IMG/VR virus record: IMGVR_UViG_3300042402_001868
Span: 1-64,000 of that record
Origin: a virus
Length of the DNA stretch: 64,000 nt
Strand: one strand, 5' to 3'
Part shown: in pieces, positions 1 to 64,000 of the stretch
How the letters are laid out: the number at the start of each line of letters is the position of its first letter
How positions within the stretch are numbered: the stretch's first letter is position 1
Made by a program: the position numbers and the translations under genes
The notes under the pieces: generated by a model
The model's database searches: none
What the model was told of the DNA's origin: nothing
Seen by the model: the letters and a program-made list of their open reading frames with translations, nothing else

Positions 1-253
1 CCAAGTTAATCTTCAAATCATCTGGGTGATCCACTTCACCTAAAACGGAGTTACCTTCTTTAATCTGTTGATTAATAGTATTAACTGCCTTAGATATCTC
101 GTGTAAAGGATAGACACGTTCATTTGCATTGCGCTTGTTGCCTTCAATACAAATGCCTTTAAGATAGAGATTCTTACCTCCGCTGATATCAGCTTCCTCC
201 AACACCTGAATGTTGGCCTGATTAAAGGTAAGTTGTTCTCTTAGCGTCTTCAT
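1..253 (-). CDS. gp21: Prohead core protease (T4 gp21-like), 5' part; continues beyond the left edge
   Basis: Manual translation from the ATG at 253 gives MKTLREQLTFNQANIQVLEEADISGGKNLYLKGICIEGNKRNANERVYP...VLGEVDHPDDLKINL. The N-x-N-x-R-x-Y and LGE-x-DHP motifs are typical of gp21/U9 proteases. It lies downstream of the portal. Not in the ORF track. Confidence 0.88.
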   Translation of the reverse strand, partial: MKTLREQLTFNQANIQVLEEADISGGKNLYLKGICIEGNKRNANERVYPLHEISKAVNTINQQIKEGNSVLGEVDHPDDLKINL

Positions 254-256
254 TGC

Positions 257-1075
257 TTAGTTACGTGGTAGTGGGCTTCTAGCATTCACACCTGAGGCCT
301 GTGTTTTAACAGGAGCAGGAGCTGCCGACTTAAATGCCTTCTTACCTGCATCTTGTGTAGGTGTCACGCCGAGTTCTTTGACTGTGTTTTTGTAAGCACT
401 AGAGTCATGGTGTCCACCACCATCAGCACCTGTGTGTACTGGCTTGGCCATTGCACCACGTGCGCCTGAGTTGGCTGCTACTGTAGACTTTTTGTTTGTG
501 TTGCCTTCTTCAGAAGTAACTGGCTTTGGGGCTGCTTTTAGTTCAAGAGCTTCCATCATGCCCATTTCTTCTGTGTCGTCCATTTCAATAGCGTCGCCGC
601 CTTCGTCTGGACCCATCATGTCGCCGTTGCCGCCCATGTCGTCGTCACCCATTAGGTCTTCAAACTCAGCCATCAACTGGTCTAGTTTGTCTTCTAAATT
701 CATGATGTCGTCTTTGGTAGCCGGCTCGTCGCCGCCAAATTCATCATTGTCCATTTCCATGTCTTTGGTAAAATCTTCGCCGTCTTCTTCTGCTTCGTCG
801 TCAAACTCCGCATCAGATTCGTCGCCTTCGGCTTCCATGTTCATGTCAGATTCTTCTTCCATTTCCACGTCGTCGATTAGCTCATTACTAGCGTCGCCGC
901 CCATGCCTTCGTCTAGGTCTTCGTCTGCGCCTTCTTCAATTTCTTCGGCTTCTTCAGCCATGATGTCTTCGTAGATCTGGCGGCTTTTTTCCACAACGAT
1001 GTCGTGGAATAGTTCGCGAGCTTTTTGCTCGTCATCATTGATCACATATTCAATCAATTGTTCAAAACGGTTCAT
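257..1075 (-). CDS. Highly acidic head protein, probable prohead core/scaffold
   Basis: 272 aa, very E/D/M-rich with a basic C-terminus. It sits between portal and protease. SD AGGAG and a late-promoter-like TAAATA lie upstream. Confidence 0.6.
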   Translation of the reverse strand: MNRFEQLIEYVINDDEQKARELFHDIVVEKSRQIYEDIMAEEAEEIEEGADEDLDEGMGGDASNELIDDVEMEEESDMNMEAEGDESDAEFDDEAEEDGEDFTKDMEMDNDEFGGDEPATKDDIMNLEDKLDQLMAEFEDLMGDDDMGGNGDMMGPDEGGDAIEMDDTEEMGMMEALELKAAPKPVTSEEGNTNKKSTVAANSGARGAMAKPVHTGADGGGHHDSSAYKNTVKELGVTPTQDAGKKAFKSAAPAPVKTQASGVNARSPLPRN

Positions 1076-1106
1076 ATGAAAAACTCCTATAGGTAAAGTG
1101 TAATGT

Positions 1107-1114
1107 TATTTACG
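1107..1114 (-). promoter_or_regulatory. Late-promoter-like motif (CGTAAATA)
   Basis: TAAATA core of the T4 late promoter TATAAATA, about 30 nt upstream of the 1075 start. Confidence 0.5.
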
Positions 1115-1183
1115 CATAGGTAGAAATATAGGAGGTTTATGGCCACAAAACGACCATAAATTACCACTTTTGTGTAAGTTTTA

Positions 1184-1402
1184 TTACATCGGTGGTGCGG
1201 CTGGAGGTGCGTATTGTTGACGAACTAGTTTGAGTTTTTCTTTGTACTCATATGTTCGTACATCGTTCATTTTGCGCAGTTTGTTCAACTGACGTAAGGT
1301 AAGGCGACTCTTGCGCAGGTCGCCAATTTGCGGTTGACTATTGTCTTGTGCTGTGTCCTGATATGCTTCAGGTTCTTTGTGCCAAAATTCTGTTAGTAAC
1401 AT
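1184..1402 (-). CDS. Small hypothetical head-module protein
   Basis: 72 aa ORF between portal and scaffold, directly preceded by TATAAATA. Confidence 0.7.
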   Translation of the reverse strand: MLLTEFWHKEPEAYQDTAQDNSQPQIGDLRKSRLTLRQLNKLRKMNDVRTYEYKEKLKLVRQQYAPPAAPPM

Positions 1403-1407
1403 GATAC

Positions 1408-1415
1408 TATTTATA
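1408..1415 (-). promoter_or_regulatory. T4-type late promoter TATAAATA
   Basis: Exact consensus. It overlaps the portal stop codon and ends 5 nt before the ATG at 1402. Confidence 0.7.
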
Positions 1416-3192
1416 CTGGAGGAGGCGTAGGCATACCGGCACCGCCCGGAGCAGGTGGTACAGCCGCACCCATACCAGGCATGCCGCCAGGACCTGCTGG
1501 TGCCATCATTCCAATATCTTCACCAGTTTGAATGTCAGTTTCTAGCGCACCTGGGGTGATACCAACTGAACGTAGATCCTGCCCCGTAGCAGGTTGCATT
1601 TCTGGTGAATCGCGTTCTTCACGCCACAACTCTTCGTTCTTCTTGATTTCGTCTTCTGTCAAGCCCAAGAAACGTTCTAACATAAAACGTTTGCTCATGT
1701 AAGGCAAAGGTTCCATGCTGGTAAATGCTTGAATCCGTGTGTTGTCCAGTTCACTTTGACGATAACTTGCAAAGTTTTGAGGTGCATTAAACTTGATGGT
1801 AAACAGGCTAGAGTCTATGTTAAACCCACGCCATTTCATGAACATCTTGAATTCGTCGTCTAGTTTTTGGCAGATCAATGCTTGTAAACGTTCGCAGTAC
1901 TGGTTGAATCTGTATTCTTGTATCAGTGCTGTGCCCACTTTTCCGTCGTCAAATGTCTTGCCCGAGTCGTCTGGACCAGTGGGCAAATAGCTCGACGGCA
2001 CACGCAAGCCACGGGCCATTTTGTTGTTAAAGTACTTTAAGTCGTCAATTTCGCCTAGGTTTTGGCCACCTGGCAGGGTGTCTACTGAGCTGCCACGACC
2101 GTCTGCTGTTTGTGGGAAAAAGTAGTCTTCGTTGATACTGAGTGGGTTGTAACTGGCATCCATCATGTTTTGTCCGCCGCCACTCACTGTAGGGATTCTA
2201 CGCTGGTGCATTTCGTTTTTAATACGTTCTACAAACTGCATGGCCAAGTGACTGGGCATGTTGCCCACATCAATCTTGAAGATGCGTCGTTCAGGAGCAC
2301 GGCTCACACGATAGATAAGAATTGAGTCTTCCAGCAGTTCTTTCTGCTTGAACACTTTGTAGATATTTTCTAAGATGCTTTTGCCAAACGGCCAAAACAC
2401 ATCAAGTCCTTCGTTCAGGCTCATGTGCACCACGTGCTTGGCATCCAAGCAAACTTCGTTCATGGCCTGCATGAATCTGCTGTTGCCCACACCGCCTCCG
2501 GTGCCGCCATTGGGCATGGTATAGTTGGCAGAACCTGAAACTGATCCTGTCACAGGGTTGGTCATGTAGTCTGTGGTGGTCTTGGCTGCCACAGTCATGT
2601 TTTGAAAGTTGGGATTGATGTCTCGAATCACGTACTGTTCAGGACGCTTGCCTTCTGATTCGTTCACAATCACACGAGCCACTTTGGTCATGTCCACCCA
2701 CATCATTTCAAATGTTTCTGGATCACGCACAAAGATTTGATCGCCATACTTGATGGTATTACGGAACAGTTTGAAAATACGTTGATCTAGTTTGTTCAGC
2801 TTGACCCACTGTTGCAACTGCTTGCGAATAATATCAATCTCGTGATCAGTAGGTGTGTCAGAATATTTTACTTCAAATGGTGTGCCGTTTGTTTCGTTTG
2901 GCTGAGTAGAAAACTCTGAAATAATGTCCAAACAAGCATTGATCTCTGAATCCATGTCCATGTTTTCGTACTGGTTATATCGTTCAATACGATTGGGATG
3001 ACCCGAATAAACTTCTGGCAGTCGGCTGGCATAGTTACGATACACCATGTCTGCAGGGTAGTTGTCTGTGCCGTTATTCTTGCCGTACTGCGGATATCCG
3101 TCAGCATAGCGGCCAGAGATGGGACCTAACTGTCCAGTGGTATCAGCCACTTTGAAATATTTTTTCCAGCCGGGGGATTGTTTTTCTGCCAT
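1411..3192 (-). CDS. gp20: Portal vertex protein (T4 gp20-like)
   Basis: 593 aa with LLEDSILIYRVSRAPERRIFKIDVGNMP, EDYFFP, TLPGGQNLGEIDDLKYF and LRVPSS, all hallmark gp20 motifs. Confidence 0.95.
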   Translation of the reverse strand: MAEKQSPGWKKYFKVADTTGQLGPISGRYADGYPQYGKNNGTDNYPADMVYRNYASRLPEVYSGHPNRIERYNQYENMDMDSEINACLDIISEFSTQPNETNGTPFEVKYSDTPTDHEIDIIRKQLQQWVKLNKLDQRIFKLFRNTIKYGDQIFVRDPETFEMMWVDMTKVARVIVNESEGKRPEQYVIRDINPNFQNMTVAAKTTTDYMTNPVTGSVSGSANYTMPNGGTGGGVGNSRFMQAMNEVCLDAKHVVHMSLNEGLDVFWPFGKSILENIYKVFKQKELLEDSILIYRVSRAPERRIFKIDVGNMPSHLAMQFVERIKNEMHQRRIPTVSGGGQNMMDASYNPLSINEDYFFPQTADGRGSSVDTLPGGQNLGEIDDLKYFNNKMARGLRVPSSYLPTGPDDSGKTFDDGKVGTALIQEYRFNQYCERLQALICQKLDDEFKMFMKWRGFNIDSSLFTIKFNAPQNFASYRQSELDNTRIQAFTSMEPLPYMSKRFMLERFLGLTEDEIKKNEELWREERDSPEMQPATGQDLRSVGITPGALETDIQTGEDIGMMAPAGPGGMPGMGAAVPPAPGGAGMPTPPPV

Positions 3193-3199
3193 AGTAAGT

Positions 3200-3207
3200 T
3201 ATTTACC
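3200..3207 (-). promoter_or_regulatory. Late-promoter-like motif (GGTAAATA)
   Basis: TAAATA core 7 nt before the portal ATG. The same variant precedes the 20100 gene. Confidence 0.55.
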
Positions 3208-3211
3208 GTGT

Positions 3212-6031
3212 TTACATGGAAGTTTGCAGTATTCGTTCCTGGATACTGTTGCTGTCTTTCTGTGTTCGTATCATTTCAGCTAGTGCATCAATCATTCTAG
3301 ATGATTGTTCTTCTTGTCGAGCTGATTGTTTTTCCAGAGCATCTGCCAACATTCGTTCATATCTTTGCGCACCATCATCTAGAGCTGACTTTGCGTCTGT
3401 TGAGTTTGATTTTAACATTTCCTGAGCATCTGCTAATCCAAATTGTCCATTTTTAAAATCAGCTATGGTAGATTTTAACAAATCTATGTCAGTTAGTTTA
3501 GCAAACTGTGTGGACAGTTCTCCAAACCCTGTTTCAAATATTTTACTCATGTGATTATCATCTGGTGATGGTCCCATGTTTAAATTAATCGGAATTGCAC
3601 CGTTTACTAGTGGAATCATTGCCTCTGGGCCTTTTTCAGCAACCATGGCAATTTGTGGAGTTGATGCAATTCCCCCGTCAGCATACCCGGGAATCTGTGC
3701 ATGTATATGTCCAGCAGTGGCTTTTGAACTAGGGAAATTGTATTCGTCTATTACTACACTAGCACCCATACTTTTAAGATATTTAGAAATTTCCTGGCCT
3801 TCTTCTACACTAGGTGCTTGTGACAACGCAAAGTCCATAGCACGACCACTGGTGTGACTACTGCTTGGAGATTTTTCCTGGTGGAACTTGTCGTTAAATC
3901 CAGAAAAATAAGCAAAGTTAGGAAGATTTGCCTGTACTTGTTTGGCTATATCAATTATCTTAGGGCTGACTTTGCTGCCTTCAGCATGCACGTCACCTTC
4001 TTTGATAGTGAGTCCTTCTAGATCTCCTTCGCCTGTTTTGGTAGGTCTGCCAGTCGATGGAGGTGCTACTGACTTGGGTGCCGATGCTTGTTGTTTTGCA
4101 AGGTCTGCTTTGGCAGCGTCACGCATGCCGCCTTTGTTGGCTCTAAGATCTTTTTGTTTGTTATACGCCTCCCACATTTCTTTTTGTTTTGTCTTTTGCT
4201 GGTTGTCAAGGTCAAAGCCCCATTGTTGTGCCGTGGTGCCTGTGCTTTTTGCTTTCTCAAAAGCGGCTATTTTAATTTTAAGTTCCTCGTCGGCACGTTT
4301 TAGTACTTCGGCATCAAGTTTAGCGTTTGTTTCTTGTTTGACTATTACTGCTTTTTCTTCGTTTAGTAAGTCAATTTTTTCTTTGTAAAAGTTGGCTTCT
4401 CGGTCAGCGGCTACTTTTTCATCAGGAGTTTTTGCTGATTTTTGTGCGGCTTGTGCTTCTTTTAATTTTGATTCTGCAGTTCCAATTTCTTGTTGCTTTA
4501 CCGCACTTGCGTCTTCTTTGGTTCCAAGTCCAAGAATGTTCAATAACTTGTTGACTCCTGTGGTCAATGTTTCAAACGCTGTGGTCAAAGCACTGGTTGC
4601 ATTGCCCAGTTTATTGGTAAGACTCAATGCGTTGTCAATACCTTTGAACACAGCATCTTCCAGGCGTTTGTTGAGTTCTTGCTGTTGCTTGATATTCTTA
4701 GCATACTGTTCAGTTATCTTATCTGCGGCTGTTCCACCTTCAATACCTTGCTTTTTGGCATCATCAACGATTTTTTTCATTGCATCAGCCTTATTTTCTT
4801 CTGTAAATATACCAAATTGTACTGTTTGTGCATAGTCTATTGCAAAGTCGTTAAGAACACCCAACTGCGCAGACATATTCATGTCTTTGCCAAATTGTTT
4901 AGCAACTTTTCCAATGTCTGTTACTGCCTGAAATTCGTCCTTTTGTCCAGCAAGCATTTGTTGTGTACTACGCATTAGTTCTCCCTGCGTAGTCATATTG
5001 CCTTTTAAAGCTGCTTCGGTGGTGAGCATGCCAGTGGAAGTGTCTCGGAAGGCCTGTCCCATTTCTTTGCTTTGACTGCTGATAATTATGTTGGCATTTT
5101 CCAGGCGTTTGGCCGCGTCTTCACCTTGTTCTGCTCGTACTTGTTCTAGCTTGGCTCGGAAACGTTGCTCGCTACGAGCGGCTTCCATTTGATCTTCTAT
5201 TTCTTTGCGCGATGTTCCAGTTAGCTTGGTCAATGCATCTTGTTCAATCAAATAACGTCTAGCACCTTCTGCCAATTGATCGGTAGTCATGCGTTGTGCC
5301 GCACCAATCCTGGTCTGCAGTTTTAGATATCCCATTGAACCTTCATTGATCATTTCCTGAGATATACCAGCCGCAATCAAACCCTTGCGATAGGGCTCCA
5401 TGGCTTCACCCATGTCTTCAAACTGTTTACGTCCTGCATATACTGATCCAGATAGCAATGCTAGATCTTTGGAATTCTGACCTATTAGACCTATGTACCC
5501 GTCTAATTCATTCATGCTCAGGCCAAGTTTCTTGGCACCGTTATACACACCAGTCATGCCATCACTAGCAGCGGCACCCGACTTGGCCAGCCCCGAATAT
5601 CCTTTGTACAGTTTATCAGCCATGTCGTTGGCTGCTTTGACATATTCTGCTGTGGCTGTGACTGCCGCAGTCAACCCTGCAATAAACAACTTGATCAGCG
5701 GGCCGCCAGGAATCATCAAAGCCAGTGCAATACCAGCTGCCTGGGCAGCCTTGGCCATACCATCAATACTGTCGTTAAACGCCGCGGCACCTTTTTTGCC
5801 TTCGTACATGGCCTTGCCGGCTGCCACACCAGCACCAGCAAGCGAAGTTAGGCCTTCGCCCAAACTGGCTAGACCTTTGGTAGCGTTGTTGATGCCAGTT
5901 TTGTTTTTCATTTCAGCATCAAACTTGTCGTCAGCAGTTTGCTTGGTTATTCTGCCGTAGTAGGCCATTTCCCGATTTACATCTTCAAGTATTCGAGCTA
6001 GTTCTTCCATCTGTGCATTTGTGTCGGCCAT
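3212..6031 (-). CDS. Tape-measure-like tail protein with a C-terminal peptidase M15-like (Zn, LAS) domain
   Basis: 939 aa, helical and A/Q/K-rich with a hydrophobic segment (GIALALMIPGGPLIKLFIAGL). Carries H-x6-D (HTSGRAMD) and HxH (GHIH), plus GYADGGI...VAEKGPEAMIPL, a motif common in tape-measure C-termini. Confidence 0.7.
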   Translation of the reverse strand: MADTNAQMEELARILEDVNREMAYYGRITKQTADDKFDAEMKNKTGINNATKGLASLGEGLTSLAGAGVAAGKAMYEGKKGAAAFNDSIDGMAKAAQAAGIALALMIPGGPLIKLFIAGLTAAVTATAEYVKAANDMADKLYKGYSGLAKSGAAASDGMTGVYNGAKKLGLSMNELDGYIGLIGQNSKDLALLSGSVYAGRKQFEDMGEAMEPYRKGLIAAGISQEMINEGSMGYLKLQTRIGAAQRMTTDQLAEGARRYLIEQDALTKLTGTSRKEIEDQMEAARSEQRFRAKLEQVRAEQGEDAAKRLENANIIISSQSKEMGQAFRDTSTGMLTTEAALKGNMTTQGELMRSTQQMLAGQKDEFQAVTDIGKVAKQFGKDMNMSAQLGVLNDFAIDYAQTVQFGIFTEENKADAMKKIVDDAKKQGIEGGTAADKITEQYAKNIKQQQELNKRLEDAVFKGIDNALSLTNKLGNATSALTTAFETLTTGVNKLLNILGLGTKEDASAVKQQEIGTAESKLKEAQAAQKSAKTPDEKVAADREANFYKEKIDLLNEEKAVIVKQETNAKLDAEVLKRADEELKIKIAAFEKAKSTGTTAQQWGFDLDNQQKTKQKEMWEAYNKQKDLRANKGGMRDAAKADLAKQQASAPKSVAPPSTGRPTKTGEGDLEGLTIKEGDVHAEGSKVSPKIIDIAKQVQANLPNFAYFSGFNDKFHQEKSPSSSHTSGRAMDFALSQAPSVEEGQEISKYLKSMGASVVIDEYNFPSSKATAGHIHAQIPGYADGGIASTPQIAMVAEKGPEAMIPLVNGAIPINLNMGPSPDDNHMSKIFETGFGELSTQFAKLTDIDLLKSTIADFKNGQFGLADAQEMLKSNSTDAKSALDDGAQRYERMLADALEKQSARQEEQSSRMIDALAEMIRTQKDSNSIQERILQTSM

Positions 6032-6042
6032 GGTGTTTTACC

Positions 6043-6064
6043 TATAAGTAGAAGTATATTTATA
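6043..6064. promoter_or_regulatory. Closely spaced late promoters for the two divergent genes (TATAAGTA on + at 6043-6050; TATAAATA on - at 6057-6064)
   Basis: Both motifs lie in the 41-bp gap between the divergent tape-measure and gp26-like genes. Confidence 0.55.
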
Positions 6065-6072
6065 GGTGCAAA

Positions 6073-6915
6073 ATGACCCAAACTGCTAACCCTTTACGTC
6101 AATTTTTTAGACAACCAGCAATTTACTTGAGACTGCCGAGCAATGGAAATTTCTGGCCCAAGGACTCGATAGATTTTCCAGCCAATATGGAATTGCCAGT
6201 TTTGCCAATGACTGCTATCGACGAAATCACGTATCGTACTCCAGATGCACTGTTCAACGGACAAGCTGTGGTTTCTGTTATTCAAAGTTGTGTGCCAAAC
6301 ATCAAAGATGCATGGAAAACTCCCAGCATTGATATCAACGCCATTTTGGTTGCTCTTAGAATTGCCAGCTACGGGCATGAACTAGAAATAACATCCACTT
6401 GTCCAAAATGTGCTGAACCAGGAGACTTTAATCTTGATTTAAGAACCGTACTTGATCAGATCAAATCTCCAGACTTTGCAGAAAGTATCAAGCACGGGGA
6501 TCTAGAAATATTTTTCAAACCCATGGACTATGCTGAACAACATAATACCAACCACGAGCAGTGGCAGGAACAACGGTTAATTCAGATGATTCCCGGTTCA
6601 GACTTGCCTGATGACGAAAAAATTGCCAAACTCAATGAGGCATTGCAAAAACTCACCAAGCTCACTGTGAATGCACTAAAGCACAGCATTGCCTGTATCA
6701 AAACACCCAAAGCAATGGTAACCGAAACAGAATTTATTTCTGAATTTTTAAGCAACTGCGATAGAAAATTGTTTAACCAGATCAGAGATCAAGTGATTGT
6801 CTATAGAGAAAGCACAGAGTTCAAACCCATGCATTTGACTTGCCATAGTTGTGAACACGAATATAATCAAGCGTTAACATTGGACATGGCAAGTTTTTTC
6901 GAACCCGCCTCCTGA
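6073..6915 (+). CDS. gp26: Baseplate hub assembly protein / tail assembly chaperone (T4 gp26-like)
   Basis: LPSNG..PMTAIDEI..DINAILVALRIASYG and two CxxC pairs (CPKC, CHSC). It ends ...SFF on a slippery T-TTT-TTC. Confidence 0.75.
   Translation: MTQTANPLRQFFRQPAIYLRLPSNGNFWPKDSIDFPANMELPVLPMTAIDEITYRTPDALFNGQAVVSVIQSCVPNIKDAWKTPSIDINAILVALRIASYGHELEITSTCPKCAEPGDFNLDLRTVLDQIKSPDFAESIKHGDLEIFFKPMDYAEQHNTNHEQWQEQRLIQMIPGSDLPDDEKIAKLNEALQKLTKLTVNALKHSIACIKTPKAMVTETEFISEFLSNCDRKLFNQIRDQVIVYRESTEFKPMHLTCHSCEHEYNQALTLDMASFFEPAS
6894..6900 (+). other. Putative -1 programmed ribosomal frameshift site T TTT TTC
   Basis: In-frame X XXY YYZ heptamer 4 sense codons before the stop. The -1 frame is open and continuous with ORF 6933-7130. 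Confidence 0.7.
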
Positions 6916-6932
6916 CCGCCAATCACTCCCAA

Positions 6933-7130
6933 GTGGAGGATTTGTTAAATCAAATGGAGCGGGAGGCTAACGAATTAAAACGTCAAGGTTTAAAAATGTC
7001 ATGGTACATGCGTGGTGGTGCCACATATGATGATGTGATGAATATGAGTCATGCCGAGCGAACCATGATCAGTGAGTTGATCAAGGACAATCTTGAAACA
7101 ACTAAAAACAGTAAACTACCGTTCTTCTAA
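6933..7130 (+). CDS. gp51-like / frameshift-extension part of the tail chaperone
   Basis: 65 aa from a GTG with no evident SD. W-Y-M-R-G-G...M-x3-ER pattern. It is in the -1 frame of the gp26-like gene. Confidence 0.65.
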   Translation: MEDLLNQMEREANELKRQGLKMSWYMRGGATYDDVMNMSHAERTMISELIKDNLETTKNSKLPFF

Positions 7131-7633
7131 TGGATATAGATCAAGTTAAACAAGATATTGAAAAGTGGATCATGGATTTTGTAGAAGTCCCTCATGCTGC
7201 CTTGGGTGGATTTCCACCTTGCCCTTACGCACGTAGCGCAAGACTAAAACAAAGCTACGATATATTCATTGGTAGCGATCCTTACTTTGACCTAAAAAAT
7301 CGAGCCCGTTATGGCATGGGCAATCGAGAAGTTGTGGTGTATGCATACGACCCTCAAGAATGGCCACATGATTTGTTTGCCAGCAGTTTAGATCAAGCCA
7401 ACAGAGATTTTTTACTGGCAGCAGATATACTAGCCCTGGAAGATCATCCCAACGATGTGGAAATAGTAAATGGCATTTGCATGAATCAAGGCACATATGC
7501 CCTGGCTCTTGTGCAGAGTCTAAGTGATCTCAATGTCAAAGCACGACTAATGGCCAGCAAAGGATTTTACGACTCCTGGCCAGACGATTATCTAACTGCG
7601 CTATTTCAGCACAGGGAGGATCCTCGCAAATGA
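7130..7633 (+). CDS. Hypothetical protein, DUF1415-like
   Basis: W-x-x-x-F-V...PCPYA and EDHP motifs resemble DUF1415 (LCPFA...FHP). Translationally coupled (TAATG). Confidence 0.5.
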   Translation: MDIDQVKQDIEKWIMDFVEVPHAALGGFPPCPYARSARLKQSYDIFIGSDPYFDLKNRARYGMGNREVVVYAYDPQEWPHDLFASSLDQANRDFLLAADILALEDHPNDVEIVNGICMNQGTYALALVQSLSDLNVKARLMASKGFYDSWPDDYLTALFQHREDPRK

Positions 7634-8064
7634 CATATCAATTTGCTAGAATAAATCTAGAAAAAACTACCTACAAGCCCGCAGTTGATTGGTTTTATAT
7701 CACCAAACCCAATATTGCAGAGCTACAAGACATATACAGAACCTATTGCACCTACAAACACTTTGCTAGTGTAATGCCGCTGTTTGACAGTCAGTTCACA
7801 GAGCCAGGCACAGATTTAATTGGCTATAGAGACAACGGTGAACTGGCAGCGTTTTCCATGATAAAACGGTACGACGACAAGAATTTATTAGCCGCACAAT
7901 TTGCCTGGAACTATCGCAAACCCCGACTACGTTTGGGAATCTCAAGTTTACAAACAGAATGTGCAATCTACAGAGACCGCGGATTCCAGTACTTGTATCT
8001 GGATCAAGCGCACTTGTACAAACAAGACCTTGAAGGTTTTGAAATACTGGGACCGTTAGAATAA
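7630..8064 (+). CDS. ATE/Bpt-like aminoacyl-tRNA transferase (GNAT-like C-terminal domain)
   Basis: YRKPRLRLGISSLQTECAIYRDRGFQYLYL...YKQDLEGFEIL matches the ATE_C pattern (YDP..SLG...EI..A...G..YLYLG...YK..F...E.L). Confidence 0.55.
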   Translation: MTYQFARINLEKTTYKPAVDWFYITKPNIAELQDIYRTYCTYKHFASVMPLFDSQFTEPGTDLIGYRDNGELAAFSMIKRYDDKNLLAAQFAWNYRKPRLRLGISSLQTECAIYRDRGFQYLYLDQAHLYKQDLEGFEILGPLE

Positions 8065-9200
8065 TGTACAGTGTATATCAACATTGGGACCCACTTCGAG
8101 TATGTGTGGTAGGTAGAAGTTATCCTCCAGAGTTTTACTCCTGGATCAACGTACCTCACGTGCGCAGTTTGTTTGAAAAAATTGCAATCGAAACTGAAGA
8201 AGACTATCAGAACATTATTAAAAAACTCCAGGAGTTTGGTGTTGAAGTTTTACGTCCAGATTTATCTAGTGAAACATTTGTCAAGGGTCAGTATGTTCCT
8301 CCTCCTATGACTCCTAGAGATTATACTGTCATGGTTGGCGATACATTTTACACGCAATACGGCAACATTGATCATCAAATAAAATTATTTTATAACAGAG
8401 TTAAAGATATTTCCTGGCCAAACTGTAACAATCTGTCAGAGTTCAATAATCTACCAGTTTATATACAAGACGAATGTAAAAATGTTCATCAATTTGACCA
8501 GTATGTTTTTAAAACAAATCCGTACAACAAAATTGTCGAGCATATCAAACAACATGGTAATGTTGTTAAAACACTAGACAACCAGAATATCAACGGTGCT
8601 ATGATATCTCGCATAGGAAAAGACTTGTACTTTGGTACAGACTTGTATCAAGATAATCAAACAGATATCAAGAATCAAATGGATCTTGAATTTTCAAATT
8701 ACAGAAATCATGTTGTCAATACTGGTGGTCACTCTGATGCAACATATTGTCCAGTATGCCCTGGACTAATTGTAAGTCTAGTAGATGTACCGACCTATGC
8801 AGACACTTATCCTGGATGGGAAGTGATATATTTGCCTGGTCAGAGTTGGCACAAGGTCAGACCTTTTTTAGATCTTAAAGAAAAAAATAAAGGCAAGTGG
8901 TGGATTCCTGGGTTTGAATACGATCAAGATGTAGTTGATGTTGTTGAAACCTGGTTAGGACATTGGACTGGGTATGTAGAAGAAACTGTGTTTGACGTTA
9001 ATATGTTGATTGTTGATCCTAAAAATGTTATAGTATTTAATTACAACAAAACAGTTTTTGATGCGCTAGATCGTTATGGCATTACCCCGCATATTGTGCC
9101 TTTCAGACATAGATATTTTTGGGACGGTGGTATACACTGTGTAACTAGTGATATACACCGAGAAGGCACAATGCAAGATTATTTTAAAGAAAGAAGTTAA
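8064..9200 (+). CDS. Amidinotransferase (glycine/inosamine-phosphate amidinotransferase family)
   Basis: N-terminal HWDPLRVCVVG, PRD, HSD, DVNML and the C-terminal catalytic GGIHCVTSDIHREG. Confidence 0.85.
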   Translation: MYSVYQHWDPLRVCVVGRSYPPEFYSWINVPHVRSLFEKIAIETEEDYQNIIKKLQEFGVEVLRPDLSSETFVKGQYVPPPMTPRDYTVMVGDTFYTQYGNIDHQIKLFYNRVKDISWPNCNNLSEFNNLPVYIQDECKNVHQFDQYVFKTNPYNKIVEHIKQHGNVVKTLDNQNINGAMISRIGKDLYFGTDLYQDNQTDIKNQMDLEFSNYRNHVVNTGGHSDATYCPVCPGLIVSLVDVPTYADTYPGWEVIYLPGQSWHKVRPFLDLKEKNKGKWWIPGFEYDQDVVDVVETWLGHWTGYVEETVFDVNMLIVDPKNVIVFNYNKTVFDALDRYGITPHIVPFRHRYFWDGGIHCVTSDIHREGTMQDYFKERS

Positions 9201-9201
9201 C

Positions 9202-9540
9202 ATGGCAGACATTTACACAATTTGGGCAGACAAAGAAGGCGACATCTCAGACTTGGACTGGGTCAACGGCATGAAAAGTTTTTTTGATCATTTAAAATCA
9301 GAAGGCCGTATGGAGGACTATCGCATCACTAGATGCAAGATGGGGTTTAGATCAATCGCAGACATGCCCGAATGGATGATACTCATGGAGTTCCGAGACA
9401 TGGCTCAGATGGATTCAGCTTTCAAACGTGTTGCTCCGTTGTCTGGAGAATTAGAAGCCAAACACAAGAGTTTTAATCAATTTGTGTCAGGAACAATTCA
9501 GCATGCATTGTTCCGTGATTGGCCCGACACGTTTGTATGA
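9202..9540 (+). CDS. Hypothetical protein, DUF6614-like (dimeric alpha/beta barrel-type)
   Basis: Probable start at the ATG at 9202 (MADIYTIW). Motifs YRITRCKMGF..PEWMILMEF..MAQMDSAF..ALFRDWPD. Confidence 0.55.
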   Translation: MADIYTIWADKEGDISDLDWVNGMKSFFDHLKSEGRMEDYRITRCKMGFRSIADMPEWMILMEFRDMAQMDSAFKRVAPLSGELEAKHKSFNQFVSGTIQHALFRDWPDTFV

Positions 9541-10550
9541 AGATTTGCATTTTTTCTGGCAGATCAATTGGAGGTACATTCCTTGATTGGAGCATACATT
9601 TTCTAACTGGCCAGACACAGTATTTTTCGTCAAAACAAAATCAGTTTATTCCTCTAAGCCAAAATCCAGTAAATCACATTCAACACAATGCTCATGGGCA
9701 TTTAAAAAATCATCCAGCAGGAGCCGACAAAACAAAACAGTTTCTTGAAACGTGTAACTCGACTGAATTATACTCGTTATACGCATGTCCACTTCATAAC
9801 AGTACAATTATAGAAAAATATAAAATTGATCCTGTAAAAGAAAATCTCAATGAGATCACTCAACACAAGTTAGCTGACATAAAAAAATTATTCACAGTAA
9901 TGGCAGAACACGGTTCAGCAACTGTTCATCTAGCTGGTGAATCGTTTGTTCCGTTGTATTTTTTAGGTGTTAGAGATCTTGGTACGTTTGTGCTTAAAAA
10001 TGGAAAGCCAGCATCAGTTGAAGAATTAAAAAATGATTTTGAGACTGTATTTTTTAGTGACAGCAATGAAAAGTGGAATGCCGCAGGATTAACCAACAGT
10101 TGGGATATTAGAGAAAAAAATGCTTTAAACATCAGACCACTGGATCCCATACACGAACATTACCTATCAATTCCACACCTGCGTATTGACTGCAGAGAAT
10201 TATGGCATAACGGAATCAGTGTTATCAACAGAGTCATAAACTATCTTAAACTCAAGATTGTACCAGACAGATTTGCCCAATGGAAGAACGTTTATGCCCA
10301 ATGGAGCAAGACACATATAGAATCCATGGAGTTTGTATACAACTGTGATCATATTGTGTCAGCAATTGTTAACAATTGGGACTATGCTATCAATTTGACA
10401 TTTGAGCAAGAGGTAATAATACAACACTTTTTGATTTACAAACATGGTCTTAATCTTAAAACCTGGCAACTAGACAAATTTCCCAGCAATACAAATCAAC
10501 TGCACAGTCTTCTAGAAAACAACATACATCAAATTCCCAAGATCTACTAA
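9537..10550 (+). CDS. Hypothetical protein, sulfotransferase/P-loop-like N-terminus
   Basis: Start at an ATGA overlap. IFSGRSIGGTFLDWSI resembles the PAPS 5'-PSB loop. AT-rich. Confidence 0.45.
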   Translation: MKICIFSGRSIGGTFLDWSIHFLTGQTQYFSSKQNQFIPLSQNPVNHIQHNAHGHLKNHPAGADKTKQFLETCNSTELYSLYACPLHNSTIIEKYKIDPVKENLNEITQHKLADIKKLFTVMAEHGSATVHLAGESFVPLYFLGVRDLGTFVLKNGKPASVEELKNDFETVFFSDSNEKWNAAGLTNSWDIREKNALNIRPLDPIHEHYLSIPHLRIDCRELWHNGISVINRVINYLKLKIVPDRFAQWKNVYAQWSKTHIESMEFVYNCDHIVSAIVNNWDYAINLTFEQEVIIQHFLIYKHGLNLKTWQLDKFPSNTNQLHSLLENNIHQIPKIY

Positions 10551-10963
10551 AGATGTGCAAGCACATCTATTGACTCGCTATCGCTCATCAATGTTTTTTT
10601 AATACTTGAGCGAAGCGATTTAAGCTATTATCTAGATTACGTGGTCATAGTTCACCGTATGCACGGTGAACAAAAAACGCCATTATCTGAGTATAGCAGT
10701 CATCTATCATAATGAGATTGTAGTTTCCTACACGGAGGCGGTTGACCGGTACCCCCTACTCAAGCTTCACGTATCAACGGAACCCTAGTAACCCGATATA
10801 GATCCAAGTCCTATAAGCTGGGGTTGTATCTTTTTCACATCTCCCCGACCATTTGTTGCCTTAAGTTAGCAATTGCCTTTGACGCCCAAGTCTAAATATG
10901 GTATCGCACATATCCTCAATGGGGTTGAGCCACATCGCCCAACACAGTGTCCTAATTGATGCC
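10551..10963. ncRNA. Structured non-coding element (candidate ncRNA on the - strand and/or replication origin)
   Basis: The only long intergenic stretch in the window. Multiple hairpins: AGATGTGC-AA-GCACATCT (10551-10568), GTTCACCGT-ATGC-ACGGTGAAC (10650-10671), TGTAG-GAAA-CTACA on - (10719-10732), CTCAA-TGGGG-TTGAG (10915-10929). Confidence 0.45.
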
Positions 10964-11392
10964 TTACAGTTTGTCTATTATATGAGAGCCATGCACACGC
11001 ACTTGTATGTGGCCATTGTAATAATCTCGTGATTCCAATACTCTTCTTGAAAATTGCTCTCTTGCTTCGATGTAACTACATTCCGATTTGGAGTTGCAAT
11101 AAAAAAGTATTTCTCTGGTGAAGTTTTCGGTGCCTAGTTTGATTACGTCTAAAGTTAATTCTGGGCTTGACCCATAGTACTCTCTCCAGTCTGAGTCGAC
11201 CTTTGATCGTATCTTTTTCTTCTTCTTGATGCCGTTCTTTTGCTTAACTGTCTTGTATGTTGTCTTGCTAAATTTTGCTAATTTTTTGCCTATGTACTTG
11301 CGTCCAGTGAGATTATTTGTGATCAAGTAAACAAATCCAACACACTCTTCGGGCAACGTCTCGATTGGGGTATCTTGATATAGCCATGTCAT
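10964..11392 (-). CDS. GIY-YIG family endonuclease (Seg/EndoII-like, single domain)
   Basis: GFVYLITNNLTGRKYIGKK, YYGSS, FTREIL, E, YYN motifs, with a Lys-rich insert. Confidence 0.85.
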   Translation of the reverse strand: MTWLYQDTPIETLPEECVGFVYLITNNLTGRKYIGKKLAKFSKTTYKTVKQKNGIKKKKKIRSKVDSDWREYYGSSPELTLDVIKLGTENFTREILFYCNSKSECSYIEAREQFSRRVLESRDYYNGHIQVRVHGSHIIDKL

Positions 11393-11451
11393 GTGTTGTA
11401 TGCGATTTATCCTTGCTTTATAGTTATGCCTTACAGTTGATTTTTAAAATT

Positions 11452-13533
11452 TTATGCCAGCTCTATGTCTGTATTGTAGCTAGTGAAGCCGTTTTCTTTG
11501 ACAACTTTCAGGATGTTTTCCACACGTCCTGCAAGCTCATCTCTATGACTCACCAGCCAAATTGATTTGTGTCGTTCTCTGCTCATCTTCTTCAGCAATG
11601 CCAAGGCATTTTCCACGCCTTGTGTGTCTAGCCCGTTGTCAATTAGTTCGTCAATAAACAACAAGTTGATTGGCGAGTACAAACTTTCCCAAACATCTCG
11701 GAATGCCCAGCTCATGGATAAGATCAAGCGATTGCGCTCACCACGTGATAAGTTATCAAAGTCCAGTTCACGACCCAGTTCTTCAATCATCACACTCAAG
11801 TCGTTTTGGAACTTCACAGTATGTGGCAAACCAATACGATCTAAGTAGTGTGTGAGTCGTGCATTTAGATAACTCAAATTCTGATCAATAATCTTCTTAC
11901 GCACAAAACTATCTTTTGATGTCAATAGTTTGAGCAAGAAGTCTTGATGTTCTTGAAGTCTTGTAAGGTCATTGAGTGCATCGTAGCTTACAACTTGTAA
12001 TGCCTGTTGTTGCATTTCGACAATCTGTTCTGTGTAAGGATCCTTCTCTTCACCTTTGGTGGCAATCTGTGTCAGCAGAGTGTTCATGCGACTACGATGA
12101 TCAACTGCCTGTGCTTCTGTATCGTAATGTGTGACAGGTTGTGTGCCAACCTCTACAGGTGTATGTTCTGCCAGTTGTTCAGCATAGGGATCTGTTTCTG
12201 CACGTTTAGCATCAATCTTGTGCTGAATGTTTTCCAGTTCACTTGAGTGACGAATGGCTTGTGTTTCTGTTCGGTAATGTGTGGTAGGTTTAATACCCAG
12301 TTCACCTAGTGCAGCCAATGCATCTGTATTTTCCATCCACTGACCATTTGTGGACAATGCTTGTAGTGCGGCGTCCTGCAGAGCTTTTTCTTTTGTGCCC
12401 AATACTGTTTCGTGATTGGCGTCATGAAAGTCTTGACCACATGCATAACATTTGTGATTTTTTAGTTCTTCAATTTCAGTTCTGAGTTTATCAATGACTT
12501 TTTGTTCTTTGGCTTCATCCGCAACACATCTGGCAATCAGTTTCTCAAGGTCTGCAATGTCCTTGGCTTGTTGTGTGTAAGCGACCAAGTCCACATGTGC
12601 CTGTAGTTCTGCTTGAATATCAATATGGCTGAGATTGTTGTAAGTTAGTTCCAACTCGCTGATGTCTTTTTGTTGTTTTTGTTTCCAAGCAGTTTGTCGA
12701 CCAACTAGAGCAGTATACGCATCTTGTTGTTGTTTCCTTGTGGTCCACACGGCTAGATCTTTGTGAGCCAGCAATTCTACTTCGATGTCAATCTTGGCTA
12801 GATCATCATATTGTGCCACAAGGTACGCTACATCACTGTCGTACTTTTTTTGCCAAAGCACTTGCCTGCGTTTCAAACTTTCGATCTGTTCTTCGATGCG
12901 TTTGTTGGCTTCTTGCTCGGCGCGGATACGGAATTCTTCTTGTGAGATGCTGTCTTTGGTCTGACGGTTGAGTTCTTTGATGGCGTCTGCACGTTCCGAA
13001 AGCAAGGTGATGCCCAACAACTGTTCAATGATGTTGCGTTGGTCATTGGCTTTTAAACTCAAGAATGGTTCGGTATAAGTGTTCAACGCCAACACATGTT
13101 TAAACATGTCGTGGCTCATATTCATCACACGTTCGATGGCATCTTGTGTTTCTCGGCTGTCGCCTTGAGCTTCGTCTGTGGCTACCTGAGCCTCATTGTT
13201 TACATAGAATCGTAGCACGTTGGGTTTACGCCCACGCTCAATCTTGTATTCTTGTCCGTTAACAGCAAAATCCAGACTCACAAGCATGTTCTTACCATTG
13301 GTCTTGTTCACAAGATTGTCTTTGCGGATATTACTCAAGGCCTGGCCGTACAGGGCATAACTCAGCGCATTGATGATTGTGGTCTTGCCTGTACCGTTTC
13401 TAGAACCGTCGCCACCAAGATCCAGATTCTCTCCTAGCACAAGCGTAAGATCGTTGCGATCAAAGTCAATGCCCTGTGTGGCATTGCCCACACTCATAAA
13501 GTTCTTAACAGTTAAATTTTTAATTTGAATCAT
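11452..13533 (-). CDS. gp46: Recombination endonuclease ATPase subunit (T4 gp46 / SbcC / Rad50)
   Basis: Walker A NGTGKTT, zinc hook CYAC, signature LSRGE, Walker B LLFIDE, H-loop VSH. Confidence 0.95.
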   Translation of the reverse strand: MIQIKNLTVKNFMSVGNATQGIDFDRNDLTLVLGENLDLGGDGSRNGTGKTTIINALSYALYGQALSNIRKDNLVNKTNGKNMLVSLDFAVNGQEYKIERGRKPNVLRFYVNNEAQVATDEAQGDSRETQDAIERVMNMSHDMFKHVLALNTYTEPFLSLKANDQRNIIEQLLGITLLSERADAIKELNRQTKDSISQEEFRIRAEQEANKRIEEQIESLKRRQVLWQKKYDSDVAYLVAQYDDLAKIDIEVELLAHKDLAVWTTRKQQQDAYTALVGRQTAWKQKQQKDISELELTYNNLSHIDIQAELQAHVDLVAYTQQAKDIADLEKLIARCVADEAKEQKVIDKLRTEIEELKNHKCYACGQDFHDANHETVLGTKEKALQDAALQALSTNGQWMENTDALAALGELGIKPTTHYRTETQAIRHSSELENIQHKIDAKRAETDPYAEQLAEHTPVEVGTQPVTHYDTEAQAVDHRSRMNTLLTQIATKGEEKDPYTEQIVEMQQQALQVVSYDALNDLTRLQEHQDFLLKLLTSKDSFVRKKIIDQNLSYLNARLTHYLDRIGLPHTVKFQNDLSVMIEELGRELDFDNLSRGERNRLILSMSWAFRDVWESLYSPINLLFIDELIDNGLDTQGVENALALLKKMSRERHKSIWLVSHRDELAGRVENILKVVKENGFTSYNTDIELA

Positions 13534-14639
13534 AGGTTGATTTTATTATACAGGGGTTTGTATTCTGTTTCAACGTATTCGAGCAACCGAGCACGATTGT
13601 GTTCTAAGATAGGTGTCATAGCTTGGTACATGTCAACCAGCTCGCTAATCGGTTTAGTTATAATGCTCTGTACAACGTTGCAACACTTTAAAAATCTTAA
13701 CTGCGGATCCAATTCATTGTCATAACTTTCATCCCAAAAGTTGTCAAAAGTTTTAAACCCATGTTTTCTTAGATACCTTAGTGTGCCTTTGGCTGAGAAA
13801 AGTACAAACGGAGTTTTGAACAATAATGGCTTTAACGTTTTTTCGCTAATGAAAACATGAGGGTAATCAAACACAGTCTCTAATACAACTTCAAGAAAAA
13901 AATCATTGTAGAAGTTGCTAGAGTCGCCTTCTAGGTCACTGCGAGGATAGTCTCTAAAAGAATTTAAGTCTATAATATCGTTATATTGACTTTGCGAAAA
14001 ACATGTCTCGTTAATACGATGTGGAGATGTGTATATCATATTTGACAAACTCTTTGATGGATACACTAGGTTGTGCAGGTGCTTGGTGCCAACAGAGTTG
14101 GATCTTAATTTTTTATGAAATTTAGACTTATAATTCACCTTGATGTAGTCAAATAAGTTATTTTTTACAAGGTATTGAAAAAATTTAGTACGAGGTTGTC
14201 TTTCAACACCTAACAAACAAAATGCACTGTGTGAAATTTTTTTAGACGCTATAAACGTCGGCACAGCAAGCACTCCGTTCCATGAATGGTTATTAACTAA
14301 AGTTGGTATAATCAACGGACGATCACGCTGATGTACAATAAACGGATCAATGGCAGCATCAAGATCACTGTGATTGGTATAAACTACCATGACATGATAT
14401 GGGATATCCAAGTCTCTCCAACAAGTTAATAGATTGTGCATGGTAAACCCTAACTTGTTTCCGTAATAGAAGTATTCTGTATCGTTATGCAGTATTATGA
14501 TTTTATCAGATGGTGTATATTGGTCTTTTTTTACAGCAGTTAACTGTTCAACCAGCAGATCAAAATTCTGATCATAGTCCAGCAGATTGAACACATTGAG
14601 TACATTGACATCGGCATTGATAAAATCTTGATGAGTCAT
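13530..14639 (-). CDS. Glycosyltransferase-like protein (ET...SEKxxKP...GFxTF..DESYD family)
   Basis: VVLETVFDYPHVFISEKTLKPL...GFKTFDNFWDESYD, reminiscent of the GT10/GT-B nucleotide-sugar-binding motif. Paralogous to 55872-56996 and 61182-62120. Confidence 0.55.
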   Translation of the reverse strand: MTHQDFINADVNVLNVFNLLDYDQNFDLLVEQLTAVKKDQYTPSDKIIILHNDTEYFYYGNKLGFTMHNLLTCWRDLDIPYHVMVVYTNHSDLDAAIDPFIVHQRDRPLIIPTLVNNHSWNGVLAVPTFIASKKISHSAFCLLGVERQPRTKFFQYLVKNNLFDYIKVNYKSKFHKKLRSNSVGTKHLHNLVYPSKSLSNMIYTSPHRINETCFSQSQYNDIIDLNSFRDYPRSDLEGDSSNFYNDFFLEVVLETVFDYPHVFISEKTLKPLLFKTPFVLFSAKGTLRYLRKHGFKTFDNFWDESYDNELDPQLRFLKCCNVVQSIITKPISELVDMYQAMTPILEHNRARLLEYVETEYKPLYNKINL

Positions 14640-15443
14640 TTAAAATTTAAAAATATGTAATCTTATCCAATGGGCATGTGCTTGCTGTAGATAAACATGA
14701 TCAATGGGTGCAATACCTAATTGTTTACACAACAAGTCTATTGCAGGCACTAGTTTGTTTATATCTAAAATTTCGCTCAGATTGATAAAAATACTGTTCT
14801 CTGGAAAGTTAGCTTGATTTGCAAAAAATTTAGTGTTTGGATTGTTCCATAGTACTCGACGATAAAAACTAAACACGCTCTCGTCTACAAACATTGGATT
14901 GTTGAATCCCTTCATGATGGATCTAGTAGGTTCTGGATACATATCAGGATTGTTAATCTTGAGATAAATTTTGTTATCTTTGACACCGTAGTGTTTAAAC
15001 CAAAGCGACTTTCTTAAAAATCTCAAGGATGGTTGATCATTGATAATAACCAACGGTGCTAGATTCTGATAGGCCACAGGAGGGACTGGTTTGTTGTTTA
15101 CAATCAAAATGTGCTTGTTGATACTAACAGACTTCCAAAAATATTCGCTAGCATCTGTTTGCAGTTGAGTGTTAAAGTCGGTAATTGTTTGGCTACTGCC
15201 ACGGGCCATTTTGTTACTGATCCAATGTATATTCCACGGAGTCACTGGATTTGGCTCAGTCTTTAACCATGAATCAAAAGAACTAAACGAATTGCGCACG
15301 TAAGACAGTAGTTGATCATTGGTTTTATTTTCTTCAATTGATTGATCAAAATGTGCTACGGATCGACTGCCCATTAGTAATGATAGAAGAAACTTTCCGG
15401 CAGCTCCTTCGTTGAAGCGCACAAACAAAAAATTAGGTTTCAA
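14640..15443 (-). CDS. Hypothetical protein, sulfotransferase-like N-terminal loop
   Basis: Likely TTG start overlapping the upstream TGA. FVRFNEGAAGKFLLSLL loop. Confidence 0.45.
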   Translation of the reverse strand: MKPNFLFVRFNEGAAGKFLLSLLMGSRSVAHFDQSIEENKTNDQLLSYVRNSFSSFDSWLKTEPNPVTPWNIHWISNKMARGSSQTITDFNTQLQTDASEYFWKSVSINKHILIVNNKPVPPVAYQNLAPLVIINDQPSLRFLRKSLWFKHYGVKDNKIYLKINNPDMYPEPTRSIMKGFNNPMFVDESVFSFYRRVLWNNPNTKFFANQANFPENSIFINLSEILDINKLVPAIDLLCKQLGIAPIDHVYLQQAHAHWIRLHIFKF

Positions 15444-16402
15444 CTGTTGATACCTTGAACACACTGTTGAATACTTTGATCTATAGTTTGATAGTGATAT
15501 TTGCCAAAGGTTAACGACAACTTATCAACTGATGGAATTCTGACTAAAACATCATGCGAGTACTCCTTGACTGTTTGAAATTCCAAGTGGTCGGTAGAGT
15601 CTTGCCAATGAAAAATCTTTTCAGCAAGTTGTTTCATAGTAACAGGCTCAACATTGCAAATGTTAAATGCTTGGTTAAGTGCGCGATCATCAAAACTGTA
15701 TCGAGATATAATTTCAGCAACATCGTCAATCCATGTAAAGCATCTAATCTGATTGCCGTCTCCAATTATTGGTAACGGATTGAGTTTGTTAACTAGAATG
15801 TTGTTAATAAAATCTGCAAACACATGACTAAAGCCTTGTGTGGGCATAGACTTTTCGTACGGAGTAATAATATTAAAAGGCCGCCACACTGTGTAGTTGA
15901 TGCTGTATTGTTTATAAAATGCCTGGCACATTCTCTCACCGAGCAGCTTGCTCAAGCCGTAGTCTGTTTTAGGAACAACACAGTCATTGACTAAATCTTC
16001 AGTCACTGGATAATGGGGGTCTTGAATGCAAGATTCGTATACCATACTAGAACTAATGTACACTACATGTTTAACATTGTGCTTGGCACAGCTTTGTAAT
16101 ATGTTGCCTTGAATCGCAGTGTCGTCGGCAATGATATCACCACAATAGTGATTAAACCCTCCGACACCGTAAATTTTTGCTGCCGCTAAAAACACAACGT
16201 CAAACCCCTGACAAAGATCAGCAGTTGCTTGCCGATCAGCTAGGTCTTGATTGATAAACTTGTAATCTTGATTTGCCAAAGTAGAAACCTTGCCATGTCG
16301 ATACAAGTTATCAATTCCGACTATGGTATGCCCTTGTTTTAGAAGTTTTGGAATGACAGCTTGCATCAAACTGCCTTCGCTTCCGGTAATTAATATTTTC
16401 AT
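15440..16402 (-). CDS. NAD-dependent nucleotide-sugar epimerase/dehydratase (extended SDR)
   Basis: ILITGSEG Rossmann motif, ISSSMVY, YGLSK catalytic YxxxK, GDGNQIRCFTWIDD. Confidence 0.9.
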   Translation of the reverse strand: MKILITGSEGSLMQAVIPKLLKQGHTIVGIDNLYRHGKVSTLANQDYKFINQDLADRQATADLCQGFDVVFLAAAKIYGVGGFNHYCGDIIADDTAIQGNILQSCAKHNVKHVVYISSSMVYESCIQDPHYPVTEDLVNDCVVPKTDYGLSKLLGERMCQAFYKQYSINYTVWRPFNIITPYEKSMPTQGFSHVFADFINNILVNKLNPLPIIGDGNQIRCFTWIDDVAEIISRYSFDDRALNQAFNICNVEPVTMKQLAEKIFHWQDSTDHLEFQTVKEYSHDVLVRIPSVDKLSLTFGKYHYQTIDQSIQQCVQGINS

Positions 16403-17169
16403 TTAAAATTTTTGTTGTCGTTAACAATAGCTGAAAACAGATTTAAATCTGTCAGACCTAAAGACTGTGCAAACGAAGCAAATGCTTCGGTATCCTTGGG
16501 CAAACAATGCCCGCCAAATCCTCTATAATTGGCACTACAAAGCAAGTAGTCTGGAAGGATTCCGCGTTTTTTAGTAATAGCTTGCAACACGTTTTGATAA
16601 TCAGCTTTTGTTTTTTGACAAACTTCAAACATGTTGTTGGCAAATACAATTCTTAATGCATTATACAAGTTGGAAAAATATTTAACTATTTCTGCTTCAG
16701 TAGGTGTTACTCTACTAGAAGATTTGGGAATGAGTCTGTGGCTAGCAACAATTTGTTCGTAAACATAGTTGTTATCAGTACCGACTACCAGTACATCGTG
16801 ATTATTAACAAAATCTGCAAGTGCAGATTTGGCCCTTAGAAATTCTGGAACCATACAAATTTTTAAATTAGGATATTGCCCAATCAATGATTCGGTGGTG
16901 CCAGGTAACACAGTGCTTTTAATAGCAATAATTCCAGAGTACATTAAGTCATTGAGATTCTGAACAATCTGATAAATCTGAGTCAGATCGCAATGTCCGT
17001 TGCTGGTGTCAGTTGGCACACAAACAAAGATGATATCAGTGGTTACTACGTCATTTATAGAGGTGTCGGGGTGAGCAATGTCATAAAAATACATATCATT
17101 ACCAACCTGTCCCAAGCCTTGGTAAACAGCTAGTCCGACTACACCTAATCCAATGATTCCAATTTTCAT
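16399..17169 (-). CDS. UDP-glucose/GDP-mannose 6-dehydrogenase family protein (short form)
   Basis: GLGVVG, CVPT, IKSTVLPGTT, PEFL, AEIVKY..N and the catalytic GFGGHCLPKD. Confidence 0.9.
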   Translation of the reverse strand: MKIGIIGLGVVGLAVYQGLGQVGNDMYFYDIAHPDTSINDVVTTDIIFVCVPTDTSNGHCDLTQIYQIVQNLNDLMYSGIIAIKSTVLPGTTESLIGQYPNLKICMVPEFLRAKSALADFVNNHDVLVVGTDNNYVYEQIVASHRLIPKSSSRVTPTEAEIVKYFSNLYNALRIVFANNMFEVCQKTKADYQNVLQAITKKRGILPDYLLCSANYRGFGGHCLPKDTEAFASFAQSLGLTDLNLFSAIVNDNKNFK

Positions 17170-18182
17170 AATGTTTGATAAATCCTTAGTAACAATTTGT
17201 TGTCGTAGAACTCTGACTCGATGTTAGTAAGTTGATCTGTTACAATTTGATCCACAGATTCAAATTTTACTTCTCCAGGTGCCATGTCTGTATCTACACC
17301 AGAGTTTTTGTTGGGAATCAATGCCATTTCTCGCAGTTGATATTGTTTAATAAATGTTTCTTTGATAAAGTTAGCTTCTTCATAACTGATTTCAATGTCT
17401 AGTTGCACACGAACATGCATGTCTTTTGCAAGTAGCGTGGCAGCGTTGTCAATAACCGAGCTCAGGCCTAGCACACGATATCTAGGTTGGTCAGGCCAAG
17501 CATGATGTACAGGATCCTGCCCCCATTCTAAAATAGTTAATCCGCGATCATCATCACCAGCGTCAGCATAGTTGTGCGGAAAGCAGTTGCCAATATAGGT
17601 GATGTTCTTTTTGGTTTGACGTTTGTGAAAGTGTCCAGTGAATACATGTTCGAAGTTGTTGAAGTCTTCTCTGCGGATCTCGCCGTGGTCTGGCATTTCT
17701 ACCATGGCATTCATCATGTAGCCGGGCAGTTCAAAGTGTCCAAACATGTACTTGCCTGACAGTTTTGGTATGCGTTTGTGATCGTCACCACACAGCCAGG
17801 GAGCAATAACCACATCACCACTGCTGAACCAATCGTTGCATATAGTAACATTAGGTAGATGCCTTGCCCACTCCACACTTTGTATATCGCGATTGTCTCG
17901 ATAATATAGATCGTGATTACCGGGAATAAAATAAACACGCTCAAAGTTGGCACTCATGTGCTCCAATGCTTGGAGACTGTAGTTGAGTGTAACAATGTTT
18001 AGGCTGGACCGGTTGTTGTGCCAGTCGCCTAAGAACAAACAGGTTTCGCAACCCTCTGCCTGGGCTTTAGCGGTGGCCCACTTGACAAAAGCCAAGCAGT
18101 CTTCGTTGTGTAACGTACTGTTTGACTTTAGGCCAAAGTGGATGTCTGTGAAGATTGCGGCTTTTTTAAATAGATTTGTCAT
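17166..18182 (-). CDS. gp47: Recombination endonuclease nuclease subunit (T4 gp47 / SbcD / Mre11)
   Basis: Metallophosphoesterase motifs TDIHFG, LGD, GNHD, GHFH. Start taken at MTNLFKK. Confidence 0.93.
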   Translation of the reverse strand: MTNLFKKAAIFTDIHFGLKSNSTLHNEDCLAFVKWATAKAQAEGCETCLFLGDWHNNRSSLNIVTLNYSLQALEHMSANFERVYFIPGNHDLYYRDNRDIQSVEWARHLPNVTICNDWFSSGDVVIAPWLCGDDHKRIPKLSGKYMFGHFELPGYMMNAMVEMPDHGEIRREDFNNFEHVFTGHFHKRQTKKNITYIGNCFPHNYADAGDDDRGLTILEWGQDPVHHAWPDQPRYRVLGLSSVIDNAATLLAKDMHVRVQLDIEISYEEANFIKETFIKQYQLREMALIPNKNSGVDTDMAPGEVKFESVDQIVTDQLTNIESEFYDNKLLLRIYQTL

Positions 18183-19074
18183 ATAGCAATTGTACATGAT
18201 CTAGTAGGCATTTAGCAAGAGCCTGGTGGCTCAAAGGACCAACATGTACCCCGTCTGTGCCAAAATCCACAATATAATCTGGAGAATAACAATATTCTGG
18301 GTGTGTCAGGTATTCATGCAGATATCTAGATCTATATTGATTAGAACCAGCTAGTATACTAGTTATGACAAATTTACATTTTTTAGATCGAAGATATTTT
18401 GCCCCAGCTTGCAACATTGACAGTTGATTAAAAAACAAAATGTCGTCGTTGTATACTTTTAATAACTCTCGAGAGTTGCGTAATTGGGCTTCAACTGATT
18501 GGCAGTTTTGAAATAGTGTTAGTCTTTCGGGAGTAGTTAGTTGCCATACTACTGTGTCTTGTTGTTGTATATCTGCTTCGACAAGGTGACGAAACGACCA
18601 ATGAGTTGAACTACCACCTTTAGCTATAATTTTTGAAGGTATACCAATTGCCTCACCTAGTAGCACACCAAACGATTTTTCTTTTGGTAACAATCCAACT
18701 CCGGCACTATGACTGCAACCAAACACCCATACAACTGGATCGTTGTTGTGTCTTGATAATTGTTGATTGGCATCTGTGAACACAACTGCTCGGCCACCGT
18801 GAAAATTAGTTACACGACATCTATGCTTGAGAAATTGCAATAGTAGTACAGTTTCTCTATAAAGATCTGAGTTGATATCAAATTGATCTTGTACAAAATT
18901 TACAACATCAAAATGTTTGCTAATAGAAATAATTTCTTCTGCAGACAAATCGCCTAATGAAGTGTGATACTGATCAGCAACAACCTTGATGTTTGTATTG
19001 GTAATTAATACAGATGTTGAGTTTATTAATCCAAAATCTACTACTGGATTAAACAAATGTAGTGTTTTTGTCAT
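18166..19074 (-). CDS. SGNH/GDSL hydrolase-like protein (possible acyl-esterase/transferase)
   Basis: Block I FGCSHSAG, block II GGS, block V DGVH. Confidence 0.55.
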   Translation of the reverse strand: MTKTLHLFNPVVDFGLINSTSVLITNTNIKVVADQYHTSLGDLSAEEIISISKHFDVVNFVQDQFDINSDLYRETVLLLQFLKHRCRVTNFHGGRAVVFTDANQQLSRHNNDPVVWVFGCSHSAGVGLLPKEKSFGVLLGEAIGIPSKIIAKGGSSTHWSFRHLVEADIQQQDTVVWQLTTPERLTLFQNCQSVEAQLRNSRELLKVYNDDILFFNQLSMLQAGAKYLRSKKCKFVITSILAGSNQYRSRYLHEYLTHPEYCYSPDYIVDFGTDGVHVGPLSHQALAKCLLDHVQLLYDKSI

Positions 19075-19973
19075 CAGTCATCTAAGCTACTAGTAACCGG
19101 TCCGGACATGGCTGCCATGCCAGCCTTGCCAGAATTCTGACGAGTCCATGATGGATTCAATCCGTTCATTTCCAAAATGTCATCACGGATGTTTTGATTT
19201 TTCTTTTCGATGTTTAGGATTCGAGTAAAGCTATTGGTGATAGCTGCCGTGTAGTAGGCAAAGGGATTTTGTGATTTTGATTCGTCAAACTGTAGGCCAA
19301 TTTGACTGAGCTGTAACAATGCTTGTCCGCGCATTTCTTCATTGTAGGTGTAGCCACGCCAGTTTGACCGTGTGGCATAACGTTCGCACAGTTTCATAAA
19401 CATCATGGCAAGTTTGCGTGTCATGTTGCCGTGATCACGAGAGAACTCGCCTGTTTCTAAATCGCCACGCCAGTGACTACGCCCAACCATAAAAGGAGTT
19501 TTATTTTCATCCAATCGATAGTGTTCAAATGGTGGAAAGTTCAATCGCACATAGTTCATGTTCAGCACAGGCACATCAATCAAATCTGCTAGTGGATCAT
19601 CTTCTACGGCGTCGTCGAGATCCAGTATTTCTTCTAGTTTTTTCTTTTTGGCTTCGGCCTTGGTGATCTTCTTGGGTGCTTTGGGAATATGATCCCAGCA
19701 AGTGATACGAAACACAAGATCAGTGTTGGGTATTTTCTTTTGATCAATGACCACACCTGTTTCGCGTTTGATACGGTCTGCACGGTTTTTACGAGCATCA
19801 ACTATGGTACGCTGATTGATTTTGTCAACACTGGGAAGTATTAAATCAAACTGATGATCGAGATCTCTGTCGCGATACCAGCAGTAAGTGTTTTTGCTGT
19901 GGTGAATTTCTTTTAAAATATCTCTGTTGTTGAGATAGTTGACCTTGGCGGCCGGCTTGGGCAATAAAGACAT
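19074..19973 (-). CDS. gp55: Late-transcription sigma factor (T4 gp55-like)
   Basis: NYLNNRDIL, NWRGYTYNEEM..ALLQ, FDESKSQNPFAYYT...F.RI..EKK. It lies upstream of gp47/gp46 as in T4. Confidence 0.88.
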   Translation of the reverse strand: MSLLPKPAAKVNYLNNRDILKEIHHSKNTYCWYRDRDLDHQFDLILPSVDKINQRTIVDARKNRADRIKRETGVVIDQKKIPNTDLVFRITCWDHIPKAPKKITKAEAKKKKLEEILDLDDAVEDDPLADLIDVPVLNMNYVRLNFPPFEHYRLDENKTPFMVGRSHWRGDLETGEFSRDHGNMTRKLAMMFMKLCERYATRSNWRGYTYNEEMRGQALLQLSQIGLQFDESKSQNPFAYYTAAITNSFTRILNIEKKNQNIRDDILEMNGLNPSWTRQNSGKAGMAAMSGPVTSSLDD

Positions 19974-20002
19974 ACTTGGTATGAACTCCTAAAATATAAT
20001 AT

Positions 20003-20030
20003 AGTGTAGCATATTTACAACATTTGTCAA
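20003..20030 (-). promoter_or_regulatory. Sigma70-type promoter for the gp55-gp47-gp46 operon, with a nested late motif
   Basis: TTGACA (20030-20025), 16 nt spacer, extended -10 TGcTACACT (20008-20003). GTAAATA lies in the spacer. Confidence 0.6.
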
Positions 20031-20073
20031 CCTGTTTAACTGATTATGGATAAACGGCACACATTTTAAACCC

Positions 20074-20081
20074 GGTAAATA
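20074..20081 (+). promoter_or_regulatory. Late-promoter-like motif GGTAAATA heading the baseplate operon
   Basis: TAAATA core followed by SD AGGA and the ATG at 20100. Confidence 0.55.
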
Positions 20082-20099
20082 ACATATAGGAACACACAT

Positions 20100-22754
20100 A
20101 TGGCAAACGGCTACGATCCAGCAAAGGCGGCGGAATTTAACAAACTGATATTGCAGGGCATTCCCTACGACGAAGCCTTGATCATGGCTGACATTCCATT
20201 GAACGAAATTGGCAACTACAGCTTTGATCCTGTGACCAGTGTGCTAAGTCAGCAAGAAGGACCACCAGAGACGCAGACGCCGGTTAACCCTGCTAGCGAT
20301 CCTAACACAAATGCAGGTGCAGATACTCCACGTGCAGAGCGCATAGGAACTGTGGATGCGGCTTCAGATCCCAACACCAATGTGGGAGCAGATACTCTAC
20401 GTGAAATACCCATAACTGAATCAGTGTTTGATCCTAGACAAGATGTTGGCGAGAGCGTGTTTGATCCTAGAGCAGCCACACCCAATCCTGCTGTTACCAT
20501 AGCGGCACAACTCAACGATCCGTATGCTGGCTTGACTCCCAAACAATTACAAGATCTAGGCGGAGCAGATCCCACTGATCCTTACATTCGTGCTAGATTG
20601 GGCATTCCGCAATTGCCTGGATCCGTACTGGCATCTACTCCTGGATTTGGTACAGTTAAAACTGGTATTCCGCTGGTGGATACTGCATTGTCATCATTGG
20701 GTTCATTGTTCAGTTTTAGCGGAAAAACAACAAAACCATCAGTTACAAAAACAGGCACTACCACTGGTACAACTACACCTGTTGATACTTCGGCCACAGC
20801 ACAAGATGCTGCCAAGCTTCTGGTTCAAAATCCTGCCTTAACAGATGATGAAGACCAAAATTTACAAAACATTGTGGGCGCACAAGGTGAAATTGTTCGA
20901 GCAGAAGAAAACATTCAAAGTAACAATCGTCAAATCTTGGCCAATGAAGAATCGCAGGCAGCGGCACAAGAACAACAACGACAAGCACAGGCAATCATTG
21001 ATCAAAACAATCTTGAACTAGCAGATGATAACTTGCCTGATGATCGTCGAGCTGAACTTGAGGCCAACAATGCCGCACAGCGTGCCAGCATTGCTGAGAA
21101 CGCCGCCGTAATTGATGAAGCACAAAACAATATTGATAGTGCTACAGTAAACAATGAACAGCAGTCAGACTCTATAGTAACTAACCAAGGAGTACTTACA
21201 GAAAATTCTGATGCATTTACTGCTAATAGCAATGAGCTAGGAGCGCCAGTAGTTGCTGACAATGATCCAGAAACTGCTGTGGATCAGAATTTTCTTGACG
21301 CCAATGCAGAAGTTCAGTCAGAAACTACTCTAACTATATTAAGCGAAGAAGAAACCAACGCATTGTTTGACGGTGCTGAACCAGGACTGGTTGATTCGTT
21401 TGTTGAAGTTGACGAAACAGTCACAGAATTAAGTGAAGAACAAACTGAGGCATTGTTTGAAGCTGGTGATCCTACAGTGGTGGATGAATTTGAAAATAGT
21501 AATATTGAACAAGAGCTGCCAGTGTTGTCCCCAGAAGAAGTTGACGAAGCCATTGCCAATGCCGGCATTGATGTAGATGACGAAATAGAAAGAGCTGCAG
21601 CCGAAGGTGTTGAAAACTTTGAACCAGAAGCTGTGGATGAATTTACTAACATTGATGAACAAATTGCAGCCAACGAAAATGATGAACAAGAGCTGCCAGT
21701 GTTGTCTCCAGAAGAAGTTGACGAAGCCATTGCCAATGCCGGCATTGATGTAGATGACGAAATAGAAAGAGCTGCAGCCGAAGCTGCCGAACAATATGAA
21801 GCCACAGACGTTAATTCAAGTGATGACGAAGGCTTGCCGCAAGATGACGGAACCACACAAGGCATACAAGATCAAATCAACGATCAAGATGCAGCCGACA
21901 CAGCCGCTGCCAAAGACAATGCCAAAAACCAAGCCACACTACAAGCACGGTACAAACAACCTGCCAGCGCAGACTGGCGTGTACGACTACAACTTGCACC
22001 TGCCGCAAACTACCTGTACAAAGCTGGCAAAGACGGAATTGACGCTGGAATATTGAAACCATTATACGACACCGACGGAGTTATATTTCCCTACACTCCG
22101 TCAATTGAAACATCATACAACGCCAACTATGAAATGTATGATCTCACACACTCAAACTTTCGTGGATACTTCTACAAAAACAGTCGTGTGAATGACATCA
22201 ACATTCGTGCCACATTCACGGCACAGGACACACAAGAGGCTGCATACTTGTTGGCAGTGATTCACTTTTTCCGCAGTGTAACCAAAATGTTCTACGGTGC
22301 CAAAGATGCCTATCGTGGTGCACCACCTCCACTGACTTATCTAAGTGGTCTAGGTGCTTATCAATTTAACAATCACCCCTGTGTGGTATCGCAGTTTAAC
22401 TACAGCCTACCACCTGATGTTGACTATATAAGAGCAGATGCTCCTAACAATTATGGTACAAATTTGTTGACACAACGTGCTAGAACAGGTGCAATTGCTC
22501 CTACTTTGGGATCTGCTAGTTTGACTCGATTGTTAGGAACACTGACCAAACCACCAGTGGGCGCTACTGCAACTCCTCCAACACCGGGTATGATAAATCA
22601 AAACATCAACAACACGTCGCAGGCAACCTACGTACCAACTAAAATTGAACTCAGCATTACACTGTTGCCAATCAACACACGCAGTCAAGTGAGCACACAG
22701 TTCAACATGAAAGAGTTTGCATCGGGTGCGTTGATCAAGGGAGGATTCTGGTAA
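20100..22754 (+). CDS. Baseplate/tail-tube initiator-like protein with a long acidic, repetitive N-terminal extension
   Basis: The C-terminal ~270 aa (DWRVRL..GVIFPYTP..THSN..GAPPP) resemble tube-initiator (gp48/gp54-like) domains. The first ~610 aa are low complexity with repeats. Confidence 0.55.
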   Translation: MANGYDPAKAAEFNKLILQGIPYDEALIMADIPLNEIGNYSFDPVTSVLSQQEGPPETQTPVNPASDPNTNAGADTPRAERIGTVDAASDPNTNVGADTLREIPITESVFDPRQDVGESVFDPRAATPNPAVTIAAQLNDPYAGLTPKQLQDLGGADPTDPYIRARLGIPQLPGSVLASTPGFGTVKTGIPLVDTALSSLGSLFSFSGKTTKPSVTKTGTTTGTTTPVDTSATAQDAAKLLVQNPALTDDEDQNLQNIVGAQGEIVRAEENIQSNNRQILANEESQAAAQEQQRQAQAIIDQNNLELADDNLPDDRRAELEANNAAQRASIAENAAVIDEAQNNIDSATVNNEQQSDSIVTNQGVLTENSDAFTANSNELGAPVVADNDPETAVDQNFLDANAEVQSETTLTILSEEETNALFDGAEPGLVDSFVEVDETVTELSEEQTEALFEAGDPTVVDEFENSNIEQELPVLSPEEVDEAIANAGIDVDDEIERAAAEGVENFEPEAVDEFTNIDEQIAANENDEQELPVLSPEEVDEAIANAGIDVDDEIERAAAEAAEQYEATDVNSSDDEGLPQDDGTTQGIQDQINDQDAADTAAAKDNAKNQATLQARYKQPASADWRVRLQLAPAANYLYKAGKDGIDAGILKPLYDTDGVIFPYTPSIETSYNANYEMYDLTHSNFRGYFYKNSRVNDINIRATFTAQDTQEAAYLLAVIHFFRSVTKMFYGAKDAYRGAPPPLTYLSGLGAYQFNNHPCVVSQFNYSLPPDVDYIRADAPNNYGTNLLTQRARTGAIAPTLGSASLTRLLGTLTKPPVGATATPPTPGMINQNINNTSQATYVPTKIELSITLLPINTRSQVSTQFNMKEFASGALIKGGFW
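21506..21783 (+). repeat. Near-perfect 101-bp direct repeat (21506-21606 / 21683-21783) in coding sequence
   Basis: EQELPVLSPEEVDEAIANAGIDVDDEIERAAAE is encoded twice. One synonymous difference (tcc/tct); period 177 nt. Confidence 0.9.
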
Positions 22755-23053
22755 TGTCTAACTACGTATCAACAAGTCCATACTATCAAACTGGCTACAG
22801 TCAATTCTTTTTAGATGTCATGGTCAATCGACCTATTCCCAAAGAAACTGATGACTTGGAATTCATTATTAATCAAACATATCAGTATCGTCCAGACCTG
22901 TTGGCATTTGACTTGTATCAAGATGCTGCCTTGTGGTGGGTGTTCTATCAACGCAATCCCAACACACTCACAGCACCGCCCTTGGATTTCAAGTCAGGTG
23001 TAAAGATATTCTTGCCCAAACTTAATACTCTTAAAACATCATTGGGATTCTAA
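22754..23053 (+). CDS. Baseplate wedge protein, gp53/LysM-like
   Basis: YRPDLLAFDLY..LWWVF..N motif typical of gp53-like proteins. Confidence 0.7.
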   Translation: MSNYVSTSPYYQTGYSQFFLDVMVNRPIPKETDDLEFIINQTYQYRPDLLAFDLYQDAALWWVFYQRNPNTLTAPPLDFKSGVKIFLPKLNTLKTSLGF

Positions 23054-23056
23054 CAT

Positions 23057-26000
23057 ATGGCTACCGCGGCAGAAATCCAGCAACAAATTAATAGTTTACA
23101 AAACCGTTATCGCATTGCACAAAACGGACTTGCAACTCTAAACAAAAATTTGCAAAGTAATCAAGTTATTATTGCAAGATATACTGCTGAAGTATCAACT
23201 ATCCCGGGACAGGTACAGGCGCTTGAAGCACAGTTAAATTCAATACAACCTACTCCGGGCACCAGTGCTGGTCAAACTGTCAACGATGATCAAATACCAA
23301 ATCCCAGCAAGCCGCCGCCATTACAAGCAGGGCCAGATGGACGAGTAAGTGTACCACCTGCAACAACTACCCCAACCAATGCCACACAACCAGACGTGGG
23401 AGAATCAAGTACAGGAACTGATCAGCCTACCAAAACATTTGACACAACACAGGCCACCTACAACGGAGTGTCAGGTCAGACCATGCCGGCACCACCAACA
23501 GATACCGCATCTGATCCCAATACCAATGTTGGCAAAGAAGCACCTACCACTACCGGGGTTGGACAAGTTGATGATAATATTCCGCCTACTCCTGAATCAC
23601 AGGCTGTAAAAACCAACAACGGATTTAACGATCCACAGCCTATTACACCACAGCCCAACATTCTAAGTAAGTTTGCCACCTCAACATACAATGCTTCTGT
23701 GTATTTGTTGACACCAACACAATATGAAACATTGATAAAAAACAAACAGAAAAAAGTCAACGGTTATAATTTGCTATTTCAAACAGGCGGAGCACCAACC
23801 AATGTTGGCGGTGCAAAAGGCGCATTGGGAACAGCAAACGCAGCCACACAATCAGATTTAGAGGCCGAGGGCATTGGCCTGGCAGCAAACGTGGCCACTC
23901 CGGGTGCTAAAGATCCTGACGCTGGCCGCAATCCATTTTTTCCTGATGATTTTTACATTGACAATATCACACTTGAAACCATGTTTCCGGGCAAACAAAC
24001 CAGCGCCGCACACATGGTTACCAATATAAAATTTACCGTGGTCGAGCCTGGCGGCATCACATTGCTTGATAGATTGTATCAAGCAGTACAAGATCTAGCA
24101 CCCAAGAACAAAGCAGGTGCTATCAACTATACCGCGGCACAATATCTCATGGTCATACGTTGGTATGGTTACGACGAAGCAGGAAATTTAATACGACCAG
24201 GAGCCAAAGGCAAAGATGGCCTAAGTGATCCCAATGCCGTTTGTGAAAAGTTTGTTCCGTTTATTATCAAAAAAATCAATTGGGGAGTGAGCAACAAACT
24301 GGTAAGTTATGAATTTGAAGGAGCACCAGTAGGTCAAAACATTGCTGGGACAACTGCCCGCGGCACAGTGCCGTTTGATCTTGAGTTGAGTGATTCAACT
24401 GTGGGCGGCTTATTAGGTGGTGCCGCCAAGTACGGTACTGGTGCCACAACTGCTGCCTCGCCAGGCGCATTCACAACCGCTAATACAGATTCAAGCGGAC
24501 GAGTGATAAATGATCCCAGACGAACGGACAGCGCCACCGGAGGTTTGAACTCACTCGACGGTACGGCATTGGCTAGTCCGGCAAAGGCCACAGCCGCTCC
24601 TACCCCAAAGAAAACTATTACCGCTGGACTCATGGGTGCCATGAATGATTTGCAAGCCGAGCGTGTGGCCAGCGGTGTTTATCAACATGCTGACAAATAT
24701 GAGCTGGTGTTTGCCAACGGAGCAGAATCCATCAGAGATGCACTAATCACACTGCCAGGTAAAATAAAAAATCAAAGAGCCAGTCCAATGGCACCGGCAG
24801 CGGCTGTTGATCCCACAAGCAAAGACACTGCTAGACAACGAACTGACAACACTGTGAGAAATTTTAATATCACTGCAGGCCAACAATTGTTGCAGGCCAT
24901 TGATCTAACAATTCGCAACAGCAGTTATATCTATAAACAAGCGGCTGTGCAAAATTCAGAAACTCCTGACCCAGAAAAAATGGACAAAGAAGGAGTTGAC
25001 GAAACGTCATCTAAAAACAAAGTACCAGCCAGAGCGACCTTAAATTGGTACGAAATTACCATGGAAGCAATTCCAGGACCTTATGATTATGAACGTAATG
25101 ATTATTCTTATACCATCAGATATATCGTCAGTCCCTACAGAGTACAAAACTTCAATAGTAAATTTTATCCTATTCCTAAATTTGCCGGAATACACAAGCA
25201 GTATAGCTATTGGTTCACCGGTGAAAACACTGACGTATTAGATTATCAAGCCACATTCAATTACATGTACAACATGACCATGACTGGCAGCGAGCCAGGA
25301 AACAATGCTCTGGCCGCGTTAAGAAAAAAATACACCAGTAGCATGAGAGAGTTGACAAAATACACATGGCAGGCTGCTAGTGATCAAACACGATCAGGCG
25401 CAGAGTCGGATGCCAACGAGATTGGTGCAAATGCAGCAGAGTCATTGTACAATCCTAGTGACCTGGCCAAAGGCAAAGTTAAGATTGTGGGCGACCCAGG
25501 ATGGATTCAACAAGGCAGTGTGGCCGCCGGAGTTGGAATTGGCAACTTTAATTACGGTGGATTCTTGCCCGACGGCACTATAAATTTTGATTCACAACAG
25601 GTGATGTTTTCAATTGAGTGGCAACGACCGCAAGACTATGACATAACCACTGGCCTGGCCAATCCTTACGGTCGTGAAGGCGGTGCTAGAAAACCACTCA
25701 ACAGCTATGTGTATCTAGCAACTAAATGTGTATCTGAATTCCGACAAGGAAGATTTGAACAAACCATTGACGGAACGCTGTATGTGTATCCTGTTGAAAA
25801 CTTAAAGAACGCAGTAACACAACCAAGTAACGGAGTTGCAAACGACGGGTCCAATGGCAGATCAGAAGACACTGCATCAACCGCCAAAGCTGGAGGCGCA
25901 AAACAAGCACCAGCACAAGTTGATAACACCGAAACAGCCAGTGCATCAATCACCAGTACCACACCTAATGATGACTCATCTCCGGGTCCTCAACAAAATT

Positions 26001-26143
26001 CCACATCCAGCAGTGATGGTCAGGACATTGGCCTAAATCAGTTTCTGGCACCACCAAAGATGGGAGTGGATCAGAATTTTATTGATGCCAACGCTGAACC
26101 GCAGACAGACGATACAGTACAAACAATTTGGAAAGACTTCTAA
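23057..26143 (+). CDS. Baseplate hub-like structural protein (gp27/gpD-like) with disordered termini
   Basis: Lies between the gp53-like and gp5-like genes. FTVVEPGGITLLDRL, KIVGDP.WI and S.F.QG.F.Q.I patterns. Confidence 0.55.
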   Translation: MATAAEIQQQINSLQNRYRIAQNGLATLNKNLQSNQVIIARYTAEVSTIPGQVQALEAQLNSIQPTPGTSAGQTVNDDQIPNPSKPPPLQAGPDGRVSVPPATTTPTNATQPDVGESSTGTDQPTKTFDTTQATYNGVSGQTMPAPPTDTASDPNTNVGKEAPTTTGVGQVDDNIPPTPESQAVKTNNGFNDPQPITPQPNILSKFATSTYNASVYLLTPTQYETLIKNKQKKVNGYNLLFQTGGAPTNVGGAKGALGTANAATQSDLEAEGIGLAANVATPGAKDPDAGRNPFFPDDFYIDNITLETMFPGKQTSAAHMVTNIKFTVVEPGGITLLDRLYQAVQDLAPKNKAGAINYTAAQYLMVIRWYGYDEAGNLIRPGAKGKDGLSDPNAVCEKFVPFIIKKINWGVSNKLVSYEFEGAPVGQNIAGTTARGTVPFDLELSDSTVGGLLGGAAKYGTGATTAASPGAFTTANTDSSGRVINDPRRTDSATGGLNSLDGTALASPAKATAAPTPKKTITAGLMGAMNDLQAERVASGVYQHADKYELVFANGAESIRDALITLPGKIKNQRASPMAPAAAVDPTSKDTARQRTDNTVRNFNITAGQQLLQAIDLTIRNSSYIYKQAAVQNSETPDPEKMDKEGVDETSSKNKVPARATLNWYEITMEAIPGPYDYERNDYSYTIRYIVSPYRVQNFNSKFYPIPKFAGIHKQYSYWFTGENTDVLDYQATFNYMYNMTMTGSEPGNNALAALRKKYTSSMRELTKYTWQAASDQTRSGAESDANEIGANAAESLYNPSDLAKGKVKIVGDPGWIQQGSVAAGVGIGNFNYGGFLPDGTINFDSQQVMFSIEWQRPQDYDITTGLANPYGREGGARKPLNSYVYLATKCVSEFRQGRFEQTIDGTLYVYPVENLKNAVTQPSNGVANDGSNGRSEDTASTAKAGGAKQAPAQVDNTETASASITSTTPNDDSSPGPQQNSTSSSDGQDIGLNQFLAPPKMGVDQNFIDANAEPQTDDTVQTIWKDF

Positions 26144-26152
26144 GGACCTACA

Positions 26153-27658
26153 ATGGCAGAAAATACACAACGCAGTCGTGGACGTCCCGGGAATTATAAA
26201 TTAGACCGCGGCGGCTACCCATCAGAGAACGGTCCGTTCTTGGGTATAGTAATGAACAACATTGATCCCACACGAGCAGGGCGATTACAAGTGTTCATTA
26301 CCAACTTCAACGACGGCAACATGACGGATGATACCAAGTGGACCACAGTAGATTACTTGCCTAGCTTCTATGGTGCCACACCCAAGTCAGGAACCAGTTC
26401 AGGAGCAGGAACATATCCTGGCAATAGAAACAGTTATGGCATGTGGTTCACTCCTCCTGATCTTGGAGTTACTGTTGTTTGTATATTCATCAACGGCGAC
26501 AGAGATCAAGGTTTTTATATTGGAGTTGTGCCTGAACAAGGAATCAATCACATGATTCCAGCCATTGGCTCTTCCCCAGCACCAAACTTTGTTCCACAAA
26601 ATGAAAATCAAAAAGTGTACTTGGCAGATGCTACCCAAGCACCTGTTACAGAAATCAATGACACTAACATTGCAATAATTAACAATCCACGATTCTTTGA
26701 ACAACAAAAACCAGTTCACAGTGTTGTGGCAGCCGCACTATTCCAACAAGGCCTGATAAATGATCCTGAACGCGGTCCTATTGCTAGCAGTTGTCAACGT
26801 GAATCTCCTAGTGCAGTGTTTGGAGTCAGTACTCCAGGTGTGGCAGTTTATCAAGGTGGTATCAAGCCTGGTGAAATTAGAGATCGCATTGACGCAGGAA
26901 AACTAAAACCACAAGATGTCAAAGTCATTGGCCGCATGGGTGGACACACTCTAGTGATGGATGATGGCGACACGGATGGTAACAATGCCTTGTTCCGTTT
27001 GCGAACAGCCAAAGGTCACCAGATCACCATGAGCGACTCTGGTGATTTCTTCTACATCACACATGCCAACGGACTCACATGGTTGGAGTTTGGATCCGAA
27101 GGCACAGTAGATGTGTTTGCCACAAACTCTGTAAATGTTCGCACTCGTGGCGACATTAATTTGCATGCTGATCGAGATATCAACATGTACGCAGGACGCA
27201 ATATCACAGCCAAGGCCAAAGAAAATATCACCCTGGAAGCAGAAATGTCATTGACCGCTACTGCCCAAGAAAATTTAATATTGTACAGTAAAAGTTATAT
27301 TGGAATCAAGTCAGATGGATCACTAGCACTGGATAGCTCAAATGGTTCTTGGAAAGGCGGCAGTACATTGACATTCTCTGCAGGCGGTATTGATCTAAAC
27401 GGACCAAGTGCAGCCTCAGTAACTTCGCCAAAACCAGTGGTCAAAACTGTAATGGACGACACAGAGTTTGATACTAGCAAAGGGTGGCAAACTGTAACAG
27501 ACGGACTTGAAAGCATTGTGAGCCGTGCTCCTACTCACGAGCCTTACAGTTATCACAATGAAGGTGTTGATGTCAAGCTGAGTCTTGAACAAGGCAAACC
27601 CCCACCACCGCCAGGAGCAGAACCTGTTCCCGAAGGCATAGAAATACAGGCAGAATAA
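26153..27658 (+). CDS. Baseplate central spike (gp5/VgrG-like OB-fold plus beta-helix)
   Basis: DPTRAGRLQV, YGMWFTPPDLGVTVVCIFINGD, GH..VMDDG, RTAKGHQITMSD and INLHADRDINMYAG repeats. Confidence 0.8.
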   Translation: MAENTQRSRGRPGNYKLDRGGYPSENGPFLGIVMNNIDPTRAGRLQVFITNFNDGNMTDDTKWTTVDYLPSFYGATPKSGTSSGAGTYPGNRNSYGMWFTPPDLGVTVVCIFINGDRDQGFYIGVVPEQGINHMIPAIGSSPAPNFVPQNENQKVYLADATQAPVTEINDTNIAIINNPRFFEQQKPVHSVVAAALFQQGLINDPERGPIASSCQRESPSAVFGVSTPGVAVYQGGIKPGEIRDRIDAGKLKPQDVKVIGRMGGHTLVMDDGDTDGNNALFRLRTAKGHQITMSDSGDFFYITHANGLTWLEFGSEGTVDVFATNSVNVRTRGDINLHADRDINMYAGRNITAKAKENITLEAEMSLTATAQENLILYSKSYIGIKSDGSLALDSSNGSWKGGSTLTFSAGGIDLNGPSAASVTSPKPVVKTVMDDTEFDTSKGWQTVTDGLESIVSRAPTHEPYSYHNEGVDVKLSLEQGKPPPPPGAEPVPEGIEIQAE

Positions 27659-27659
27659 C

Positions 27660-29000
27660 ATGGGAACATTTACATTTAACATTGATCAAGTACCAGGCGC
27701 CCCAGTAGATGCCGACAGTGCAAAAACATTTAAAATCACCGGCCCTAACACCTTAACACAAGCGCAGGCCCAGGCTATATTTGAAAAACAAGTCAAGACA
27801 GGTGGACTGACAGGATTCAAAGCTGGTGATGTACTGAACGCGGCCACACAAGTAGCTGATGGATTAAAATCAGCACAATCTCAACTGACCTCGGGCATAA
27901 GCAGTATAGGAGCGTCAGTTTCCAAAGCAACCAACGGCATTACCTCTGCACTTGCCAAGACTGGAGTTGCCAACGGAATCAATCCAGGCAACTTTGTCAA
28001 AGCATTGCCGGCACTTGGCAGCATTGGAAAGTTAGATACTTCACAGGTTACCGGAACACTGGCACAGGCAAGCAAGCTGGTAAACCAGCCAACAAACATT
28101 GTAAGTAATTTTGGCGGCGCTGGTAATTTTGGACTTGATGTTAATCAACTAGAAAAAGCAGGATATATCAAACCGGGCATGGCAGCCAAATATGTTTCTG
28201 CAGGACAAAATTCCATAACCAGTGTGTTGAACAGTCCTTCTGTATGGACTGGCAAAGATGGTGTTAATCAGGTTCAAAACATGTTGACTAACCCGGCAGC
28301 ACAAACCAAAGTACAACAGACTCTAATGACTACTGGACTAGCTCAAGTTAAATCTCTAGGACTTCCTGTAGATCAATTATCAGTACAAGTACTCAGCGGA
28401 GTTGCATTAAATGCAGCCAAGGATGTTACTGCAACACTTGCCTGGGCCAAAGGGCAAACAGCAGATCTGAGTTCAGGTCTTGTTGCAAAGTTTAATCAAA
28501 CAGCCAAGGACGCATCGTTTGCGGTAAACTTAGTGGATGAAAAAATAGCCAACGAGTCATTGAATATCAAACAAGTTACAGGATCTGTGGGAACAATTAA
28601 TAAAACAACTCTCAATGCCGCTGTTGGTAGAGTGATTGGCAACGATAAGATTCCCAGTTTGAACTTCAGCAAAGGAACTCCAAACCCTGCAGCCGAGCAA
28701 GAATTAAAAGAAATTGGCAAGCAACTCAGTACTATCGGAAACAAGGATCTGGCAATTATTTCTGAGCCACTGACATCTGATAATGTCGACGCTAGAGAAG
28801 CAAGAATAACAGCATTGAAATCTGAAGTCACACCACTTATTGGCAAGCTAGATGCGTTGGCAACATCTGTAGCAGCCAGCAACAAACCGTTGGCTACAAA
28901 AGCACGATTGGCACTTGGAAACGCTCAGGCCTTGATTGAATTGCTAGATACCGATCTTGAAAATATTCGACGATTTAAAGCCGAAACGCAAAGCATATAA
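27660..29000 (+). CDS. Hypothetical baseplate-associated protein
   Basis: 446 aa between spike and gp25. The central segment QLEKAGYIKPG..WTGKDG..L.NP..Q is possibly lysozyme-like. Confidence 0.55.
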   Translation: MGTFTFNIDQVPGAPVDADSAKTFKITGPNTLTQAQAQAIFEKQVKTGGLTGFKAGDVLNAATQVADGLKSAQSQLTSGISSIGASVSKATNGITSALAKTGVANGINPGNFVKALPALGSIGKLDTSQVTGTLAQASKLVNQPTNIVSNFGGAGNFGLDVNQLEKAGYIKPGMAAKYVSAGQNSITSVLNSPSVWTGKDGVNQVQNMLTNPAAQTKVQQTLMTTGLAQVKSLGLPVDQLSVQVLSGVALNAAKDVTATLAWAKGQTADLSSGLVAKFNQTAKDASFAVNLVDEKIANESLNIKQVTGSVGTINKTTLNAAVGRVIGNDKIPSLNFSKGTPNPAAEQELKEIGKQLSTIGNKDLAIISEPLTSDNVDAREARITALKSEVTPLIGKLDALATSVAASNKPLATKARLALGNAQALIELLDTDLENIRRFKAETQSI

Positions 29001-29003
29001 ATA
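28996..29003 (+). promoter_or_regulatory. T4-type late promoter TATAAATA
   Basis: Exact consensus overlapping the upstream stop, ending 5 nt before the ATG at 29009. Confidence 0.7.
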
Positions 29004-29008
29004 TTATC

Positions 29009-29383
29009 ATGACTACATTCATTGGGTTTAACACCATTAATCAATACAAAAAGTTTACGTTGACTGACTTTGATTTGATCAAACGAGACCTGCTAAATGC
29101 GTTCAATATCCGCCAGGGACAACTGCCTGGTCGTCCGGCATATGGCACAGTAATTTGGGATTTTTTGTTTGAACCACAGACTACTCAAACTCAAAACGGA
29201 ATAGAAGCAGAAATACAGCGTGTGGCAGGCGGCGACCCACGTATCTACATCAGTGACGTACAAACATATCCACAAGAAAATGGTATCTTGATTGAAATAC
29301 AAATCACTGTGGTACCTACACAAAATGCAGAAATACTCAGCATTTTCTTTGACCAGCAACAACGAGTAGCCTCCTACGTATAA
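29009..29383 (+). CDS. gp25: Baseplate wedge subunit, gp25/IraD-like
   Basis: D.DLIKRDLLN.F..RQG..P..P.YG..IWDFLFEP...DPRI. Confidence 0.85.
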   Translation: MTTFIGFNTINQYKKFTLTDFDLIKRDLLNAFNIRQGQLPGRPAYGTVIWDFLFEPQTTQTQNGIEAEIQRVAGGDPRIYISDVQTYPQENGILIEIQITVVPTQNAEILSIFFDQQQRVASYV

Positions 29384-29402
29384 CTACGCCGTTTTTAGTA
29401 AC

Positions 29403-29410
29403 CATAAATA
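29403..29410 (+). promoter_or_regulatory. Late-promoter-like motif CATAAATA
   Basis: One mismatch to TATAAATA, upstream of the gp6-like gene. Confidence 0.55.
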
Positions 29411-29437
29411 CTTTAGTGACAAGAAGGTTACAGAACA

Positions 29438-32400
29438 ATGGCAACAACCACAAGACAGACGGCAATATTTGGTGTAGAAGATTGGAAGCAGATCTATCAA
29501 ACGTATAGAGAAGCAGACTTTCAAAGCTACGATTTTGAAACTCTACGCAAGAGTTTTGTAGATTATCTACGTTTGTATTATCCAGAAACATTCAATGACT
29601 ACATTGAATCAAGTGAATTTATTGCGCTCTTGGACATTATTGCGTTCATGGGCCAATCACTTGCTTTCCGTACTGACCTTAACACTCGTGAAAATTATCT
29701 AGACACAGCGGAACGACGTGATTCAGTTGTGCGACTGGCTAACCTAGTGAGCTACAGTCCCAAGCGCAACACAGCCGCCCAAGGCCTGTTGAAAGTGTTC
29801 AATGTTACCACAACAGAAAACGTTGTGGACTACAACGGAGTCAACTTATCCAACGTCACAGTTGACTGGGCTGATCCCACAAATCCAGACTGGCAAGAAC
29901 AATTCACAGCAATTATCAATGCTTCCTTGGTTGATACCCAACGTGTTGGCCGTCCAGGCAACAGACAAACATTATTAGGCGTGGACACGGCTGAGTATGC
30001 AGTGAATCTAGTGCCAGGGTTTTTGCCTGTTATTCCTTATACTGCCACAGTTGATGGCGTCAACATGCCATTCGAAGCAACCACATCTACTAGTGCTGGA
30101 CGTGATTACTTGTACGAACCACCACCAGTGCCAAACACAAGTTTTAATGTGTTATTCCGTAATGATCAGCTGGGTTTTAGTTCTGCCAATACTGGTTACT
30201 TTTTTATGTTCAAGCAAGGAACATTGCAGAATACAGATTTTAACTTGGCAGAACGCACAAGCAATCGTACTGTGAACATCAACGTGGAAGGCGTCAACAA
30301 TGAGGATCGTTGGTTGTTTGAACTTACCAACGTAGGTAATGTCAACCGCGAATGGCAATATGTAGAAAGTGTGTACACCGCAGCCGCAGAACAAACTGTA
30401 TTACTGCGGCCTATCTATTCTACCACCAGTCGTAGCAATGACCAAATTACTTTGGTATTTGGCGATGGTGTGTTCTCAGAAATTCCTGTGGGTATCTTCC
30501 GTTGTTACACTCGTGCGTCAAATGGCTTGCAGTACATTATCAATCCAGAAGAAATGCAAAATGTCACGTTGCCAATCAGCTACACTGACCGTAATGGTAA
30601 TGTACAAACAATTACATTCACTTGTGGTATCACTCAACCAGTGAGTAATGCGCAAGCTCGTGAAACAATTGATGCAATCAAGCAACGTGCACCTGCTAGA
30701 TACTACACACAGAACCGCATGGTCAACGGCGAAGACTACAATCTGTTTCCGTACACTGCTTATAATAGTATTATCAAATCCAAAGCACTGAATCGTAGTT
30801 CAATTGGCACAAGCCGTTATTTGGATCTAGTTGACAACACTGGCAAGTACTCGTCTACTAACACATTTTCTAGTGATGGTGCTGTATGGGAACAAAATAT
30901 TCTTCCTACTATATTATTCTCTTGGATCAACCGAAACGAAATTGCAGATTTTGTGACAAACACTGCTCAACCACAAATTGGACAGGCCACAATGAAGCAG
31001 TTCTATTATTCTAACTTTCCGCGACCTGAAGTTAACATAACAGACTCGGCCACAGCATTGAGCACCTGGCAACAAAGCACAACATTGGCCAATGAGACCA
31101 CAGGCTATTTTAAAAACGCCAATGGAAATGCTATTCCTGTTGGCGGCAGCACTACAACTGTTTTTGAATATATTCAGGTTGGTAGCATTATTAAATTTAC
31201 TGCTCCTACAATCAATGGTATCACTTACTACTTTGATCGTAACAATAGATTACAACCTGGAGTACCAACCAAGCCTGATGAAAGTTTAGAAATCTGGGCA
31301 AGCCCTCAAGCTATCATTGGCGACGGATACAACGGCGGCCTAGGCAATTTATCGTCTGGCGCTGGGCCAGTAACTCTCAACAACTTTGTGCCAACAAATG
31401 CAGTAGTTGACAGTATTATTCCTGTTTTTATTACAGATTTGCCATTGTCATTAGAACAACAGATGGGCGATCAAATTGAGTTGTTTCGTAATTTTGGTAT
31501 TGGATATGCTAGCACTGAAATTACCACGCCACAGGGCAATAAGATTGAACCAGGTACTTGGTATCTAATCACCAGTACAAATCTTGATGCCAATGCCACT
31601 TGGAGCCAAGACTATGCTGGAGACACATCAGGCACAAACAAAGATGCCAGCTGGTTAGCACAATTTGTGGTTGAAAACCAAAACTACACAGTGACATTCC
31701 GTGGACTTGCATATAACTTTGGTAGTGTGTTACAAACACGTTTCTTCTTCTATGATGACCAATTGGTTTACGATAGCCGAACTGGCACAATTATCAAAGA
31801 CTTTATAAATGTGTTGGCCATGAACACACAACCAAACGACAGCAAACCGTTGCAAAGTGATATCTATATGAATATCATTGGACAACCTGTTGAAAGTGAC
31901 GGTTATGTTGACGACTTCCAGGTGTTAGTAAGTTTCCGCGACAGTGACAATGACGGTGTTCCAGACAACCCAGACTTCTTTGAAGAGATTGTAGGGCCTG
32001 TTCCTGATATTCCTAGCACAGGACCCTGGGTGTTCTTACAACAAACTGTGGACTTTGACAATTTACAACGTTACTTGCTAGTTGAAGAAGGCGTAGTCAA
32101 TTCTGACTATGCCACACTTGATGACATTGAGTTGGTAAAAGCTGAATGGAGTCCTGGACAAGTATTCTATGCCTACGGAACCTACAACAGCAGTGGCGAA
32201 ATAATTGTTGCACCGGCATTTTATCTACTGAGCATTAATGTTGCCGGAGCCAGAACATTGGTTGAACAGTCAGGATGGATTGCAAGATCAGGTCGACAAA
32301 ACTTGTACTTCCAATACCGCCACAACTCACCGCTGACCAATCGTATTGACCCAGGTACCACCAACATCATTGACCTGTATGTGGTAACACAAGCATATTA

Positions 32401-32935
32401 TACTTCTTACCAGAACTGGATCAAAGACACCACTGGCACAGTTACACAACCTGATGTTCCTACAATTGACGAGTTGTCAACTGCTTACCAAGGTCTACAA
32501 GATTACAAAATGATATCAGACAACATTGTGTTGAACTCTGTGAACTTCAAACCATTGTTTGGTGCCAAGGCTGCACAGCAATTGAGAGCCACAATCAAAG
32601 TGATCAAGGCACAAGGATCTACAGCAAGCACCAGCGAAATCAAGAGCAGTGTGGTGGCAGCAATGAACACCTACTTCAGTATTGACAAGTGGAACTTTGG
32701 TGACACCTTCTACTTCTCAGAACTGGCAGGATACTTGCACAGAACACTTGGCAGTATCATCAGTTCAGTGGTGCTAGTACCATTAAACAGTCAGAAGAGC
32801 TTTGGTGACTTGTATGAGATTAGATCCGAACCCAACGAAATCTTTGTGAATGCCGCAGACATAACTAATATAGAGGTGATTGAAGCATTGACCAGCACCA
32901 ATCTTAGAACAGCACCCGGCAGTGGAGTCATTTAA
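29438..32935 (+). CDS. gp6: Baseplate wedge subunit (T4 gp6 / baseplate J-like)
   Basis: DFETLRKSFVDYL..FNDY..SS...LLD..A, ENYLDTAERRDSV..LA.LVSY.P, FGDG, ETIDAIKQRAP..Y.TQNRMV..EDY. Confidence 0.88.
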   Translation: MATTTRQTAIFGVEDWKQIYQTYREADFQSYDFETLRKSFVDYLRLYYPETFNDYIESSEFIALLDIIAFMGQSLAFRTDLNTRENYLDTAERRDSVVRLANLVSYSPKRNTAAQGLLKVFNVTTTENVVDYNGVNLSNVTVDWADPTNPDWQEQFTAIINASLVDTQRVGRPGNRQTLLGVDTAEYAVNLVPGFLPVIPYTATVDGVNMPFEATTSTSAGRDYLYEPPPVPNTSFNVLFRNDQLGFSSANTGYFFMFKQGTLQNTDFNLAERTSNRTVNINVEGVNNEDRWLFELTNVGNVNREWQYVESVYTAAAEQTVLLRPIYSTTSRSNDQITLVFGDGVFSEIPVGIFRCYTRASNGLQYIINPEEMQNVTLPISYTDRNGNVQTITFTCGITQPVSNAQARETIDAIKQRAPARYYTQNRMVNGEDYNLFPYTAYNSIIKSKALNRSSIGTSRYLDLVDNTGKYSSTNTFSSDGAVWEQNILPTILFSWINRNEIADFVTNTAQPQIGQATMKQFYYSNFPRPEVNITDSATALSTWQQSTTLANETTGYFKNANGNAIPVGGSTTTVFEYIQVGSIIKFTAPTINGITYYFDRNNRLQPGVPTKPDESLEIWASPQAIIGDGYNGGLGNLSSGAGPVTLNNFVPTNAVVDSIIPVFITDLPLSLEQQMGDQIELFRNFGIGYASTEITTPQGNKIEPGTWYLITSTNLDANATWSQDYAGDTSGTNKDASWLAQFVVENQNYTVTFRGLAYNFGSVLQTRFFFYDDQLVYDSRTGTIIKDFINVLAMNTQPNDSKPLQSDIYMNIIGQPVESDGYVDDFQVLVSFRDSDNDGVPDNPDFFEEIVGPVPDIPSTGPWVFLQQTVDFDNLQRYLLVEEGVVNSDYATLDDIELVKAEWSPGQVFYAYGTYNSSGEIIVAPAFYLLSINVAGARTLVEQSGWIARSGRQNLYFQYRHNSPLTNRIDPGTTNIIDLYVVTQAYYTSYQNWIKDTTGTVTQPDVPTIDELSTAYQGLQDYKMISDNIVLNSVNFKPLFGAKAAQQLRATIKVIKAQGSTASTSEIKSSVVAAMNTYFSIDKWNFGDTFYFSELAGYLHRTLGSIISSVVLVPLNSQKSFGDLYEIRSEPNEIFVNAADITNIEVIEALTSTNLRTAPGSGVI

Positions 32936-35900
32936 TGGCAAAAGTACGAAGCGTAGATTTTTTACCTGAAATTTTTCAGACTGACGTAAACAAACAGTTC
33001 CTAGCGGCCACGCTGGATCAGTTGATACAAGAGCCCAAGTTTAAAAAGACTCAAGGATTCATTGGACGCACAGTAGGCCCAGGTGTGAACCCCAATGAAA
33101 AATATGTTGTAGAGCCAACCAAGGTTCGTGCTGACTATCAACTCGAGCCAGGAATCGTCAGCCTCAAGCCAGATACCAATACCATTGAAGATGTCATCAC
33201 ATACCCCGGATTGCTTGATTCGATTGACTATCAAGGTGGCAGCTCAGCCCGTCCAGACAGACTGTTTGAAAGCGAATACTATACCTGGGATCCGTTTGTT
33301 GACTGGGATACCTTTATTAACTTCAGTCAGTACTTCTGGTTGCCGGGTGGTCCGGGTGCGGTTGATGTGGCTGCCACAGGTGTACCAGCAACTGATAATT
33401 TTGTAGTAACCAGAGCCAATGGCGTTTATACGTTTTCTGGGTTGAATGGGGACAACCCCACAGTTGATCTAGTACGCGGCGGCAGTTATACTTTTCAAGT
33501 TGCACAAAACGACAAAGAAACAGTAAATTATCGTGTGACCAATTCTGGGACCAGTGCGTATGTTATTGATTATGTTAACAATCCTACACTGACACTAACA
33601 CGTGGTAACACGTATGTGTTTAATTTAAACTTGAATGGAGTATATCCATTCTATATTAAAACAGCCGCCACCACAGGGTTAAACAATGTTTACAGTTCAG
33701 GCGTGACCAATAATGGTGCAGTCACAGGACTTGTGACATTTGTAGTTCCACAAGATGCACCAGATACGCTGTACTATTCTAGTGCCACGCAATCAAACAT
33801 GCGTGGGCAAATTAATATTATTGACGGCACCGCAGGCACCGGAGCAGGTTTTTGGATACAGGCTGCACCAGGCATCAGTGGCAAAATACCTGCCACCCCA
33901 AACATCAGTTCTAGAGATGTGTACGGTGTAACCAACAATGGCGAAGACCTAGGTACCATTACATTTAACGTTCCTACCAAAACTGCACAACAGTTCTATT
34001 ATGACCTGCCTAGCCTTGGATCCGTTGATTTATTGACTGATTTACGATTTGATCAAATCAATAATATCACTGTGGCGGACTTTATTGCTACCTATGGTGG
34101 TATTGATGGCATCACAGCACTTGACGGCAGAACATTGGTATTTGAAGGTACATCAATAGACACTGATCAAGGCGGCTGGACCAAAACAACTTTTTTTGAT
34201 CCCTTGACACAAAGTGATAGTTTTACAGGACAACCGGGCAGTTATGACAGCTTGTTGTATGCACAACAACTTGAAGTGCCTGTATCTCAACGTCGTGGAA
34301 TTTGGCAAATTAACTATGTCAACAATGCTGGATTTGTTTACATCAGCCTGACCAATGTGGGCAATATCAACGACTTGGAAAAGTTTACTATCTTGTATGG
34401 CAACGTTTATGCAAGCACAGGATGGTTCAAGAACGATGCAGGAGTGTTTAAACAAATACCTTTGTTGACAGCTTCGCAAGATACGCTGTATTACCAAGAT
34501 GGCACAGACCCAGGTATATTTGGTCGAATCAGATTGATTGACCAAACACAAAGTTCCACATTGTACATTGACGAAATTATTGGTAAAAAAAATTACACCA
34601 GTCCCAACGGTGTGGCATTTACTAATGGACTTAAAGTTGTGTTCCGTGGAGATGTTGTTCCGTCTAGCTATATTAATACAGAATATTACATCAGTGGTGT
34701 TGGTGTTGCTATACGGCTGTTGCCAGTATCAAATTTTGTCTGTCCAGAAACTTATGTAGTAGATGCTGATACCAGTACTATTGACACAGAACCATCCACA
34801 TTAGATTACCTGACTATTGATCGTGCAAGTCTAGATCTCAATGCATGGTCCAGAAGCAATCGATGGTTCCACGTTGACGTTATCAATGCCACAGCAAAAT
34901 ACAACAACACTGAAGTTACTATTGACAACCAATATCGTGCCAAACGTCCAATCATTCAATTCCGCGCAGGAATACGTTTGTTCAACATGGGCACTGAAGG
35001 TAAACAGCCTGTTAATGTCATTGACTTTGCAGAATCTGATGCATTTAGCAATGTAGAAGGCAGCACTGGTTACACAGTAGATGGATACAACTTTGTCCAA
35101 GGCAGTCGGGTTATTTTTGCCAAAGATGCTGATGCCAATGTACGCAACAAAATTTGGATAGTTAATTTTGTATCGCCAGATTCGATATCACCAGTGATTT
35201 CTCAACCTATTATCAATTTAACACTGGCCGCTGACGGTGACGTGCTAATTGATCAAAGTACTGTGTGCCTGGATGGTGATACACTTACCGGTGTTACCTT
35301 TTGGTACAACGGAGTTGAATGGACTGAAGCACAATTAAAAACCAAAGTTCAACAAGCACCGTTGTTTAACGTGTATGATGCTGATAGTATAAGTTTTGGG
35401 AACAAGGTAACGTATCCGTCGACTACATTTGTTGGATCAAAATTATTCAGTTATGCCCAAGGAACAACTGGTATCTTGGATCCTATTTTGCAATTCCCGT
35501 TGCAATATTTAAATTTAAACAACGTTGGTGACATTGTATTTGAAAACAACTTGTACAAAGATACATTTTTGTATGTGCGTGATAACGTTAGTACAACATC
35601 ATTGATCAGTTCAGGATTTCCCAGAGAATACGCCACACGATTGTTGTATAATCGACTGCTGGGATGGAACACAGCAATCACGCCATCTCAAGTTAGACAA
35701 CAGTTTAAGTTCACATACGACGGCCGCCCACTACTGTTGGATATTCAAGCACAAAGCGATGGCATTGTTCCTGCGGTAAAAATTTATGTTGGTAGCAAAT
35801 TCAAAGATCCAGGAACGTATACACTTGCAACTACCTCTAACTCATCTACCATCACACTGGATGATACCTATGTGATTGGTGATATTGTTGAGATATTGGT

Positions 35901-38900
35901 ATTGAGTGATCAAACAAGCCAGGCAGCATTTTACCAAGTTCCAATCAACATAGAGAACAATCCGTTAAATGGCAATAGTGATGCATTTACCCTGGGTACT
36001 ATTCGCACACACTACGAATCAATCTGCGAAAATTTAATCACGTTAACTGGCACAATTAACGGTGCAAACAACACACGTGACCTAGGCGCAATTGGACCCT
36101 ACGGGTTAATTATTCTGCAACAAAGTAGTCCGTTGACCTTGGCAGGATATTTTAACCGTAGCAAAGAATACAATATTTTTGCTTCATTACAATATAACTC
36201 ACGCGAATATCAAAAGTTCAAAGACCTGTTGATGAACGAAGTTACTAACTTAACTTTATACACAGAAACTCCTGCAGAGATATTGGTAGAAGCAATGGCC
36301 AACATCACACTGGGACGACTAGAATCTAATCCATTCTACTGGTCAGACATGGTGCCATCTGGATCAGTATACATTGAAAACAAATACACAGTGAGTTTGA
36401 TCACGACTAATGTATTTGATACTGTGCAAGTTTACAATTACACGTCGTCTAACTATCTAGGATTGTTGGTTTACAAAAACAATGAGTTGTTGACTCGTGG
36501 GTTTGACTATACAGTGGCTACAGATGGCCCGCGAATCACAATACTAACACCATTGGCTGTTGGTGATGTCATTGCCATCCAAGAATATTCAGCCACCTAT
36601 GGCAACTTTGTTCCTAACACTCCTACCAAGATGGGATTGTACCCGTCTTTCCGTCCAGTAATAACCACAATTAATGCCACATCTGGTCCCCGACTGGTTA
36701 TTGTTGGCCATGACGGCAGCCAAACTCCGGTTTTTGGCGATGTTCGAGATCAAGTATTACTTGAATTTGAAACACGTATTTTTAATAATTTAAAACTAGA
36801 TGGTAATCCTGTGCCAATTAACGTCAGTGACGTAATACCAGGACAGTTCCGTAGCACTGGATATTCGTCGGCAGAAATTAATGATATATTAAATGTAGAT
36901 TTCTTAAGCTATGTTGGATGGAACAAGTTAGATTACAACACACAAAATTACATTGCAAGCAATGAGTTCTCGTGGAACTACAGCGGCTCTCAAAACAAAT
37001 TGACCACAAGTCAAAATCTAATTGGATCTTGGCGCGGCATCTACAAATATTTTTATGACACCCAAGACCCTGCTAAAACTCCGTGGGAGATGTTGGGATT
37101 CAGTATTAGACCATCATGGTGGAATGATGTTTACGGGCCAGGGCCATACACATCAGAAAACATGGTGTTATGGGATGACCTAGAAGCAGGTATTGTAGCT
37201 AACCCACAGGGATCGTATGTACTTCCAGCATATATTCGTCCTAATCTTACGCAAGTAATACCAGTTGATAGTGAGGGTAATTTAGTAAGTCCATTTGAGT
37301 GTGTGGTCAGCAACTACAACGAAACAACATTTCAAAAGAGCTGGAGCACCGGGGACGGCAGTCCAGTTGAAGCGTCGTGGTGGAATTCAAGTGCATACCC
37401 GTTTGCTATCATGCGATTGTATGCATTAACTATTCCTGCTAAGTTTTACGCATTATACGCAGACAGAGACTTATATCGCTACCAAGCTGAGTTTGGGCAA
37501 TTTCTTTACAATGATCGATATCGTCTAGATGCCAATGGTATACAAGTATATGGTAATGGCACAAGCAAAGCCAGTTTTATCAACTGGATTGTGGACTATA
37601 ATCGTGTTACTGGCATAAACAGTACCACGGCTCTTGAAGCAAATCTTGCTAGCATTGACGTTCGCTTGTGCTATAGGTTAGCTAGTTTTACTGACAAACA
37701 GTATATTAAATTATACACTGAAAAATCTAGCCCTAATAGCTTGAATGCAACATTGATGATTCCCGATGAAAGTTATGATCTGTTGTTGTACAAAAATCAA
37801 CCGTTTGATCGGTTGATTTACAGTTCAGTTGTGATACAAATTGTTGAAGGCGGCTATGCTGTTTACGGATATTCAACTACCCAACCTTACTTTGATATTT
37901 TAGTAAGTCAATCAGCTGGCAGATTAAAACCATACACCGTCGGCGATGTTACTGTAAGGGTGCCCACAACATACACCAACACTGTGGCACAAGTTCCGTA
38001 TGGATATGTGTTTACAAATCAAACCAGCGTGTGTGATTTCTTGTTGAGTTACGGAAAACTATTAAATGAACAAGGGCTGGTATTTGATGATAGAGTCAAC
38101 GGTTACCAACTGGACTGGGATCAAATGGTTGTTGAGTTCTTGTACTGGAGTCAGCAAGGATGGGAAAACAATTGTTTGATCAATCTCAACCCATTGGCCA
38201 GTGCGTTAACAATTACAAAACCAGGCGCGGTAGTTGACAGCATTATTACACAAACTAGTGAAAATGTTATATTAGACCAAAACAAGCGTGAGTTGCCTAC
38301 TCGCAATATCAATATTGTGCGACTAGAGAACACATTGACGCTACAACCGCTAACCGACCAAAGTCTAAGTTTTGCTGATTTGCGTTTTACAAACTTTGAA
38401 CACATGATTGTGTTAAACAATCAAAGTGTGTTTGGAGATTTGATTTATGAACCTATTACCGGCGCTCGTCAGAGCAGATTGAACTTTGTTGGCATAACCA
38501 GCACCGAATGGAATGGAACTGTTGATGCCCAAGGCTTTATCTTGAACCAAGATAATGTTGAAGAATGGTCTGGGCTTAAAAAATACAGCAAAGGCCAAAT
38601 TGTCAAGTACAAGGATCAGTATTGGAGTGCCATGGTCATTGTTGATCCTAGCACGGAGTTTGATTTCAACAAGTGGTCCAAGAGCGACTATAGTCAAATT
38701 GAGTTAGGGTTGTTACCAAATATTGCTAACAAGGCAAATCAACTACAAAATTCATACAGTGTTAACACTGCCAATCTAGAAGGCGACAACGACTTGTTGA
38801 GTTATGGATTAATTGGATTCCGTCCACGTGAATACATGGCAGCATTGAATCTGGATGATGTTAGTCAGGTAAATGTTTACTCACAGTTCCTGGGCAGTAA

Positions 38901-41900
38901 AGGAACAATTCTTTCAGCAGAGCTGTTGAGCAATGCCAACCTTGGTAAAGAATCTGCAGACTATCAAATTTACGAAAACTGGGCAGTACAACGTGCAGTA
39001 TACGGCGCCAATGCTAACCGTAGCTTTGTTGAACTAAAATTAAATCGCGCACTACTAAGTGCCAACCCAAGTCTAGTACAGGTTATCCAACCCCAAGAAC
39101 AAAGCCAAGCTGATCAAACTATTTTCTTGAGCAATGTATGGCGACAGAGTTACAAGCTAACTTCGCCAGACTTCTTACCTACCACAATGACCGAAGTCAC
39201 AGACACCGCCTTACCAAGTGCGGGATATGTTAACCTTGAAGATGCTGATATCACCACATTTGATCTTGGCACAAGATCTACTATTGCTGCCAACTTAGGA
39301 TTGGTAAGTGTTGGTGCCACTGTTTGGGTAGCCAAAGTCAACAACTACGACTGGGACATTTATCGTTGTGTTAATATTCCTGGATTTATTGACCACGTGT
39401 GTGACAATTTGGATGGAACATCAATTGTAAACTTTACAAAACCACACGGCTTGTCTGTAGGCGATCGACTGATTATCAAGCAGTTTGATGTGAGAATTGA
39501 TGGCGTATATCGTGTGCTAACTGTTCAGGGCATTAACCGTGTTACTATTGCTTATACATTTACACCTGGAGGCCAAACAGTCATCAACGGCGTTGGCATT
39601 GGATTTACACTGCAAACTCAACGTGTTGCACAAGCCAGCGACATTATAAATTTACCTTACACAGATGATATTCAAACAGGTGCCAAAGTATGGGTAGACA
39701 ACGACGGCACGGGACATTGGCAAGTTTTACAAAAAGAAAACCAGTTCTCGGATGTTATTGAACTAGCACCAGTACTGCTAGATGCAACTGAAGCATATGG
39801 GCAAAGTGTTACCCAAGCTCGTAATCGTTTTGCCGCATTGGTAGGTAGTCCACGTTATGGATTCCCAACAGGTGCAGAGCAAGGTGCTGTGTATGTGTAT
39901 GTTAAAAACTACAGTGATCAATACGCACCAGTGAGTCCAGTGGCCAATGGCGATGCTATTTTAACACTTGACATAACTGGTGTGCGGGGATATGGTAATG
40001 CAGTAGACTTTGGCAATCAAACATGGGCAGTAGCAGGTGCCAGCAAAAGTCTAGGCCCGGCCAGCGAAGTTGATGTAGGATACGCCGCAGTAATTTACCG
40101 TGATCCAAGTCTTGGTGAGCCCGGTGTGATTCCTTATGTACAGTGGCAGTTGTTGATATCTCCTAACAATATCGAACCAGGCTTGTTTGGACACAGTGTG
40201 GCAATCAGCACAGACGAACGTTGGTTGTATGTTGGTGCTCCTGCTGCCAACAAAGTTTATGCATATGGACAGGTTGACTGGCAAGATCAGTTTGTCAAAG
40301 TAAGAGGCGACGGTGTTACCAAGACCTTTAACATATCTCAAACCATACAAATTAATGCTGCCACTCAGTTGCTTGTGACAGTAGACGGAACAGAGCAGGC
40401 TCTTGGTACAGACTATACAGTTGACAGCAGCCTGGCTGTAGTGACTTTTGCAACTGCACCAGCAGTTGGTGTTTTAGTTGACATTCATCGCTACAATCGT
40501 AAAAACATTGACGGCGGCAATTACTACAACGTTACAACTCCAACTACCTCTGGAGCAGGATCAGGTGCTGAGTTTACTATTAGACGAGTTCGAAATGAAG
40601 TAGGACAACCAGGTAGTGTTTCTGGCGGTGTAGGCGTCACATTTGGTGGTACCGGATATGCCGGCGGCGATACTATAACATTTGCACCAAGCAAATTTGG
40701 CGGTCAGGTAAACTTGATTTTAACCGTTAGCACGGTTGGATCAGGTGGATCAGTTGAGACCTTTACTATTGCATACGGCCCAGGGGGACTAACACTAACA
40801 ACTGTATTCTCATTAAACGAATTCTTCTTCACAGTTGATAACATTTATTCATTCTCTGTATATGTCAATGAGGTGTTGTATCGACCAGGTATTGATTATA
40901 CATTTAATACTGGAACTAAAGACATAACATTTGTAACAGTTCCTGCTGCCGGTACTTTAATCACAGTGCAAGCTCAGAGTTATTATGAATATGTTGACAC
41001 ACTAACCATTGCTGGACTGGCAGCCGATGCGCAATTTGGTTACAGCGTGACCACCACAGTTGATGGCCGCCAGGTCATGGTTGGTTGCAAAGACGAAGAC
41101 ATTGATGGCAAAGTTGATGCTGGCAGTGTGTATGTGTTTGATCGTAATGTCCAACGTTTCATATACGGAACTGATCCTAGTTCAACCATGTTCACAGTGT
41201 TAGGCACAGTGACTGCACCTGTGAGTGTTATAGTAAACAATGTGTTTTTGATAAACCAAACAGATAGCATTATTGGAGCACCAAACAGTTTCACAGTTGC
41301 TGGTAATGACATTACGATCAACTCGGATTTGCAAATTGGCGATGTAATTGATATTGAAACAAATCAATTTTCATTGATGCAACAAGTTATACAACAGACT
41401 GTGAATTCGTCTAGTGCGGTTGTTGACAACCCAATGGAGTTTACTAATTTTGGCCATGCTGTAGATATCTGTACATACAGTTGTAGTTTGTACATTGGTG
41501 CACCACAAGACAGTACCAACGGCTGGAAAGCTGGTAGTGTTCAACGCAACGTGAATCAAAGTAGAATATATGGCAGCACGGTAACATTAACCAAAGATCC
41601 TGTATTAACTCCTGGCGATACGTTACGAGTTAATAATCAAGATATTGAAATTTTATTCCCCACTGCTGAACAGACCAGTCTTCAGCGCCTGGCACAGTCT
41701 ATTACAGAAACTGTGCCAAACGTCGTGGCCAGTGTAGCCAATGGGTATTTGACCATTGCTGTGGCCAACACCACAGCCGCAGCCCCCACTAATAAACTTC
41801 AGGTGGCACCGGGTTCAGTGGGATCTGCGTTTGATGACATTGGATTTACTACATTTGTTTACACACAAAGTATTTACAGTCCTTACCCAGTAGATTTTGC

Positions 41901-44900
41901 AGGGTTTGGATCAAGTCTCAGCATAGATGATTCGGCTGTTAACCTAGTGGTAGGAGCACCTCGTGGTACATTATATTTGATCACAATCTTTGATGATGGC
42001 ACGACAGACTTTGATGAGAACAGCACAATCTTCTTCTCAGAAGTGGTACAAAGTGGAGCGGTGTACACATATGACTATCTGCGCAGTGCAAACGAAAGCG
42101 CAACCAATCCAGGCAAGTTTGTGTTTGGTTTACAAATAACTGACAGCAACATTTATTCATATGATGTGTTTGGCGCATCGGTAAGCTATGTTGACGGAGT
42201 GTTAATGGTTGGTGCATCAGGAAACGATGCTACGGCTGCCGACAGTTCGGGTTCTAATTATGGTCGTGTGTTTGTGTTTGAAAATGCCACTCGTACACCA
42301 GCTTGGACACCAATAAGAGTACAACAGCCAGTGGTAGATATTCGTCTGTTAAATTCAGTGTTCACATACGATGTACTAACCAGTGCAAGAACACAGCAAT
42401 TTGATTTCTTCGACCCACTACAAGGAAAAATCCTTGGAGCAGCCAAACAAAATATCAATTACATAAGTGCAATTGATCCAGCAGGGTATAATGTTGGCCC
42501 AGTTAACAATTTGGGCAATACTTGGCTGGGCGAACATGTAGGTCAAGTTTGGTGGGATATTAGCACAGTGAGATTTATTGATCCCAACCAAGATGATATC
42601 GTGTATGCAAGTCGTCGTTGGGGACAAGTGTTTCCGGGCAGTTCCATTGACATGTATCAATGGATTCAATCTAGTGTGCCGCCAGCAACATATACCGGCG
42701 AAGGTACACCGTTGAATGTTTACTCGTATACGGTGAGTACAAGATTAGGTATTGACGGTACGTTTAATACCTATTACTATTTCTGGGTCAAAGGACTTAC
42801 AACTGTTGCTACTCAACAAGGCAAGACGTTGTCTCCACAGACTGTGGCCAACTATATTGAAAATCCCAAAGCCAGTGGAATTGCATACATTGCTCCGGTG
42901 AATGCAAGTACTATAGCAATTTACAATGCCACGACAATCATTGAAGCAGAAGACACAGTGATCAGTGTTGAATTTGATCGCGAATATACCGATAATAATG
43001 TTCACGTTGAGTATGAGTTGATTGCTCAAGGCAAGTCGGATGCATTCCTGAGCACCAACTTGTACCGCAAACTGCAAGATAGTTTCTGTGGTGTTGACAC
43101 TGCTGGCAATTTAGTCCCAGATCCTACATTAAATGCCGCTGAACGTTACGGAGTACAGTTCCGTCCACGCCAGTCAATGTTTGTGGATCGCTTTGAAGCT
43201 CTAAAAAACTACATTGTGCGCACAAACAATGTGTTATCATTGTACCCAATTGTTGAGAATCGCAGTTTTGTGCTGTTAAATTCTAGCGAACCAGAGCCGC
43301 CATCAACGGCTGTTGGCGTTACGAATTGGAACATGCGTGTGGCCAACTTGGAAATTTTAAGTTTCCAAGATATCAATGCGGTGCCAATTGGTTACAAATA
43401 TTTGGTTGCCAGTGACAGCCGAAATAACGGACTATGGACCATTTACACAGTGCAATATGGCCAAGGTGTGTTGATCGGTGTAAAAGAGCTGGTGTTAACT
43501 CGTGTGCAAAACTACGACACTCGTAGATACTGGAGTTATGTCAATTGGTATCGACCAGGATATAACTCAAGTACCAAAATTATTGCTGAAGTTCCTAACT
43601 ACAGTGCATTGGCAGCAGTTAGTGTACCAATCGGATCTAGTGTAGAAGTTATTTCTAACGCTCAGGGTAAGTTTGAAATTTACTTGTTTACTGAACTTGG
43701 CTGGGAACGTGTGGGATTACAAGACGGCACAATTGAAATTTCTGCAGAAATTTATAACTATGCCCTGGGACGATTTGGATTTGACGTTGAAGTATTTGAT
43801 GCACAGTACTACGATCAAGAACCTGTGATTGAAACACGCAAGATTATTCAAGCCATCAATGAAGAATTGTTTATCGACGAACTTGCAATTGAACGTAACA
43901 AAGCATTGACCCTGATGTTTAACTTTGTGTTGAGTGAATTCTCTGCGCCTGAATGGTTGGTTAAAACATCACTGATTGATGTGGATCACAATATTCGTAA
44001 CCTAGAACCATTCCAAAACTATCGCCAGGACAATCAAGAGTTTGTGCTTGACTACATCCAAGAAGTCAAACCTTATCACGTGCAAATTCGTGAATTTAAC
44101 TTGTTGTACAACGGTCAAGATGCATACGCTGGCGACATAACTGACTTTGATGTGCCAGCATACTATAACACCAGTTTGGTTGTGCCACAATACACCAGTC
44201 CAATTTTGAATATTGATGATACTACTGATCCTCGTTATCAACAACCGTACTTGCATAGCACACATCAACAGGACAACACATTAAGTGATACGCCACCATC
44301 AAGCCTAGTATGGCAAGCATGGCCATATAGCCAATGGATCAACAATTACTTGTTGAATTTGCAAAGTATCAAGATGGTCACTGGCGGTAGCGGCTACACT
44401 GAAGCACCCACAGTCACACTCGATGGTGATGCAACAACACCGGCGATACTGCAAGCATTCCTAGGCCCAGTTACTGAGTCAGGCACAGCATCGGTATTGT
44501 ACATTGCAATCATCGATGCAGGTTCAGGATATTATGCAACACCCACTGTGGTGTTTAGCGGAGGCAATGGATCTGGTGCACAAGCATATGCAGTGATAGG
44601 TAATGATCTTGTTCGTAGTTTCCGCACAGTTATCAAATACGACCGATATCAATACCAAACAAATATTCTAACCTGGAACACAAACGGCACCTACGAAGAT
44701 GGTACGCTGGTTAGATATGACGATCAAGTTTGGAGAGCTGCCAGTACTGACTCAACAGCAGTAGTTGGGCCAACATTTAATTTAGATCAATGGCAATTGG
44801 TTCCTGCTAATGATCTTAGCGGTGTTGATCGTACCATGGGTTACTATGTGCCAGGTGTGAACGAGCCTGGAGTTGATTTACCTCTGCTGATTGACGGCAT

Positions 44901-47784
44901 TGGTTATCCCGGGGTTCAGGTATGGGGCGATTACTTCTTGGGTAGCAATCCCAATAGTACACAACTTGAATGCACTGCAACCTCAGCAACCAACAATCAA
45001 ATTACCTGCGCCAACACTCTAGGACTACAAGCAACTGCACCAATCAAGTTTTTGGGCACTACGTTTGGTGGAATACAACAAGATGTTAACTATTTTGTAA
45101 AAGACATTGTTGATCAAACGCATTTTACTATTTGTACAGATGTAGGTGGATTTGCACTTGATTTAACAACAGCAACCGGCTCCATGCAAGCCATCAGCTT
45201 GCAAATTTTAGACGCTGTATACTCCAGCAGTTTTGGTGACATTTATCTAGGCACTAGATATTCGGATATCAACATTGATGGTGGTGAATTCATTGGATTG
45301 TACGAAGGACATGCACCCGAAGAATTAGTCAATGGTGCTGAATTTGATACCCTGGACATGCGTGTGTACACACGCCCGGGATCAGACTGGTCGTTATACA
45401 ATAACATTGCCGGCGCAGACGGACACGGCTTCCAAATTTCCAGCCGTCGATATGTCTACGAAACAGACCAATTGTTAAACTGGGATGGCCTAGTAGAAAA
45501 CCCAGTGCACCTTGAAGTTAGTAATGTTAATACAGGACTAGATCTTGTGCCCGATGTAGACTTTGTTGTTGATTGGGTTAACCGCACTGTTGATATGATT
45601 GCTAGAGTTTCTGTTGGTGAAATTGTAAATATCTCAGCGTACGAACTAGGTGGCGGAAGTCAATTGTATCGACAAAATTATGTTGGTAGTGATGTTTTGG
45701 ATACACTGATAGTTCCGGTAAATTCTACCGAAATTTATCAAGCTGTATTATTCGTCAATGGCGTTCTTACTCCAGTAGATAGTTGGGAACCATACTATCC
45801 AGGAACAGAGTGGGATCAGTTGATTGCTTACAACAAACTTGATGTAGTGTATACTACTGGACCTACAACTTATTATCGAGCATTACAAAATGTCATTGCT
45901 GGAATTGATATTACCAATGCCGCATACTGGCAAGAGTTTGTACCAGTAACACTGAGTAAAATCACACTGGATCAAGAGTACTCTAGTACCGATGCTCTCA
46001 ATATCACAATACTTGGATTCACAACTCCAGTACAATATTCCTGGAGTACTCTGCAAACTGAATATTTTGCAGTTACACCGGCAATCAATACTAGTAAAAC
46101 TGTGAATTTAACCAATTCAGTTGCTGGCACAAACATACCTAACATGATTGTGGAAATTGATGGCATTAGATTGCGCCCATATGAAGGCATTGAGTGGATT
46201 GGAGATAACAGTTCCACCAGCTTTGGGTTGCCACAACGAGGTGGCTATCCGCAATCAATTATCAATCCCATCATTGACGTTACGGTTTTTGTGGACGACG
46301 TGTTGCAAACACAAAGTTTTGGTGCATTCACTGGAGACTACAGCGTGAGCAACTGGGATGGTTCTAACACGCCAGGTCGTCAGGTACAGTTTATAACCGC
46401 TCCTGATTATGGTGCTAGAATTTTAATATCAGTAAGTGTTGCGGCATCGTACTTTGTGTCAGGCTCGCAATTGCAGTTGATTAGTCCTCCGCCTGTCGGA
46501 GCCACTATCTCTGTGGGTACATTTAATGATACATCACAACAAAATATATTGACTCAAGTTTATCAAGGTCCTATTGTAGGAGGTGTTGTAATTGATGAAC
46601 CATATGATACTACTGCATTTGACACCGGAGTAGTTAACAATGATCCAGGATCATACGACTACTCTGAAGGTATTCCTTTGCTATCAAATCAATTTGACCT
46701 TGGCAGACCCGGTGTTGACGCAAGCCGACTTTGGGTAACACTCAATGGTTATAGATTATTTGATGGTCAAGACTACACAGTACAAGGACAATACGTAATT
46801 TTTGCTGGCGGAGCAATTGCTTCTAGTGATATTGCAGTAATCCAACAATTTACCAATAGTGTTGTTCCAGAAGCTATGGCTTTCCGTGTGTTCCAGGACA
46901 TGCGTGGAGTACAGGCAACTTATAGAATTACACCCAGCACAACTACAGAGTTAGTACAAAGCATGTCCGCAACAGCTGACATTGCATATGTGCGTGATGC
47001 GACTCACCTAACAGAACCTGATTTAATAAACGGGATATTTGGTGTATGCACTATTGGCGGTGAACGCATCATGTATCGTACTCGTAACACTGCTATGAAT
47101 ACTATTTCAGGACTCATGAGAGGTACTGCTGGTACTGGTGCTGACAACCATATTGTTGGTGACCCAGTGTATGACATGGGTCGTGGCAATTTGTTAGGCG
47201 AAGAATACCAAGATCGAATCATCAAAGATGACACATTAGCAGACGGATCAACCACTATATTCTATGCCCCTAGCATCTATCTACCTATTGTGGATCCTAA
47301 AGATTCTAGTACTGTGTACATTGATCACAGCATCGAAGTGTATGTTGGTGGTATTCGTCAGTATCCCATAACAGAAGTTGATACACCTAGTCAATATCGC
47401 TACACCATCTTTACTGTAGATCCATTGGTACCTGGTAACCCCTACACAATTGGCGTAGAATTTATCACTGATAATGATCCGTACAATCCGTTAGTGGCTC
47501 CAGCCGCTGGATCTGCTGTTACTATTGCACAACGTCGTGGATATTTCTGGTACAACAACGGTGCTGTTCGTCCAGTAACCACAGCAATTGCCAGCGATAG
47601 CTACTTTATTAATGCGTTAGGAAATACTGATTTTACCCTAATTGGCGCACCAGAAAACACCGTGGGAATATTGTTTGTTGCCACCGGACCAGGCACTGGA
47701 ACTGGCACAATAAGCACTGTTTCGGATGGTGTTGCTTTACAAGAAACTAACACACAAGCCGCAAGGTTCTTGCGTGGTTTATAA
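32935..47784 (+). CDS. Giant (4949 aa) baseplate wedge/adhesin-like structural protein
   Basis: Uninterrupted 14.85-kb ORF after gp6. It has a gp7-like FLPEIFQT N-terminus, the EVKPYH motif, cupredoxin-like units, about seven FG-GAP repeats and many 'DY.V' Ig-like units. Confidence 0.8.
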   Translation: MAKVRSVDFLPEIFQTDVNKQFLAATLDQLIQEPKFKKTQGFIGRTVGPGVNPNEKYVVEPTKVRADYQLEPGIVSLKPDTNTIEDVITYPGLLDSIDYQGGSSARPDRLFESEYYTWDPFVDWDTFINFSQYFWLPGGPGAVDVAATGVPATDNFVVTRANGVYTFSGLNGDNPTVDLVRGGSYTFQVAQNDKETVNYRVTNSGTSAYVIDYVNNPTLTLTRGNTYVFNLNLNGVYPFYIKTAATTGLNNVYSSGVTNNGAVTGLVTFVVPQDAPDTLYYSSATQSNMRGQINIIDGTAGTGAGFWIQAAPGISGKIPATPNISSRDVYGVTNNGEDLGTITFNVPTKTAQQFYYDLPSLGSVDLLTDLRFDQINNITVADFIATYGGIDGITALDGRTLVFEGTSIDTDQGGWTKTTFFDPLTQSDSFTGQPGSYDSLLYAQQLEVPVSQRRGIWQINYVNNAGFVYISLTNVGNINDLEKFTILYGNVYASTGWFKNDAGVFKQIPLLTASQDTLYYQDGTDPGIFGRIRLIDQTQSSTLYIDEIIGKKNYTSPNGVAFTNGLKVVFRGDVVPSSYINTEYYISGVGVAIRLLPVSNFVCPETYVVDADTSTIDTEPSTLDYLTIDRASLDLNAWSRSNRWFHVDVINATAKYNNTEVTIDNQYRAKRPIIQFRAGIRLFNMGTEGKQPVNVIDFAESDAFSNVEGSTGYTVDGYNFVQGSRVIFAKDADANVRNKIWIVNFVSPDSISPVISQPIINLTLAADGDVLIDQSTVCLDGDTLTGVTFWYNGVEWTEAQLKTKVQQAPLFNVYDADSISFGNKVTYPSTTFVGSKLFSYAQGTTGILDPILQFPLQYLNLNNVGDIVFENNLYKDTFLYVRDNVSTTSLISSGFPREYATRLLYNRLLGWNTAITPSQVRQQFKFTYDGRPLLLDIQAQSDGIVPAVKIYVGSKFKDPGTYTLATTSNSSTITLDDTYVIGDIVEILVLSDQTSQAAFYQVPINIENNPLNGNSDAFTLGTIRTHYESICENLITLTGTINGANNTRDLGAIGPYGLIILQQSSPLTLAGYFNRSKEYNIFASLQYNSREYQKFKDLLMNEVTNLTLYTETPAEILVEAMANITLGRLESNPFYWSDMVPSGSVYIENKYTVSLITTNVFDTVQVYNYTSSNYLGLLVYKNNELLTRGFDYTVATDGPRITILTPLAVGDVIAIQEYSATYGNFVPNTPTKMGLYPSFRPVITTINATSGPRLVIVGHDGSQTPVFGDVRDQVLLEFETRIFNNLKLDGNPVPINVSDVIPGQFRSTGYSSAEINDILNVDFLSYVGWNKLDYNTQNYIASNEFSWNYSGSQNKLTTSQNLIGSWRGIYKYFYDTQDPAKTPWEMLGFSIRPSWWNDVYGPGPYTSENMVLWDDLEAGIVANPQGSYVLPAYIRPNLTQVIPVDSEGNLVSPFECVVSNYNETTFQKSWSTGDGSPVEASWWNSSAYPFAIMRLYALTIPAKFYALYADRDLYRYQAEFGQFLYNDRYRLDANGIQVYGNGTSKASFINWIVDYNRVTGINSTTALEANLASIDVRLCYRLASFTDKQYIKLYTEKSSPNSLNATLMIPDESYDLLLYKNQPFDRLIYSSVVIQIVEGGYAVYGYSTTQPYFDILVSQSAGRLKPYTVGDVTVRVPTTYTNTVAQVPYGYVFTNQTSVCDFLLSYGKLLNEQGLVFDDRVNGYQLDWDQMVVEFLYWSQQGWENNCLINLNPLASALTITKPGAVVDSIITQTSENVILDQNKRELPTRNINIVRLENTLTLQPLTDQSLSFADLRFTNFEHMIVLNNQSVFGDLIYEPITGARQSRLNFVGITSTEWNGTVDAQGFILNQDNVEEWSGLKKYSKGQIVKYKDQYWSAMVIVDPSTEFDFNKWSKSDYSQIELGLLPNIANKANQLQNSYSVNTANLEGDNDLLSYGLIGFRPREYMAALNLDDVSQVNVYSQFLGSKGTILSAELLSNANLGKESADYQIYENWAVQRAVYGANANRSFVELKLNRALLSANPSLVQVIQPQEQSQADQTIFLSNVWRQSYKLTSPDFLPTTMTEVTDTALPSAGYVNLEDADITTFDLGTRSTIAANLGLVSVGATVWVAKVNNYDWDIYRCVNIPGFIDHVCDNLDGTSIVNFTKPHGLSVGDRLIIKQFDVRIDGVYRVLTVQGINRVTIAYTFTPGGQTVINGVGIGFTLQTQRVAQASDIINLPYTDDIQTGAKVWVDNDGTGHWQVLQKENQFSDVIELAPVLLDATEAYGQSVTQARNRFAALVGSPRYGFPTGAEQGAVYVYVKNYSDQYAPVSPVANGDAILTLDITGVRGYGNAVDFGNQTWAVAGASKSLGPASEVDVGYAAVIYRDPSLGEPGVIPYVQWQLLISPNNIEPGLFGHSVAISTDERWLYVGAPAANKVYAYGQVDWQDQFVKVRGDGVTKTFNISQTIQINAATQLLVTVDGTEQALGTDYTVDSSLAVVTFATAPAVGVLVDIHRYNRKNIDGGNYYNVTTPTTSGAGSGAEFTIRRVRNEVGQPGSVSGGVGVTFGGTGYAGGDTITFAPSKFGGQVNLILTVSTVGSGGSVETFTIAYGPGGLTLTTVFSLNEFFFTVDNIYSFSVYVNEVLYRPGIDYTFNTGTKDITFVTVPAAGTLITVQAQSYYEYVDTLTIAGLAADAQFGYSVTTTVDGRQVMVGCKDEDIDGKVDAGSVYVFDRNVQRFIYGTDPSSTMFTVLGTVTAPVSVIVNNVFLINQTDSIIGAPNSFTVAGNDITINSDLQIGDVIDIETNQFSLMQQVIQQTVNSSSAVVDNPMEFTNFGHAVDICTYSCSLYIGAPQDSTNGWKAGSVQRNVNQSRIYGSTVTLTKDPVLTPGDTLRVNNQDIEILFPTAEQTSLQRLAQSITETVPNVVASVANGYLTIAVANTTAAAPTNKLQVAPGSVGSAFDDIGFTTFVYTQSIYSPYPVDFAGFGSSLSIDDSAVNLVVGAPRGTLYLITIFDDGTTDFDENSTIFFSEVVQSGAVYTYDYLRSANESATNPGKFVFGLQITDSNIYSYDVFGASVSYVDGVLMVGASGNDATAADSSGSNYGRVFVFENATRTPAWTPIRVQQPVVDIRLLNSVFTYDVLTSARTQQFDFFDPLQGKILGAAKQNINYISAIDPAGYNVGPVNNLGNTWLGEHVGQVWWDISTVRFIDPNQDDIVYASRRWGQVFPGSSIDMYQWIQSSVPPATYTGEGTPLNVYSYTVSTRLGIDGTFNTYYYFWVKGLTTVATQQGKTLSPQTVANYIENPKASGIAYIAPVNASTIAIYNATTIIEAEDTVISVEFDREYTDNNVHVEYELIAQGKSDAFLSTNLYRKLQDSFCGVDTAGNLVPDPTLNAAERYGVQFRPRQSMFVDRFEALKNYIVRTNNVLSLYPIVENRSFVLLNSSEPEPPSTAVGVTNWNMRVANLEILSFQDINAVPIGYKYLVASDSRNNGLWTIYTVQYGQGVLIGVKELVLTRVQNYDTRRYWSYVNWYRPGYNSSTKIIAEVPNYSALAAVSVPIGSSVEVISNAQGKFEIYLFTELGWERVGLQDGTIEISAEIYNYALGRFGFDVEVFDAQYYDQEPVIETRKIIQAINEELFIDELAIERNKALTLMFNFVLSEFSAPEWLVKTSLIDVDHNIRNLEPFQNYRQDNQEFVLDYIQEVKPYHVQIREFNLLYNGQDAYAGDITDFDVPAYYNTSLVVPQYTSPILNIDDTTDPRYQQPYLHSTHQQDNTLSDTPPSSLVWQAWPYSQWINNYLLNLQSIKMVTGGSGYTEAPTVTLDGDATTPAILQAFLGPVTESGTASVLYIAIIDAGSGYYATPTVVFSGGNGSGAQAYAVIGNDLVRSFRTVIKYDRYQYQTNILTWNTNGTYEDGTLVRYDDQVWRAASTDSTAVVGPTFNLDQWQLVPANDLSGVDRTMGYYVPGVNEPGVDLPLLIDGIGYPGVQVWGDYFLGSNPNSTQLECTATSATNNQITCANTLGLQATAPIKFLGTTFGGIQQDVNYFVKDIVDQTHFTICTDVGGFALDLTTATGSMQAISLQILDAVYSSSFGDIYLGTRYSDINIDGGEFIGLYEGHAPEELVNGAEFDTLDMRVYTRPGSDWSLYNNIAGADGHGFQISSRRYVYETDQLLNWDGLVENPVHLEVSNVNTGLDLVPDVDFVVDWVNRTVDMIARVSVGEIVNISAYELGGGSQLYRQNYVGSDVLDTLIVPVNSTEIYQAVLFVNGVLTPVDSWEPYYPGTEWDQLIAYNKLDVVYTTGPTTYYRALQNVIAGIDITNAAYWQEFVPVTLSKITLDQEYSSTDALNITILGFTTPVQYSWSTLQTEYFAVTPAINTSKTVNLTNSVAGTNIPNMIVEIDGIRLRPYEGIEWIGDNSSTSFGLPQRGGYPQSIINPIIDVTVFVDDVLQTQSFGAFTGDYSVSNWDGSNTPGRQVQFITAPDYGARILISVSVAASYFVSGSQLQLISPPPVGATISVGTFNDTSQQNILTQVYQGPIVGGVVIDEPYDTTAFDTGVVNNDPGSYDYSEGIPLLSNQFDLGRPGVDASRLWVTLNGYRLFDGQDYTVQGQYVIFAGGAIASSDIAVIQQFTNSVVPEAMAFRVFQDMRGVQATYRITPSTTTELVQSMSATADIAYVRDATHLTEPDLINGIFGVCTIGGERIMYRTRNTAMNTISGLMRGTAGTGADNHIVGDPVYDMGRGNLLGEEYQDRIIKDDTLADGSTTIFYAPSIYLPIVDPKDSSTVYIDHSIEVYVGGIRQYPITEVDTPSQYRYTIFTVDPLVPGNPYTIGVEFITDNDPYNPLVAPAAGSAVTIAQRRGYFWYNNGAVRPVTTAIASDSYFINALGNTDFTLIGAPENTVGILFVATGPGTGTGTISTVSDGVALQETNTQAARFLRGL

Positions 47785-47788
47785 CACG

Positions 47789-47796
47789 CATAAATA
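47789..47796 (+). promoter_or_regulatory. Late-promoter-like motif CATAAATA
   Basis: Lies 7 nt before the ATG at 47804. Confidence 0.55.
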
Positions 47797-47803
47797 AAAG
47801 ACC

Positions 47804-47956
47804 ATGTCAAACACAACGCCAAACAAGCCCGTAGCTACTGCTCCACAGCAGGAACGCCCACGTCGTCCAAACGAAATGGGCACAATCAGTGTACAGGCAC
47901 ATTTTAGAATCAGTGATCCAGTAACACAGAAAACCATTGTGGAGGGACGAGGATGA
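47804..47956 (+). CDS. Small 50-aa protein (not in the ORF track)
   Basis: MSNTTPNKPVATAPQQERPRRPNEMGTISVQAHFRISDPVTQKTIVEGRG*. It has its own late motif and an ATGA overlap with the next gene. Confidence 0.7.
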   Translation: MSNTTPNKPVATAPQQERPRRPNEMGTISVQAHFRISDPVTQKTIVEGRG

Positions 47957-48558
47957 TAACTCCCGGGCTTGCTAAGATCACAGGGCACGTTAAAATACAT
48001 GACCCTGCTAGCGGTGAGATTTTTTACAATGATCACAACGCTATTCACTACGAAAACATTTCAATTGCCATGGCACAAACCCTGGCAGATCGTAATACAG
48101 GATACATCTATCAAATGGCGTTTGGCAACGGAGGATCTAGTGTGGATCCCACAGGCGTTATTACCTATTTGCCCCCAAACACCACAGGTCAAAATGCTGA
48201 CCTGTACAATCAAACCTATGCCAAAGTAGTCAACGACAACTCGGCAGCAGACACAGATCCAGAAAATAACAAAATGACAGTGTTGCACACGTCTGGAAAC
48301 GTTTACACAGATATTTTGGTAAGTTGTTTGCTGGACTACGGCGAGCCACCCGAACAACAGGCATTTGATAACAGCACAAATTACAATGGTGAATATGTGT
48401 TTGACGAATTAGGGCTGAAAGCCTGGAACGGAAGTGCAGATAATCTGCGGTTAATTACGCACGTGATCTTCCACCCAGTGCAAAAGAGTTTGAATCGACA
48501 GATTCAAATCGACTATACATTGCGTATACAGACATTAAGCAATATTAATGCTGTATAA
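47953..48558 (+). CDS. Tail-fibre attachment / collar-like structural protein
   Basis: HNAIH..N, MAFGNGG, FDELGL and HVIFHPVQKS..IDYTLRI. It lies between baseplate and fibre genes. Confidence 0.55.
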   Translation: MITPGLAKITGHVKIHDPASGEIFYNDHNAIHYENISIAMAQTLADRNTGYIYQMAFGNGGSSVDPTGVITYLPPNTTGQNADLYNQTYAKVVNDNSAADTDPENNKMTVLHTSGNVYTDILVSCLLDYGEPPEQQAFDNSTNYNGEYVFDELGLKAWNGSADNLRLITHVIFHPVQKSLNRQIQIDYTLRIQTLSNINAV

Positions 48559-48561
48559 ATA
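48554..48561 (+). promoter_or_regulatory. T4-type late promoter TATAAATA
   Basis: Exact consensus overlapping the upstream stop, followed by AGGA and the ATG at 48587. Confidence 0.7.
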
Positions 48562-48586
48562 TTGATAACAGGAACAGGTAACTGAC

Positions 48587-50329
48587 ATGGCATATACAAT
48601 TAATCTTACTGATGGTGCAGTTTTTGCAACAATAGCAGACGGCACAATCAATACATCTAGTAGCATGACGCTAGTAGGTAAGAACTATGCTGGCTATGGT
48701 GAATTCTTAGACGAAAACTTTATCCACTTGCTAGAAAATGGTTCTAACACCACAGCACCCAGTGCTCCATTAACAGGACAACTTTGGTGGGATAAAACCA
48801 ATAACTTGCTCAAAGTTTATAACGGTTCTATCTTTAAAACTATCAGTGCTGCCACTGCCAGCAGTACAGCACCTACATCAAACGTCACTGGCGACTTGTG
48901 GTACGACACAACTAACCAACAGTTAAAAGTATACACTGGTTCAAGTTTTATTGTGGTTGGTCCTGCTTATACCAGCAGTGAAGGCACCGCCGGTGCTATT
49001 CCAGGCACAGTTAATGATTCTGGTGGCTCGCCACACTTTATTACCAGCCTGTTTGTAAATAATCAGCAAATTGCCATTGTTAGTGTTGATAGTGCATTCA
49101 CTCCTGCTGCCCCTACAAATACAAATTTTCCAACAATCTATCCAGGTATCACAGTTACCAAGAGTGCTTCTAGCACACTAGCCGGTAACGTAACCAACAC
49201 TGGCAACTTGACATTAAGTGCAGGCGGAGCAACTACTGTTAATGTAACATCAACTGGTGCCAATATTGCTGGTTACTTAACTGGCACAGGTAATATCACG
49301 GGTGGTAACCTATTGTCTGGTGGTACTGCGGTTGTCACTGGCACAATTGTTGGCGGTAATCTGGGCACAGGTGGTATCATAACTGCTACAGGTAACATCA
49401 CTGGCGGCAACATTATCACTGCAGGTTCATTCCAGTCAGCCAGCATTAGCTCGTCTGGCAACATTGATGGCGGCAACCTTCGCACAGTAGGATTGGTTAC
49501 TGCTACAGGTAACGTCACTGGCGGTAACGTTATTTCAGGCGCACTAGTACAAGGTACTAACATGAGCGCAACAGCTAACGTGCAGGGCGGAAATCTACGT
49601 ACAACCGGACTGATCAGTTCTACAGGTAATATCACAAGTTCTGGCAACGTTGATGCTGTTTACTTTATTGGTAACGGGTCTGCGCTAACAGGTATCAGTG
49701 CTGCCGTTTCTGTAACAAAGATTCAAAACGGCACATCAGAAGCCAACGTTGGCGCAAGCGGTGGTAACATCAACTTCAACATTGGTGGCACATCAAACGT
49801 CGTGGTAGTATCTGGTTCAGGTATTATTGTACAAGGATTAACAACCCCAAGTATCGCCAAATCAGGTTCAAATGCTGTGGGTAATATCGGATCGGACGTT
49901 AACTACTTCAACCAAGTGTTTGCCACTGCTACCACAGCATTATACGCTGACGTTGCAGAACGATTTGAAGCAGACGAAGTCATGGACCCAGGAACTGTGG
50001 TAGAACTTGGTGGAGCCAAAGAAATCACTAGATCTCGCACAGATTTAAGCGAAAATGTGTTCGGAGTAATAAGTACAAGACCAGCGTTCACTATGAATGG
50101 TGGTGCCGGCCAAAACGATACACACCCGCCAGTTGCAATGACTGGGCGTGTACCAGTTAAAGTCGTAGGACGAGTTACCAAAGGCGACCGATTGGTCAGT
50201 GCCGGCAATGGTATTGCCCGTGCCGCACTAGCCGGCGAACCAACCCCATTTAACGTGATCGGAAGATCATTAGTGGATAAAACAACTGATGATCTAGGCA
50301 CAGTTGAAGCCATTGTAAGCATAAATTAA
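48587..50329 (+). CDS. Tail fibre protein with Gly-rich (GNITGGN) repeats and a C-terminal intramolecular-chaperone-like domain
   Basis: N-terminal LVGKNYAGYG..ENF..LLEN, two GQ/DLW.D repeats, ~16-aa TGNITGGN repeats, C-terminal YADVAERF..GVIST.P..VAMTGRVPVKV..KGD.LV. Confidence 0.75.
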   Translation: MAYTINLTDGAVFATIADGTINTSSSMTLVGKNYAGYGEFLDENFIHLLENGSNTTAPSAPLTGQLWWDKTNNLLKVYNGSIFKTISAATASSTAPTSNVTGDLWYDTTNQQLKVYTGSSFIVVGPAYTSSEGTAGAIPGTVNDSGGSPHFITSLFVNNQQIAIVSVDSAFTPAAPTNTNFPTIYPGITVTKSASSTLAGNVTNTGNLTLSAGGATTVNVTSTGANIAGYLTGTGNITGGNLLSGGTAVVTGTIVGGNLGTGGIITATGNITGGNIITAGSFQSASISSSGNIDGGNLRTVGLVTATGNVTGGNVISGALVQGTNMSATANVQGGNLRTTGLISSTGNITSSGNVDAVYFIGNGSALTGISAAVSVTKIQNGTSEANVGASGGNINFNIGGTSNVVVVSGSGIIVQGLTTPSIAKSGSNAVGNIGSDVNYFNQVFATATTALYADVAERFEADEVMDPGTVVELGGAKEITRSRTDLSENVFGVISTRPAFTMNGGAGQNDTHPPVAMTGRVPVKVVGRVTKGDRLVSAGNGIARAALAGEPTPFNVIGRSLVDKTTDDLGTVEAIVSIN

Positions 50330-50342
50330 TTAGGATAAGAAA

Positions 50343-51311
50343 ATGACATATTCAGTAGGTGGACTAATACAAGCAACAGACTATAATGGTTTTGCTAATG
50401 ACACAGGCGGCGCCAACGCCAACGCCATATGGGCAACAGGCTCCACAGATAGAGGATATGGGCAGTCGGCACTGGGTACAGTAGCCGCTACAAACACTGT
50501 TACTGCCACTCAGTGGGCCAGCTTGGTCAACACCATCAGTTCAATTGCCAGCCATCAAGGCACAACAATTACTGCCAGAACCGCACCAACTGCTGGTAAT
50601 CTTATTAATATTCTGGCAGCACTAAGCACTGACCTAACAAATTGCACTACCAACCGCGGAAATGCAGTAGCAAACGGTACACAATTTACTGGATGGACTG
50701 GTACTAACTCTAAGACTGCTACTACATCTGGTGCAAGTTGGACAATTACATTTACTAATACTGTGACATTTGCGTCAGCTGATGCCGCACGTTATTTCTT
50801 CAACGCAGGTGGCCGTATTAAAATTGACGTGGCAAAATCGTCAACTGGTAACACCGGAGATCCCGAATGGAATGACTTGGCAACTACATTGTGCGGAGAC
50901 ATTTTTATTACTGGTGGCACAGCAACTCAAACAATCGCTGGAGCATCATATACAGGTACAACCAAAGTTGGTGGTACAGGCACCCCAACCACATTGACTA
51001 CCACAACCGGTTGGTACGACTTGACTGCTGGCGCAGCCGCTACCATTGTTTACAAACAGTTTGCCGACACTGCTCCATACACAGCCAATTTTATCCAACA
51101 CTCGCTTGCAAAAGGTGCAAGTTCTAACACCTTGGTAATCACAACACTTTGGCAAAACACTGACAGCGACCCAATTACTGGTGGCACAGCTTCAAGTGGC
51201 GCAACACCTGGTACAGCCCCAACAACTATTGTAACCTATTTCCCACCAAGTTCAACATACTTGACAACTGCTGCCTGGGGCACACCCACAGTGGCAGCCA
51301 CAACAGCTTAA
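50343..51311 (+). CDS. Thr/Ala/Gly-rich virion structural protein (fibre/collar-associated)
   Basis: Composition, the ARYFFNAGG motif and its position as last gene of the tail operon. Confidence 0.6.
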   Translation: MTYSVGGLIQATDYNGFANDTGGANANAIWATGSTDRGYGQSALGTVAATNTVTATQWASLVNTISSIASHQGTTITARTAPTAGNLINILAALSTDLTNCTTNRGNAVANGTQFTGWTGTNSKTATTSGASWTITFTNTVTFASADAARYFFNAGGRIKIDVAKSSTGNTGDPEWNDLATTLCGDIFITGGTATQTIAGASYTGTTKVGGTGTPTTLTTTTGWYDLTAGAAATIVYKQFADTAPYTANFIQHSLAKGASSNTLVITTLWQNTDSDPITGGTASSGATPGTAPTTIVTYFPPSSTYLTTAAWGTPTVAATTA

Positions 51312-51329
51312 TAGCACTGTACTTCACCA

Positions 51330-51355
51330 AAAGGGGCAATTGCCCCTTTACTTTT
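51330..51355 (+). terminator. Intrinsic terminator ending the structural operon
   Basis: Perfect 20-bp palindrome AAAGGGGCAATTGCCCCTTT followed by ACTTTT. Confidence 0.75.
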
Positions 51356-51375
51356 ATCTAAAACTAGCGTATACT
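51347..51375 (+). promoter_or_regulatory. Sigma70-type promoter for the modification operon
   Basis: TTTACT-17 nt-TATACT. The predicted +1 coincides with the ATG at 51382. Confidence 0.55.
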
Positions 51376-51381
51376 ATCACT

Positions 51382-51687
51382 ATGGATACTGATGACTTGA
51401 TTGCTCATGCACGAGCACGGTTTGATCACGTTGCCGCAAAACGTGTACTTAAAGAAAAATACGAAGCTCGTATGTTGTTTGCCTTGGCCGGAGGTATGTG
51501 GCGAGCAGGACCTGAACTACTGAATACATTGGCTACATGTCCTGACGAATCAGCTGTACTATTAGATCTGTATGAAACTCCAGTAAAGATCAATGTACGA
51601 GAACTTGAACTGGCAGCACAACAACGTTGGCAAGAGCAAATGAACGGCTGGCTTGCGGAACACGAAGAACTTAGAAAACAACGATGA
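51382..51687 (+). CDS. Hypothetical protein
   Basis: Start reassigned to MDTDDLIAH because the upstream TTG lies inside the terminator. GGMWRAGPELL..D.Y.TP motif. Confidence 0.7.
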   Translation: MDTDDLIAHARARFDHVAAKRVLKEKYEARMLFALAGGMWRAGPELLNTLATCPDESAVLLDLYETPVKINVRELELAAQQRWQEQMNGWLAEHEELRKQR

Positions 51688-52514
51688 CCCAGGGTGTGCT
51701 AATATTTGCTTTCAACAACGAGGAAACTGATTACCTTGCAATGGCCGAATGGAGTGCTGATAATATTCGTCGTCATTTAAATCTTCCTGTTAGTGTGGTT
51801 ACCAATAACAAATACACAGGTACTGCATTTGATCGTGTGATACTTGCCGATGCTGAGTCAGGCGGCACACGTTATTTCGAGGACTACAACAGCACGGTAA
51901 CCTGGCACAATGCCGGACGTGTGGATGCATATAATCTAACACCTTATGCCCAAACCATTGTGCTTGATGCAGACTATGTTGTAGCCAGCAACAACTTAAA
52001 ACGCCTGTTAAATGCATCACAAGACTTCTTGTGTCATAGAATAGCATTTGACATGGCTGGACAAACAGACATGCGTGGTCTAAACTCATTTGGCAAATAC
52101 GACATGCCCATGTGGTGGGCCACTGTAATGATGTTCCGTAAGAGCAACACTGCACAGTACATCTTTGATTCTATGCAAATGGTGCGTGACAACTGGCAGC
52201 ACTATAGAGACTTATACAACATTGATCGTGCTACATACCGCAACGACTTTGCACTCAGCATTGCTTTAGGCATTGTGAGCGGGCACACAATGAAAGTGGA
52301 TGAAATACCCTGGGCTTTAGCCAGTGTTATGCCCAACACAAAATTATTAAGGAATCTGGATCTAGATTCGTACACGATAGAATACACTGATAGTGATCAA
52401 AAACTCAAGCACATGGGCTTTGAAGGCCTGGACTTTCATGCCATGGGTAAAAAACATCTAGGAGACATTGTTGAAACCGATCGCCGAACAAGGCTACCTG
52501 ATAGTAGCAATTAA
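51684..52514 (+). CDS. Glycosyltransferase-like protein (GT-A fold, DxD)
   Basis: GVLIFAFN..Y..A, TPYAQTIVLDADY, WATVMMF, RNDFALSIA. Confidence 0.65.
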   Translation: MTQGVLIFAFNNEETDYLAMAEWSADNIRRHLNLPVSVVTNNKYTGTAFDRVILADAESGGTRYFEDYNSTVTWHNAGRVDAYNLTPYAQTIVLDADYVVASNNLKRLLNASQDFLCHRIAFDMAGQTDMRGLNSFGKYDMPMWWATVMMFRKSNTAQYIFDSMQMVRDNWQHYRDLYNIDRATYRNDFALSIALGIVSGHTMKVDEIPWALASVMPNTKLLRNLDLDSYTIEYTDSDQKLKHMGFEGLDFHAMGKKHLGDIVETDRRTRLPDSSN

Positions 52515-53256
52515 CACTCCAGGTACCAACTATGTAGGTTGTGCCGAGACGTTGGCTAAGACCATCAAGTACTGGCATCCAGATGCTGAAATTTGCTTGT
52601 TAACCAATGCCACAGATGCTAGTAATCCGCCATTGTTTGATTATGTGCGTGAGTTTCCTTATCCAGTAGACCTGGACAACCCTTGGGCAAACGACTGGCA
52701 AATATTTAAAGCAACCCCATTTCGTGAAACAATCAAACTAGAAGCAGACATGCTGATTACTAGCCCTATTGATCACTGGTGGACCTTGTTGCGCAATCGT
52801 GATGTGGTTGTTTCAACAGGTTGCAGAGATTGGCGAGACCAGCAGTCAGTAAGCAGATACTACCGCAAGGTGTTTGATGCCAATAACTTACCAGATGTGT
52901 ACAACGCCATCACATACTGGAGACTTAGCGAAACAGCCAAGGAATTCTTTGATACTGTGCGTGTGATATTTGAGAACTGGGCAGACTATCGTAAACTCAT
53001 AAAGTTTCCCGAAGATGTACCTTCGACTGATCTAGTGTATGCTATGGCAGCCAACGTCATTGGCTCAGAACGTTGTACCATGCCGTTCGCTGGCTATCCA
53101 CAGATTGTACACATGAAACGGCACCATGCAGGTAGTCAAACTGAATCATGGTTGGATGAGTTTGTGCTTGAATACCAAAACTATCTAGCTAGAATCAATA
53201 CCATTGCGCAGTGGGGAGCCTTACACTACAGAGTCAAGGAGTGGACACATGACTGA
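52468..53256 (+). CDS. Glycosyltransferase-like protein (GT-A fold), paralogue of the preceding gene
   Basis: GYLIVA..Y..CA..LA, TPFRETIKLEADML, STDLVYAMA, IVHMK. Confidence 0.65.
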   Translation: MLKPIAEQGYLIVAINTPGTNYVGCAETLAKTIKYWHPDAEICLLTNATDASNPPLFDYVREFPYPVDLDNPWANDWQIFKATPFRETIKLEADMLITSPIDHWWTLLRNRDVVVSTGCRDWRDQQSVSRYYRKVFDANNLPDVYNAITYWRLSETAKEFFDTVRVIFENWADYRKLIKFPEDVPSTDLVYAMAANVIGSERCTMPFAGYPQIVHMKRHHAGSQTESWLDEFVLEYQNYLARINTIAQWGALHYRVKEWTHD

Positions 53257-53590
53257 TGAAGAATTTTGGCAAGTTCTAAGAGACATGCCCGAACCCAAGC
53301 CTGTATTCTATCGACTGTATTACAACGAACAAGGCGAGCCCTTATTCTACAGCATGGAAGATGTTCCAGGTACATACTTGACCATTGATGCAGATGCATT
53401 TACTCGTAGTGCAACCAATGTTGTGGTGCAGGATGGCCAACTGTTTGAAATTGTCAACACCACCACTGTTAAATTATACCCCGGCGATACGGGCACACCA
53501 TGCCACCCCGATGATGTGTGCATAGTAGTACCTGAAACACACGAACACCAAAGATGGAGCAAACAAAGACATGGCCTTAAACCAAATTGA
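53249..53590 (+). CDS. Hypothetical protein
   Basis: Start MTDEEFW with SD AAGGAG. YRLYYNEQG motif. Confidence 0.65.
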   Translation: MTDEEFWQVLRDMPEPKPVFYRLYYNEQGEPLFYSMEDVPGTYLTIDADAFTRSATNVVVQDGQLFEIVNTTTVKLYPGDTGTPCHPDDVCIVVPETHEHQRWSKQRHGLKPN

Positions 53591-54503
53591 TGTAGCAGAT
53601 CTAGACTGCATTTACTTGACTTATGATGAACCACAGAAAGAAGAATTCTGGGTAAAGATACGCAACATGGTACCCTGGGCCAAACGTGTGGATGGAGTCA
53701 AGGGATCGGATGCCGCACACAAGGCAGCCGCTGCCGCTAGCGATACAGAACGGTTTATATTGATTGACGGCGACAACATGCCCGATCCAGAGTTTTTCAA
53801 TCAAACCATAACATTTCCCACAGCAGATTATGAACAAGCTGTGTTTCGCTGGAGAGCTCGCAATCATATCAATGGACTCATGTACGGCAATGGCGGTTTG
53901 AGCTCATGGACACGTGAATTTGTCAACAACATGCGCACACACGAAGCCACAGATGGGCGCACAGAAACCGAAGTAGAGTTTTGTTTTGATCCATTGTACT
54001 GGCCCATGTACGACTGCTATTCAACAACATATCCCAACGGTGATGCATTCCACGCCTGGCGTGCCGGCTTTCGTGAAGGTGTGAAGATGTGCCTAAACAA
54101 AGGCGCCAAGCCCACAGTGGAAGACTTCAAAGAACAAGCACACCGAAAGAATCTAGAGAACTTGACCATCTGGCACAACGTGGGCACAGATGTTGAGTAT
54201 GGTGAATGGGCCATTGCCGGAGCACGACAAGGCACCTACATGACCATGCTCACAAACTGGGATCATAAACAAGTACAATGGTTTGATGCGCTAGAAGAAT
54301 TATGGGCCACAGTTAAAGATAGCCAGCCAAGACTGATCAGCAACCAACTTGGTGTTGATCTAGGCACACAGTTAGATCTACCCATGGCCATACTAGAACA
54401 AGAACAAAGTGCATTCTTCAAACGTCACTATCGTAGCAATTGGCACAACCAAGGCGTCATGGTCAGAGAAATTGATGTGATACGCCGTCAAGAAGGTTGG
54501 TAA
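53571..54503 (+). CDS. Glycosyltransferase-like protein (GT-A, DGD motif)
   Basis: YDEP, RVDGVKG..AH, FILIDGDN, N.L.YGNGG, AWRAGFREGVK. Confidence 0.55.
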   Translation: MALNQIDVADLDCIYLTYDEPQKEEFWVKIRNMVPWAKRVDGVKGSDAAHKAAAAASDTERFILIDGDNMPDPEFFNQTITFPTADYEQAVFRWRARNHINGLMYGNGGLSSWTREFVNNMRTHEATDGRTETEVEFCFDPLYWPMYDCYSTTYPNGDAFHAWRAGFREGVKMCLNKGAKPTVEDFKEQAHRKNLENLTIWHNVGTDVEYGEWAIAGARQGTYMTMLTNWDHKQVQWFDALEELWATVKDSQPRLISNQLGVDLGTQLDLPMAILEQEQSAFFKRHYRSNWHNQGVMVREIDVIRRQEGW

Positions 54504-55888
54504 TGAGCAAAGGTGATCAGAGCCGATTCATGACATCGGCAGAGCAAATGAAACAGGATCTTGGTCCTGCACTATGCTTGGCAAAATGGAAACAGGTTAG
54601 TTTTCACTTGCCCACAGGACTGAACAATAGCTGTTATCACCCGCCCTTGCATCAGATCAACGCAGATGATCTTGCTCGCACAGGTGGCCTACACAACACT
54701 GCACATAAAAAACAACAGCGTGTGATGATGTTGCAAGGTGAAAAGCCCGCAGAGTGTCAGTACTGCTGGAACATGGAAAGCCTGGACAAGCTGAGTGATC
54801 GTCATTATAGATCAGGAGAACCCTGGGCAGCCGTGGACCTTGAACGCATAAAGAACTACTCGGGACAGGAAGATGATGTTGTGCCTAGTTATGTAGAAGT
54901 CAATTTCAATCATGCCTGTAATCTAAAGTGTAGCTATTGTAGTCCACAGTTTAGTTCAAGTTGGGGCGATGAAATAGAACGGCAGGGTGCTTATCCTACA
55001 TCAAAGCCGCACAATGCTCCTGAACACTTTGTGGGCAATCGTAAGCCTATTCCTGCTCGCGAAGCCAATCCTTATGTGGATGCATTTTGGGAATGGTGGC
55101 CCACGCTGTATCCACAACTAGAACACTTCCGTATGACTGGCGGCGAACCTTTAATGGACCGGAACACCTACAGAGTATTTGACTATGTGTTAGAGAATGA
55201 CAATCCCAAACTACATTTAAATGTAACATCAAACTTTTCAGTAGAAGACGCATTGTTTGAAAAGTACATGGATTATGCAAAAAAACTATGCACACCACGT
55301 ATTGAACACTTCATGCAGTATGTTAGTTTGGATTCAGGTATTGCCGCTCAGGCAGAGTACATACGCCACGGATTGGACTATGCACGTATGGCTCGTAATG
55401 TTGAAAGATTTCTTCATGAGATACCGCATCGTAACAGTCTGACATTTATCATCACCATGAACAATCTTGGTGTCACTGGATTACCGGCATTTCTAGAGTG
55501 GATATTAGAACTACGTAAAAAATATTCAACAACATATCAGCGTGTGTGGTTTGACACTCCTGTGCTTAGAGAACCTGCTTGGCAAAGCCTACAACTCTTG
55601 CCCGAAAGCTATGCTATACAACTGGAACGAGCAAGAGACTTCATGCTGGCCAACATGGTTACAGAAGAAAATTCATTGCATGGATTTAAAGACTACGAAG
55701 TACAACGACTAGAGCGTGACATTGCTTGGATGCGTGAAGGACAGAGTCAAAACTTGTCAGCGGCCAAAGCTGACTTTTATAGATTTTTCAACGAGCACGA
55801 CCGTCGTAGAGATACTAACTTCCTGAAAACGTTTCCTGAAATGCGCTCCTGGTGGGCAGAATGTGAGTACCATGCTAGGAACACATAA
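54503..55888 (+). CDS. Radical SAM protein #1 with N-terminal auxiliary Cys cluster
   Basis: CLAKW..SCYH..CQYCW, then CNLKCSYC and TGGEP. Confidence 0.9.
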   Translation: MSKGDQSRFMTSAEQMKQDLGPALCLAKWKQVSFHLPTGLNNSCYHPPLHQINADDLARTGGLHNTAHKKQQRVMMLQGEKPAECQYCWNMESLDKLSDRHYRSGEPWAAVDLERIKNYSGQEDDVVPSYVEVNFNHACNLKCSYCSPQFSSSWGDEIERQGAYPTSKPHNAPEHFVGNRKPIPAREANPYVDAFWEWWPTLYPQLEHFRMTGGEPLMDRNTYRVFDYVLENDNPKLHLNVTSNFSVEDALFEKYMDYAKKLCTPRIEHFMQYVSLDSGIAAQAEYIRHGLDYARMARNVERFLHEIPHRNSLTFIITMNNLGVTGLPAFLEWILELRKKYSTTYQRVWFDTPVLREPAWQSLQLLPESYAIQLERARDFMLANMVTEENSLHGFKDYEVQRLERDIAWMREGQSQNLSAAKADFYRFFNEHDRRRDTNFLKTFPEMRSWWAECEYHARNT

Positions 55889-56996
55889 GATTGTTGTCGA
55901 CGAATGGTCCGAAGTGTGGGACCTGCTCAAACCCTATGCAGATGAATCGTTTTGGCAACTACCTGATTTAAATCCTGAAAACATTTACATTGTTGGCCGT
56001 TTGCTGTTAAAAGACAACTGGACAACAATAACCACCTGGGCCACAGAACATCCAGGACGAATTGTGTTTTGCAATCCAGCAGAAGGCAGCGAAACAGTGT
56101 TGCTACAGCTACGTCGGTTGCGAATTGCAGATCATGTGCGTGATGGTCGCATATTGTTAATGACATCTGGTGACCTAGAACCTGGATGGAATCATTTCAG
56201 TACAGATTGTTACTTTTCAAACATTGTTGAATACCAGGAAAACAGGTCAGCACAGATACAAGCATTGTGGGAGTACTCTGATCAACGACCCTACGAGTTT
56301 TTGTTTTTAAATGGCCGCTTACGACCGCACCGTAAATGCTTAATTGACGGTCTTCGTGAGCGCAAACTGCTGGATCATGCATTGTGGTCCAATCTAGGCA
56401 GCCAAGTAGAAATGGAATTTACATCCAAGCTCGAGCCTGACAAACAAGAGTCCATAAGACTATTGCCTCCTGATTATGAAATAGAACGTGCTGTGACACA
56501 ATTAAATACTGTGAGCACATCGGGTTTTGTCAAGCATGAGCTGTTTGGTAACACCTGGGGAGATGCCATAGTCAATCATCGTTGCTATACAGACACCTGG
56601 TTCAGTTTAGTGTCTGAAACCATATTTGATTATCCATATTCATTTAGAACAGAAAAGATCTACAAGCCCATTTTAATGGCACACCCGTTTGTGGTTGCTG
56701 CCAATTGTGGCTACTTACGAGATCTACAAAACGCAGGCTTCCAAACATTTGACAGTATCATAGATGAATCGTACGACCAAATTGATTGCCCACATGCCAG
56801 GATCAAGCGTATAATAGAAACAGTGCGTTATCTTGTGAAGGGCGGCCCCGAACATTTCTGGGAGGCCAGCCGCGCCATCTGTAAATACAATCAGCAACAT
56901 CTTGTGGAGTACAATCTCGAACAACGTGCTCGACTTCCATTACTATTAGAGCAATTTTTAAATGAACGATCTAGAATTTCGTCAACAACAACTTGA
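55872..56996 (+). CDS. Glycosyltransferase-like protein (ET..TEKxxKP..GFxTF..DESYD family)
   Basis: FLNGRLRPHR, LVSETIF..RTEKIYKPI, GFQTFDSIIDESYD. Confidence 0.55.
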   Translation: MLGTHKIVVDEWSEVWDLLKPYADESFWQLPDLNPENIYIVGRLLLKDNWTTITTWATEHPGRIVFCNPAEGSETVLLQLRRLRIADHVRDGRILLMTSGDLEPGWNHFSTDCYFSNIVEYQENRSAQIQALWEYSDQRPYEFLFLNGRLRPHRKCLIDGLRERKLLDHALWSNLGSQVEMEFTSKLEPDKQESIRLLPPDYEIERAVTQLNTVSTSGFVKHELFGNTWGDAIVNHRCYTDTWFSLVSETIFDYPYSFRTEKIYKPILMAHPFVVAANCGYLRDLQNAGFQTFDSIIDESYDQIDCPHARIKRIIETVRYLVKGGPEHFWEASRAICKYNQQHLVEYNLEQRARLPLLLEQFLNERSRISSTTT

Positions 56997-58296
56997 CACC
57001 AAGTCAGCTAGCTTTTGTGCCGCTAAATGGTACAATGCTACCATATGGCTGGGCTCAGGGCAGACCACAAGCTGCCACCATCCTCCAGCACATCACGTTA
57101 CTGAAAAAGAAGTAATTATTAATCCTGCTGCCTTGCACAACACACGACAAAAACGTGATGACCGTGCAAAAATGCTAGCAGGCGAACGTCCAGCAGGCTG
57201 TGAATACTGCTGGAAGATTGAAGACATGGGCCGCGACGCCATCAGTGACCGTGTGTATAAATCACGAATATATCCTATAGAATCATTAAATGAAGCATTT
57301 AACACACCTGTACATGAAGATGTCAACCTACGCACCTTGGAAATTGCTTTTGATCGCACTTGTCAGCTTGCTTGCAGTTATTGTAATCCTGCATTTTCAA
57401 GCACCTGGGTCAATGACATCAAGCGAAATGGACCTTATGTCAAGCTGGAGTCAGATGGTCGTAACCACTTTACTCATGAGCATAATAGTGCTCAACTTTA
57501 TAAATTCGGTGAGGATAATCCTTATGTCAACGCCTTCTTTGAATGGTGGGAAACAGACCTCCATCGAACCTTACAAGAACTAAGAATCACAGGCGGAGAG
57601 CCACTAATGTCAGGCTACACCTGGAAGCTGATTGACTGGTTCAAATTGAATCAAGGCAAGTCCAATACAAAACTGGCTATTAACTCAAATCTCAGTTTTG
57701 AAACTGAAAAACTCCAGGAGTTTATTGATGCCATCAGCTCACTTCCACATGTGGAACTGTACACCAGCATGGAAGCCACAGGTGCATCAGCAGAGTACAT
57801 ACGTGATGGCCTGGACTATGCACAATGGCTGTCAAATGTAAATTTGTTGTTGCAGAGTAACACAGTAAAAGCACTACACGTGATGTGTACAATCAATGCT
57901 CTGTGCTTGACCACACTGCCTGCACTGCTGGATCAACTGCTGGAACTAAAACGCACATACGGCCGCGAGCGGGTGAACTTTACGTTAAATATATTGCGAT
58001 TTCCTAGCTTTCAATCAGCCTTGGTTTTACCTGACGACCTACGCAATCAATTCCGCAATGATCTGGCTACGTGGCTTGCAACCAATATCACCAATCCTTT
58101 ACTGCAAGAACACGAAGTAAATCACACGCAGAGATTAATAGACTATTTGGATGTGGTCAAAACTCCACACTCAGACACATTTGAAATGCCCAAGTTACAC
58201 AATGACTTCAGTGAATTTTACACACAGTACGATGTACGTAGAAACAAAAACTTTGAACTGACATTTCCCAAATTAAAGAAACTCTTAAACAAATGA
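56962..58296 (+). CDS. Radical SAM protein #2
   Basis: CAAKW..SCHH..CEYCW, then CQLACSYC and TGGEP. Confidence 0.9.
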   Translation: MNDLEFRQQQLDTKSASFCAAKWYNATIWLGSGQTTSCHHPPAHHVTEKEVIINPAALHNTRQKRDDRAKMLAGERPAGCEYCWKIEDMGRDAISDRVYKSRIYPIESLNEAFNTPVHEDVNLRTLEIAFDRTCQLACSYCNPAFSSTWVNDIKRNGPYVKLESDGRNHFTHEHNSAQLYKFGEDNPYVNAFFEWWETDLHRTLQELRITGGEPLMSGYTWKLIDWFKLNQGKSNTKLAINSNLSFETEKLQEFIDAISSLPHVELYTSMEATGASAEYIRDGLDYAQWLSNVNLLLQSNTVKALHVMCTINALCLTTLPALLDQLLELKRTYGRERVNFTLNILRFPSFQSALVLPDDLRNQFRNDLATWLATNITNPLLQEHEVNHTQRLIDYLDVVKTPHSDTFEMPKLHNDFSEFYTQYDVRRNKNFELTFPKLKKLLNK

Positions 58297-59981
58297 CACT
58301 AGATGAACTAAAAAAACAATACGATGTTGTTGGCGTAATTGATTTATCAGCTTGGACTAACAACTACGAGAACAGTACTCAGTGGCTGCGCAAACAATGC
58401 GAAGCTGTGTACCAAGCGGCCTACGCAGAAAATCAACGCATTGTATTTGTACATTCACATGATTACTATATAAAGAACGCCCACTCGGCAGGAATCATTT
58501 TAAAGAACATACAAGTGGCATTAAATGAAACTGATATTTCAAATTACTTTGCTGTGGTTCTTAGTACAAATCCCAATATTGAACAAGAAGTAGCCTATAT
58601 CAATTCACAGAGCTCTGATCCTGTGCCTGTAAAATTTGAATACATGTTGGGAAAATTTTCTACAACAGAGTTGCCCCAGCATCCTTACAGTAGAAAAGAA
58701 CAGTATCAATATGGATCAGCTAACCCTATTAAAATCAGCTTGAACGAAGTCAGTAATCAAGACAAGTTTTTACTCAGCGAAAGCAAAAACTTCTGTATAT
58801 ACCCTTGGATTCACATGCACGCCTGGCCCACAGGCGAGGCATATCCTTGCTGCCATGCCACCCATTCACCTGTTTATGGCAACACACGCAAAGAAACTCT
58901 GTTAGATGTATGGAATGGCACACGCATGCGACAACTCAGACAAGACATGTTAAACAACACTGCCAATGAAACTTGCCGTAAGTGTCACGAGCAAGAAGAT
59001 TCAGGATTCTTTTCAGGGCGACAAAGTGCCAACAAGCATCACGGGCACCATATTGATCGTGTGCATAGAACCCAGCCCAATGGCACATTTGATGAGTTTG
59101 AAATGACTTACTGGGACATTCGTTTCAGTAATCTTTGCAATTTAAGTTGCCGCAGTTGTGGACATATTTTTAGCTCAAGCTGGTATCAAGACCAAGCCAA
59201 ATTAGCCGGCGGCGATTGGAAGCAAAAAAATCCTGTGCTTAATTATGCTGGACGTACTGAAACTGACATGTGGGAACAGTTGATTCCTCACCTGGACTAC
59301 GTAGAACAGATTTACTTTGCTGGCGGTGAGCCGTTATTAATGGAAGAACACTATCGCATCTTAGACGAGTTAGTAAAACGCAAAAGATTTGATGTACGAT
59401 TGATATATAACACAAACTTCACACATACTGATTTAAAAGGTAATAGTGTATTTGAATATTGGAAACAATTTGATAGTGTGGCAGTGGGCGCAAGTTTAGA
59501 TGCAAGTGGCGCACGTGGTGAATACATACGCAAAGGCACAGACTGGGCAGTGGTAGAACAAAACCGCAGAGACATGCTGGCAATTTGTCCAGGGGTAGAC
59601 TTTTATATTTCTCCCACACTCAGCATTATGAATGCTCTACACCTACCGGACTTTCACAGAGATTGGGTGGAAAAAGGACTGTTAAAACCACAGGATCTAA
59701 ATGTAAATATATTGCAGGATCCTGTGCAATATAGACTGGACATTGCCCCATTGGCCTACAAGCAACAGGTCAAACAAAAGTTTGAAGAACACCTGGAGTG
59801 GTTGCGGGTGCAAGATCCCTTGCACAGAGCCACAGTGGGCTTTGAGTCAGCAATCAACTACATGATGAGCACCGACAACACACACCTGATTCCTAAATTT
59901 TGGAGCACAACTGATCGATTAGATGAAATTAGACGAGAAAACATCTTGGACGTGATTCCAGAATTAACGGCATTAAAATGA
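58293..59981 (+). CDS. Radical SAM protein #3 with an N-terminal extra domain and a SPASM/twitch-like Cys domain
   Basis: ~160-aa N-terminal extension, CIYPW..PCC..CRKC, then CNLSCRSC and AGGEP. Confidence 0.9.
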   Translation: MTLDELKKQYDVVGVIDLSAWTNNYENSTQWLRKQCEAVYQAAYAENQRIVFVHSHDYYIKNAHSAGIILKNIQVALNETDISNYFAVVLSTNPNIEQEVAYINSQSSDPVPVKFEYMLGKFSTTELPQHPYSRKEQYQYGSANPIKISLNEVSNQDKFLLSESKNFCIYPWIHMHAWPTGEAYPCCHATHSPVYGNTRKETLLDVWNGTRMRQLRQDMLNNTANETCRKCHEQEDSGFFSGRQSANKHHGHHIDRVHRTQPNGTFDEFEMTYWDIRFSNLCNLSCRSCGHIFSSSWYQDQAKLAGGDWKQKNPVLNYAGRTETDMWEQLIPHLDYVEQIYFAGGEPLLMEEHYRILDELVKRKRFDVRLIYNTNFTHTDLKGNSVFEYWKQFDSVAVGASLDASGARGEYIRKGTDWAVVEQNRRDMLAICPGVDFYISPTLSIMNALHLPDFHRDWVEKGLLKPQDLNVNILQDPVQYRLDIAPLAYKQQVKQKFEEHLEWLRVQDPLHRATVGFESAINYMMSTDNTHLIPKFWSTTDRLDEIRRENILDVIPELTALK

Positions 59982-61192
59982 ACATACCACACGATAAATT
60001 TTGCGTTTTGCCTTGGGTCAGCTTAGAAGCCAGTCCCATTGGTACAGTACGCCCTTGTTGTTTAGCTGATGATGAAATAGTTGACAACACAGGCAACAAG
60101 TTTGAACTCAGCACAGCTAACTTTGGGGACATACAAAATAGCAATCACATGCGTGAATTGCGACAACAGTTTCTAGCAGGAGAAAAACCGCAAACATGCC
60201 GCAAGTGCTGGAATGAAGAACGTAGCAATCGCACCAGCAAACGCATGCACACACTTAACAGACTCAAACATGTGTTGCCTGAAGGTGAATGGACTGCTGA
60301 CGCTAAACCTCTAATGTTCCTGGATCTCAAGCTGGGCAATATCTGCAATTTAAAATGCCGCATTTGCGGATCCTGGTCCAGTTCTCAGTTTGCCACAGAA
60401 GAACTAAACCAATTGCGTGGCGAAGACAAAAAAGCCAGCTTTCATTATCAGATGTTAAAACAAGGTGCCTGGCCTAAAGAAAACCTATCATTCTGGGATC
60501 AAATTGATCATATGCTAACGGACATTCGTTACATTGAATTTACTGGTGGCGAACCATTCATGATTGAAGAACACTTTGACATGCTACAGGGCATTGTTGA
60601 CCGTGGTATTGCAAATCAAGTTGAAATACACTACAACACAAATGGTACACAATTCCCCGAAAAGGCTCCAGCTATTTGGAAACATTTTAAAACAGTAGAA
60701 ATAGCATTTTCAATTGATGACATAGGAGATCGCTTTGAATATCAACGCACTAATGCTGTGTGGGCGGATGTGGTGTTCAATATTGATCGTTTCCGTTTAC
60801 TCCGGGAAGACTATCCAAATATTCAACTACAGATCTGCACCACTGTGAACGTGTTTAATGTACGTTATCTAGGCGAAGTTGCTGCCTGGATAGAACGCAA
60901 CCGTAACGCATTTAACTTTGTGTACTGGAACATGATGCACGACGCCTGGTACTTCTCTATTGCCACCTTGCCAGACACAGCCAAAACAGCCATTACAGAA
61001 TACTTAGACTCAGTTGAAACCATTTACCGAGATGAATTTGATCGCATAAGAGACTTTATGAATCGTGGCGCTTCAACAGATGGTGGCATACTGCGTATGC
61101 GTGTGCGAGATCTAGATCGTAAACGTGAACAAGATTTATCAGTTGTAGAACCTGAATTTGCCGCACTGATTAACTACACCTATGCCACTTAA
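59978..61192 (+). CDS. Radical SAM protein #4 (N-terminal SPASM/twitch-like)
   Basis: CVLPW..PCC..CRKCW, then CNLKCRIC and TGGEP. Confidence 0.9.
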   Translation: MNIPHDKFCVLPWVSLEASPIGTVRPCCLADDEIVDNTGNKFELSTANFGDIQNSNHMRELRQQFLAGEKPQTCRKCWNEERSNRTSKRMHTLNRLKHVLPEGEWTADAKPLMFLDLKLGNICNLKCRICGSWSSSQFATEELNQLRGEDKKASFHYQMLKQGAWPKENLSFWDQIDHMLTDIRYIEFTGGEPFMIEEHFDMLQGIVDRGIANQVEIHYNTNGTQFPEKAPAIWKHFKTVEIAFSIDDIGDRFEYQRTNAVWADVVFNIDRFRLLREDYPNIQLQICTTVNVFNVRYLGEVAAWIERNRNAFNFVYWNMMHDAWYFSIATLPDTAKTAITEYLDSVETIYRDEFDRIRDFMNRGASTDGGILRMRVRDLDRKREQDLSVVEPEFAALINYTYAT

Positions 61193-62120
61193 ACTGCTGT
61201 TGCATAACAATGATCGTAATTCGTTTTCTCATGGACACATTCAGTCATTGTTGCGACAGTATTTTGACATTGTGATCTGGCAGCCAAATACCATGTACAG
61301 TCAAGATCATGTGTTGGTAGTAGATTCATTTAAACTACATCGTGTTGATCCTAATTATTGGTACATATCTTATCTCAGAGATGGATACAAAGTACTGGTA
61401 GATAATATGTGGGAAATACCAAATTTTATAAACACTCATTTCCCCAAGGATGACCCTGGTTACCACGTGATGCAAAACACCAATTGGTTTTGGTACAACG
61501 AATCCTTGATGTATACCCAACAAGGATTTGATCAATATCAGCCAAATAAAACATATGATCGCCTGGCTCTCATGCCCATGCGCATTGGTCGCGGTCACCG
61601 CCGTGATCTTGTGATTGAACTAAGTAGTGTTCTGGACAATTTAATCTGGAGTTTGAATTCACATGGCCGTCAATTGCCCGACGATTTACCACAAGACCAT
61701 CCAGACTATCAGAGACATTTCAATCCTACCTGGTATGACCGCACACATTTCAGCATAGTGGCAGAAAGTCAAATTAGCAATCCAGAAATGTTTGTTACAG
61801 AAAAAATATTCAAACCCATGGCATTTTATCATCCATTTGTTGTGATGGGACAATCGGGGATATTGAATTACCTGCACACACAAGGATTTGAAACATTTAA
61901 CAATCTATTTGATGAAAATTATGACACCATTGCAGACTATTACACTAGGTTATTGGCAGTAACAGATGCAGTTAAACGCTATGCTTGTGTGCCTTATGAT
62001 ACATTAACACAACAAAAACTCGCGCACAATCACAATCGTTTCTTTGATCAAACTTTAGTAAGTACAATGTTCGTCAGAGAAATTATTGACCCTATTAAAG
62101 AATATGTTGAATCATTATGA
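61182..62120 (+). CDS. Glycosyltransferase-like protein (third paralogue)
   Basis: IVAES..FVTEKIFKPM..HPF..GFETFNNLFDENYD. Confidence 0.55.
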   Translation: MPLKLLLHNNDRNSFSHGHIQSLLRQYFDIVIWQPNTMYSQDHVLVVDSFKLHRVDPNYWYISYLRDGYKVLVDNMWEIPNFINTHFPKDDPGYHVMQNTNWFWYNESLMYTQQGFDQYQPNKTYDRLALMPMRIGRGHRRDLVIELSSVLDNLIWSLNSHGRQLPDDLPQDHPDYQRHFNPTWYDRTHFSIVAESQISNPEMFVTEKIFKPMAFYHPFVVMGQSGILNYLHTQGFETFNNLFDENYDTIADYYTRLLAVTDAVKRYACVPYDTLTQQKLAHNHNRFFDQTLVSTMFVREIIDPIKEYVESL

Positions 62121-63337
62121 TAATACCAAGTGAAAATTTTTGCATTGTGCCCTGGTTTGGAATTGAAACCACACCTGTTGGCACAGTGAGACCGTGTTGT
62201 ATTGCCCGTGATGAAATTGTGGACGACAACGGTGTTGCATTTAATCTGCATTCAAGTACATTTGACCAGATTCTGAACAGTCAGTCCATGAAAGAACTAC
62301 GTCAACAATTCCTGGACAACAACCGTCCTGCGACGTGTAACAGTTGCTGGAATGTTGAAGTTGCTGGTCACAAGAGCAAGCGTTTACAAACCTTGGAATC
62401 TGACCTGGCAAAAAATCTTGACAACCAGTCTTATACTACAGATCCTATACCATTGAAATACATTGATCTTAAACTGGGCAACATCTGCAACTTAAAATGT
62501 CGTATATGTGGTGCATTTAGCAGTAGCCAGATAGCGTCGGAAAAGGTGGCAACATTGCCACCTGACCGTAAAAAACACAGCTACGAATACAAAATGTTAC
62601 GTGATGGGGCCTGGCCAAGAGAAAGCCCTGCGTTCTGGACCGAGTTAGAAAAAGTTCTGGGCCAAATCAAAAAGTTTGACATATCAGGCGGAGAACCGTT
62701 CTTGATCGAAGAGCACTTTGATATGTTACGCAACATGGTTGCTAAAGGATATTCGCATGACACAGAAATATATTACAACTCAAATGGCACAGTATATCCC
62801 GAGTCTGCAGAAGAAATTTGGAAAGATTTTCAGACTATTAAAATAGCTCTAAGCCTAGATGATATTGGATCCAGATATGAATATCAAAGATCCAACGGAA
62901 ATTGGGGGATGGTATTAACCAATTTGGAAAAGTTCAGACAACTGCGTTCAAGACACAGCAATATCATTCTAGAAGCATGTTGCACTGTGAGTGTTTATAC
63001 TGTGTTATATCTGGCAGAAATACTAGATTGGTTACATACGCAACAGCTAGATTATGTAAACATAAATTTTTTACATTATAATCCAGCATTGAGCGTTGCT
63101 AATTTGCCACAAGGGATCAAAGATCAAATAATACATCATTTAATCAGTGCGAACCAGACTGCAAATTATGAAGAAATCTCTGTTGTGATCGATTTCATGC
63201 GTCACGGAAACAGCAACAATGATCTATCAGCTACTCTGGAATTAATAACCCATTATGATCAACTAAGGTCAACTGATCTCAGAGATTCTTCTCCTGAGCT
63301 TGCAAAAATACTAAATTACCAGTATAATAAACAATGA
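62117..63337 (+). CDS. Radical SAM protein #5 (close paralogue of #4)
   Basis: CIVPW..PCC..CNSCW, then DLKLGNICNLKCRICG and SGGEP. Confidence 0.9.
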   Translation: MIIPSENFCIVPWFGIETTPVGTVRPCCIARDEIVDDNGVAFNLHSSTFDQILNSQSMKELRQQFLDNNRPATCNSCWNVEVAGHKSKRLQTLESDLAKNLDNQSYTTDPIPLKYIDLKLGNICNLKCRICGAFSSSQIASEKVATLPPDRKKHSYEYKMLRDGAWPRESPAFWTELEKVLGQIKKFDISGGEPFLIEEHFDMLRNMVAKGYSHDTEIYYNSNGTVYPESAEEIWKDFQTIKIALSLDDIGSRYEYQRSNGNWGMVLTNLEKFRQLRSRHSNIILEACCTVSVYTVLYLAEILDWLHTQQLDYVNINFLHYNPALSVANLPQGIKDQIIHHLISANQTANYEEISVVIDFMRHGNSNNDLSATLELITHYDQLRSTDLRDSSPELAKILNYQYNKQ

Positions 63338-64000
63338 GTGATTCTTTAAATAAACCCCTGTGTGTTTTGCCATTTATACATGGTCTAATGGAAACAACCG
63401 ATCAACTGTTGCCGTGTTGTGCGTATGACCACCGTTATGGCAAACAATATCAAGTACATGAGTTTGATACCTGGTGGGAGTCTGGACTGACCGAGATTAG
63501 ACAAGACATGCTGGCCGGGCGAAAACACGAAGGCTGCAATCGTTGTTGGAAAGAAGAAGAACAAGGAATATCAAGTTACCGCCAGCGTCAGAATGAACAC
63601 TGGGCTCAATATCAAAATATCCAACAGCCTCTACCCAAGCCTGTATTTTTAATGATGGGAATTGGAAACTATTGTAATATCAAGTGTATCATGTGCTCCC
63701 CACAAAAAAGTAGTTTATGGGCTGACGAATACGAAAAGAATCAAAAAACATTTAACAAAATTGACATACGCTTTAATAACTACAGCAACGGTGCCTGGAG
63801 TGAACCGGAAAAAATTGAACGTCTACTAGATCGTGTGGCCACCAATGTAGAGATGTTGCACTTCAGCGGTGGAGAACCACTAATTACTCCGGAGTACAAA
63901 CAAGTACTACGTTCAGTGATCAATCCCGGCAATGTAGAATTACATATCAATACCAATTTGACCATGCTTAGTGAAGACTGGATCACATTATTAAAACAGT
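63334..64000 (+). CDS. Radical SAM protein #6, truncated by the window edge (not in the ORF track)
   Basis: Manual translation: MSDSLNKPLCVLPFIH..PCCAY..GCNRCWKEE..GNYCNIKCIMCSP..HFSGGEP. ATGA overlap with the previous gene. Confidence 0.88.
   Translation, partial: MSDSLNKPLCVLPFIHGLMETTDQLLPCCAYDHRYGKQYQVHEFDTWWESGLTEIRQDMLAGRKHEGCNRCWKEEEQGISSYRQRQNEHWAQYQNIQQPLPKPVFLMMGIGNYCNIKCIMCSPQKSSLWADEYEKNQKTFNKIDIRFNNYSNGAWSEPEKIERLLDRVATNVEMLHFSGGEPLITPEYKQVLRSVINPGNVELHINTNLTMLSEDWITLLKQ

Follow-up and report, generated by a model that had tools for sequence, protein, structure and literature searches.

Organization of the Locus

The window analysed here, 64,000 nucleotides of the viral record IMGVR_UViG_3300042402_001868, comes from an uncultured, T4-like phage, and the operon that it carries is present in hundreds of related uncultured phages. 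The genes of the operon and those preceding it are the following:

6073..6915, + strand: gp26-like baseplate hub gene, the first gene of the transcription unit (PF12322, phrog_150)
6933..7130, + strand: orf65, a 65-aa ORF occupying the place of gp51, a hub assembly factor
7130..7633, + strand: orf167 (167 aa), DUF1415/DUF6875-like, candidate Cys-ligated haem oxygenase with the 'sandwich' fold of AglA
7630..8064, + strand: orf144 (144 aa), GNAT of one domain with homology to ATE_C, putative aminoacyl-tRNA-dependent transferase
8064..9200, + strand: AMT378 (378 aa), L-arginine-type amidinotransferase of the GATM/StrB1/HsvA/SxtG family, optional module
9202..9540, + strand: DUF6614 protein (112 aa), PF20319, best conserved of the three core genes
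9537..10550, + strand: orf343 (337 aa from ATG 9537), variable accessory gene, possibly sulfotransferase-like

As stated in the preliminary description, the five genes at 7130-10550 are co-oriented, have stop and start codons that overlap or abut, and follow the gp26-like gene and the 65-aa ORF. Starting from orf65 and orf167, where the stop codon of the former overlaps the start of the latter, the junctions read, 5' to 3', TAATG, ATGA, TAATG, TAA-C-ATG and ATGA; because they overlap or abut, all five genes are translationally coupled. The comparison of 22 homologues moved the start of the DUF6614 gene from GTG 9148 to ATG 9202, and the start of orf343 is most likely ATG 9537 rather than 9519. 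The dN/dS values, 0.05-0.21 against two relatives, indicate purifying selection on all five genes, and since each of them also has hundreds to thousands of homologues, we regard them as real genes.

The product of the gp26-like gene matches PF12322 T4_baseplate (E 1.8e-15) and the baseplate hub family phrog_150 (E 1.4e-15), and orf65 has no match in Pfam or PHROG. The exact T4 late-promoter motif, TATAAATA, does not occur on the + strand upstream of the operon, the exact copy at 6057-6064 being on the minus strand; a motif with one mismatch, TATAAGTA, precedes the ATG of gp26 by about 23 nt. As an exact + strand late promoter is lacking upstream, we infer late expression from the coupling to gp26, and the operon would be co-transcribed with the baseplate-hub genes.

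The Amidinotransferase, the DUF6614 Protein and orf343

The profile of AMT378, compared with the PDB, retrieved AGAT (E 4.5e-17), HsvA (4.6e-15), StrB1 (3.9e-14) and SxtG (2.2e-12), with a match that extends over the full length of the protein. All 27 sequences share the catalytic C359 of the C-terminal GG.HC motif, the counterpart of AGAT C407; H223-x-D225 and D86, the guanidino-binding Asp of the PRD motif, are also invariant and align to AGAT H303/D305 and D170, respectively. The nearly invariant N177 falls on Asp254, the Asp of the AGAT triad, in a poorly aligned stretch where the correspondence is of low confidence. As judged from its sequence, AMT378 is an amidinotransferase, as had been proposed, of the GATM/StrB1 type and with the catalytic Cys, His-x-Asp and PRD intact. 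It differs from AGAT, StrB1, HsvA and SxtG in its similarity of only ~20-25%, in long divergent middle segments, and in that the gene is phage-encoded and multi-copy: three paralogues are present in this genome. A distant relative (26% identity) is encoded by the cyanophage S-SCSM2R.

The DUF6614 assignment was borne out by a clear match to PF20319 (E 1.8e-21; 76.7 bits, cut-off 25). This protein is the most conserved of the five, with 75-96% identity across relatives and a dN/dS of about 0.05. For orf343 no match was found in Pfam, including the sulfotransferase families PF00685 and PF13469, in PHROG or in the PDB. In the ESM Atlas, the closest clusters that bear a name are those of DUF2972 and sulfotransferase-domain proteins (0.92-0.95, with few shared features), and an N-terminal loop, S..S.GGTF.DWS, resembles a P-loop. 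The language-model neighbour and the P-loop-like motif are the only basis for the sulfotransferase label of the preliminary description, which was thus not confirmed, and orf343 is possibly sulfotransferase-like.

orf144 Is a Single-Domain GNAT Related to ATE_C

The proposal that the 144-aa protein is ATE/Bpt-like was sustained both by profile comparison and by its fold. Against Pfam ATE_C (PF04377) orf144 gave E 3.2e-4 and 21.8 bits (21.1 in the genome scan), below the cut-off of 25, and the top PDB hit of its profile was ATE1 (7wfx, E 1.6e-3). When 26 phage orf144 sequences were aligned by hhalign to eight Bpt-like proteins from Bacteroidota, each passing the ATE_C cut-off, homology was found over 123 columns (88%, E 3.1e-6), including the signature LG...E...G..Y.Y.G...YK. 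The alignment spans only residues about 82-216 of Bpt, and ATE_N was not found in orf144 by Pfam. Compared with ATE1 and Bpt, which combine ATE_N and ATE_C, the phage protein is therefore a lone ATE_C-like domain, ~60% of the length of bacterial Bpt; ATE1 and Bpt act on protein, whereas a protein substrate of orf144 is putative.

The AlphaFold2 model (pLDDT 90.8) shows a GNAT fold, with Z 11-15 to many GNATs. The matches obtained by Foldseek and VIA-align include MprF, FemX, Sbb17/Sba18 and ATE1. Sba18/Sbb17 (streptothricin-type pathways), FemX and MprF, which are among the best structural matches, acylate a non-protein amine or hydroxyl through their GNAT domains, with aminoacyl-tRNA as the donor; they differ from orf144 in being all tandem-GNAT or larger and in having no detectable sequence relation to it.

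The best structural match is instead VipF, an acetyl-CoA enzyme (Z 15.0), and many acetyltransferases score Z 11-13; structure alone cannot separate acyl-CoA GNATs from aminoacyl-tRNA GNATs. This agreement, together with the sub-threshold ATE_C score, would suit an ordinary acyl-CoA N-acyltransferase that, for example, acetylates the product of the other enzymes, in an operon unrelated to tRNA. We consider this improbable, as no acetyltransferase family of Pfam matches orf144 at E <= 0.1, and ATE1 and Bpt are its sole significant profile relations. Moreover, residues 1-18 have an aligned counterpart solely in tandem GNATs (FemX, MprF and ATE1, for example), in the second domain of each. In GNATs, CoA is bound by the motif R/Q-x-x-G-x-G/A in the beta4-alpha3 loop, and in the orf144 alignment this motif is missing from that loop.

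orf167 as a Candidate Thiolate-Haem Enzyme

The AlphaFold2 model of orf167 (pLDDT 94.4) contains 7 helices and 4 strands, arranged in a sandwich fold in which a four-stranded sheet is flanked by helices. Among 48,161 chains, apo-AglA (9ub3) ranked first with an rmsd of 3.9 and a Z of 7.4, a value inside the range that, according to the warning of the tool, can be common; the alignment covers 148 of the 167 residues and, with the runner-up at Z 4.3, AglA is the sole match above background. A Foldseek search with the same model gave no match. AglA-type enzymes are thiolate-haem guanidine N-hydroxylases (PMC12866846).

By sequence, orf167 is below the Pfam cut-off (DUF6875, 14.3 bits against 24.5, when PF08892, PF21780 and PF07209 were queried), and PF08892 does not match it. 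DUF6875 is the sole Pfam family that recurs among the homologues, weakly in 23 of 25, with best E values of 9e-5 and 4e-5. A cysteine, Cys31, in the motif PCP(Y/F)AR, and the motif LEDHP are invariant in the homologues, and the pair Cys31-Pro32 is kept in all of the 25 close and 30 distant ones. In comparisons with single sequences, none of them significant, hhalign set Cys31 on the Cys of CPFA in a DUF1415 protein, with a probability of only 6.6%, and on that of FPC in a YqcI/YcgG protein, with only 0.4%.

DUF6875 has been described as a thiolate-haem family (bioRxiv 10.64898/2025.12.11.692455). Its cytochrome P422 members are thiolate-ligated haem tryptophan hydroxylases, and orf167 has the same 7 helices and 4 strands as Mc170 of that study and a conserved Cys-Pro after helix 1, the Cys of which is a candidate axial ligand. 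It differs in that no score reaches the threshold, only part of the RxGxVCP motif is retained (…PPCP) and the Trp-binding motifs are not recognised. From the structural model, orf167, which the preliminary description had left without interpretation, is probably the key redox enzyme of the cassette.

The two proteins together could also modify proteins, orf144 adding a residue to host or virion N-termini in the manner of Bpt/ATE1 and orf167 then oxidising the new residue, for N-degron rewiring or virion maturation. ATE_C domains are indeed the sole sequence-level relatives of orf144, the operon is joined to baseplate-hub genes, and a proteomic analysis of S-SCSM2R virions found the amidinotransferase of this cyanophage (PMC12801897). 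On the other hand, ATE_N is missing from orf144, the operon has no protease or ClpS-like gene and the trio also occurs outside structural modules; in the literature searched, no AglA-type fold acted on protein, and AglA itself acts on a small molecule (PMC12866846). We hold N-terminal aminoacylation to be quite improbable.

Distribution and Genomic Context

The co-occurrence of the genes was analysed in a census of 46 loci anchored on orf144. All 46 contain the core trio orf167, orf144 and DUF6614, and in 45 the trio is preceded by the gp26-like gene and orf65. The amidinotransferase is inserted in the cassette in 10 loci and missing in 36, and orf343, the sulfotransferase-like gene, is present in 14. 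The preliminary description was mostly correct in its gene labels, and the genes do co-occur in relatives, but the cassette is built otherwise: the invariant core consists of three genes, to which the amidinotransferase and orf343 are optional additions rather than the centre. In distant lineages (e.g., L030-32, L036-38, L046 and L050) the trio is found away from gp26.

Although missing from most cassettes, amidinotransferases have homologues elsewhere in 5/5 large trio-only contigs. In some lineages (L033, L067/68/71/77) orf167 adjoins an amidinotransferase without orf144, and there is one natural in-frame fusion of the two (P0310), a singleton on one 6-kb contig.

The combination had been regarded as unusual for a phage. 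This did not hold, as relatives of orf144 occur on at least 542 IMG/VR contigs, though orf144 and DUF6614 are found in none of 50,697 GenBank phage records. The families are large, numbering 2528 and 4115 protein clusters. Since no deposited phage genome carries orf144 or DUF6614, the system has escaped experimental work, and the operon is not described in any paper of the literature searched.

The surroundings of the cassette bear on the nature of the acceptor. In L006, L007 and L028 it is flanked by an NDP-sugar 4,6-dehydratase/epimerase and a DegT-type sugar aminotransferase, and in L028 the two flank the amidinotransferase alone. In this genome, sugar-nucleotide genes lie at 15440-17169 and one amidinotransferase paralogue adjoins radical SAM/SPASM genes. 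The acceptor could be an amino sugar, linked to a nucleotide or belonging to a surface glycan of virion or host, in which the GNAT would aminoacylate an amine, the amidinotransferase would make an amidino/guanidino sugar and the last gene would sulfate it. The accessory genes, sulfotransferase-like and SGNH-like, would fit such tailoring, as would Sbb17/Sba18, which acylate an amino-sugar intermediate in an aa-tRNA-dependent manner, and StrB1, which amidinates an aminocyclitol. Nevertheless, the lineages with flanking sugar genes are few, 45 of the 46 close relatives have gp26, orf65 and a homing endonuclease as neighbours, and the operon has no glycosyltransferase; glycan tailoring appears unlikely. 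It differs from our preferred explanation in target, not in chemistry.

In many T4-like contigs, stand-alone amidinotransferase genes lie between those for gp32-like SSB, UvsX/UvsY, gp46 and DNA polymerase, and GTP cyclohydrolase I is near the cassette in L006, L028 and L050, as might be expected if the enzymes decorated a base or a nucleotide-pool metabolite. In the hyperplastic regions of T4-like phages, accessory genes of every kind typically lie among replication genes. No DNA transglycosylase, kinase or base-transferase is present in or near the operon and the trio lies here in a structural module, so that we regard nucleotide or DNA modification as highly improbable.

A Possible Guanidine-Centred Pathway

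We give an even chance to the explanation that this phage-specific operon tailors an amine- or guanidine-bearing substrate in a guanidine-centred pathway resembling AglC/AglA; most likely, it builds or oxidises an arginine-like (guanidino) group. The stripped-down ATE_C-type GNAT orf144 would most likely transfer an amino acid, with arginine as the leading guess, from aminoacyl-tRNA to an amine. Most likely, orf167 would bind haem through its invariant Cys in the AglA/YqcI-type sandwich fold, and would oxidise the guanidino group or some other nitrogen with the help of host ferredoxin, N-hydroxylation being one possible reaction. DUF6614 would be an obligate partner. As an add-on, AMT378 would move the amidino group of free arginine to an amine, creating a guanidine, and the sulfotransferase-like orf343 would be the second add-on of the core in the source phage. 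The order of the steps is a presumed one, and small molecules, amino sugars and protein N-termini are all candidates for the acceptor.

The trio in 46/46 loci, the AglA match at Z 7.4, the ATE_C homology, and the adjacency and fusion of orf167 with amidinotransferases speak for this pathway. Against it, orf144 is below the ATE_C threshold and without ATE_N, acetyl-CoA GNATs match its fold equally well, and orf167 has 167 aa compared to 243-274 aa in AglA. In addition, 36/46 cassettes lack the amidinotransferase, so that the core function may lie outside guanidine chemistry.

The closest known system is that of argolaphos in Streptomyces monomycini, in which AglC, an Arg-tRNA-dependent ligase, belongs to one pathway with AglA (PMC12866846, PMC8976061). 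In both cases the gene for a GNAT-type aa-tRNA-dependent transferase, putative in the phage, accompanies that for a small haem enzyme with a sandwich fold and a Cys ligand, again a candidate in the phage, and AglA (YqcI/YcgG), the sole clear structural match of orf167, oxidises guanidine (PMC12866846). By contrast, the GNATs of the argolaphos cluster have about 342 aa and match PF13480 (PMC8976061), whereas orf144 is a single ATE_C-like domain of 144 aa; the phage operon has no phosphonate genes and has a third obligatory partner, DUF6614; and the setting is a presumably late phage operon instead of an actinomycete gene cluster.

More tentatively, and with a lower probability, we suggest that late in infection these phages might make an N-oxidised guanidino compound by means of an aminoacyl-tRNA-dependent mini-GNAT and a non-canonical thiolate-haem enzyme. 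An N-hydroxy-arginyl conjugate could be this product, which the accessory genes might then esterify, and it would serve as antimetabolite or signal, or would mark the baseplate or the cell surface covalently. We know of no phage that makes such a compound.

If the proposed pathway is correct, a large group of T4-like and jumbo phages, uncultured and from fresh water, would carry natural-product-type chemistry as part of a late structural operon, namely the tRNA-dependent formation of amides, N-oxidation by a haem-thiolate enzyme and the transfer of amidino groups. This would represent a new class of phage-encoded metabolism or of virion/surface modification, in which orf144 would be the smallest known ATE-type transferase, and it would provide functions for three large families that so far have none assigned, the DUF1415-like, the phage ATE_C-only and the DUF6614 proteins.

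Organisation of the Cassette Locus

The phage record is T4-like and 155.9 kb long, and the window is its first 64 kb (GC 42.6%). The genes at the locus are arranged as follows:

Upstream side, minus strand: T4-type portal gene and a 939-aa gene
6073-6915, plus strand: gp26-like baseplate-hub gene (PF12322, E 1.8e-15)
3' of the gp26-like gene, plus strand: 65-aa ORF, then the five cassette genes
7130-7633, plus strand: orf167, 167-aa protein
7630-8064, plus strand: orf144, 144-aa protein
8064-9200, plus strand: amidinotransferase AMT378, 378 aa
9202-9540, plus strand: DUF6614 gene, its start shifted to 9202 after homologue comparison
9537-10550, plus strand: orf343, last and possibly sulfotransferase-like gene, which probably starts at 9537
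10964-11392, minus strand: segE-type GIY-YIG homing endonuclease, directly downstream of the cassette
Beyond the homing endonuclease, minus strand: gp46/SbcC-like gene

Successive plus-strand genes meet at TAATG, ATGA, TAATG, TAA-C-ATG and ATGA, and inside this row no promoter- or terminator-like site rose above the shuffled expectation. The exact T4 late-promoter motif is found on the minus strand only, as TATAAATA at 6057-6064, ahead of the 939-aa gene; on the plus strand gp26 is preceded by TATAAGTA, which has one mismatch, and 6043-6064 is a predicted divergent promoter region. The dN/dS values, 0.05-0.21 across the five genes and lowest for DUF6614, indicate purifying selection on all of them.

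A segE-type endonuclease also lies directly 3' of the cassette in about 20 related loci, where a radical SAM/SPASM gene, absent at that place here, is often the next one. The endonuclease may drive the exchange of variable genes at the 3' end of the cassette.

A Three-Gene Core with Exchangeable Additions

Relatives of orf144 were found on at least 542 contigs, and the presence of neighbouring genes was counted in 46 orf144-anchored loci with enough flank. The trio of orf167, orf144 and DUF6614 occurred in 46/46 and gp26 with the 65-aa ORF in 45/46, the last gene in 14 and the amidinotransferase in just 10. On these counts the trio is the core of the cassette, to which the amidinotransferase and the sulfotransferase-like gene are added as exchangeable modules; of the five genes in the preliminary description, these two are optional.

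From the side of the amidinotransferase, whose relatives are encoded on 117 IMG/VR stretches, 80 loci were kept, and about 35 of these have orf167 and orf144 next to it; in the others it stands alone, between gp32-like SSB, UvsX/UvsY, gp46 or DNA polymerase genes. Despite this optional presence the amidinotransferase is linked to the trio. Homologues are encoded elsewhere on five out of five large contigs whose cassette is the trio alone, the phage genome itself has three paralogues, and some cassettes (L015, L026 and L032) hold two copies. Furthermore, in several lineages an orf167-like gene adjoins the amidinotransferase without orf144, and the 572-aa metagenomic protein P0310, a singleton from one 6-kb JGI contig, naturally joins an orf167-like domain (7-164) in frame to a full amidinotransferase (168-570).

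The 144-aa Protein and the ATE_C Family

The preliminary description had proposed an ATE/Bpt-like aminoacyl-transferase at 7630-8064. The AlphaFold model of orf144 is a single complete GNAT domain (pLDDT 90.8), for which Foldseek placed the aminoacyl-tRNA users MprF, ATE1, Sba18/Sbb17 and FemX near the top, beside acetyl-CoA GNATs. Exhaustive structural alignment gave Z 15.0 for VipF, 14.0 for FemX, 13.5 for MprF, 12.4 for Sbb17 and 11.2 for ATE1; since GNATs using acetyl-CoA and those using aminoacyl-tRNA both score high, the donor of orf144 is not identifiable by the fold alone. At the level of sequence, the Pfam ATE_C match was sub-threshold (21.8 bits), and yeast-type ATE1 was the top PDB match of a profile of 26 homologues (E 1.6e-3). 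Homology was tested directly with eight Bacteroidota proteins above the ATE_C cut-off, against whose profile that of orf144 aligned with 88% probability (E 3e-6, 123 columns). The alignment spans the ATE_C part only and keeps the signature LG / E / G..Y.Y.G / YK, so that orf144 is a relative of Bpt/ATE1 that has the ATE_C domain alone and lacks the N-terminal one, in agreement with the early proposal.

The 167-aa Protein as a Candidate Haem Enzyme

The only Pfam family recurring in orf167 homologues was DUF6875 (23 of 25, best E 9e-5), and the ESM Atlas neighbours of orf167 were phage clusters, some of them labelled DUF1415/DUF6875. DUF6875 proteins are described as cysteine-ligated haem enzymes ('cytochrome P422') of 7 helices and 4 strands (2025 preprint 10.64898/2025.12.11.692455), and the orf167 model (pLDDT 94.4) has the same element count. 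Foldseek against the PDB returned nothing below E 0.05, the profile matched PDB sequences at chance level only, and bridging to DUF1415/DUF6875 through 30 distant representatives yielded just 3 weak DUF6875 matches. Only the exhaustive VIA-align search, against 48,161 representative chains, brought up AglA: its apo structure (9ub3) alone was above background, with Z 7.4 and 148 of 167 residues aligned, the next match being at Z 4.3. AglA, the prototype YqcI/YcgG enzyme, carries thiolate-ligated haem and N-hydroxylates an arginine conjugate at its guanidine (PMC12866846).

In both close and distant orf167 homologues, Cys31-Pro32 (in PCP[Y/F]AR) and the D-H-P of LEDHP are invariant. In hhalign comparisons with a genuine DUF1415 and a genuine YqcI/YcgG protein, Cys31 lined up with the CPFA and the FPC cysteine, respectively, in alignments without statistical support. 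Haem binding by orf167 is a well-motivated prediction.

The DUF6614 Protein and the Last Gene

The DUF6614 protein gave a clear family match (76.7 bits) and is 75-96% identical among relatives. Its sole PDB neighbour was coproheme decarboxylase (E 0.095); a ferredoxin-like, possibly haem-related fold is a lead at most, and not evidence. Druad1, the published anti-Druantia 'DUF6614' protein, was rejected as irrelevant, since it is a peptide of 44 aa whose automatic label is weak. For orf343 no family match was obtained and the profile search of PDB sequences remained at chance level; its nearest named Atlas neighbours are sulfotransferase and DUF2972 clusters.

The Amidinotransferase and Its Paralogues

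A profile of AMT378 (27 homologues) matched solved amidinotransferases over the full length, AGAT first (E 4.5e-17) and then HsvA, StrB1 and SxtG. C359, H223-x-D225 and D86 (in PRD) are invariant and align to AGAT Cys407, His303/Asp305 and Asp170, which bears out the original assignment of this gene; AGAT Asp254 is aligned to Asn177 of AMT378, but within a poorly aligned stretch. The following paralogues lie outside the window:

G000:C1:73047-74072 (L173:7048-8073), minus strand: amidinotransferase paralogue, hmmsearch E 2e-78
G000:C1:98470-99525 (L174:5471-6526), minus strand: amidinotransferase paralogue, hmmsearch E 7e-87

The former is in the same row as three radical SAM/SPASM genes, and an AhpC-type peroxiredoxin gene is found two genes away from the latter. 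A 369-aa protein (13530-14639, minus strand) was rejected as amidinotransferase-like (hhalign 0.6%) and had no Pfam, PHROG or PDB match. Its gene overlaps the end of gp46, and in about 20 other T4-like contigs its homologues directly adjoin amidinotransferase genes that stand alone; the gene at 17166-18197 is the true SbcD/gp47-like one.

A Proposed Pathway and Its Candidate Targets

The closest described logic to the phage cassette is that of the argolaphos pair of Streptomyces monomycini, in which AglC puts Arg from Arg-tRNA on an amine and AglA N-hydroxylates the guanidine of that Arg (PMC12866846, PMC8976061). By analogy, orf144 would aminoacylate an amine from a charged tRNA and orf167, using haem, O2 and host ferredoxin, would oxidise one of the product's nitrogens, the DUF6614 protein being a putative required partner; the amidinotransferase, where present, would form a guanidine from arginine and an amine, and the variable last gene would attach a further group. 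Outside the window (G000:C1:101902-114637) the phage has 24 tRNA genes, which serve nearly all amino acids and among which are tRNA-Arg(TCG) and tRNA-Arg(TCT); they are compatible with these steps, not specific to them.

As regards the target, a virion protein is kept alive by the welding of the cassette to baseplate genes. An amino sugar is kept alive too, because genes for a sugar dehydratase and a DegT aminotransferase flank the cassette in a few lineages: NDP-sugar 4,6-dehydratase/epimerase, DegT-type aminotransferase and GTP cyclohydrolase I genes do so in one lineage (L006:294-4997, L007:4111-8039, L028:5048-8514), and in L028 the amidinotransferase is the only cassette gene between them. 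These neighbours hint at an amino-sugar or a pterin/deazapurine connection.

In the window, NAD-dependent epimerase/dehydratase and UDP-glucose/GDP-mannose dehydrogenase-like genes are present at 15440-17169 (minus strand), between gp46 and the SbcD-like gene.

Distribution

The families comprise 2528 clusters for orf144 and 4115 for orf167, with 935 representatives at 50% identity, and are essentially viral. Among 185,579 species genomes, cellular homologues of orf144 amounted to three matches, all on phage-like MAG contigs, and of the 151 Bacteroidota genomes sampled only one had PF20319 (DUF6614), on the same phage-like contigs. Two contigs from a Haliscomenobacter MAG, L081 and L082 (148 and 183 kb), carry orf144 and DUF6614 genes and resemble phage genomes that were binned into this Bacteroidota MAG, a weak hint at Bacteroidota as the host group. 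Searches of GenBank phages with the cassette region (blastn) and with orf144 and DUF6614 (tblastn) gave no match; solo orf167-like genes, at 25-28% identity, are present in a few cultured marine phages. Literature searches returned no paper on this phage operon.

Follow-up and report, generated by a model that had tools for sequence, protein, structure and literature searches.

A large structured RNA carrying twin identical heptamers lies downstream of small nuclease genes in T4-like lake phages

The omega RNAs of HEARO/IscB and TnpB form, with their nucleases, obligate and co-evolving RNA-protein pairs in which the rule linking guide and target is known. GOLLD and ROOL, which were first found in lake or rumen metagenomes, are RNAs of phages and mobile elements whose function is unknown; earlier RNAs as large and conserved as the one described here have proved to act as ribozymes or guide RNAs or to form assemblies of RNA alone. 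In phage T4, segB is a free-standing homing endonuclease gene of the seg type located inside a tRNA gene cluster, and the T4 Seg proteins have a C-terminal DNA-binding domain. Among catalogued RNA motifs, Polynucleobacter-1 (Rfam RF01718) comprises 16 sequences in Weinberg et al. 2010 (PMC2864571), where it is assigned to Burkholderiales and fresh water and rated as probably cis-regulatory. The passages of that paper that deal with the motif name no phage or nuclease context for it, and in the literature searched no other paper naming the motif was found.

The DNA analyzed here (the window) is a stretch of 64,000 nt from an IMG/VR virus record (IMGVR_UViG_3300042402_001868), which holds 155,922 nt and is estimated to be 45% complete. 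An initial annotation had singled out a large intergenic gap, and positions 10551-10963 (413 nt) are indeed the longest stretch of the window without an ORF of ≥70 or ≥100 aa, the next-longest being 214 and 335 nt at these two cut-offs, respectively. Two transcription units converge on the gap: on its left, a + strand ORF of unassigned family (9519-10550) has its stop at 10550, and on its right, a minus-strand GIY-YIG ORF of 142 aa has its stop at 10964 and is preceded by an SbcC/gp46-like gene (11452-13533). The GIY-YIG protein, which consists of nearly nothing but the nuclease domain, scored 112.3 bits against Pfam PF19835 (cut-off 25). The gap had been described as beginning right at the nuclease stop codon; the adjacency holds, but the conserved RNA described below starts ~10-16 nt later.

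Single-sequence folding energies were analyzed against shuffled sequences, and the z scores (-2.39 for the minus strand and -2.68 for the plus strand) represent weak evidence that does not distinguish the strands. Comparison of relatives gives strong evidence. IMG/VR contigs contain the gap sequence at 72-99% identity, and RNAalifold predicted 88 pairs from 38 sequences, 34 of them with compensatory double changes. A refined model of 103 pairs, guided by mutual information, was tested on 73 distinct sequences (MAFFT alignment A3). With this model 93.0% of the cells were paired, compared with 85.3% in 500 column shuffles, none of which (0/500) reached 93.0%; 53 pairs showed double changes in the relatives versus 34.8 in the shuffles, and the cells with double changes numbered 600 versus 155. 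When the partners were slid by 1-3 columns, only 35-44% remained paired. Read as the plus strand, the model paired 84.0% of the cells versus 93.0% on the minus strand, and 839 G.U cells were counted versus 169 A.C cells, so that the fold fits one strand only, the minus strand, which is also that of the nuclease gene. Covariation supports helices Pa, P1-P6, P8-P10, P12 and P13. P7 and a candidate helix H11 are conserved with zero double changes; hence, the alignment argues neither for nor against the pairing of either. H11, in which R1 would pair with the stretch before R2, was set aside, as it fails where the second base is C. The low score of P14 (39% paired) arises because MAFFT misaligns this hairpin, which can be recognized in every sequence. 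These results show that the gap is a gene for a highly structured RNA of ~400 nt, a large non-coding RNA as the initial annotation had proposed. It comprises 13 or more helices and a single pseudoknot, and its long junctions are invariant (Table 1).

No conserved open frame was found in the 38 sequences, the longest frames (35-80 codons) shifting in frame and strand, and the reading as a protein-coding gene or pseudogene was rejected for want of a frame common to the relatives. The failure of the initial annotation to recognize tRNA, tmRNA or intron consensus elements was borne out: ARAGORN found 0 tRNA or tmRNA genes in the window, none of 4227 Rfam families matched the window at the gathering threshold, and a search of 10300-11200 at E ≤ 10 gave only chance microRNA hits. 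Likewise, blastn against GenBank phages gave no match. A literature search returned no description of the RNA, the available text of PMC8632094 and PMC10690425 included, although the supplementary catalogue of PMC10690425 may list this RNA.

Table 1. Positions in the window of the upstream nuclease gene, the RNA gene and the parts of the RNA
Feature	Position	Strand	Basis or remark
SegE-type GIY-YIG nuclease gene, 142 aa	10964..11392	-	PF19835, E 2.2e-32; phrog_447; immediately upstream of RNA
Whole RNA gene, ~400 nt	10551..10954	-	Conservation, no consistent ORF, 103-pair model
Variable 5′ domain	10786-10954	-	Part of whole RNA
Central domain	10713-10785	-	Part of whole RNA
3′ module	10551-10712	-	Part of whole RNA
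Closing helix Pa (10949-10951 with 10881-10883), encloses P1 and P2/P3	10881..10951	-	Double changes in 2/3 pairs; mutual information 10951-10881
Hairpin P1	10924-10943	-	Double changes in 6/7 pairs
P2/P3	10885-10923	-	Double changes in 3/4 (P2) and 5/7 (P3) pairs
Hairpin P4 (UUGC...GCAA)	10856..10872	-	Double changes in 3/4 pairs; 95.5% paired
Hairpin P5, conserved A-rich loop	10817..10849	-	103-pair model; strongest mutual-information pair 10846-10820
Hairpin P6	10786..10813	-	99.9% paired; 3 pairs with double changes
Pseudoknot, 5′ strand (P6 loop)	10797-10802	-	Pairs with 10703-10709
Pseudoknot, 3′ strand	10703..10709	-	Double changes in 5/6 pairs; 93.3% paired
P7, nearly invariant block ACUAGGGUUCCGUUGA...	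10763..10785	-	99.3% paired; no double changes
P8, encloses P9 and P10	10713..10762	-	103-pair model
P9, GAGG-UAC-CGG-UCAA-CCG-CCUC	10734-10756	-	Common to type B; recognizable in bacterial copies
P10, GAAA-capped	10720-10731	-	Double changes in all 4 pairs
R1 heptamer AGAUAAU	10682..10688	-	Identical to R2 in 96/100 unique segments
Hairpin P12, between R1 and R2	10650..10671	-	Double changes in 6/7 predicted pairs across types A, B, C and bacterial copies
R2 heptamer AGAUAAU, 55 nt after R1	10627..10633	-	Identity with R1
Hairpin P13, conserved GAGCG-loop-GCGAA core	10569..10592	-	Double changes in 6/6 outer and 2/2 inner pairs; in bacterial copies
Terminal hairpin P14, abuts stop codon of convergent + ORF	10551..10568	-	Same hairpin from different sequence in relatives

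Several stems picked out by the initial annotation coincide with helices of Table 1. The stem GUAG-GAAA-CUAC is P10; GGGGG..CGG-UCAA-CCG..CCUCC is P9, which is kept with double changes in one pair and the others invariant; and the GTTCACCGT hairpin is P12, in which three pairs show double changes among the RNAs of the window's own type (type A, defined below). Two others found no support: in the region of TATAG-n9-CTATA covariation prefers P6, whose loop forms the pseudoknot, and CATTAT..ATAATG showed no mutual information, its first two bases being part of P8, a helix that covaries. The motif GACTTGG does occur twice, but its copies are in different helices and do not change jointly. The repeat AGATAAT on the minus strand, which had been listed only as a recurring motif, corresponds to R1 and R2 and proved to be the most remarkable feature of the RNA. 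In addition, a hammerhead-like reading of UGAUGAGCG..CGAAA was discarded, this sequence being hairpin P13. The GAGCG-loop-GCGAA core of P13 is kept from phages to bacteria (L351, L352 and L354) while its outer stem covaries freely, and the core might form tandem G.A pairs of the kink-turn kind.

We then analyzed the distribution of the RNA. The 80 best nuclease loci, ranked by nearness to that of the window, included 73 with enough downstream sequence, and all of these (73/73) carry such an RNA, which occurs with three 5′ domains: that of the window (type A, 36 loci), RF01718 (type B, 27 loci) and a third one (type C, 10 loci). The window itself gave no match to the RF01718 covariance model (cut-off 37 bits), even at E ≤ 10 over 10300-11200, whereas in 11 sister loci, which belong to more distant relatives of the nuclease gene, RF01718 was found at 69-122 bits right after that gene. 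In these loci the motif is followed by ~250 nt common to the window RNA, namely P9, the R1-hairpin-R2 arrangement, the GAGCG...GCGAA hairpin and the terminal hairpin. Across the types P9 reads GAGG-UAC-CGG-NCAA-CCG-CCUC, and with an nhmmer profile of type A the type B loci were matched in their 3′ half only. Type B relatives also appear, by eye and uncounted, to form the loop-to-downstream pairing of the pseudoknot with other sequence. The Rfam model of RF01718 covers 141 nt, the actual RNAs measure ~400-500 nt, and their common 3′ part (250-350 nt) is outside every Rfam family. The same locus and the common 3′ domain therefore make the window RNA a new form of an RNA far longer than the 141 nt that the catalogued motif spans. 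The window RNA resembles the RF01718 RNAs in locus, neighbours, 3′ domain and freshwater or Burkholderiales habitat, and differs from them in its 5′ 170 nt, which have another fold and do not match the RF01718 model. Thus, the claim of a novel RNA is upheld in part: the RNA is absent from Rfam and its 5′ domain is new, but the 3′ domain, itself undescribed, and the locus are those of RNAs that bear RF01718 as an alternative 5′ domain, and the 141-nt piece is the only part already known.

These RNAs constitute a modular superfamily, in which an interchangeable 5′ domain is joined to a common 3′ domain, belonging to T4-like lake phages of ~330-350 kb and to the accessory DNA of small Burkholderiales genomes. 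One copy was present in each of seven phage records, three of which are 99-100% complete (337-347 kb). Whole 5′ domains are swapped between phages with flanking genes that are ~90% identical, which suggests rapid diversification of the sort seen at loci of phage-host conflict. The window RNA is like GOLLD and ROOL (compare 10.1101/2024.12.08.627333) in being several hundred nt long, pseudoknotted, highly conserved and borne by phages or mobile elements; it is unlike them in its smaller size, its swappable 5′ domain and its paired heptamers, and it matches neither in sequence or model. An orphan Rfam motif of 141 nt thus becomes one module of a superfamily of 400-500-nt RNAs with at least three interchangeable 5′ domains, which is placed in ~340-kb T4-like lake phages and in Burkholderiales accessory DNA and is linked to small nuclease genes wherever an examined phage copy has enough flank.

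Among 151 sampled Burkholderiales genomes, RF01718 was detected in four (1.7-1.9 Mb), in three of them above the cut-off. Within two genera it was found in 1/4 and 2/7 members, and hence the RNA is accessory in this order. The bacterial copies (L351-L354, in genomes G052, G005, G066 and G094) continue into the same 3′ architecture and are located on short contigs or beside genes for DUF6641 (divergent), DUF6876, YbjN-like and tyrosine-integrase proteins, neighbours that suggest a genomic island and may hint at the host of the phages. In a pattern scan of genome contigs, the only one of the at least 121 loci listed that matched the type A profile was L332, in which a Flavobacteriales MAG contributes a contig of 1.7 kb.

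The strangest feature of the RNA is its twin heptamers, whose sequence differs from lineage to lineage but stays the same in both copies. In the window R1 and R2 are both AGAUAAU and flank P12. Among 100 unique R1..R2 segments of phage loci, which comprise nine heptamer types, R1 and R2 are the same in 96 and differ by one base in the other four. Of the 73 nuclease-seeded loci, 67 have identical copies, and so do more distant type A members, with the further types AGAUCAA and ACAUGAA, and all four bacterial loci, which carry AGCGAAA, GGCGAAA (twice) and AGCGAUG. For the two most variable heptamer columns the mutual information for identity is 1.05 and 0.68, and the RNA contains no column complementary to them. 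A complement of the heptamer was not found at a fixed place within 2.5 kb, nor was it enriched in the 156 kb of the window's genome, and no co-varying complement appeared at homologous sites of four phage genomes, where many sites were unalignable. Identity rather than complementarity points to a common external partner, to a templating or realignment step, or to a mechanism that needs two equal sites; such a rule is unusual and gives a sharp experimental handle. A reading of the heptamers as mini-ORFs or stop codons (AGA-UAA) was rejected, since the frames shift between relatives and AGAUCAA occurs. Inverted repeats of the heptamer had no consistent occurrence in phage genomes. The only instance of a phage's own heptamer, AGATAAT-N7-ATTATCT (G160:C1:341984-342004), is located near the end of a complete genome of 346,856 nt with terminal repeats, and, being absent from the other genomes, it is probably due to chance.

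Six metatranscriptome runs contain ~30% of the sampled words of 10300-11600, and contigs from four runs of four studies cover the RNA and the nuclease ORF. Several of these contigs bridge the end of the ORF and the RNA (e.g., 10863-11119 and 10864-11183), as expected from the proposal of the initial annotation that both are co-transcribed; assembled contigs show neither strand, ends nor level, and may derive from DNA carry-over. A contig covering 10948-11307 (run X17, depth 67.9) ends in Illumina adapter at 10948, ~7 bases into the conserved RNA. This end, which a single contig of a single run shows, may reflect a processing step that separates the RNA from the nuclease mRNA. Uncovered parts, depth differences and a skip of 75 nt (10894-10970) were not interpretable. 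Taken together, the contigs are consistent with co-transcription and give a weak hint of a cut at the 5′ edge of the RNA, no more.

The reading that we favour, with a probability of roughly 0.45, is that of an autonomous RNA of phages and mobile elements whose twin heptamers would allow it to act by base pairing. The RNA would be made as the tail of the gp46-nuclease transcript, would probably be cut free near 10948, and would then act on its own, as RNA or as a ribonucleoprotein, rather than as a dedicated cofactor of the GIY-YIG protein. The small nuclease genes upstream would be neighbours of the homing type, established next to an RNA gene that is strongly conserved. More tentatively, the freed RNA may work by base pairing through its two single-stranded heptamers, whose identity would fit a single nucleic-acid partner, probably of host origin, that is contacted twice.

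Loci were seeded with type A RNA motifs only, and in all of the 61 that have ≥700 nt upstream (61/61) a small nuclease gene precedes the RNA on the same strand: a GIY-YIG gene within 130 nt of the RNA in 46, a GIY-YIG gene at 0.13-1.9 kb with other ORFs between in 12, and a PD-(D/E)XK nuclease gene (PF24608) adjoining the RNA in two and further away in one. In most loci the spacing is 6-60 nt. The nuclease-RNA adjacency in phages is thus a real association. It is also more regular than usual for selfish homing genes, which counts against the homing-neighbour part of the favoured reading and would also fit a functional nuclease-RNA pair. In such a pair, which we consider clearly less probable, the RNA would be a working partner of the upstream nuclease, i.e., a guide, a targeting scaffold or an inhibitor, and a domain-only nuclease without a DNA-binding domain would borrow its specificity or control from it; the short spacing, the RNA-library contigs that join ORF and RNA, and the fast-changing paired heptamers, which look programmable, are all on this side.

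What makes us doubt a working partnership is that the two components do not change together. A non-homologous PD-(D/E)XK nuclease can occupy the same place, and other ORFs can separate nuclease and RNA. Although the 5′ domains of RNA types A, B and C are unrelated, the GIY-YIG proteins next to them are ~92% identical, one identical GIY-YIG protein is paired with two heptamer types, and among 23 protein pairs that differ by ≤4 residues 12 have different heptamers, so that a comparison of heptamer and nuclease sequences revealed no link. The GIY-YIG protein was matched in 478 phage records, always at <60% identity. Cultured Kyanoviridae homologues of the same length and with the same basic loop have no such RNA downstream: in Melnitz-3, P-HM2 and C48C1, whose homologues are <50% identical to that of the window, only 80-150 nt follow the GIY-YIG gene, and the R1..R2 pattern is absent from the genomes. 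The Lys-rich insert that the initial annotation had considered suited to nucleic-acid binding does exist as a Lys/Arg-rich loop, but the RNA-less homologues have this loop too, 4-5 residues shorter. Among eight neighbouring proteins scanned in the 1.1-3.1 kb around the four bacterial copies there was no nuclease; with flanks of this length, one may still be located further away. Finally, none of the searches described above disclosed a heptamer-matching target.

Measured against what a nuclease-guide pair should display, the constant adjacency was found in phages (61/61 and 73/73), and a single co-varying cognate nuclease family was not. The likeness to HEARO/IscB and TnpB omega RNAs lies in a large structured RNA beside a small nuclease gene on mobile DNA and in short segments that vary freely between copies; the difference is that here the nuclease family is swappable, identical nucleases stand beside different RNAs, and no target was found. 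Because no co-variation of nuclease and RNA was detected and no nuclease was seen in the short bacterial flanks, we read the RNA as an independent phage or mobile-element RNA, and the proposal of a ribonucleoprotein with the nuclease found no support in view of the PD-(D/E)XK replacement, the near-identical GIY-YIG proteins beside unrelated 5′ domains and heptamers, and the same bacterial flanks. The arrangement recalls the T4 seg genes in that a small GIY-YIG gene (PF19835) is situated between conserved genes and beside a conserved RNA gene, and in that different nuclease families use the same slot; it departs from them in that the gene is present in every relative examined rather than sporadically, and in that the window nuclease lacks the C-terminal DNA-binding domain.

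Identical short direct repeats by a hairpin are the rule for iterons and for the overlap regions of tyrosine recombinases. The locus could accordingly be thought to act at the DNA level, as a replication or recombination site in which R1 and R2 are iteron-like or crossover repeats, or through an RNA II-like preprimer. Besides the repeats and their conserved hairpin, the integrase genes adjoining bacterial copies and the position of the element where two transcription units converge agree with such a function, which we nevertheless hold to be unlikely. The excess of G.U over A.C cells fits the fold to one strand; the loop-to-strand pseudoknot, the GNRA cap and the at least 13 covarying helices are typical of RNA; and the region is present in RNA libraries. 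Furthermore, heptamer type and neighbouring protein show no link, and no recombinase was seen in the flanks; to our knowledge none is known in T4-like phages. The pseudoknot and the G.U pairs, which are specific to one strand, likewise speak against the structured DNA origin that the initial annotation had offered as its second option.

A third and quite improbable possibility is that of a cis-acting 3′ UTR that ends or stabilizes the gp46-nuclease transcript, or tunes the expression of the nuclease, with no function in trans. The start of the RNA shortly past the nuclease stop codon is in its favour, and the two end hairpins also serve the convergent gene: on the + strand P13 is followed by T7 and probably terminates that gene as well. 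The rating of Polynucleobacter-1 as probably cis-regulatory, as given in the passages of Weinberg et al. 2010 (PMC2864571) on the motif, points the same way. Against a mere 3′ UTR, 400 nt with invariant junctions and a pseudoknot go far beyond what a terminator needs, the RNA is retained when the upstream gene changes, and the bacterial copies precede unrelated genes. A simple terminator scan gave 0 terminators versus 0.7 expected.

Two further proposals start from the heptamers. They might be programmable segments, one on each side of the conserved hairpin, that pair with two strands or copies of a DNA or RNA target, which would then be handed to whichever domain-only nuclease (GIY-YIG or PD-(D/E)XK) is encoded upstream; we regard this as a long shot, which, if true, would give giant phages and mobile elements an RNA-directed nuclease system of a new kind. 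Telomerase RNA and the DRT2 defence RNA contain template-realignment repeats, whose identity is mechanistically required while the sequence itself is free. By pure analogy with the two short identical direct repeats that bracket a segment by a stem in those RNAs, R1 and R2 could, in a second exotic reading, serve as sites of realignment while repeats are synthesized from a template.

Group I introns often carry GIY-YIG genes, and TIGR01453 (group I intron endonuclease) gave a weak match (18.5 bits versus a cut-off of 56). However, a decayed group I intron or a remnant of a lost C-terminal domain of the nuclease is hardly credible and already contradicted, since no Rfam group I intron (RF00028) matched even at E ≤ 10 over 10300-11200, there is no conserved frame, and the substitutions are compensatory rather than codon-like; nor is there an interrupted host gene, as the next gene is convergent and the gp46-like protein (693 aa; motifs read by eye) matches an SbcC-like PHROG profile over residues 1-688 and runs to its own stop.

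Several minor observations concern the surroundings of the RNA. The ORF that converges on the RNA in the window (9519-10550, + strand) encodes 343 aa of no known family; in L047, L048, L053, L064 and L139 it sits between the nuclease and the RNA in the orientation of the RNA, and it is missing from many phages. The region around the RNA is an insertion hot spot for genes. The PD-(D/E)XK endonuclease that replaces the GIY-YIG protein has 168 aa (PF24608, E 2.8e-25; L154:2684-3190, minus strand); a matching ORF is present in L174, L145 has such an ORF further upstream, and the phages with this replacement have a gp46 ~50% identical to that of the window. A scan for sigma-70 promoters gave three promoter-like sites versus 4.1 expected. 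The 59-nt spacer between the stop of the gp46-like gene and the start of the nuclease gene (11393-11451) contains ACTATAAAGC, presumably a partial match to the T4 late-promoter box. Within the RNA, the P10 position tolerates large expansions: three type B loci (L029, L060 and L061) have tandem AATTATAG-like repeats there, ~300 nt after the nuclease stop, and L007:3700-3745 has an extended hairpin of 45 nt at the same position.

Follow-up and report, generated by a model that had tools for sequence, protein, structure and literature searches.

What a phage gains from a row of radical SAM (rSAM) enzymes interleaved with glycosyltransferase-like proteins, directly 3' of its baseplate/fibre module, is the question raised by the locus described here. 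The window (the whole stretch analysed, 64,000 nucleotides) covers the opening 64 kb of a 156-kb fragment from an uncultured T4-like jumbo phage. The island begins with a + strand row of overlapping genes that starts at 51,382 and, crossing the end of the window, reaches ~69.7 kb; genes related to these extend to ~83 kb of the record, ~19 kb outside the window. ORF calls, motif searches and profile searches recovered, at their positions, all elements that an earlier note on this DNA had listed.

Gene order downstream of the fibre genes

The fibre genes, the hairpin that follows them and the island genes within the window are:

32935-47784, +, 4949-aa baseplate/fibre-associated virion protein, candidate acceptor
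48587-50329, +, 580-aa fibre-like protein with GN[IV]TGGN repeats, candidate acceptor
50343-51311, +, 322-aa Thr/Ser/Ala/Gly-rich fibre-like protein, candidate acceptor
51330-51349, +, strong terminator-like hairpin (8-bp stem with 5 G-C pairs, T-rich tail)
51382-51687 (ORF 51340/51382-51687), +, s115, first island gene, 101 aa, conserved, no assigned function
51684-52514, +, A1, 276 aa, LDAD motif, possibly GT8-like (GT-A)
52468-53256, +, A2, paralogue of A1 (22% identity) with LEAD replacing LDAD; phrog_1903, function not assigned
53204-53590, +, s128, small, poorly conserved, no assigned function
53571-54503, +, B, 310 aa, predicted GT-A-like N-terminal domain with conserved D66-G-D68
54497-55888, +, R1, N-twitch rSAM, subtype I (CxAKW..SCYH..CxYC), NF033640 306 bits
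55863-56996, +, C1, predicted GT-B-fold glycosyltransferase-like protein, E..TEKxxKP motif
56962-58296, +, R2, N-twitch rSAM, subtype I, 303 bits
58293-59981, +, R3, N-twitch rSAM, subtype II, 405 bits over residues 164-560
59978-61192, +, R4, N-twitch rSAM, subtype II, 330 bits
61182-62120, +, C2, paralogue of C1, TEK motif, predicted GT-B-like
62117-63337, +, R5, N-twitch rSAM, copy of R4 (46% identity), 330 bits
63334-64000 (running to 65790), +, R6, N-terminal half of the 818-aa R6-R7 fusion

The 4949-aa protein matches PHROG entries for a baseplate wedge tail fibre connector and a virion structural protein, and the 580-aa protein also has a PHROG match to a virion structural protein. In the latter, Ser and Thr make up 23% of residues and N-x-S/T sequons occur 3.1 times per 100 aa, values that rank in the record's top decile; the motif TATAAATA is found at 48554, immediately 5' of its gene. 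The 322-aa protein has no PHROG match, keeps its position across relatives, and shows the highest Ser+Thr content (30%) among the sizeable ORFs of the record, being surpassed only by a 108-aa ORF at 83696-84022. These two neighbouring fibre proteins lead the sizeable proteins of the record in Ser+Thr content and in sequon density. Fibre proteins are frequently Ser/Thr-rich without being glycosylated.

All junctions in the row overlap or abut, with zero gaps, and five of them are 4-nt ATGA-type overlaps. The earlier note had described a coupled operon directly after the tail-fibre genes; the overlapping row bears this out, but a single operon with the fibre genes is not established, because the hairpin lies between the stop codon of the last fibre gene, at 51311, and s115.

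A comparison of synteny across related phage contigs, which had been proposed as a check, shows that the order fibre genes (headed by the gene for the 4949-aa protein) - s115 - A1 - A2 - s128 - B - R1 - C1 - R2 - R3 - R4 - (C2) - R7 - u368 - carbamoyltransferase recurs in ~45 IMG/VR viral contigs, with dN/dS of 0.02-0.13. The orthologues of s115 are ~101 aa long and share 53-93% identity, and those of s128 share 36-95%; s115 has no PHROG match and s128 no match in the family-profile searches. C2 is carried by some relatives only (27-86% identity).

N-twitch radical SAM paralogues

All six rSAMs in the window (R1-R6) match the NCBIfam family NF033640 (N_Twi_rSAM; cut-off 170 bits) over the full model length, with 273-406 bits, and CxxxCxxC and GGEP are present in 6/6. 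The earlier count of at least six paralogues proved to be an understatement: the island contains 10 rSAM genes with 11 domains, the whole (partial) record 14 matches above the cut-off, and each near-complete relative (320-364 kb) 8-15 copies above it. Four invariant Cys (C9, C27, C74 and C77 in R4) precede the rSAM core, and Pfam SPASM matches fall at the N-terminus in R3 (residues 168-232) and R4 (residues 9-78). The auxiliary cluster is thus N-terminal, as had been claimed, but its position is not a new observation: since all six proteins belong to NF033640, the domain is already catalogued, as the defining trait of that curated family. We found no functional study of NF033640 in the literature; the family is known only from its catalogue entry, whereas here it occurs in many copies per genome, in two subtypes, with one fusion, and set among phage glycosyltransferase-like genes.

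The division into two subtypes was also upheld. Subtype I (CxAKW..SC[YH]H..CxYC) comprises R1, R2 and R8, the last encoded outside the window, which form one clade with support 99, and subtype II (CxxPW..PCC..CxxC) comprises the remaining rSAMs. Every rSAM orthogroup is a clade on a long stem (support 99-100). CxxxCxxC and GGEP are kept in 34/34 distinct sequences of R1 orthologues, and R4 is matched by >7700 metagenome protein clusters at E<=1e-10. R3 carries an additional N-terminal domain of ~160 aa without assignment and is the paralogue closest on the tree to the bacterial members found. The core set consists of R1, R2, R3, R4 and R7, and R5, R6, R8 and R9 are extra in this phage. R5 nests within the R4 clade and is lineage-limited, being present among relatives in a single contig (L013). 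The same contig is the only other one with the R6-R7 fusion (two NF033640 matches in a single 819-codon open frame), and a separate R7 of ~430 aa occurs in ~22 others.

Among the twitch-domain rSAMs that act on carbohydrates, these proteins invite comparison with BtrN, a 2-deoxy-scyllo-inosamine dehydrogenase. BtrN likewise pairs the rSAM core with a single auxiliary [4Fe-4S] site that has four Cys ligands, and its gene too lies in a carbohydrate pathway with an aminotransferase and glycosyltransferases. Its twitch domain is C-terminal, whereas that of the island rSAMs is N-terminal, and the island rSAMs gave no significant sequence match to it. The bacterial members of the family are not tied to glycans, and their contexts are lipid-like, which counts against a glycan pathway: in a Paenibacillus genome the neighbours encode ACP, two ketosynthases, FabG, an acyl-AMP ligase and a GT2; in a Saprospiraceae MAG, a UbiA prenyltransferase and also a PhyH dioxygenase; in a Cytophagales genome, a MerR/B12 regulator together with a PLP decarboxylase. 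Another point against it is that the 45%-complete record yielded neither a flavodoxin nor an A-type Fe-S carrier encoded by the phage.

The earlier note knew of no characterised phage pathway of this composition, and we likewise found no paper describing rSAMs combined with glycosyltransferase-like proteins as in this island. A comparable case is a marine environmental viral genome of T4-like type that carries 12 rSAM genes (Nishimura et al. 2017, PMC5332604). It resembles our phage in being T4-like, uncultured and unusually rich in rSAM genes, but that paper gives only their number, while dealing with genes of Fe-S metabolism, and analyses neither their family nor their neighbourhood.

Glycosyltransferase-like proteins and sugar-nucleotide enzymes

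None of the A, B or C proteins matched a Pfam or NCBIfam glycosyltransferase model, so that their assignments are by fold and not by family membership. In its AlphaFold model (pLDDT 94), B has a GT-A-like fold, in which the DxD is conserved. Foldseek ranks A64R, a capsid glycosyltransferase of PBCV-1, first among its matches (2p6w, E 2.6e-4, probability 1.0), and VIA aligns residues 5-156 with GT-A glycosyltransferases at Z 9.2-7.5, with nucleotidyltransferases close behind (Z 7.7-8.1). D66 and D68 are almost invariant among 59 distant relatives of B, whose family contains 1387 clusters at 50% identity. The earlier note had counted three GT-A proteins; B fits this description, but A1 and A2 offer only a weak lead to GT8. 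With the A1 family profile, the 19 best matches in the PDB are all glycogenin (E 0.15-0.76), with LDAD aligned onto the glycogenin DxD, and the ESM Atlas neighbours of A1 are annotated as Nucleotid_trans/GT8; a Pfam match was found in 0/23 members of the family.

For the TEK-motif proteins, i.e. the two "EKxxKP" proteins earlier called glycosyltransferase-like, the modelled structure of C1 (pLDDT 91) supports that description and predicts a GT-B glycosyltransferase fold. The top matches in Foldseek and VIA are exclusively GT-B glycosyltransferases (50/50 best rows in VIA). The nominal best whole-length match is the H. pylori alpha-1,3-fucosyltransferase of GT10 (PDB 2nzw/2nzx; Z 12.6 over 268-273 residues), but ~20 further GT-B entries score within 1 Z unit of it and the 50 best rows listed within 1.8, and C1 has no Pfam or NCBIfam GT10 match. 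The E...TEK...P motif resembles the nucleotide-sugar motif of GT10; R157, E252, E264, K265 and K268 are invariant. Giant-virus glycosyltransferases also match C1, and a relative in BFVD is fused to a UDP-glucose/GDP-mannose dehydrogenase domain. Another paralogue, C0, belongs to a second small sugar gene group:

13530-14639, -, C0, TEK-motif protein, predicted GT-B-like
15440-16402, SDR epimerase, neighbour of C0
16399-17169, UDP-glucose dehydrogenase-like gene, neighbour of C0

Outside the window the island encodes a NodU/CmcH-type carbamoyltransferase (E 5.6e-48 and 8.9e-36), a DegT aminotransferase (E 1.2e-62; found in 5/5 related genomes searched) and an SDR epimerase/dehydratase (E 4.1e-43). 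The enzyme set also includes an amidinotransferase-like paralogue with a weak ADI match (E 0.0012). No sugar-1-phosphate nucleotidyltransferase gene was found in the four near-complete relatives.

Product and target of the island

The earlier note had proposed an assembly line that builds and radically tailors a glycan or other hypermodification on virion proteins, DNA or the host surface. Because rSAM paralogues, glycosyltransferase folds and, in the extended island, a carbamoyltransferase, DegT and SDR enzyme occur together, a sugar-centred pathway is the most economical reading, in which sugars would be only putative substrates of the rSAMs. Peptides or proteins are the substrates of most SPASM/twitch rSAMs that have been characterised (PMC11002830), and the island enzymes might accordingly introduce cross-links, epimerised residues or C-methyl groups into the fibre/baseplate proteins encoded upstream, in the manner of RiPP and anSME-type SPASM/twitch enzymes, the glycosyltransferase-like proteins being a separate matter. 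The adjoining repetitive fibre genes and the unexplained small conserved ORFs s115 and s128 would suit this possibility, as would secondary NCBIfam matches of the rSAMs to sactipeptide, ranthipeptide and other peptide maturases, but these matches reach 15-66 bits against cut-offs of 250-720. We consider such protein modification rather doubtful, as no RRE/PqqD-like domain was detected (the twitch domain occupies the rSAM N-terminus), no Cys-rich or repetitive short precursor gene was found, and sugar-nucleotide enzymes are co-conserved with the island. A diffusible aminoglycoside-like, nucleoside-like or modified lipid molecule, directed e.g. against competitors or at host manipulation, is suggested by the lipid or polyketide character of the bacterial neighbourhoods and by an enzyme set that matches the aminoglycoside toolbox: a DegT/StrS-family aminotransferase, a TobZ/NodU-type carbamoyltransferase, an amidinotransferase-like protein, BtrN-like twitch rSAMs and glycosyltransferases. 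This too is unlikely: the four near-complete relatives contain no DHQ-synthase-type carbocycle synthase, the island has no ACP, KS, prenyltransferase or predicted membrane (transporter-like) protein, and its location beside structural genes is constant.

Phage glycosyltransferases that alter the O-antigen (Gtr systems) are well known, and O-antigen loci typically encode carbamoyl- and amino-sugar enzymes, so that the island could instead remodel an envelope glycan of the host (LPS, capsule or S-layer glycan) during infection, e.g. to block superinfection or to keep progeny from binding to debris. No Bac_transf-type initiating phosphoglycosyl transferase or Wzx-type flippase was found in the five genomes searched, four near-complete relatives among them, none of the island proteins shows a convincing transmembrane segment, and the record of this T4-like phage shows no sign of lysogeny, which makes envelope remodelling quite improbable. 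Hypermodification of phage DNA with sugars or other groups, as in T4 glucosyl-hmC or thymidine hypermodification, can draw on the participation of rSAM enzymes in some such pathways and in 7-deazaguanine pathways, and on the match of C1 to T4 beta- and alpha-glucosyltransferases, whose Z of 11.6-11.8 is level with other GT-B enzymes. It is very improbable, given that the record and the four near-complete relatives contain no ThyA-family pyrimidine hydroxymethylase and no TGT/DpdA homologue and that the island lies within the structural module, outside the replication module. Thus, among the targets originally considered, DNA and the host surface are both disfavoured, and virion proteins would remain.

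Virus-encoded virion glycosylation has precedents in the capsid glycans of chlorovirus PBCV-1 (A064R, A111/114R), the fibril glycans of Megavirinae and the capsid and tail of mycobacteriophages, where soluble glycosyltransferases and sugar-nucleotide enzymes decorate structural proteins without host secretory machinery (PMC7826918, PMC9614988, PMC10117803). The matches of B and C1 to PBCV-1 and giant-virus enzymes are in line with this. The use of rSAMs is not reported in these pathways (a 2022 review of giant-virus glycans makes no mention of them), and virion glycosylation in our phage is read from genes.

We put at about an even chance that the phage encodes in this island a soluble (cytoplasmic) pathway in which an unusual glycan is assembled and then edited by radical chemistry. 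In such a pathway, host NDP-sugars would be reshaped by the phage SDR, DegT-type aminotransferase, UDP-sugar dehydrogenase-like, carbamoyltransferase and amidinotransferase-like enzymes, and transferred to the acceptor by GT-A-like B, perhaps A1 and A2, and GT-B-like C1, C2 and other TEK-family members. The anciently diverged N-twitch rSAMs (R1, R2, R3, R4 and R7, with R5, R6, R8 and R9) would act next, presumably on sugars, each relying on a 5'-deoxyadenosyl radical, with electrons passing through the N-terminal [4Fe-4S] cluster, and each making one distinct oxygen-independent edit at a sugar carbon, for which oxidation, epimerisation, dehydration and C-C/C-methyl formation are candidates. 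The likeliest acceptor would be a virion protein encoded just 5', either the giant 4949-aa protein or the two smaller fibre proteins rich in Ser/Thr and sequons, and the glycan would then probably be carried by fibre proteins of the virion.

The radical SAM gene island

The island belongs to an IMG/VR viral record of 155,922 bp, 45% complete by the CheckV estimate, of which the window represents the first 64 kb. Besides a T4-type portal protein, the window encodes gp5- and gp6-like baseplate proteins and a giant ORF of 4949 aa, followed by three fibre-like genes, the last of which ends at 51311. The + strand ORFs from 51382 onwards overlap or abut gaplessly up to 65790 and, after a single gap of 100 nt, continue to 69704. 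The features discussed below are as follows:

1411-3192, - strand: T4-type portal protein, with ~50% identity to its counterparts in the jumbo phages Atu_ph07, Phosso and PA5oct
32935-47784: 4949-aa ORF, PHROG matches to a baseplate wedge/tail-fibre connector and a virion structural protein
51330-51349: hairpin AAAGGGGCAATTGCCCCTTT, a near-perfect palindrome with a T-rich tail, terminator-like, separating the last fibre gene from the island
51684-52514 and 52468-53256, + strand: A1 and A2, glycosyltransferase-like family A
53571-54503, + strand: B, glycosyltransferase-like protein of 310 aa
55863-56996 and 61182-62120, + strand: C1 and C2, glycosyltransferase-like family C
63334-65790 of the record (63334-64000 within the window; L008:331-2787), + strand: R6-R7, 818-aa ORF with two complete N-twitch radical SAM units
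65741-66847 of the record (L011:1741-2847): u368, a conserved protein of 368 aa, after R7 in nearly every related contig
Island genes beyond the window: NodU/CmcH/TobZ-type carbamoyltransferase; radical SAM units R8 and R9; two further radical SAM/SPASM genes; C3 and C4, further copies of family C; a paralogue of a protein weakly resembling amidinotransferases; a protein of 1203 aa that contains a degenerate B-like domain; DegT aminotransferase; SDR epimerase/dehydratase

The first ORF of the island, as listed mechanically, has a TTG start that overlaps the hairpin, so the real start of this gene (s115, a conserved protein of 101 aa) is the ATG at 51382. A single operon comprising the fibre genes and the island was rejected, since the terminator-like hairpin lies between them and no late-promoter motif is found directly upstream; the T4 late-promoter motif TATAAATA shows no enrichment (4 observed vs 2.5 expected). 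The paralogue in the list is that of a 378-aa protein (8064-9200), which shows a weak match to the arginine-deiminase/amidinotransferase superfamily (E 0.0012) and comes after a small protein weakly matching ATE_C (arginyl-tRNA-protein transferase; region 7630-9200). The copy inside the island is found at 73047-74072 of the record (L011:9047-10072, - strand), and a third one at 98470-99525.

Comparison with NCBIfam assigns the radical SAM (rSAM) units of the island to the family NF033640 (N_Twi_rSAM), with scores well above the curated cut-off of 170 bits (R1 306, R2 303, R3 405, R4 330, R5 330, R6 273, R7 273) and matches that span model positions about 1-397, i.e. the full model, while none of the 14 control genomes has a match above the cut-off. 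The Pfam Radical_SAM model, scanned against R1-R4, exceeds its gathering cut-off in R1 and R4 and stays below it in R2 and R3. All of R1-R9 possess the CxxxCxxC cluster motif and the GGE(P) SAM-binding motif (GGEP in the window ORFs R1-R6), and both are kept in 34/34, 31/31, 24/24 and 25/25 distinct orthologues of R1, R2, R3 and R4, respectively. The earlier note had recognized at least six such paralogues from the sequence; six are confirmed in the window, and the count proved an understatement, as the whole record contains 14 NF033640 matches above the cut-off and four or five other rSAM/SPASM genes. Its division into two subtypes also agrees with our results: R1, R2 and R8 share the pattern CxAKW..SC[YH]H..CxYC and constitute a single clade (support 99), and the remaining members exhibit CxxPW..PCC..CxxC.

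In all these proteins the auxiliary domain precedes the rSAM core, with four invariant Cys residues ahead of CxxxCxxC and Pfam SPASM matches at the N-terminus (residues 168-232 in R3 and 9-78 in R4). This order had been regarded as a departure from the usual one; the N-terminal domain is indeed present, but it is the defining trait of the curated family NF033640, and we rejected its interpretation as a new architecture. A full SPASM domain, which binds two auxiliary [4Fe-4S] clusters, is characterized by seven Cys residues. Because only four are invariant here (exactly four in the auxiliary domain of subtype I), the domain is consistent with a twitch domain that would bind one auxiliary cluster. 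R5 and R6 are confined to this phage and its nearest relative (contig L013), as is consequently the R6-R7 fusion, and R7 occurs alone, as a protein of ~430 aa, in ~22 other relatives. Judging from the fused reading frame, these paralogues may work as physical partners. R3 has an extra N-terminal domain of ~160 aa ahead of the twitch domain (58293-58781), with no family match and seemingly present in some relatives only, as the open frames at the best NF033640 matches comprise either 572 or 422-434 codons.

Conservation and abundance of the island

A scan of IMG/VR with C1 retrieved 47 loci, ~45 of which share a common gene order, so that the synteny across related contigs that the earlier note had proposed to check is clearly seen. 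The order starts with the giant protein, p201, two fibre proteins, s115, A1, A2, s128 (another small non-rSAM protein) and B, and continues, after variable inserts, with R1, C1, R2, R3, R4, sometimes C2, R7, u368 and the carbamoyltransferase. Identity among the rSAM orthologues is mostly 63-92%, reaching down to 48-52% for R3 and R4, compared to 18-46% among the paralogues. In the phylogenetic tree R1, R2, R3, R4 (with R5 inside) and R7 form separate clades with support 99-100, and since these clades sit on long stems, we infer that the duplications are older than the divergence of these phages. Every gene of the island shows a dN/dS of 0.02-0.13 against three relatives. Of the relatives, four near-complete ones of 320-364 kb, including one with terminal repeats, possess 9-15 NF033640 matches above the cut-off, and a fifth one, 72% complete, has 8. 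For R4 and B we found thousands of close metagenomic homologs each, which are phage orthologues without informative names. The island is real, conserved and abundant.

Several of its genes escape annotation. PHROGs provided no function for s115 (scanned against PHROGs only), s128, u226, u368, C3 or the 1203-aa protein; s128 has no match in Pfam or NCBIfam either, and the same is true for u368, which also lacks matches among PDB sequences, shows 37-90% identity among relatives and has numerous Trp, His and Glu residues that are invariant.

In the literature we came across no study of NF033640 or of phage glycosyltransferase islands rich in rSAMs, nor any that describes a characterized phage pathway of such composition, in line with the earlier note, which knew of none. 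Nishimura et al. 2017 reported 12 rSAM genes in a T4-like viral genome of marine origin and left them unanalysed (PMC5332604).

Glycosyltransferase-like proteins

BLAST clustering of the ORFs of the record reveals three families of non-rSAM paralogues, none of which matches a glycosyltransferase (GT) family of Pfam or NCBIfam. Family C comprises C1, C2 and three more copies in the record, and its invariant residues R157, E252, E264, K265 and K268 lie inside an E...TEKxxKP motif. The AlphaFold model of C1 has a pLDDT of 91, and GT-B glycosyltransferases account for 49 of the 50 Foldseek matches listed and for all 50 of the VIA-align matches listed (Z 10.8-12.6, 258-300 residues aligned). The top match is the alpha-1,3-fucosyltransferase of H. 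pylori (Z 12.6 over 268-273 residues), with ~20 further GT-B enzymes, the T4 alpha- and beta-glucosyltransferases among them, at most 1 Z unit below. According to the model, C1 and C2 are glycosyltransferase-like proteins of the GT-B fold, with two Rossmann-like domains and a resemblance that extends over the whole length. Assignment to the CAZy family GT10 failed, as no Pfam or NCBIfam family was matched at E<=0.01 and the profile retrieved no PDB sequence, so the predicted link to GT10 is one of fold and motif resemblance only. Profile searches of PDB sequences with C1, B and u368 yielded only chance-level matches. Relatives of C1 in BFVD include many proteins of uncultured phages and glycosyltransferases of giant viruses, and one of the phage proteins also carries a fused UDP-glucose/GDP-mannose dehydrogenase domain.

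A further paralogue with the TEK motif is encoded elsewhere in the window. The genes for T4 gp46 and gp47 adjoin each other; in this phage their counterparts, a Rad50/SbcC-like gene (11452-13533, - strand) and a Mre11-like metallophosphatase gene (17166-18197, - strand), are separated by four inserted genes (region 11452-18197), which encode a TEK-motif GT-B-like paralogue, a 274-aa protein without assignment, an SDR epimerase and an apparently truncated UDP-glucose dehydrogenase-like protein of 256 aa.

B is 65-98% identical among relatives and its family forms 1387 clusters at 50% identity. In the model (pLDDT 94) the N-terminal domain is GT-A-like, and the top Foldseek match is the capsid glycosyltransferase A64R of PBCV-1 (probability 1.0 to A64R, K4CP and HddC, 0.94-0.96 to RmlT). 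GT-A enzymes align to residues 5-156 with Z 9.2-7.5, the highest value being reached over 140 residues, and the D66-x-D68 motif is nearly invariant. No Pfam GT2 model scored above the threshold, and a Pfam scan of 59 relatives yielded nothing usable. B has the predicted nucleotide-diphospho-sugar transferase fold with DxD and is likely, albeit not proven, to be a glycosyltransferase, because nucleotidyltransferases that share this fold come close behind in score (Z 7.7-8.1).

For family A, each of the 19 best PDB matches of the profile is a glycogenin (GT8) whose DxD aligns with LDAD, and feature neighbours in the ESM Atlas carry Nucleotid_trans/GT8. Since the E values are weak (0.15-0.76), none of 23 members has a Pfam match and hhalign detects no relationship to B, the GT8 assignment of A1 and A2 is a lead only. 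The reading of the earlier note would suffer if these proteins lacked glycosyltransferase folds; such folds are seen in the models of C1 (GT-B) and B (GT-A-like), with A1 and A2 at the level of that lead.

Possible product, acceptor and relatives of the island enzymes

None of the island proteins contains a convincing transmembrane segment. Neither the record nor any of four near-complete relatives contains the Bac_transf initiating transferase, the Polysacc_synt domain (Wzx flippase), TGT/DpdA homologs or sugar-1-phosphate nucleotidyltransferases, and DegT is present in 5/5 genomes searched. These observations point to soluble enzymes that draw on NDP-sugar pools of the host and act on a soluble acceptor. 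A Wzx/Wzy- or ABC-dependent locus for an envelope polysaccharide is disfavoured by the absence of Bac_transf and Polysacc_synt from these five genomes and of convincing transmembrane segments from the island proteins. The absence of TGT, together with that of PF00303 (the ThyA-family hydroxymethylase) from five genomes, four of them 92-100% complete, argues against T4-type DNA glycosylation or pyrimidine hypermodification, and against both 5-hydroxymethyl-pyrimidine and 7-deazaguanine DNA modification. Biosynthesis of an aminocyclitol, such as 2-deoxystreptamine of aminoglycosides, is opposed by the absence of PF01761, the carbocycle-forming enzyme of the DHQ-synthase family, from all five genomes. 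A system of RiPP-type rSAM maturases is also unlikely: Pfam and NCBIfam scans found no RRE or PqqD-like recognition domain in R1-R4, whose N-terminus is the twitch domain, and no Cys-rich short ORF that might encode a precursor peptide was seen. Flavodoxin and an A-type Fe-S carrier were not found in the record, which is only about 45% complete.

A putative acceptor among the virion proteins would suit the position of the island beside the baseplate/fibre module and the Ser/Thr-rich fibre proteins, one of which is also rich in sequons. The Ser+Thr content of the two fibre proteins that adjoin the island amounts to 23% and 30%, the top values among the sizeable proteins of the record. The 580-aa fibre-like protein (48587-50329) contains a long array of GN[IV]TGGN-type repeats, each with one N-x-T/S sequon, and its sequon density is 3.1/100 aa vs the record median of 0.75.

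The bacterial relatives of NF033640 were retrieved with the query pair R3/R7, so that the sample is biased to R3/R7-like members. In Paenibacillus sp. (L070, 4281-15745) N_Twi_rSAM shares a cluster with ACP, two ketosynthases, FabG, an acyl-AMP ligase and GT2. A MerR/B12 regulator and a PLP decarboxylase accompany it in a Cytophagales genome, and a Saprospiraceae MAG has two copies beside a UbiA prenyltransferase and a PhyH dioxygenase. A Spirochaetaceae MAG (L068, 1194-7524) contains a tandem array of three N-twitch copies and a fourth radical SAM protein without a SPASM match. Thus, arrays of NF033640 exist in cells too, as judged from the latter array and the Paenibacillus cluster. No glycan locus surrounds any of the bacterial relatives reached, which argues that NF033640 as a whole is not sugar-specific; the bacterial substrates are possibly lipid-like, and action on sugars by the phage enzymes would be argued solely from their gene neighbourhood. 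Among cultured phages only Vibrio phages K566 (four N_Twi_rSAM copies in a mini-cluster) and K567 and Ralstonia phage RsoM2USA possess detectable relatives, as does one marine single-virus fragment, all at ~22-25% identity.

Taken as a pathway for glycan assembly with radical SAM tailoring, the island finds us evenly divided. The more specific proposal is rather doubtful. It has a globally abundant jumbo-phage clade furnishing its own fibre or baseplate proteins with a glycan whose sugars are rewritten by at least five domain-permuted rSAMs. According to it, each rSAM of the fixed series (five or more) would carry out its own oxygen-independent C-H functionalization of the glycan sugars.

Chloroviruses, Megavirinae and mycobacteriophages are known to encode the glycosylation of their virions (PMC7826918, PMC9614988, PMC10117803). 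A large 2022 review of giant-virus glycans contains no mention of radical SAM enzymes. In its architecture the island would represent a novel form of virus-encoded glycan biosynthesis, enlarged by the orphan rSAM family NF033640, and a very common phage clade keeps this domain-permuted family as at least five distinct orthologues under purifying selection. To our knowledge, carbohydrate-acting radical SAM enzymes are few, and each has brought new chemistry. A radically edited virion glycan, if true, would represent a class of viral glycans and carbohydrate radical reactions without characterized precedent, and would provide the first function for NF033640. Should the substrates not be sugars, the island would still be an entry point to the function of this family, which is tandem-arrayed in bacteria too; its enzymes are soluble and of ordinary size, and hence amenable to direct testing by anaerobic reconstitution. 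If the products do decorate virions, they would constitute a new form of virus-encoded glycosylation, which would bear on host recognition, particle stability and the evasion of receptor-masking or lectin-like defences.
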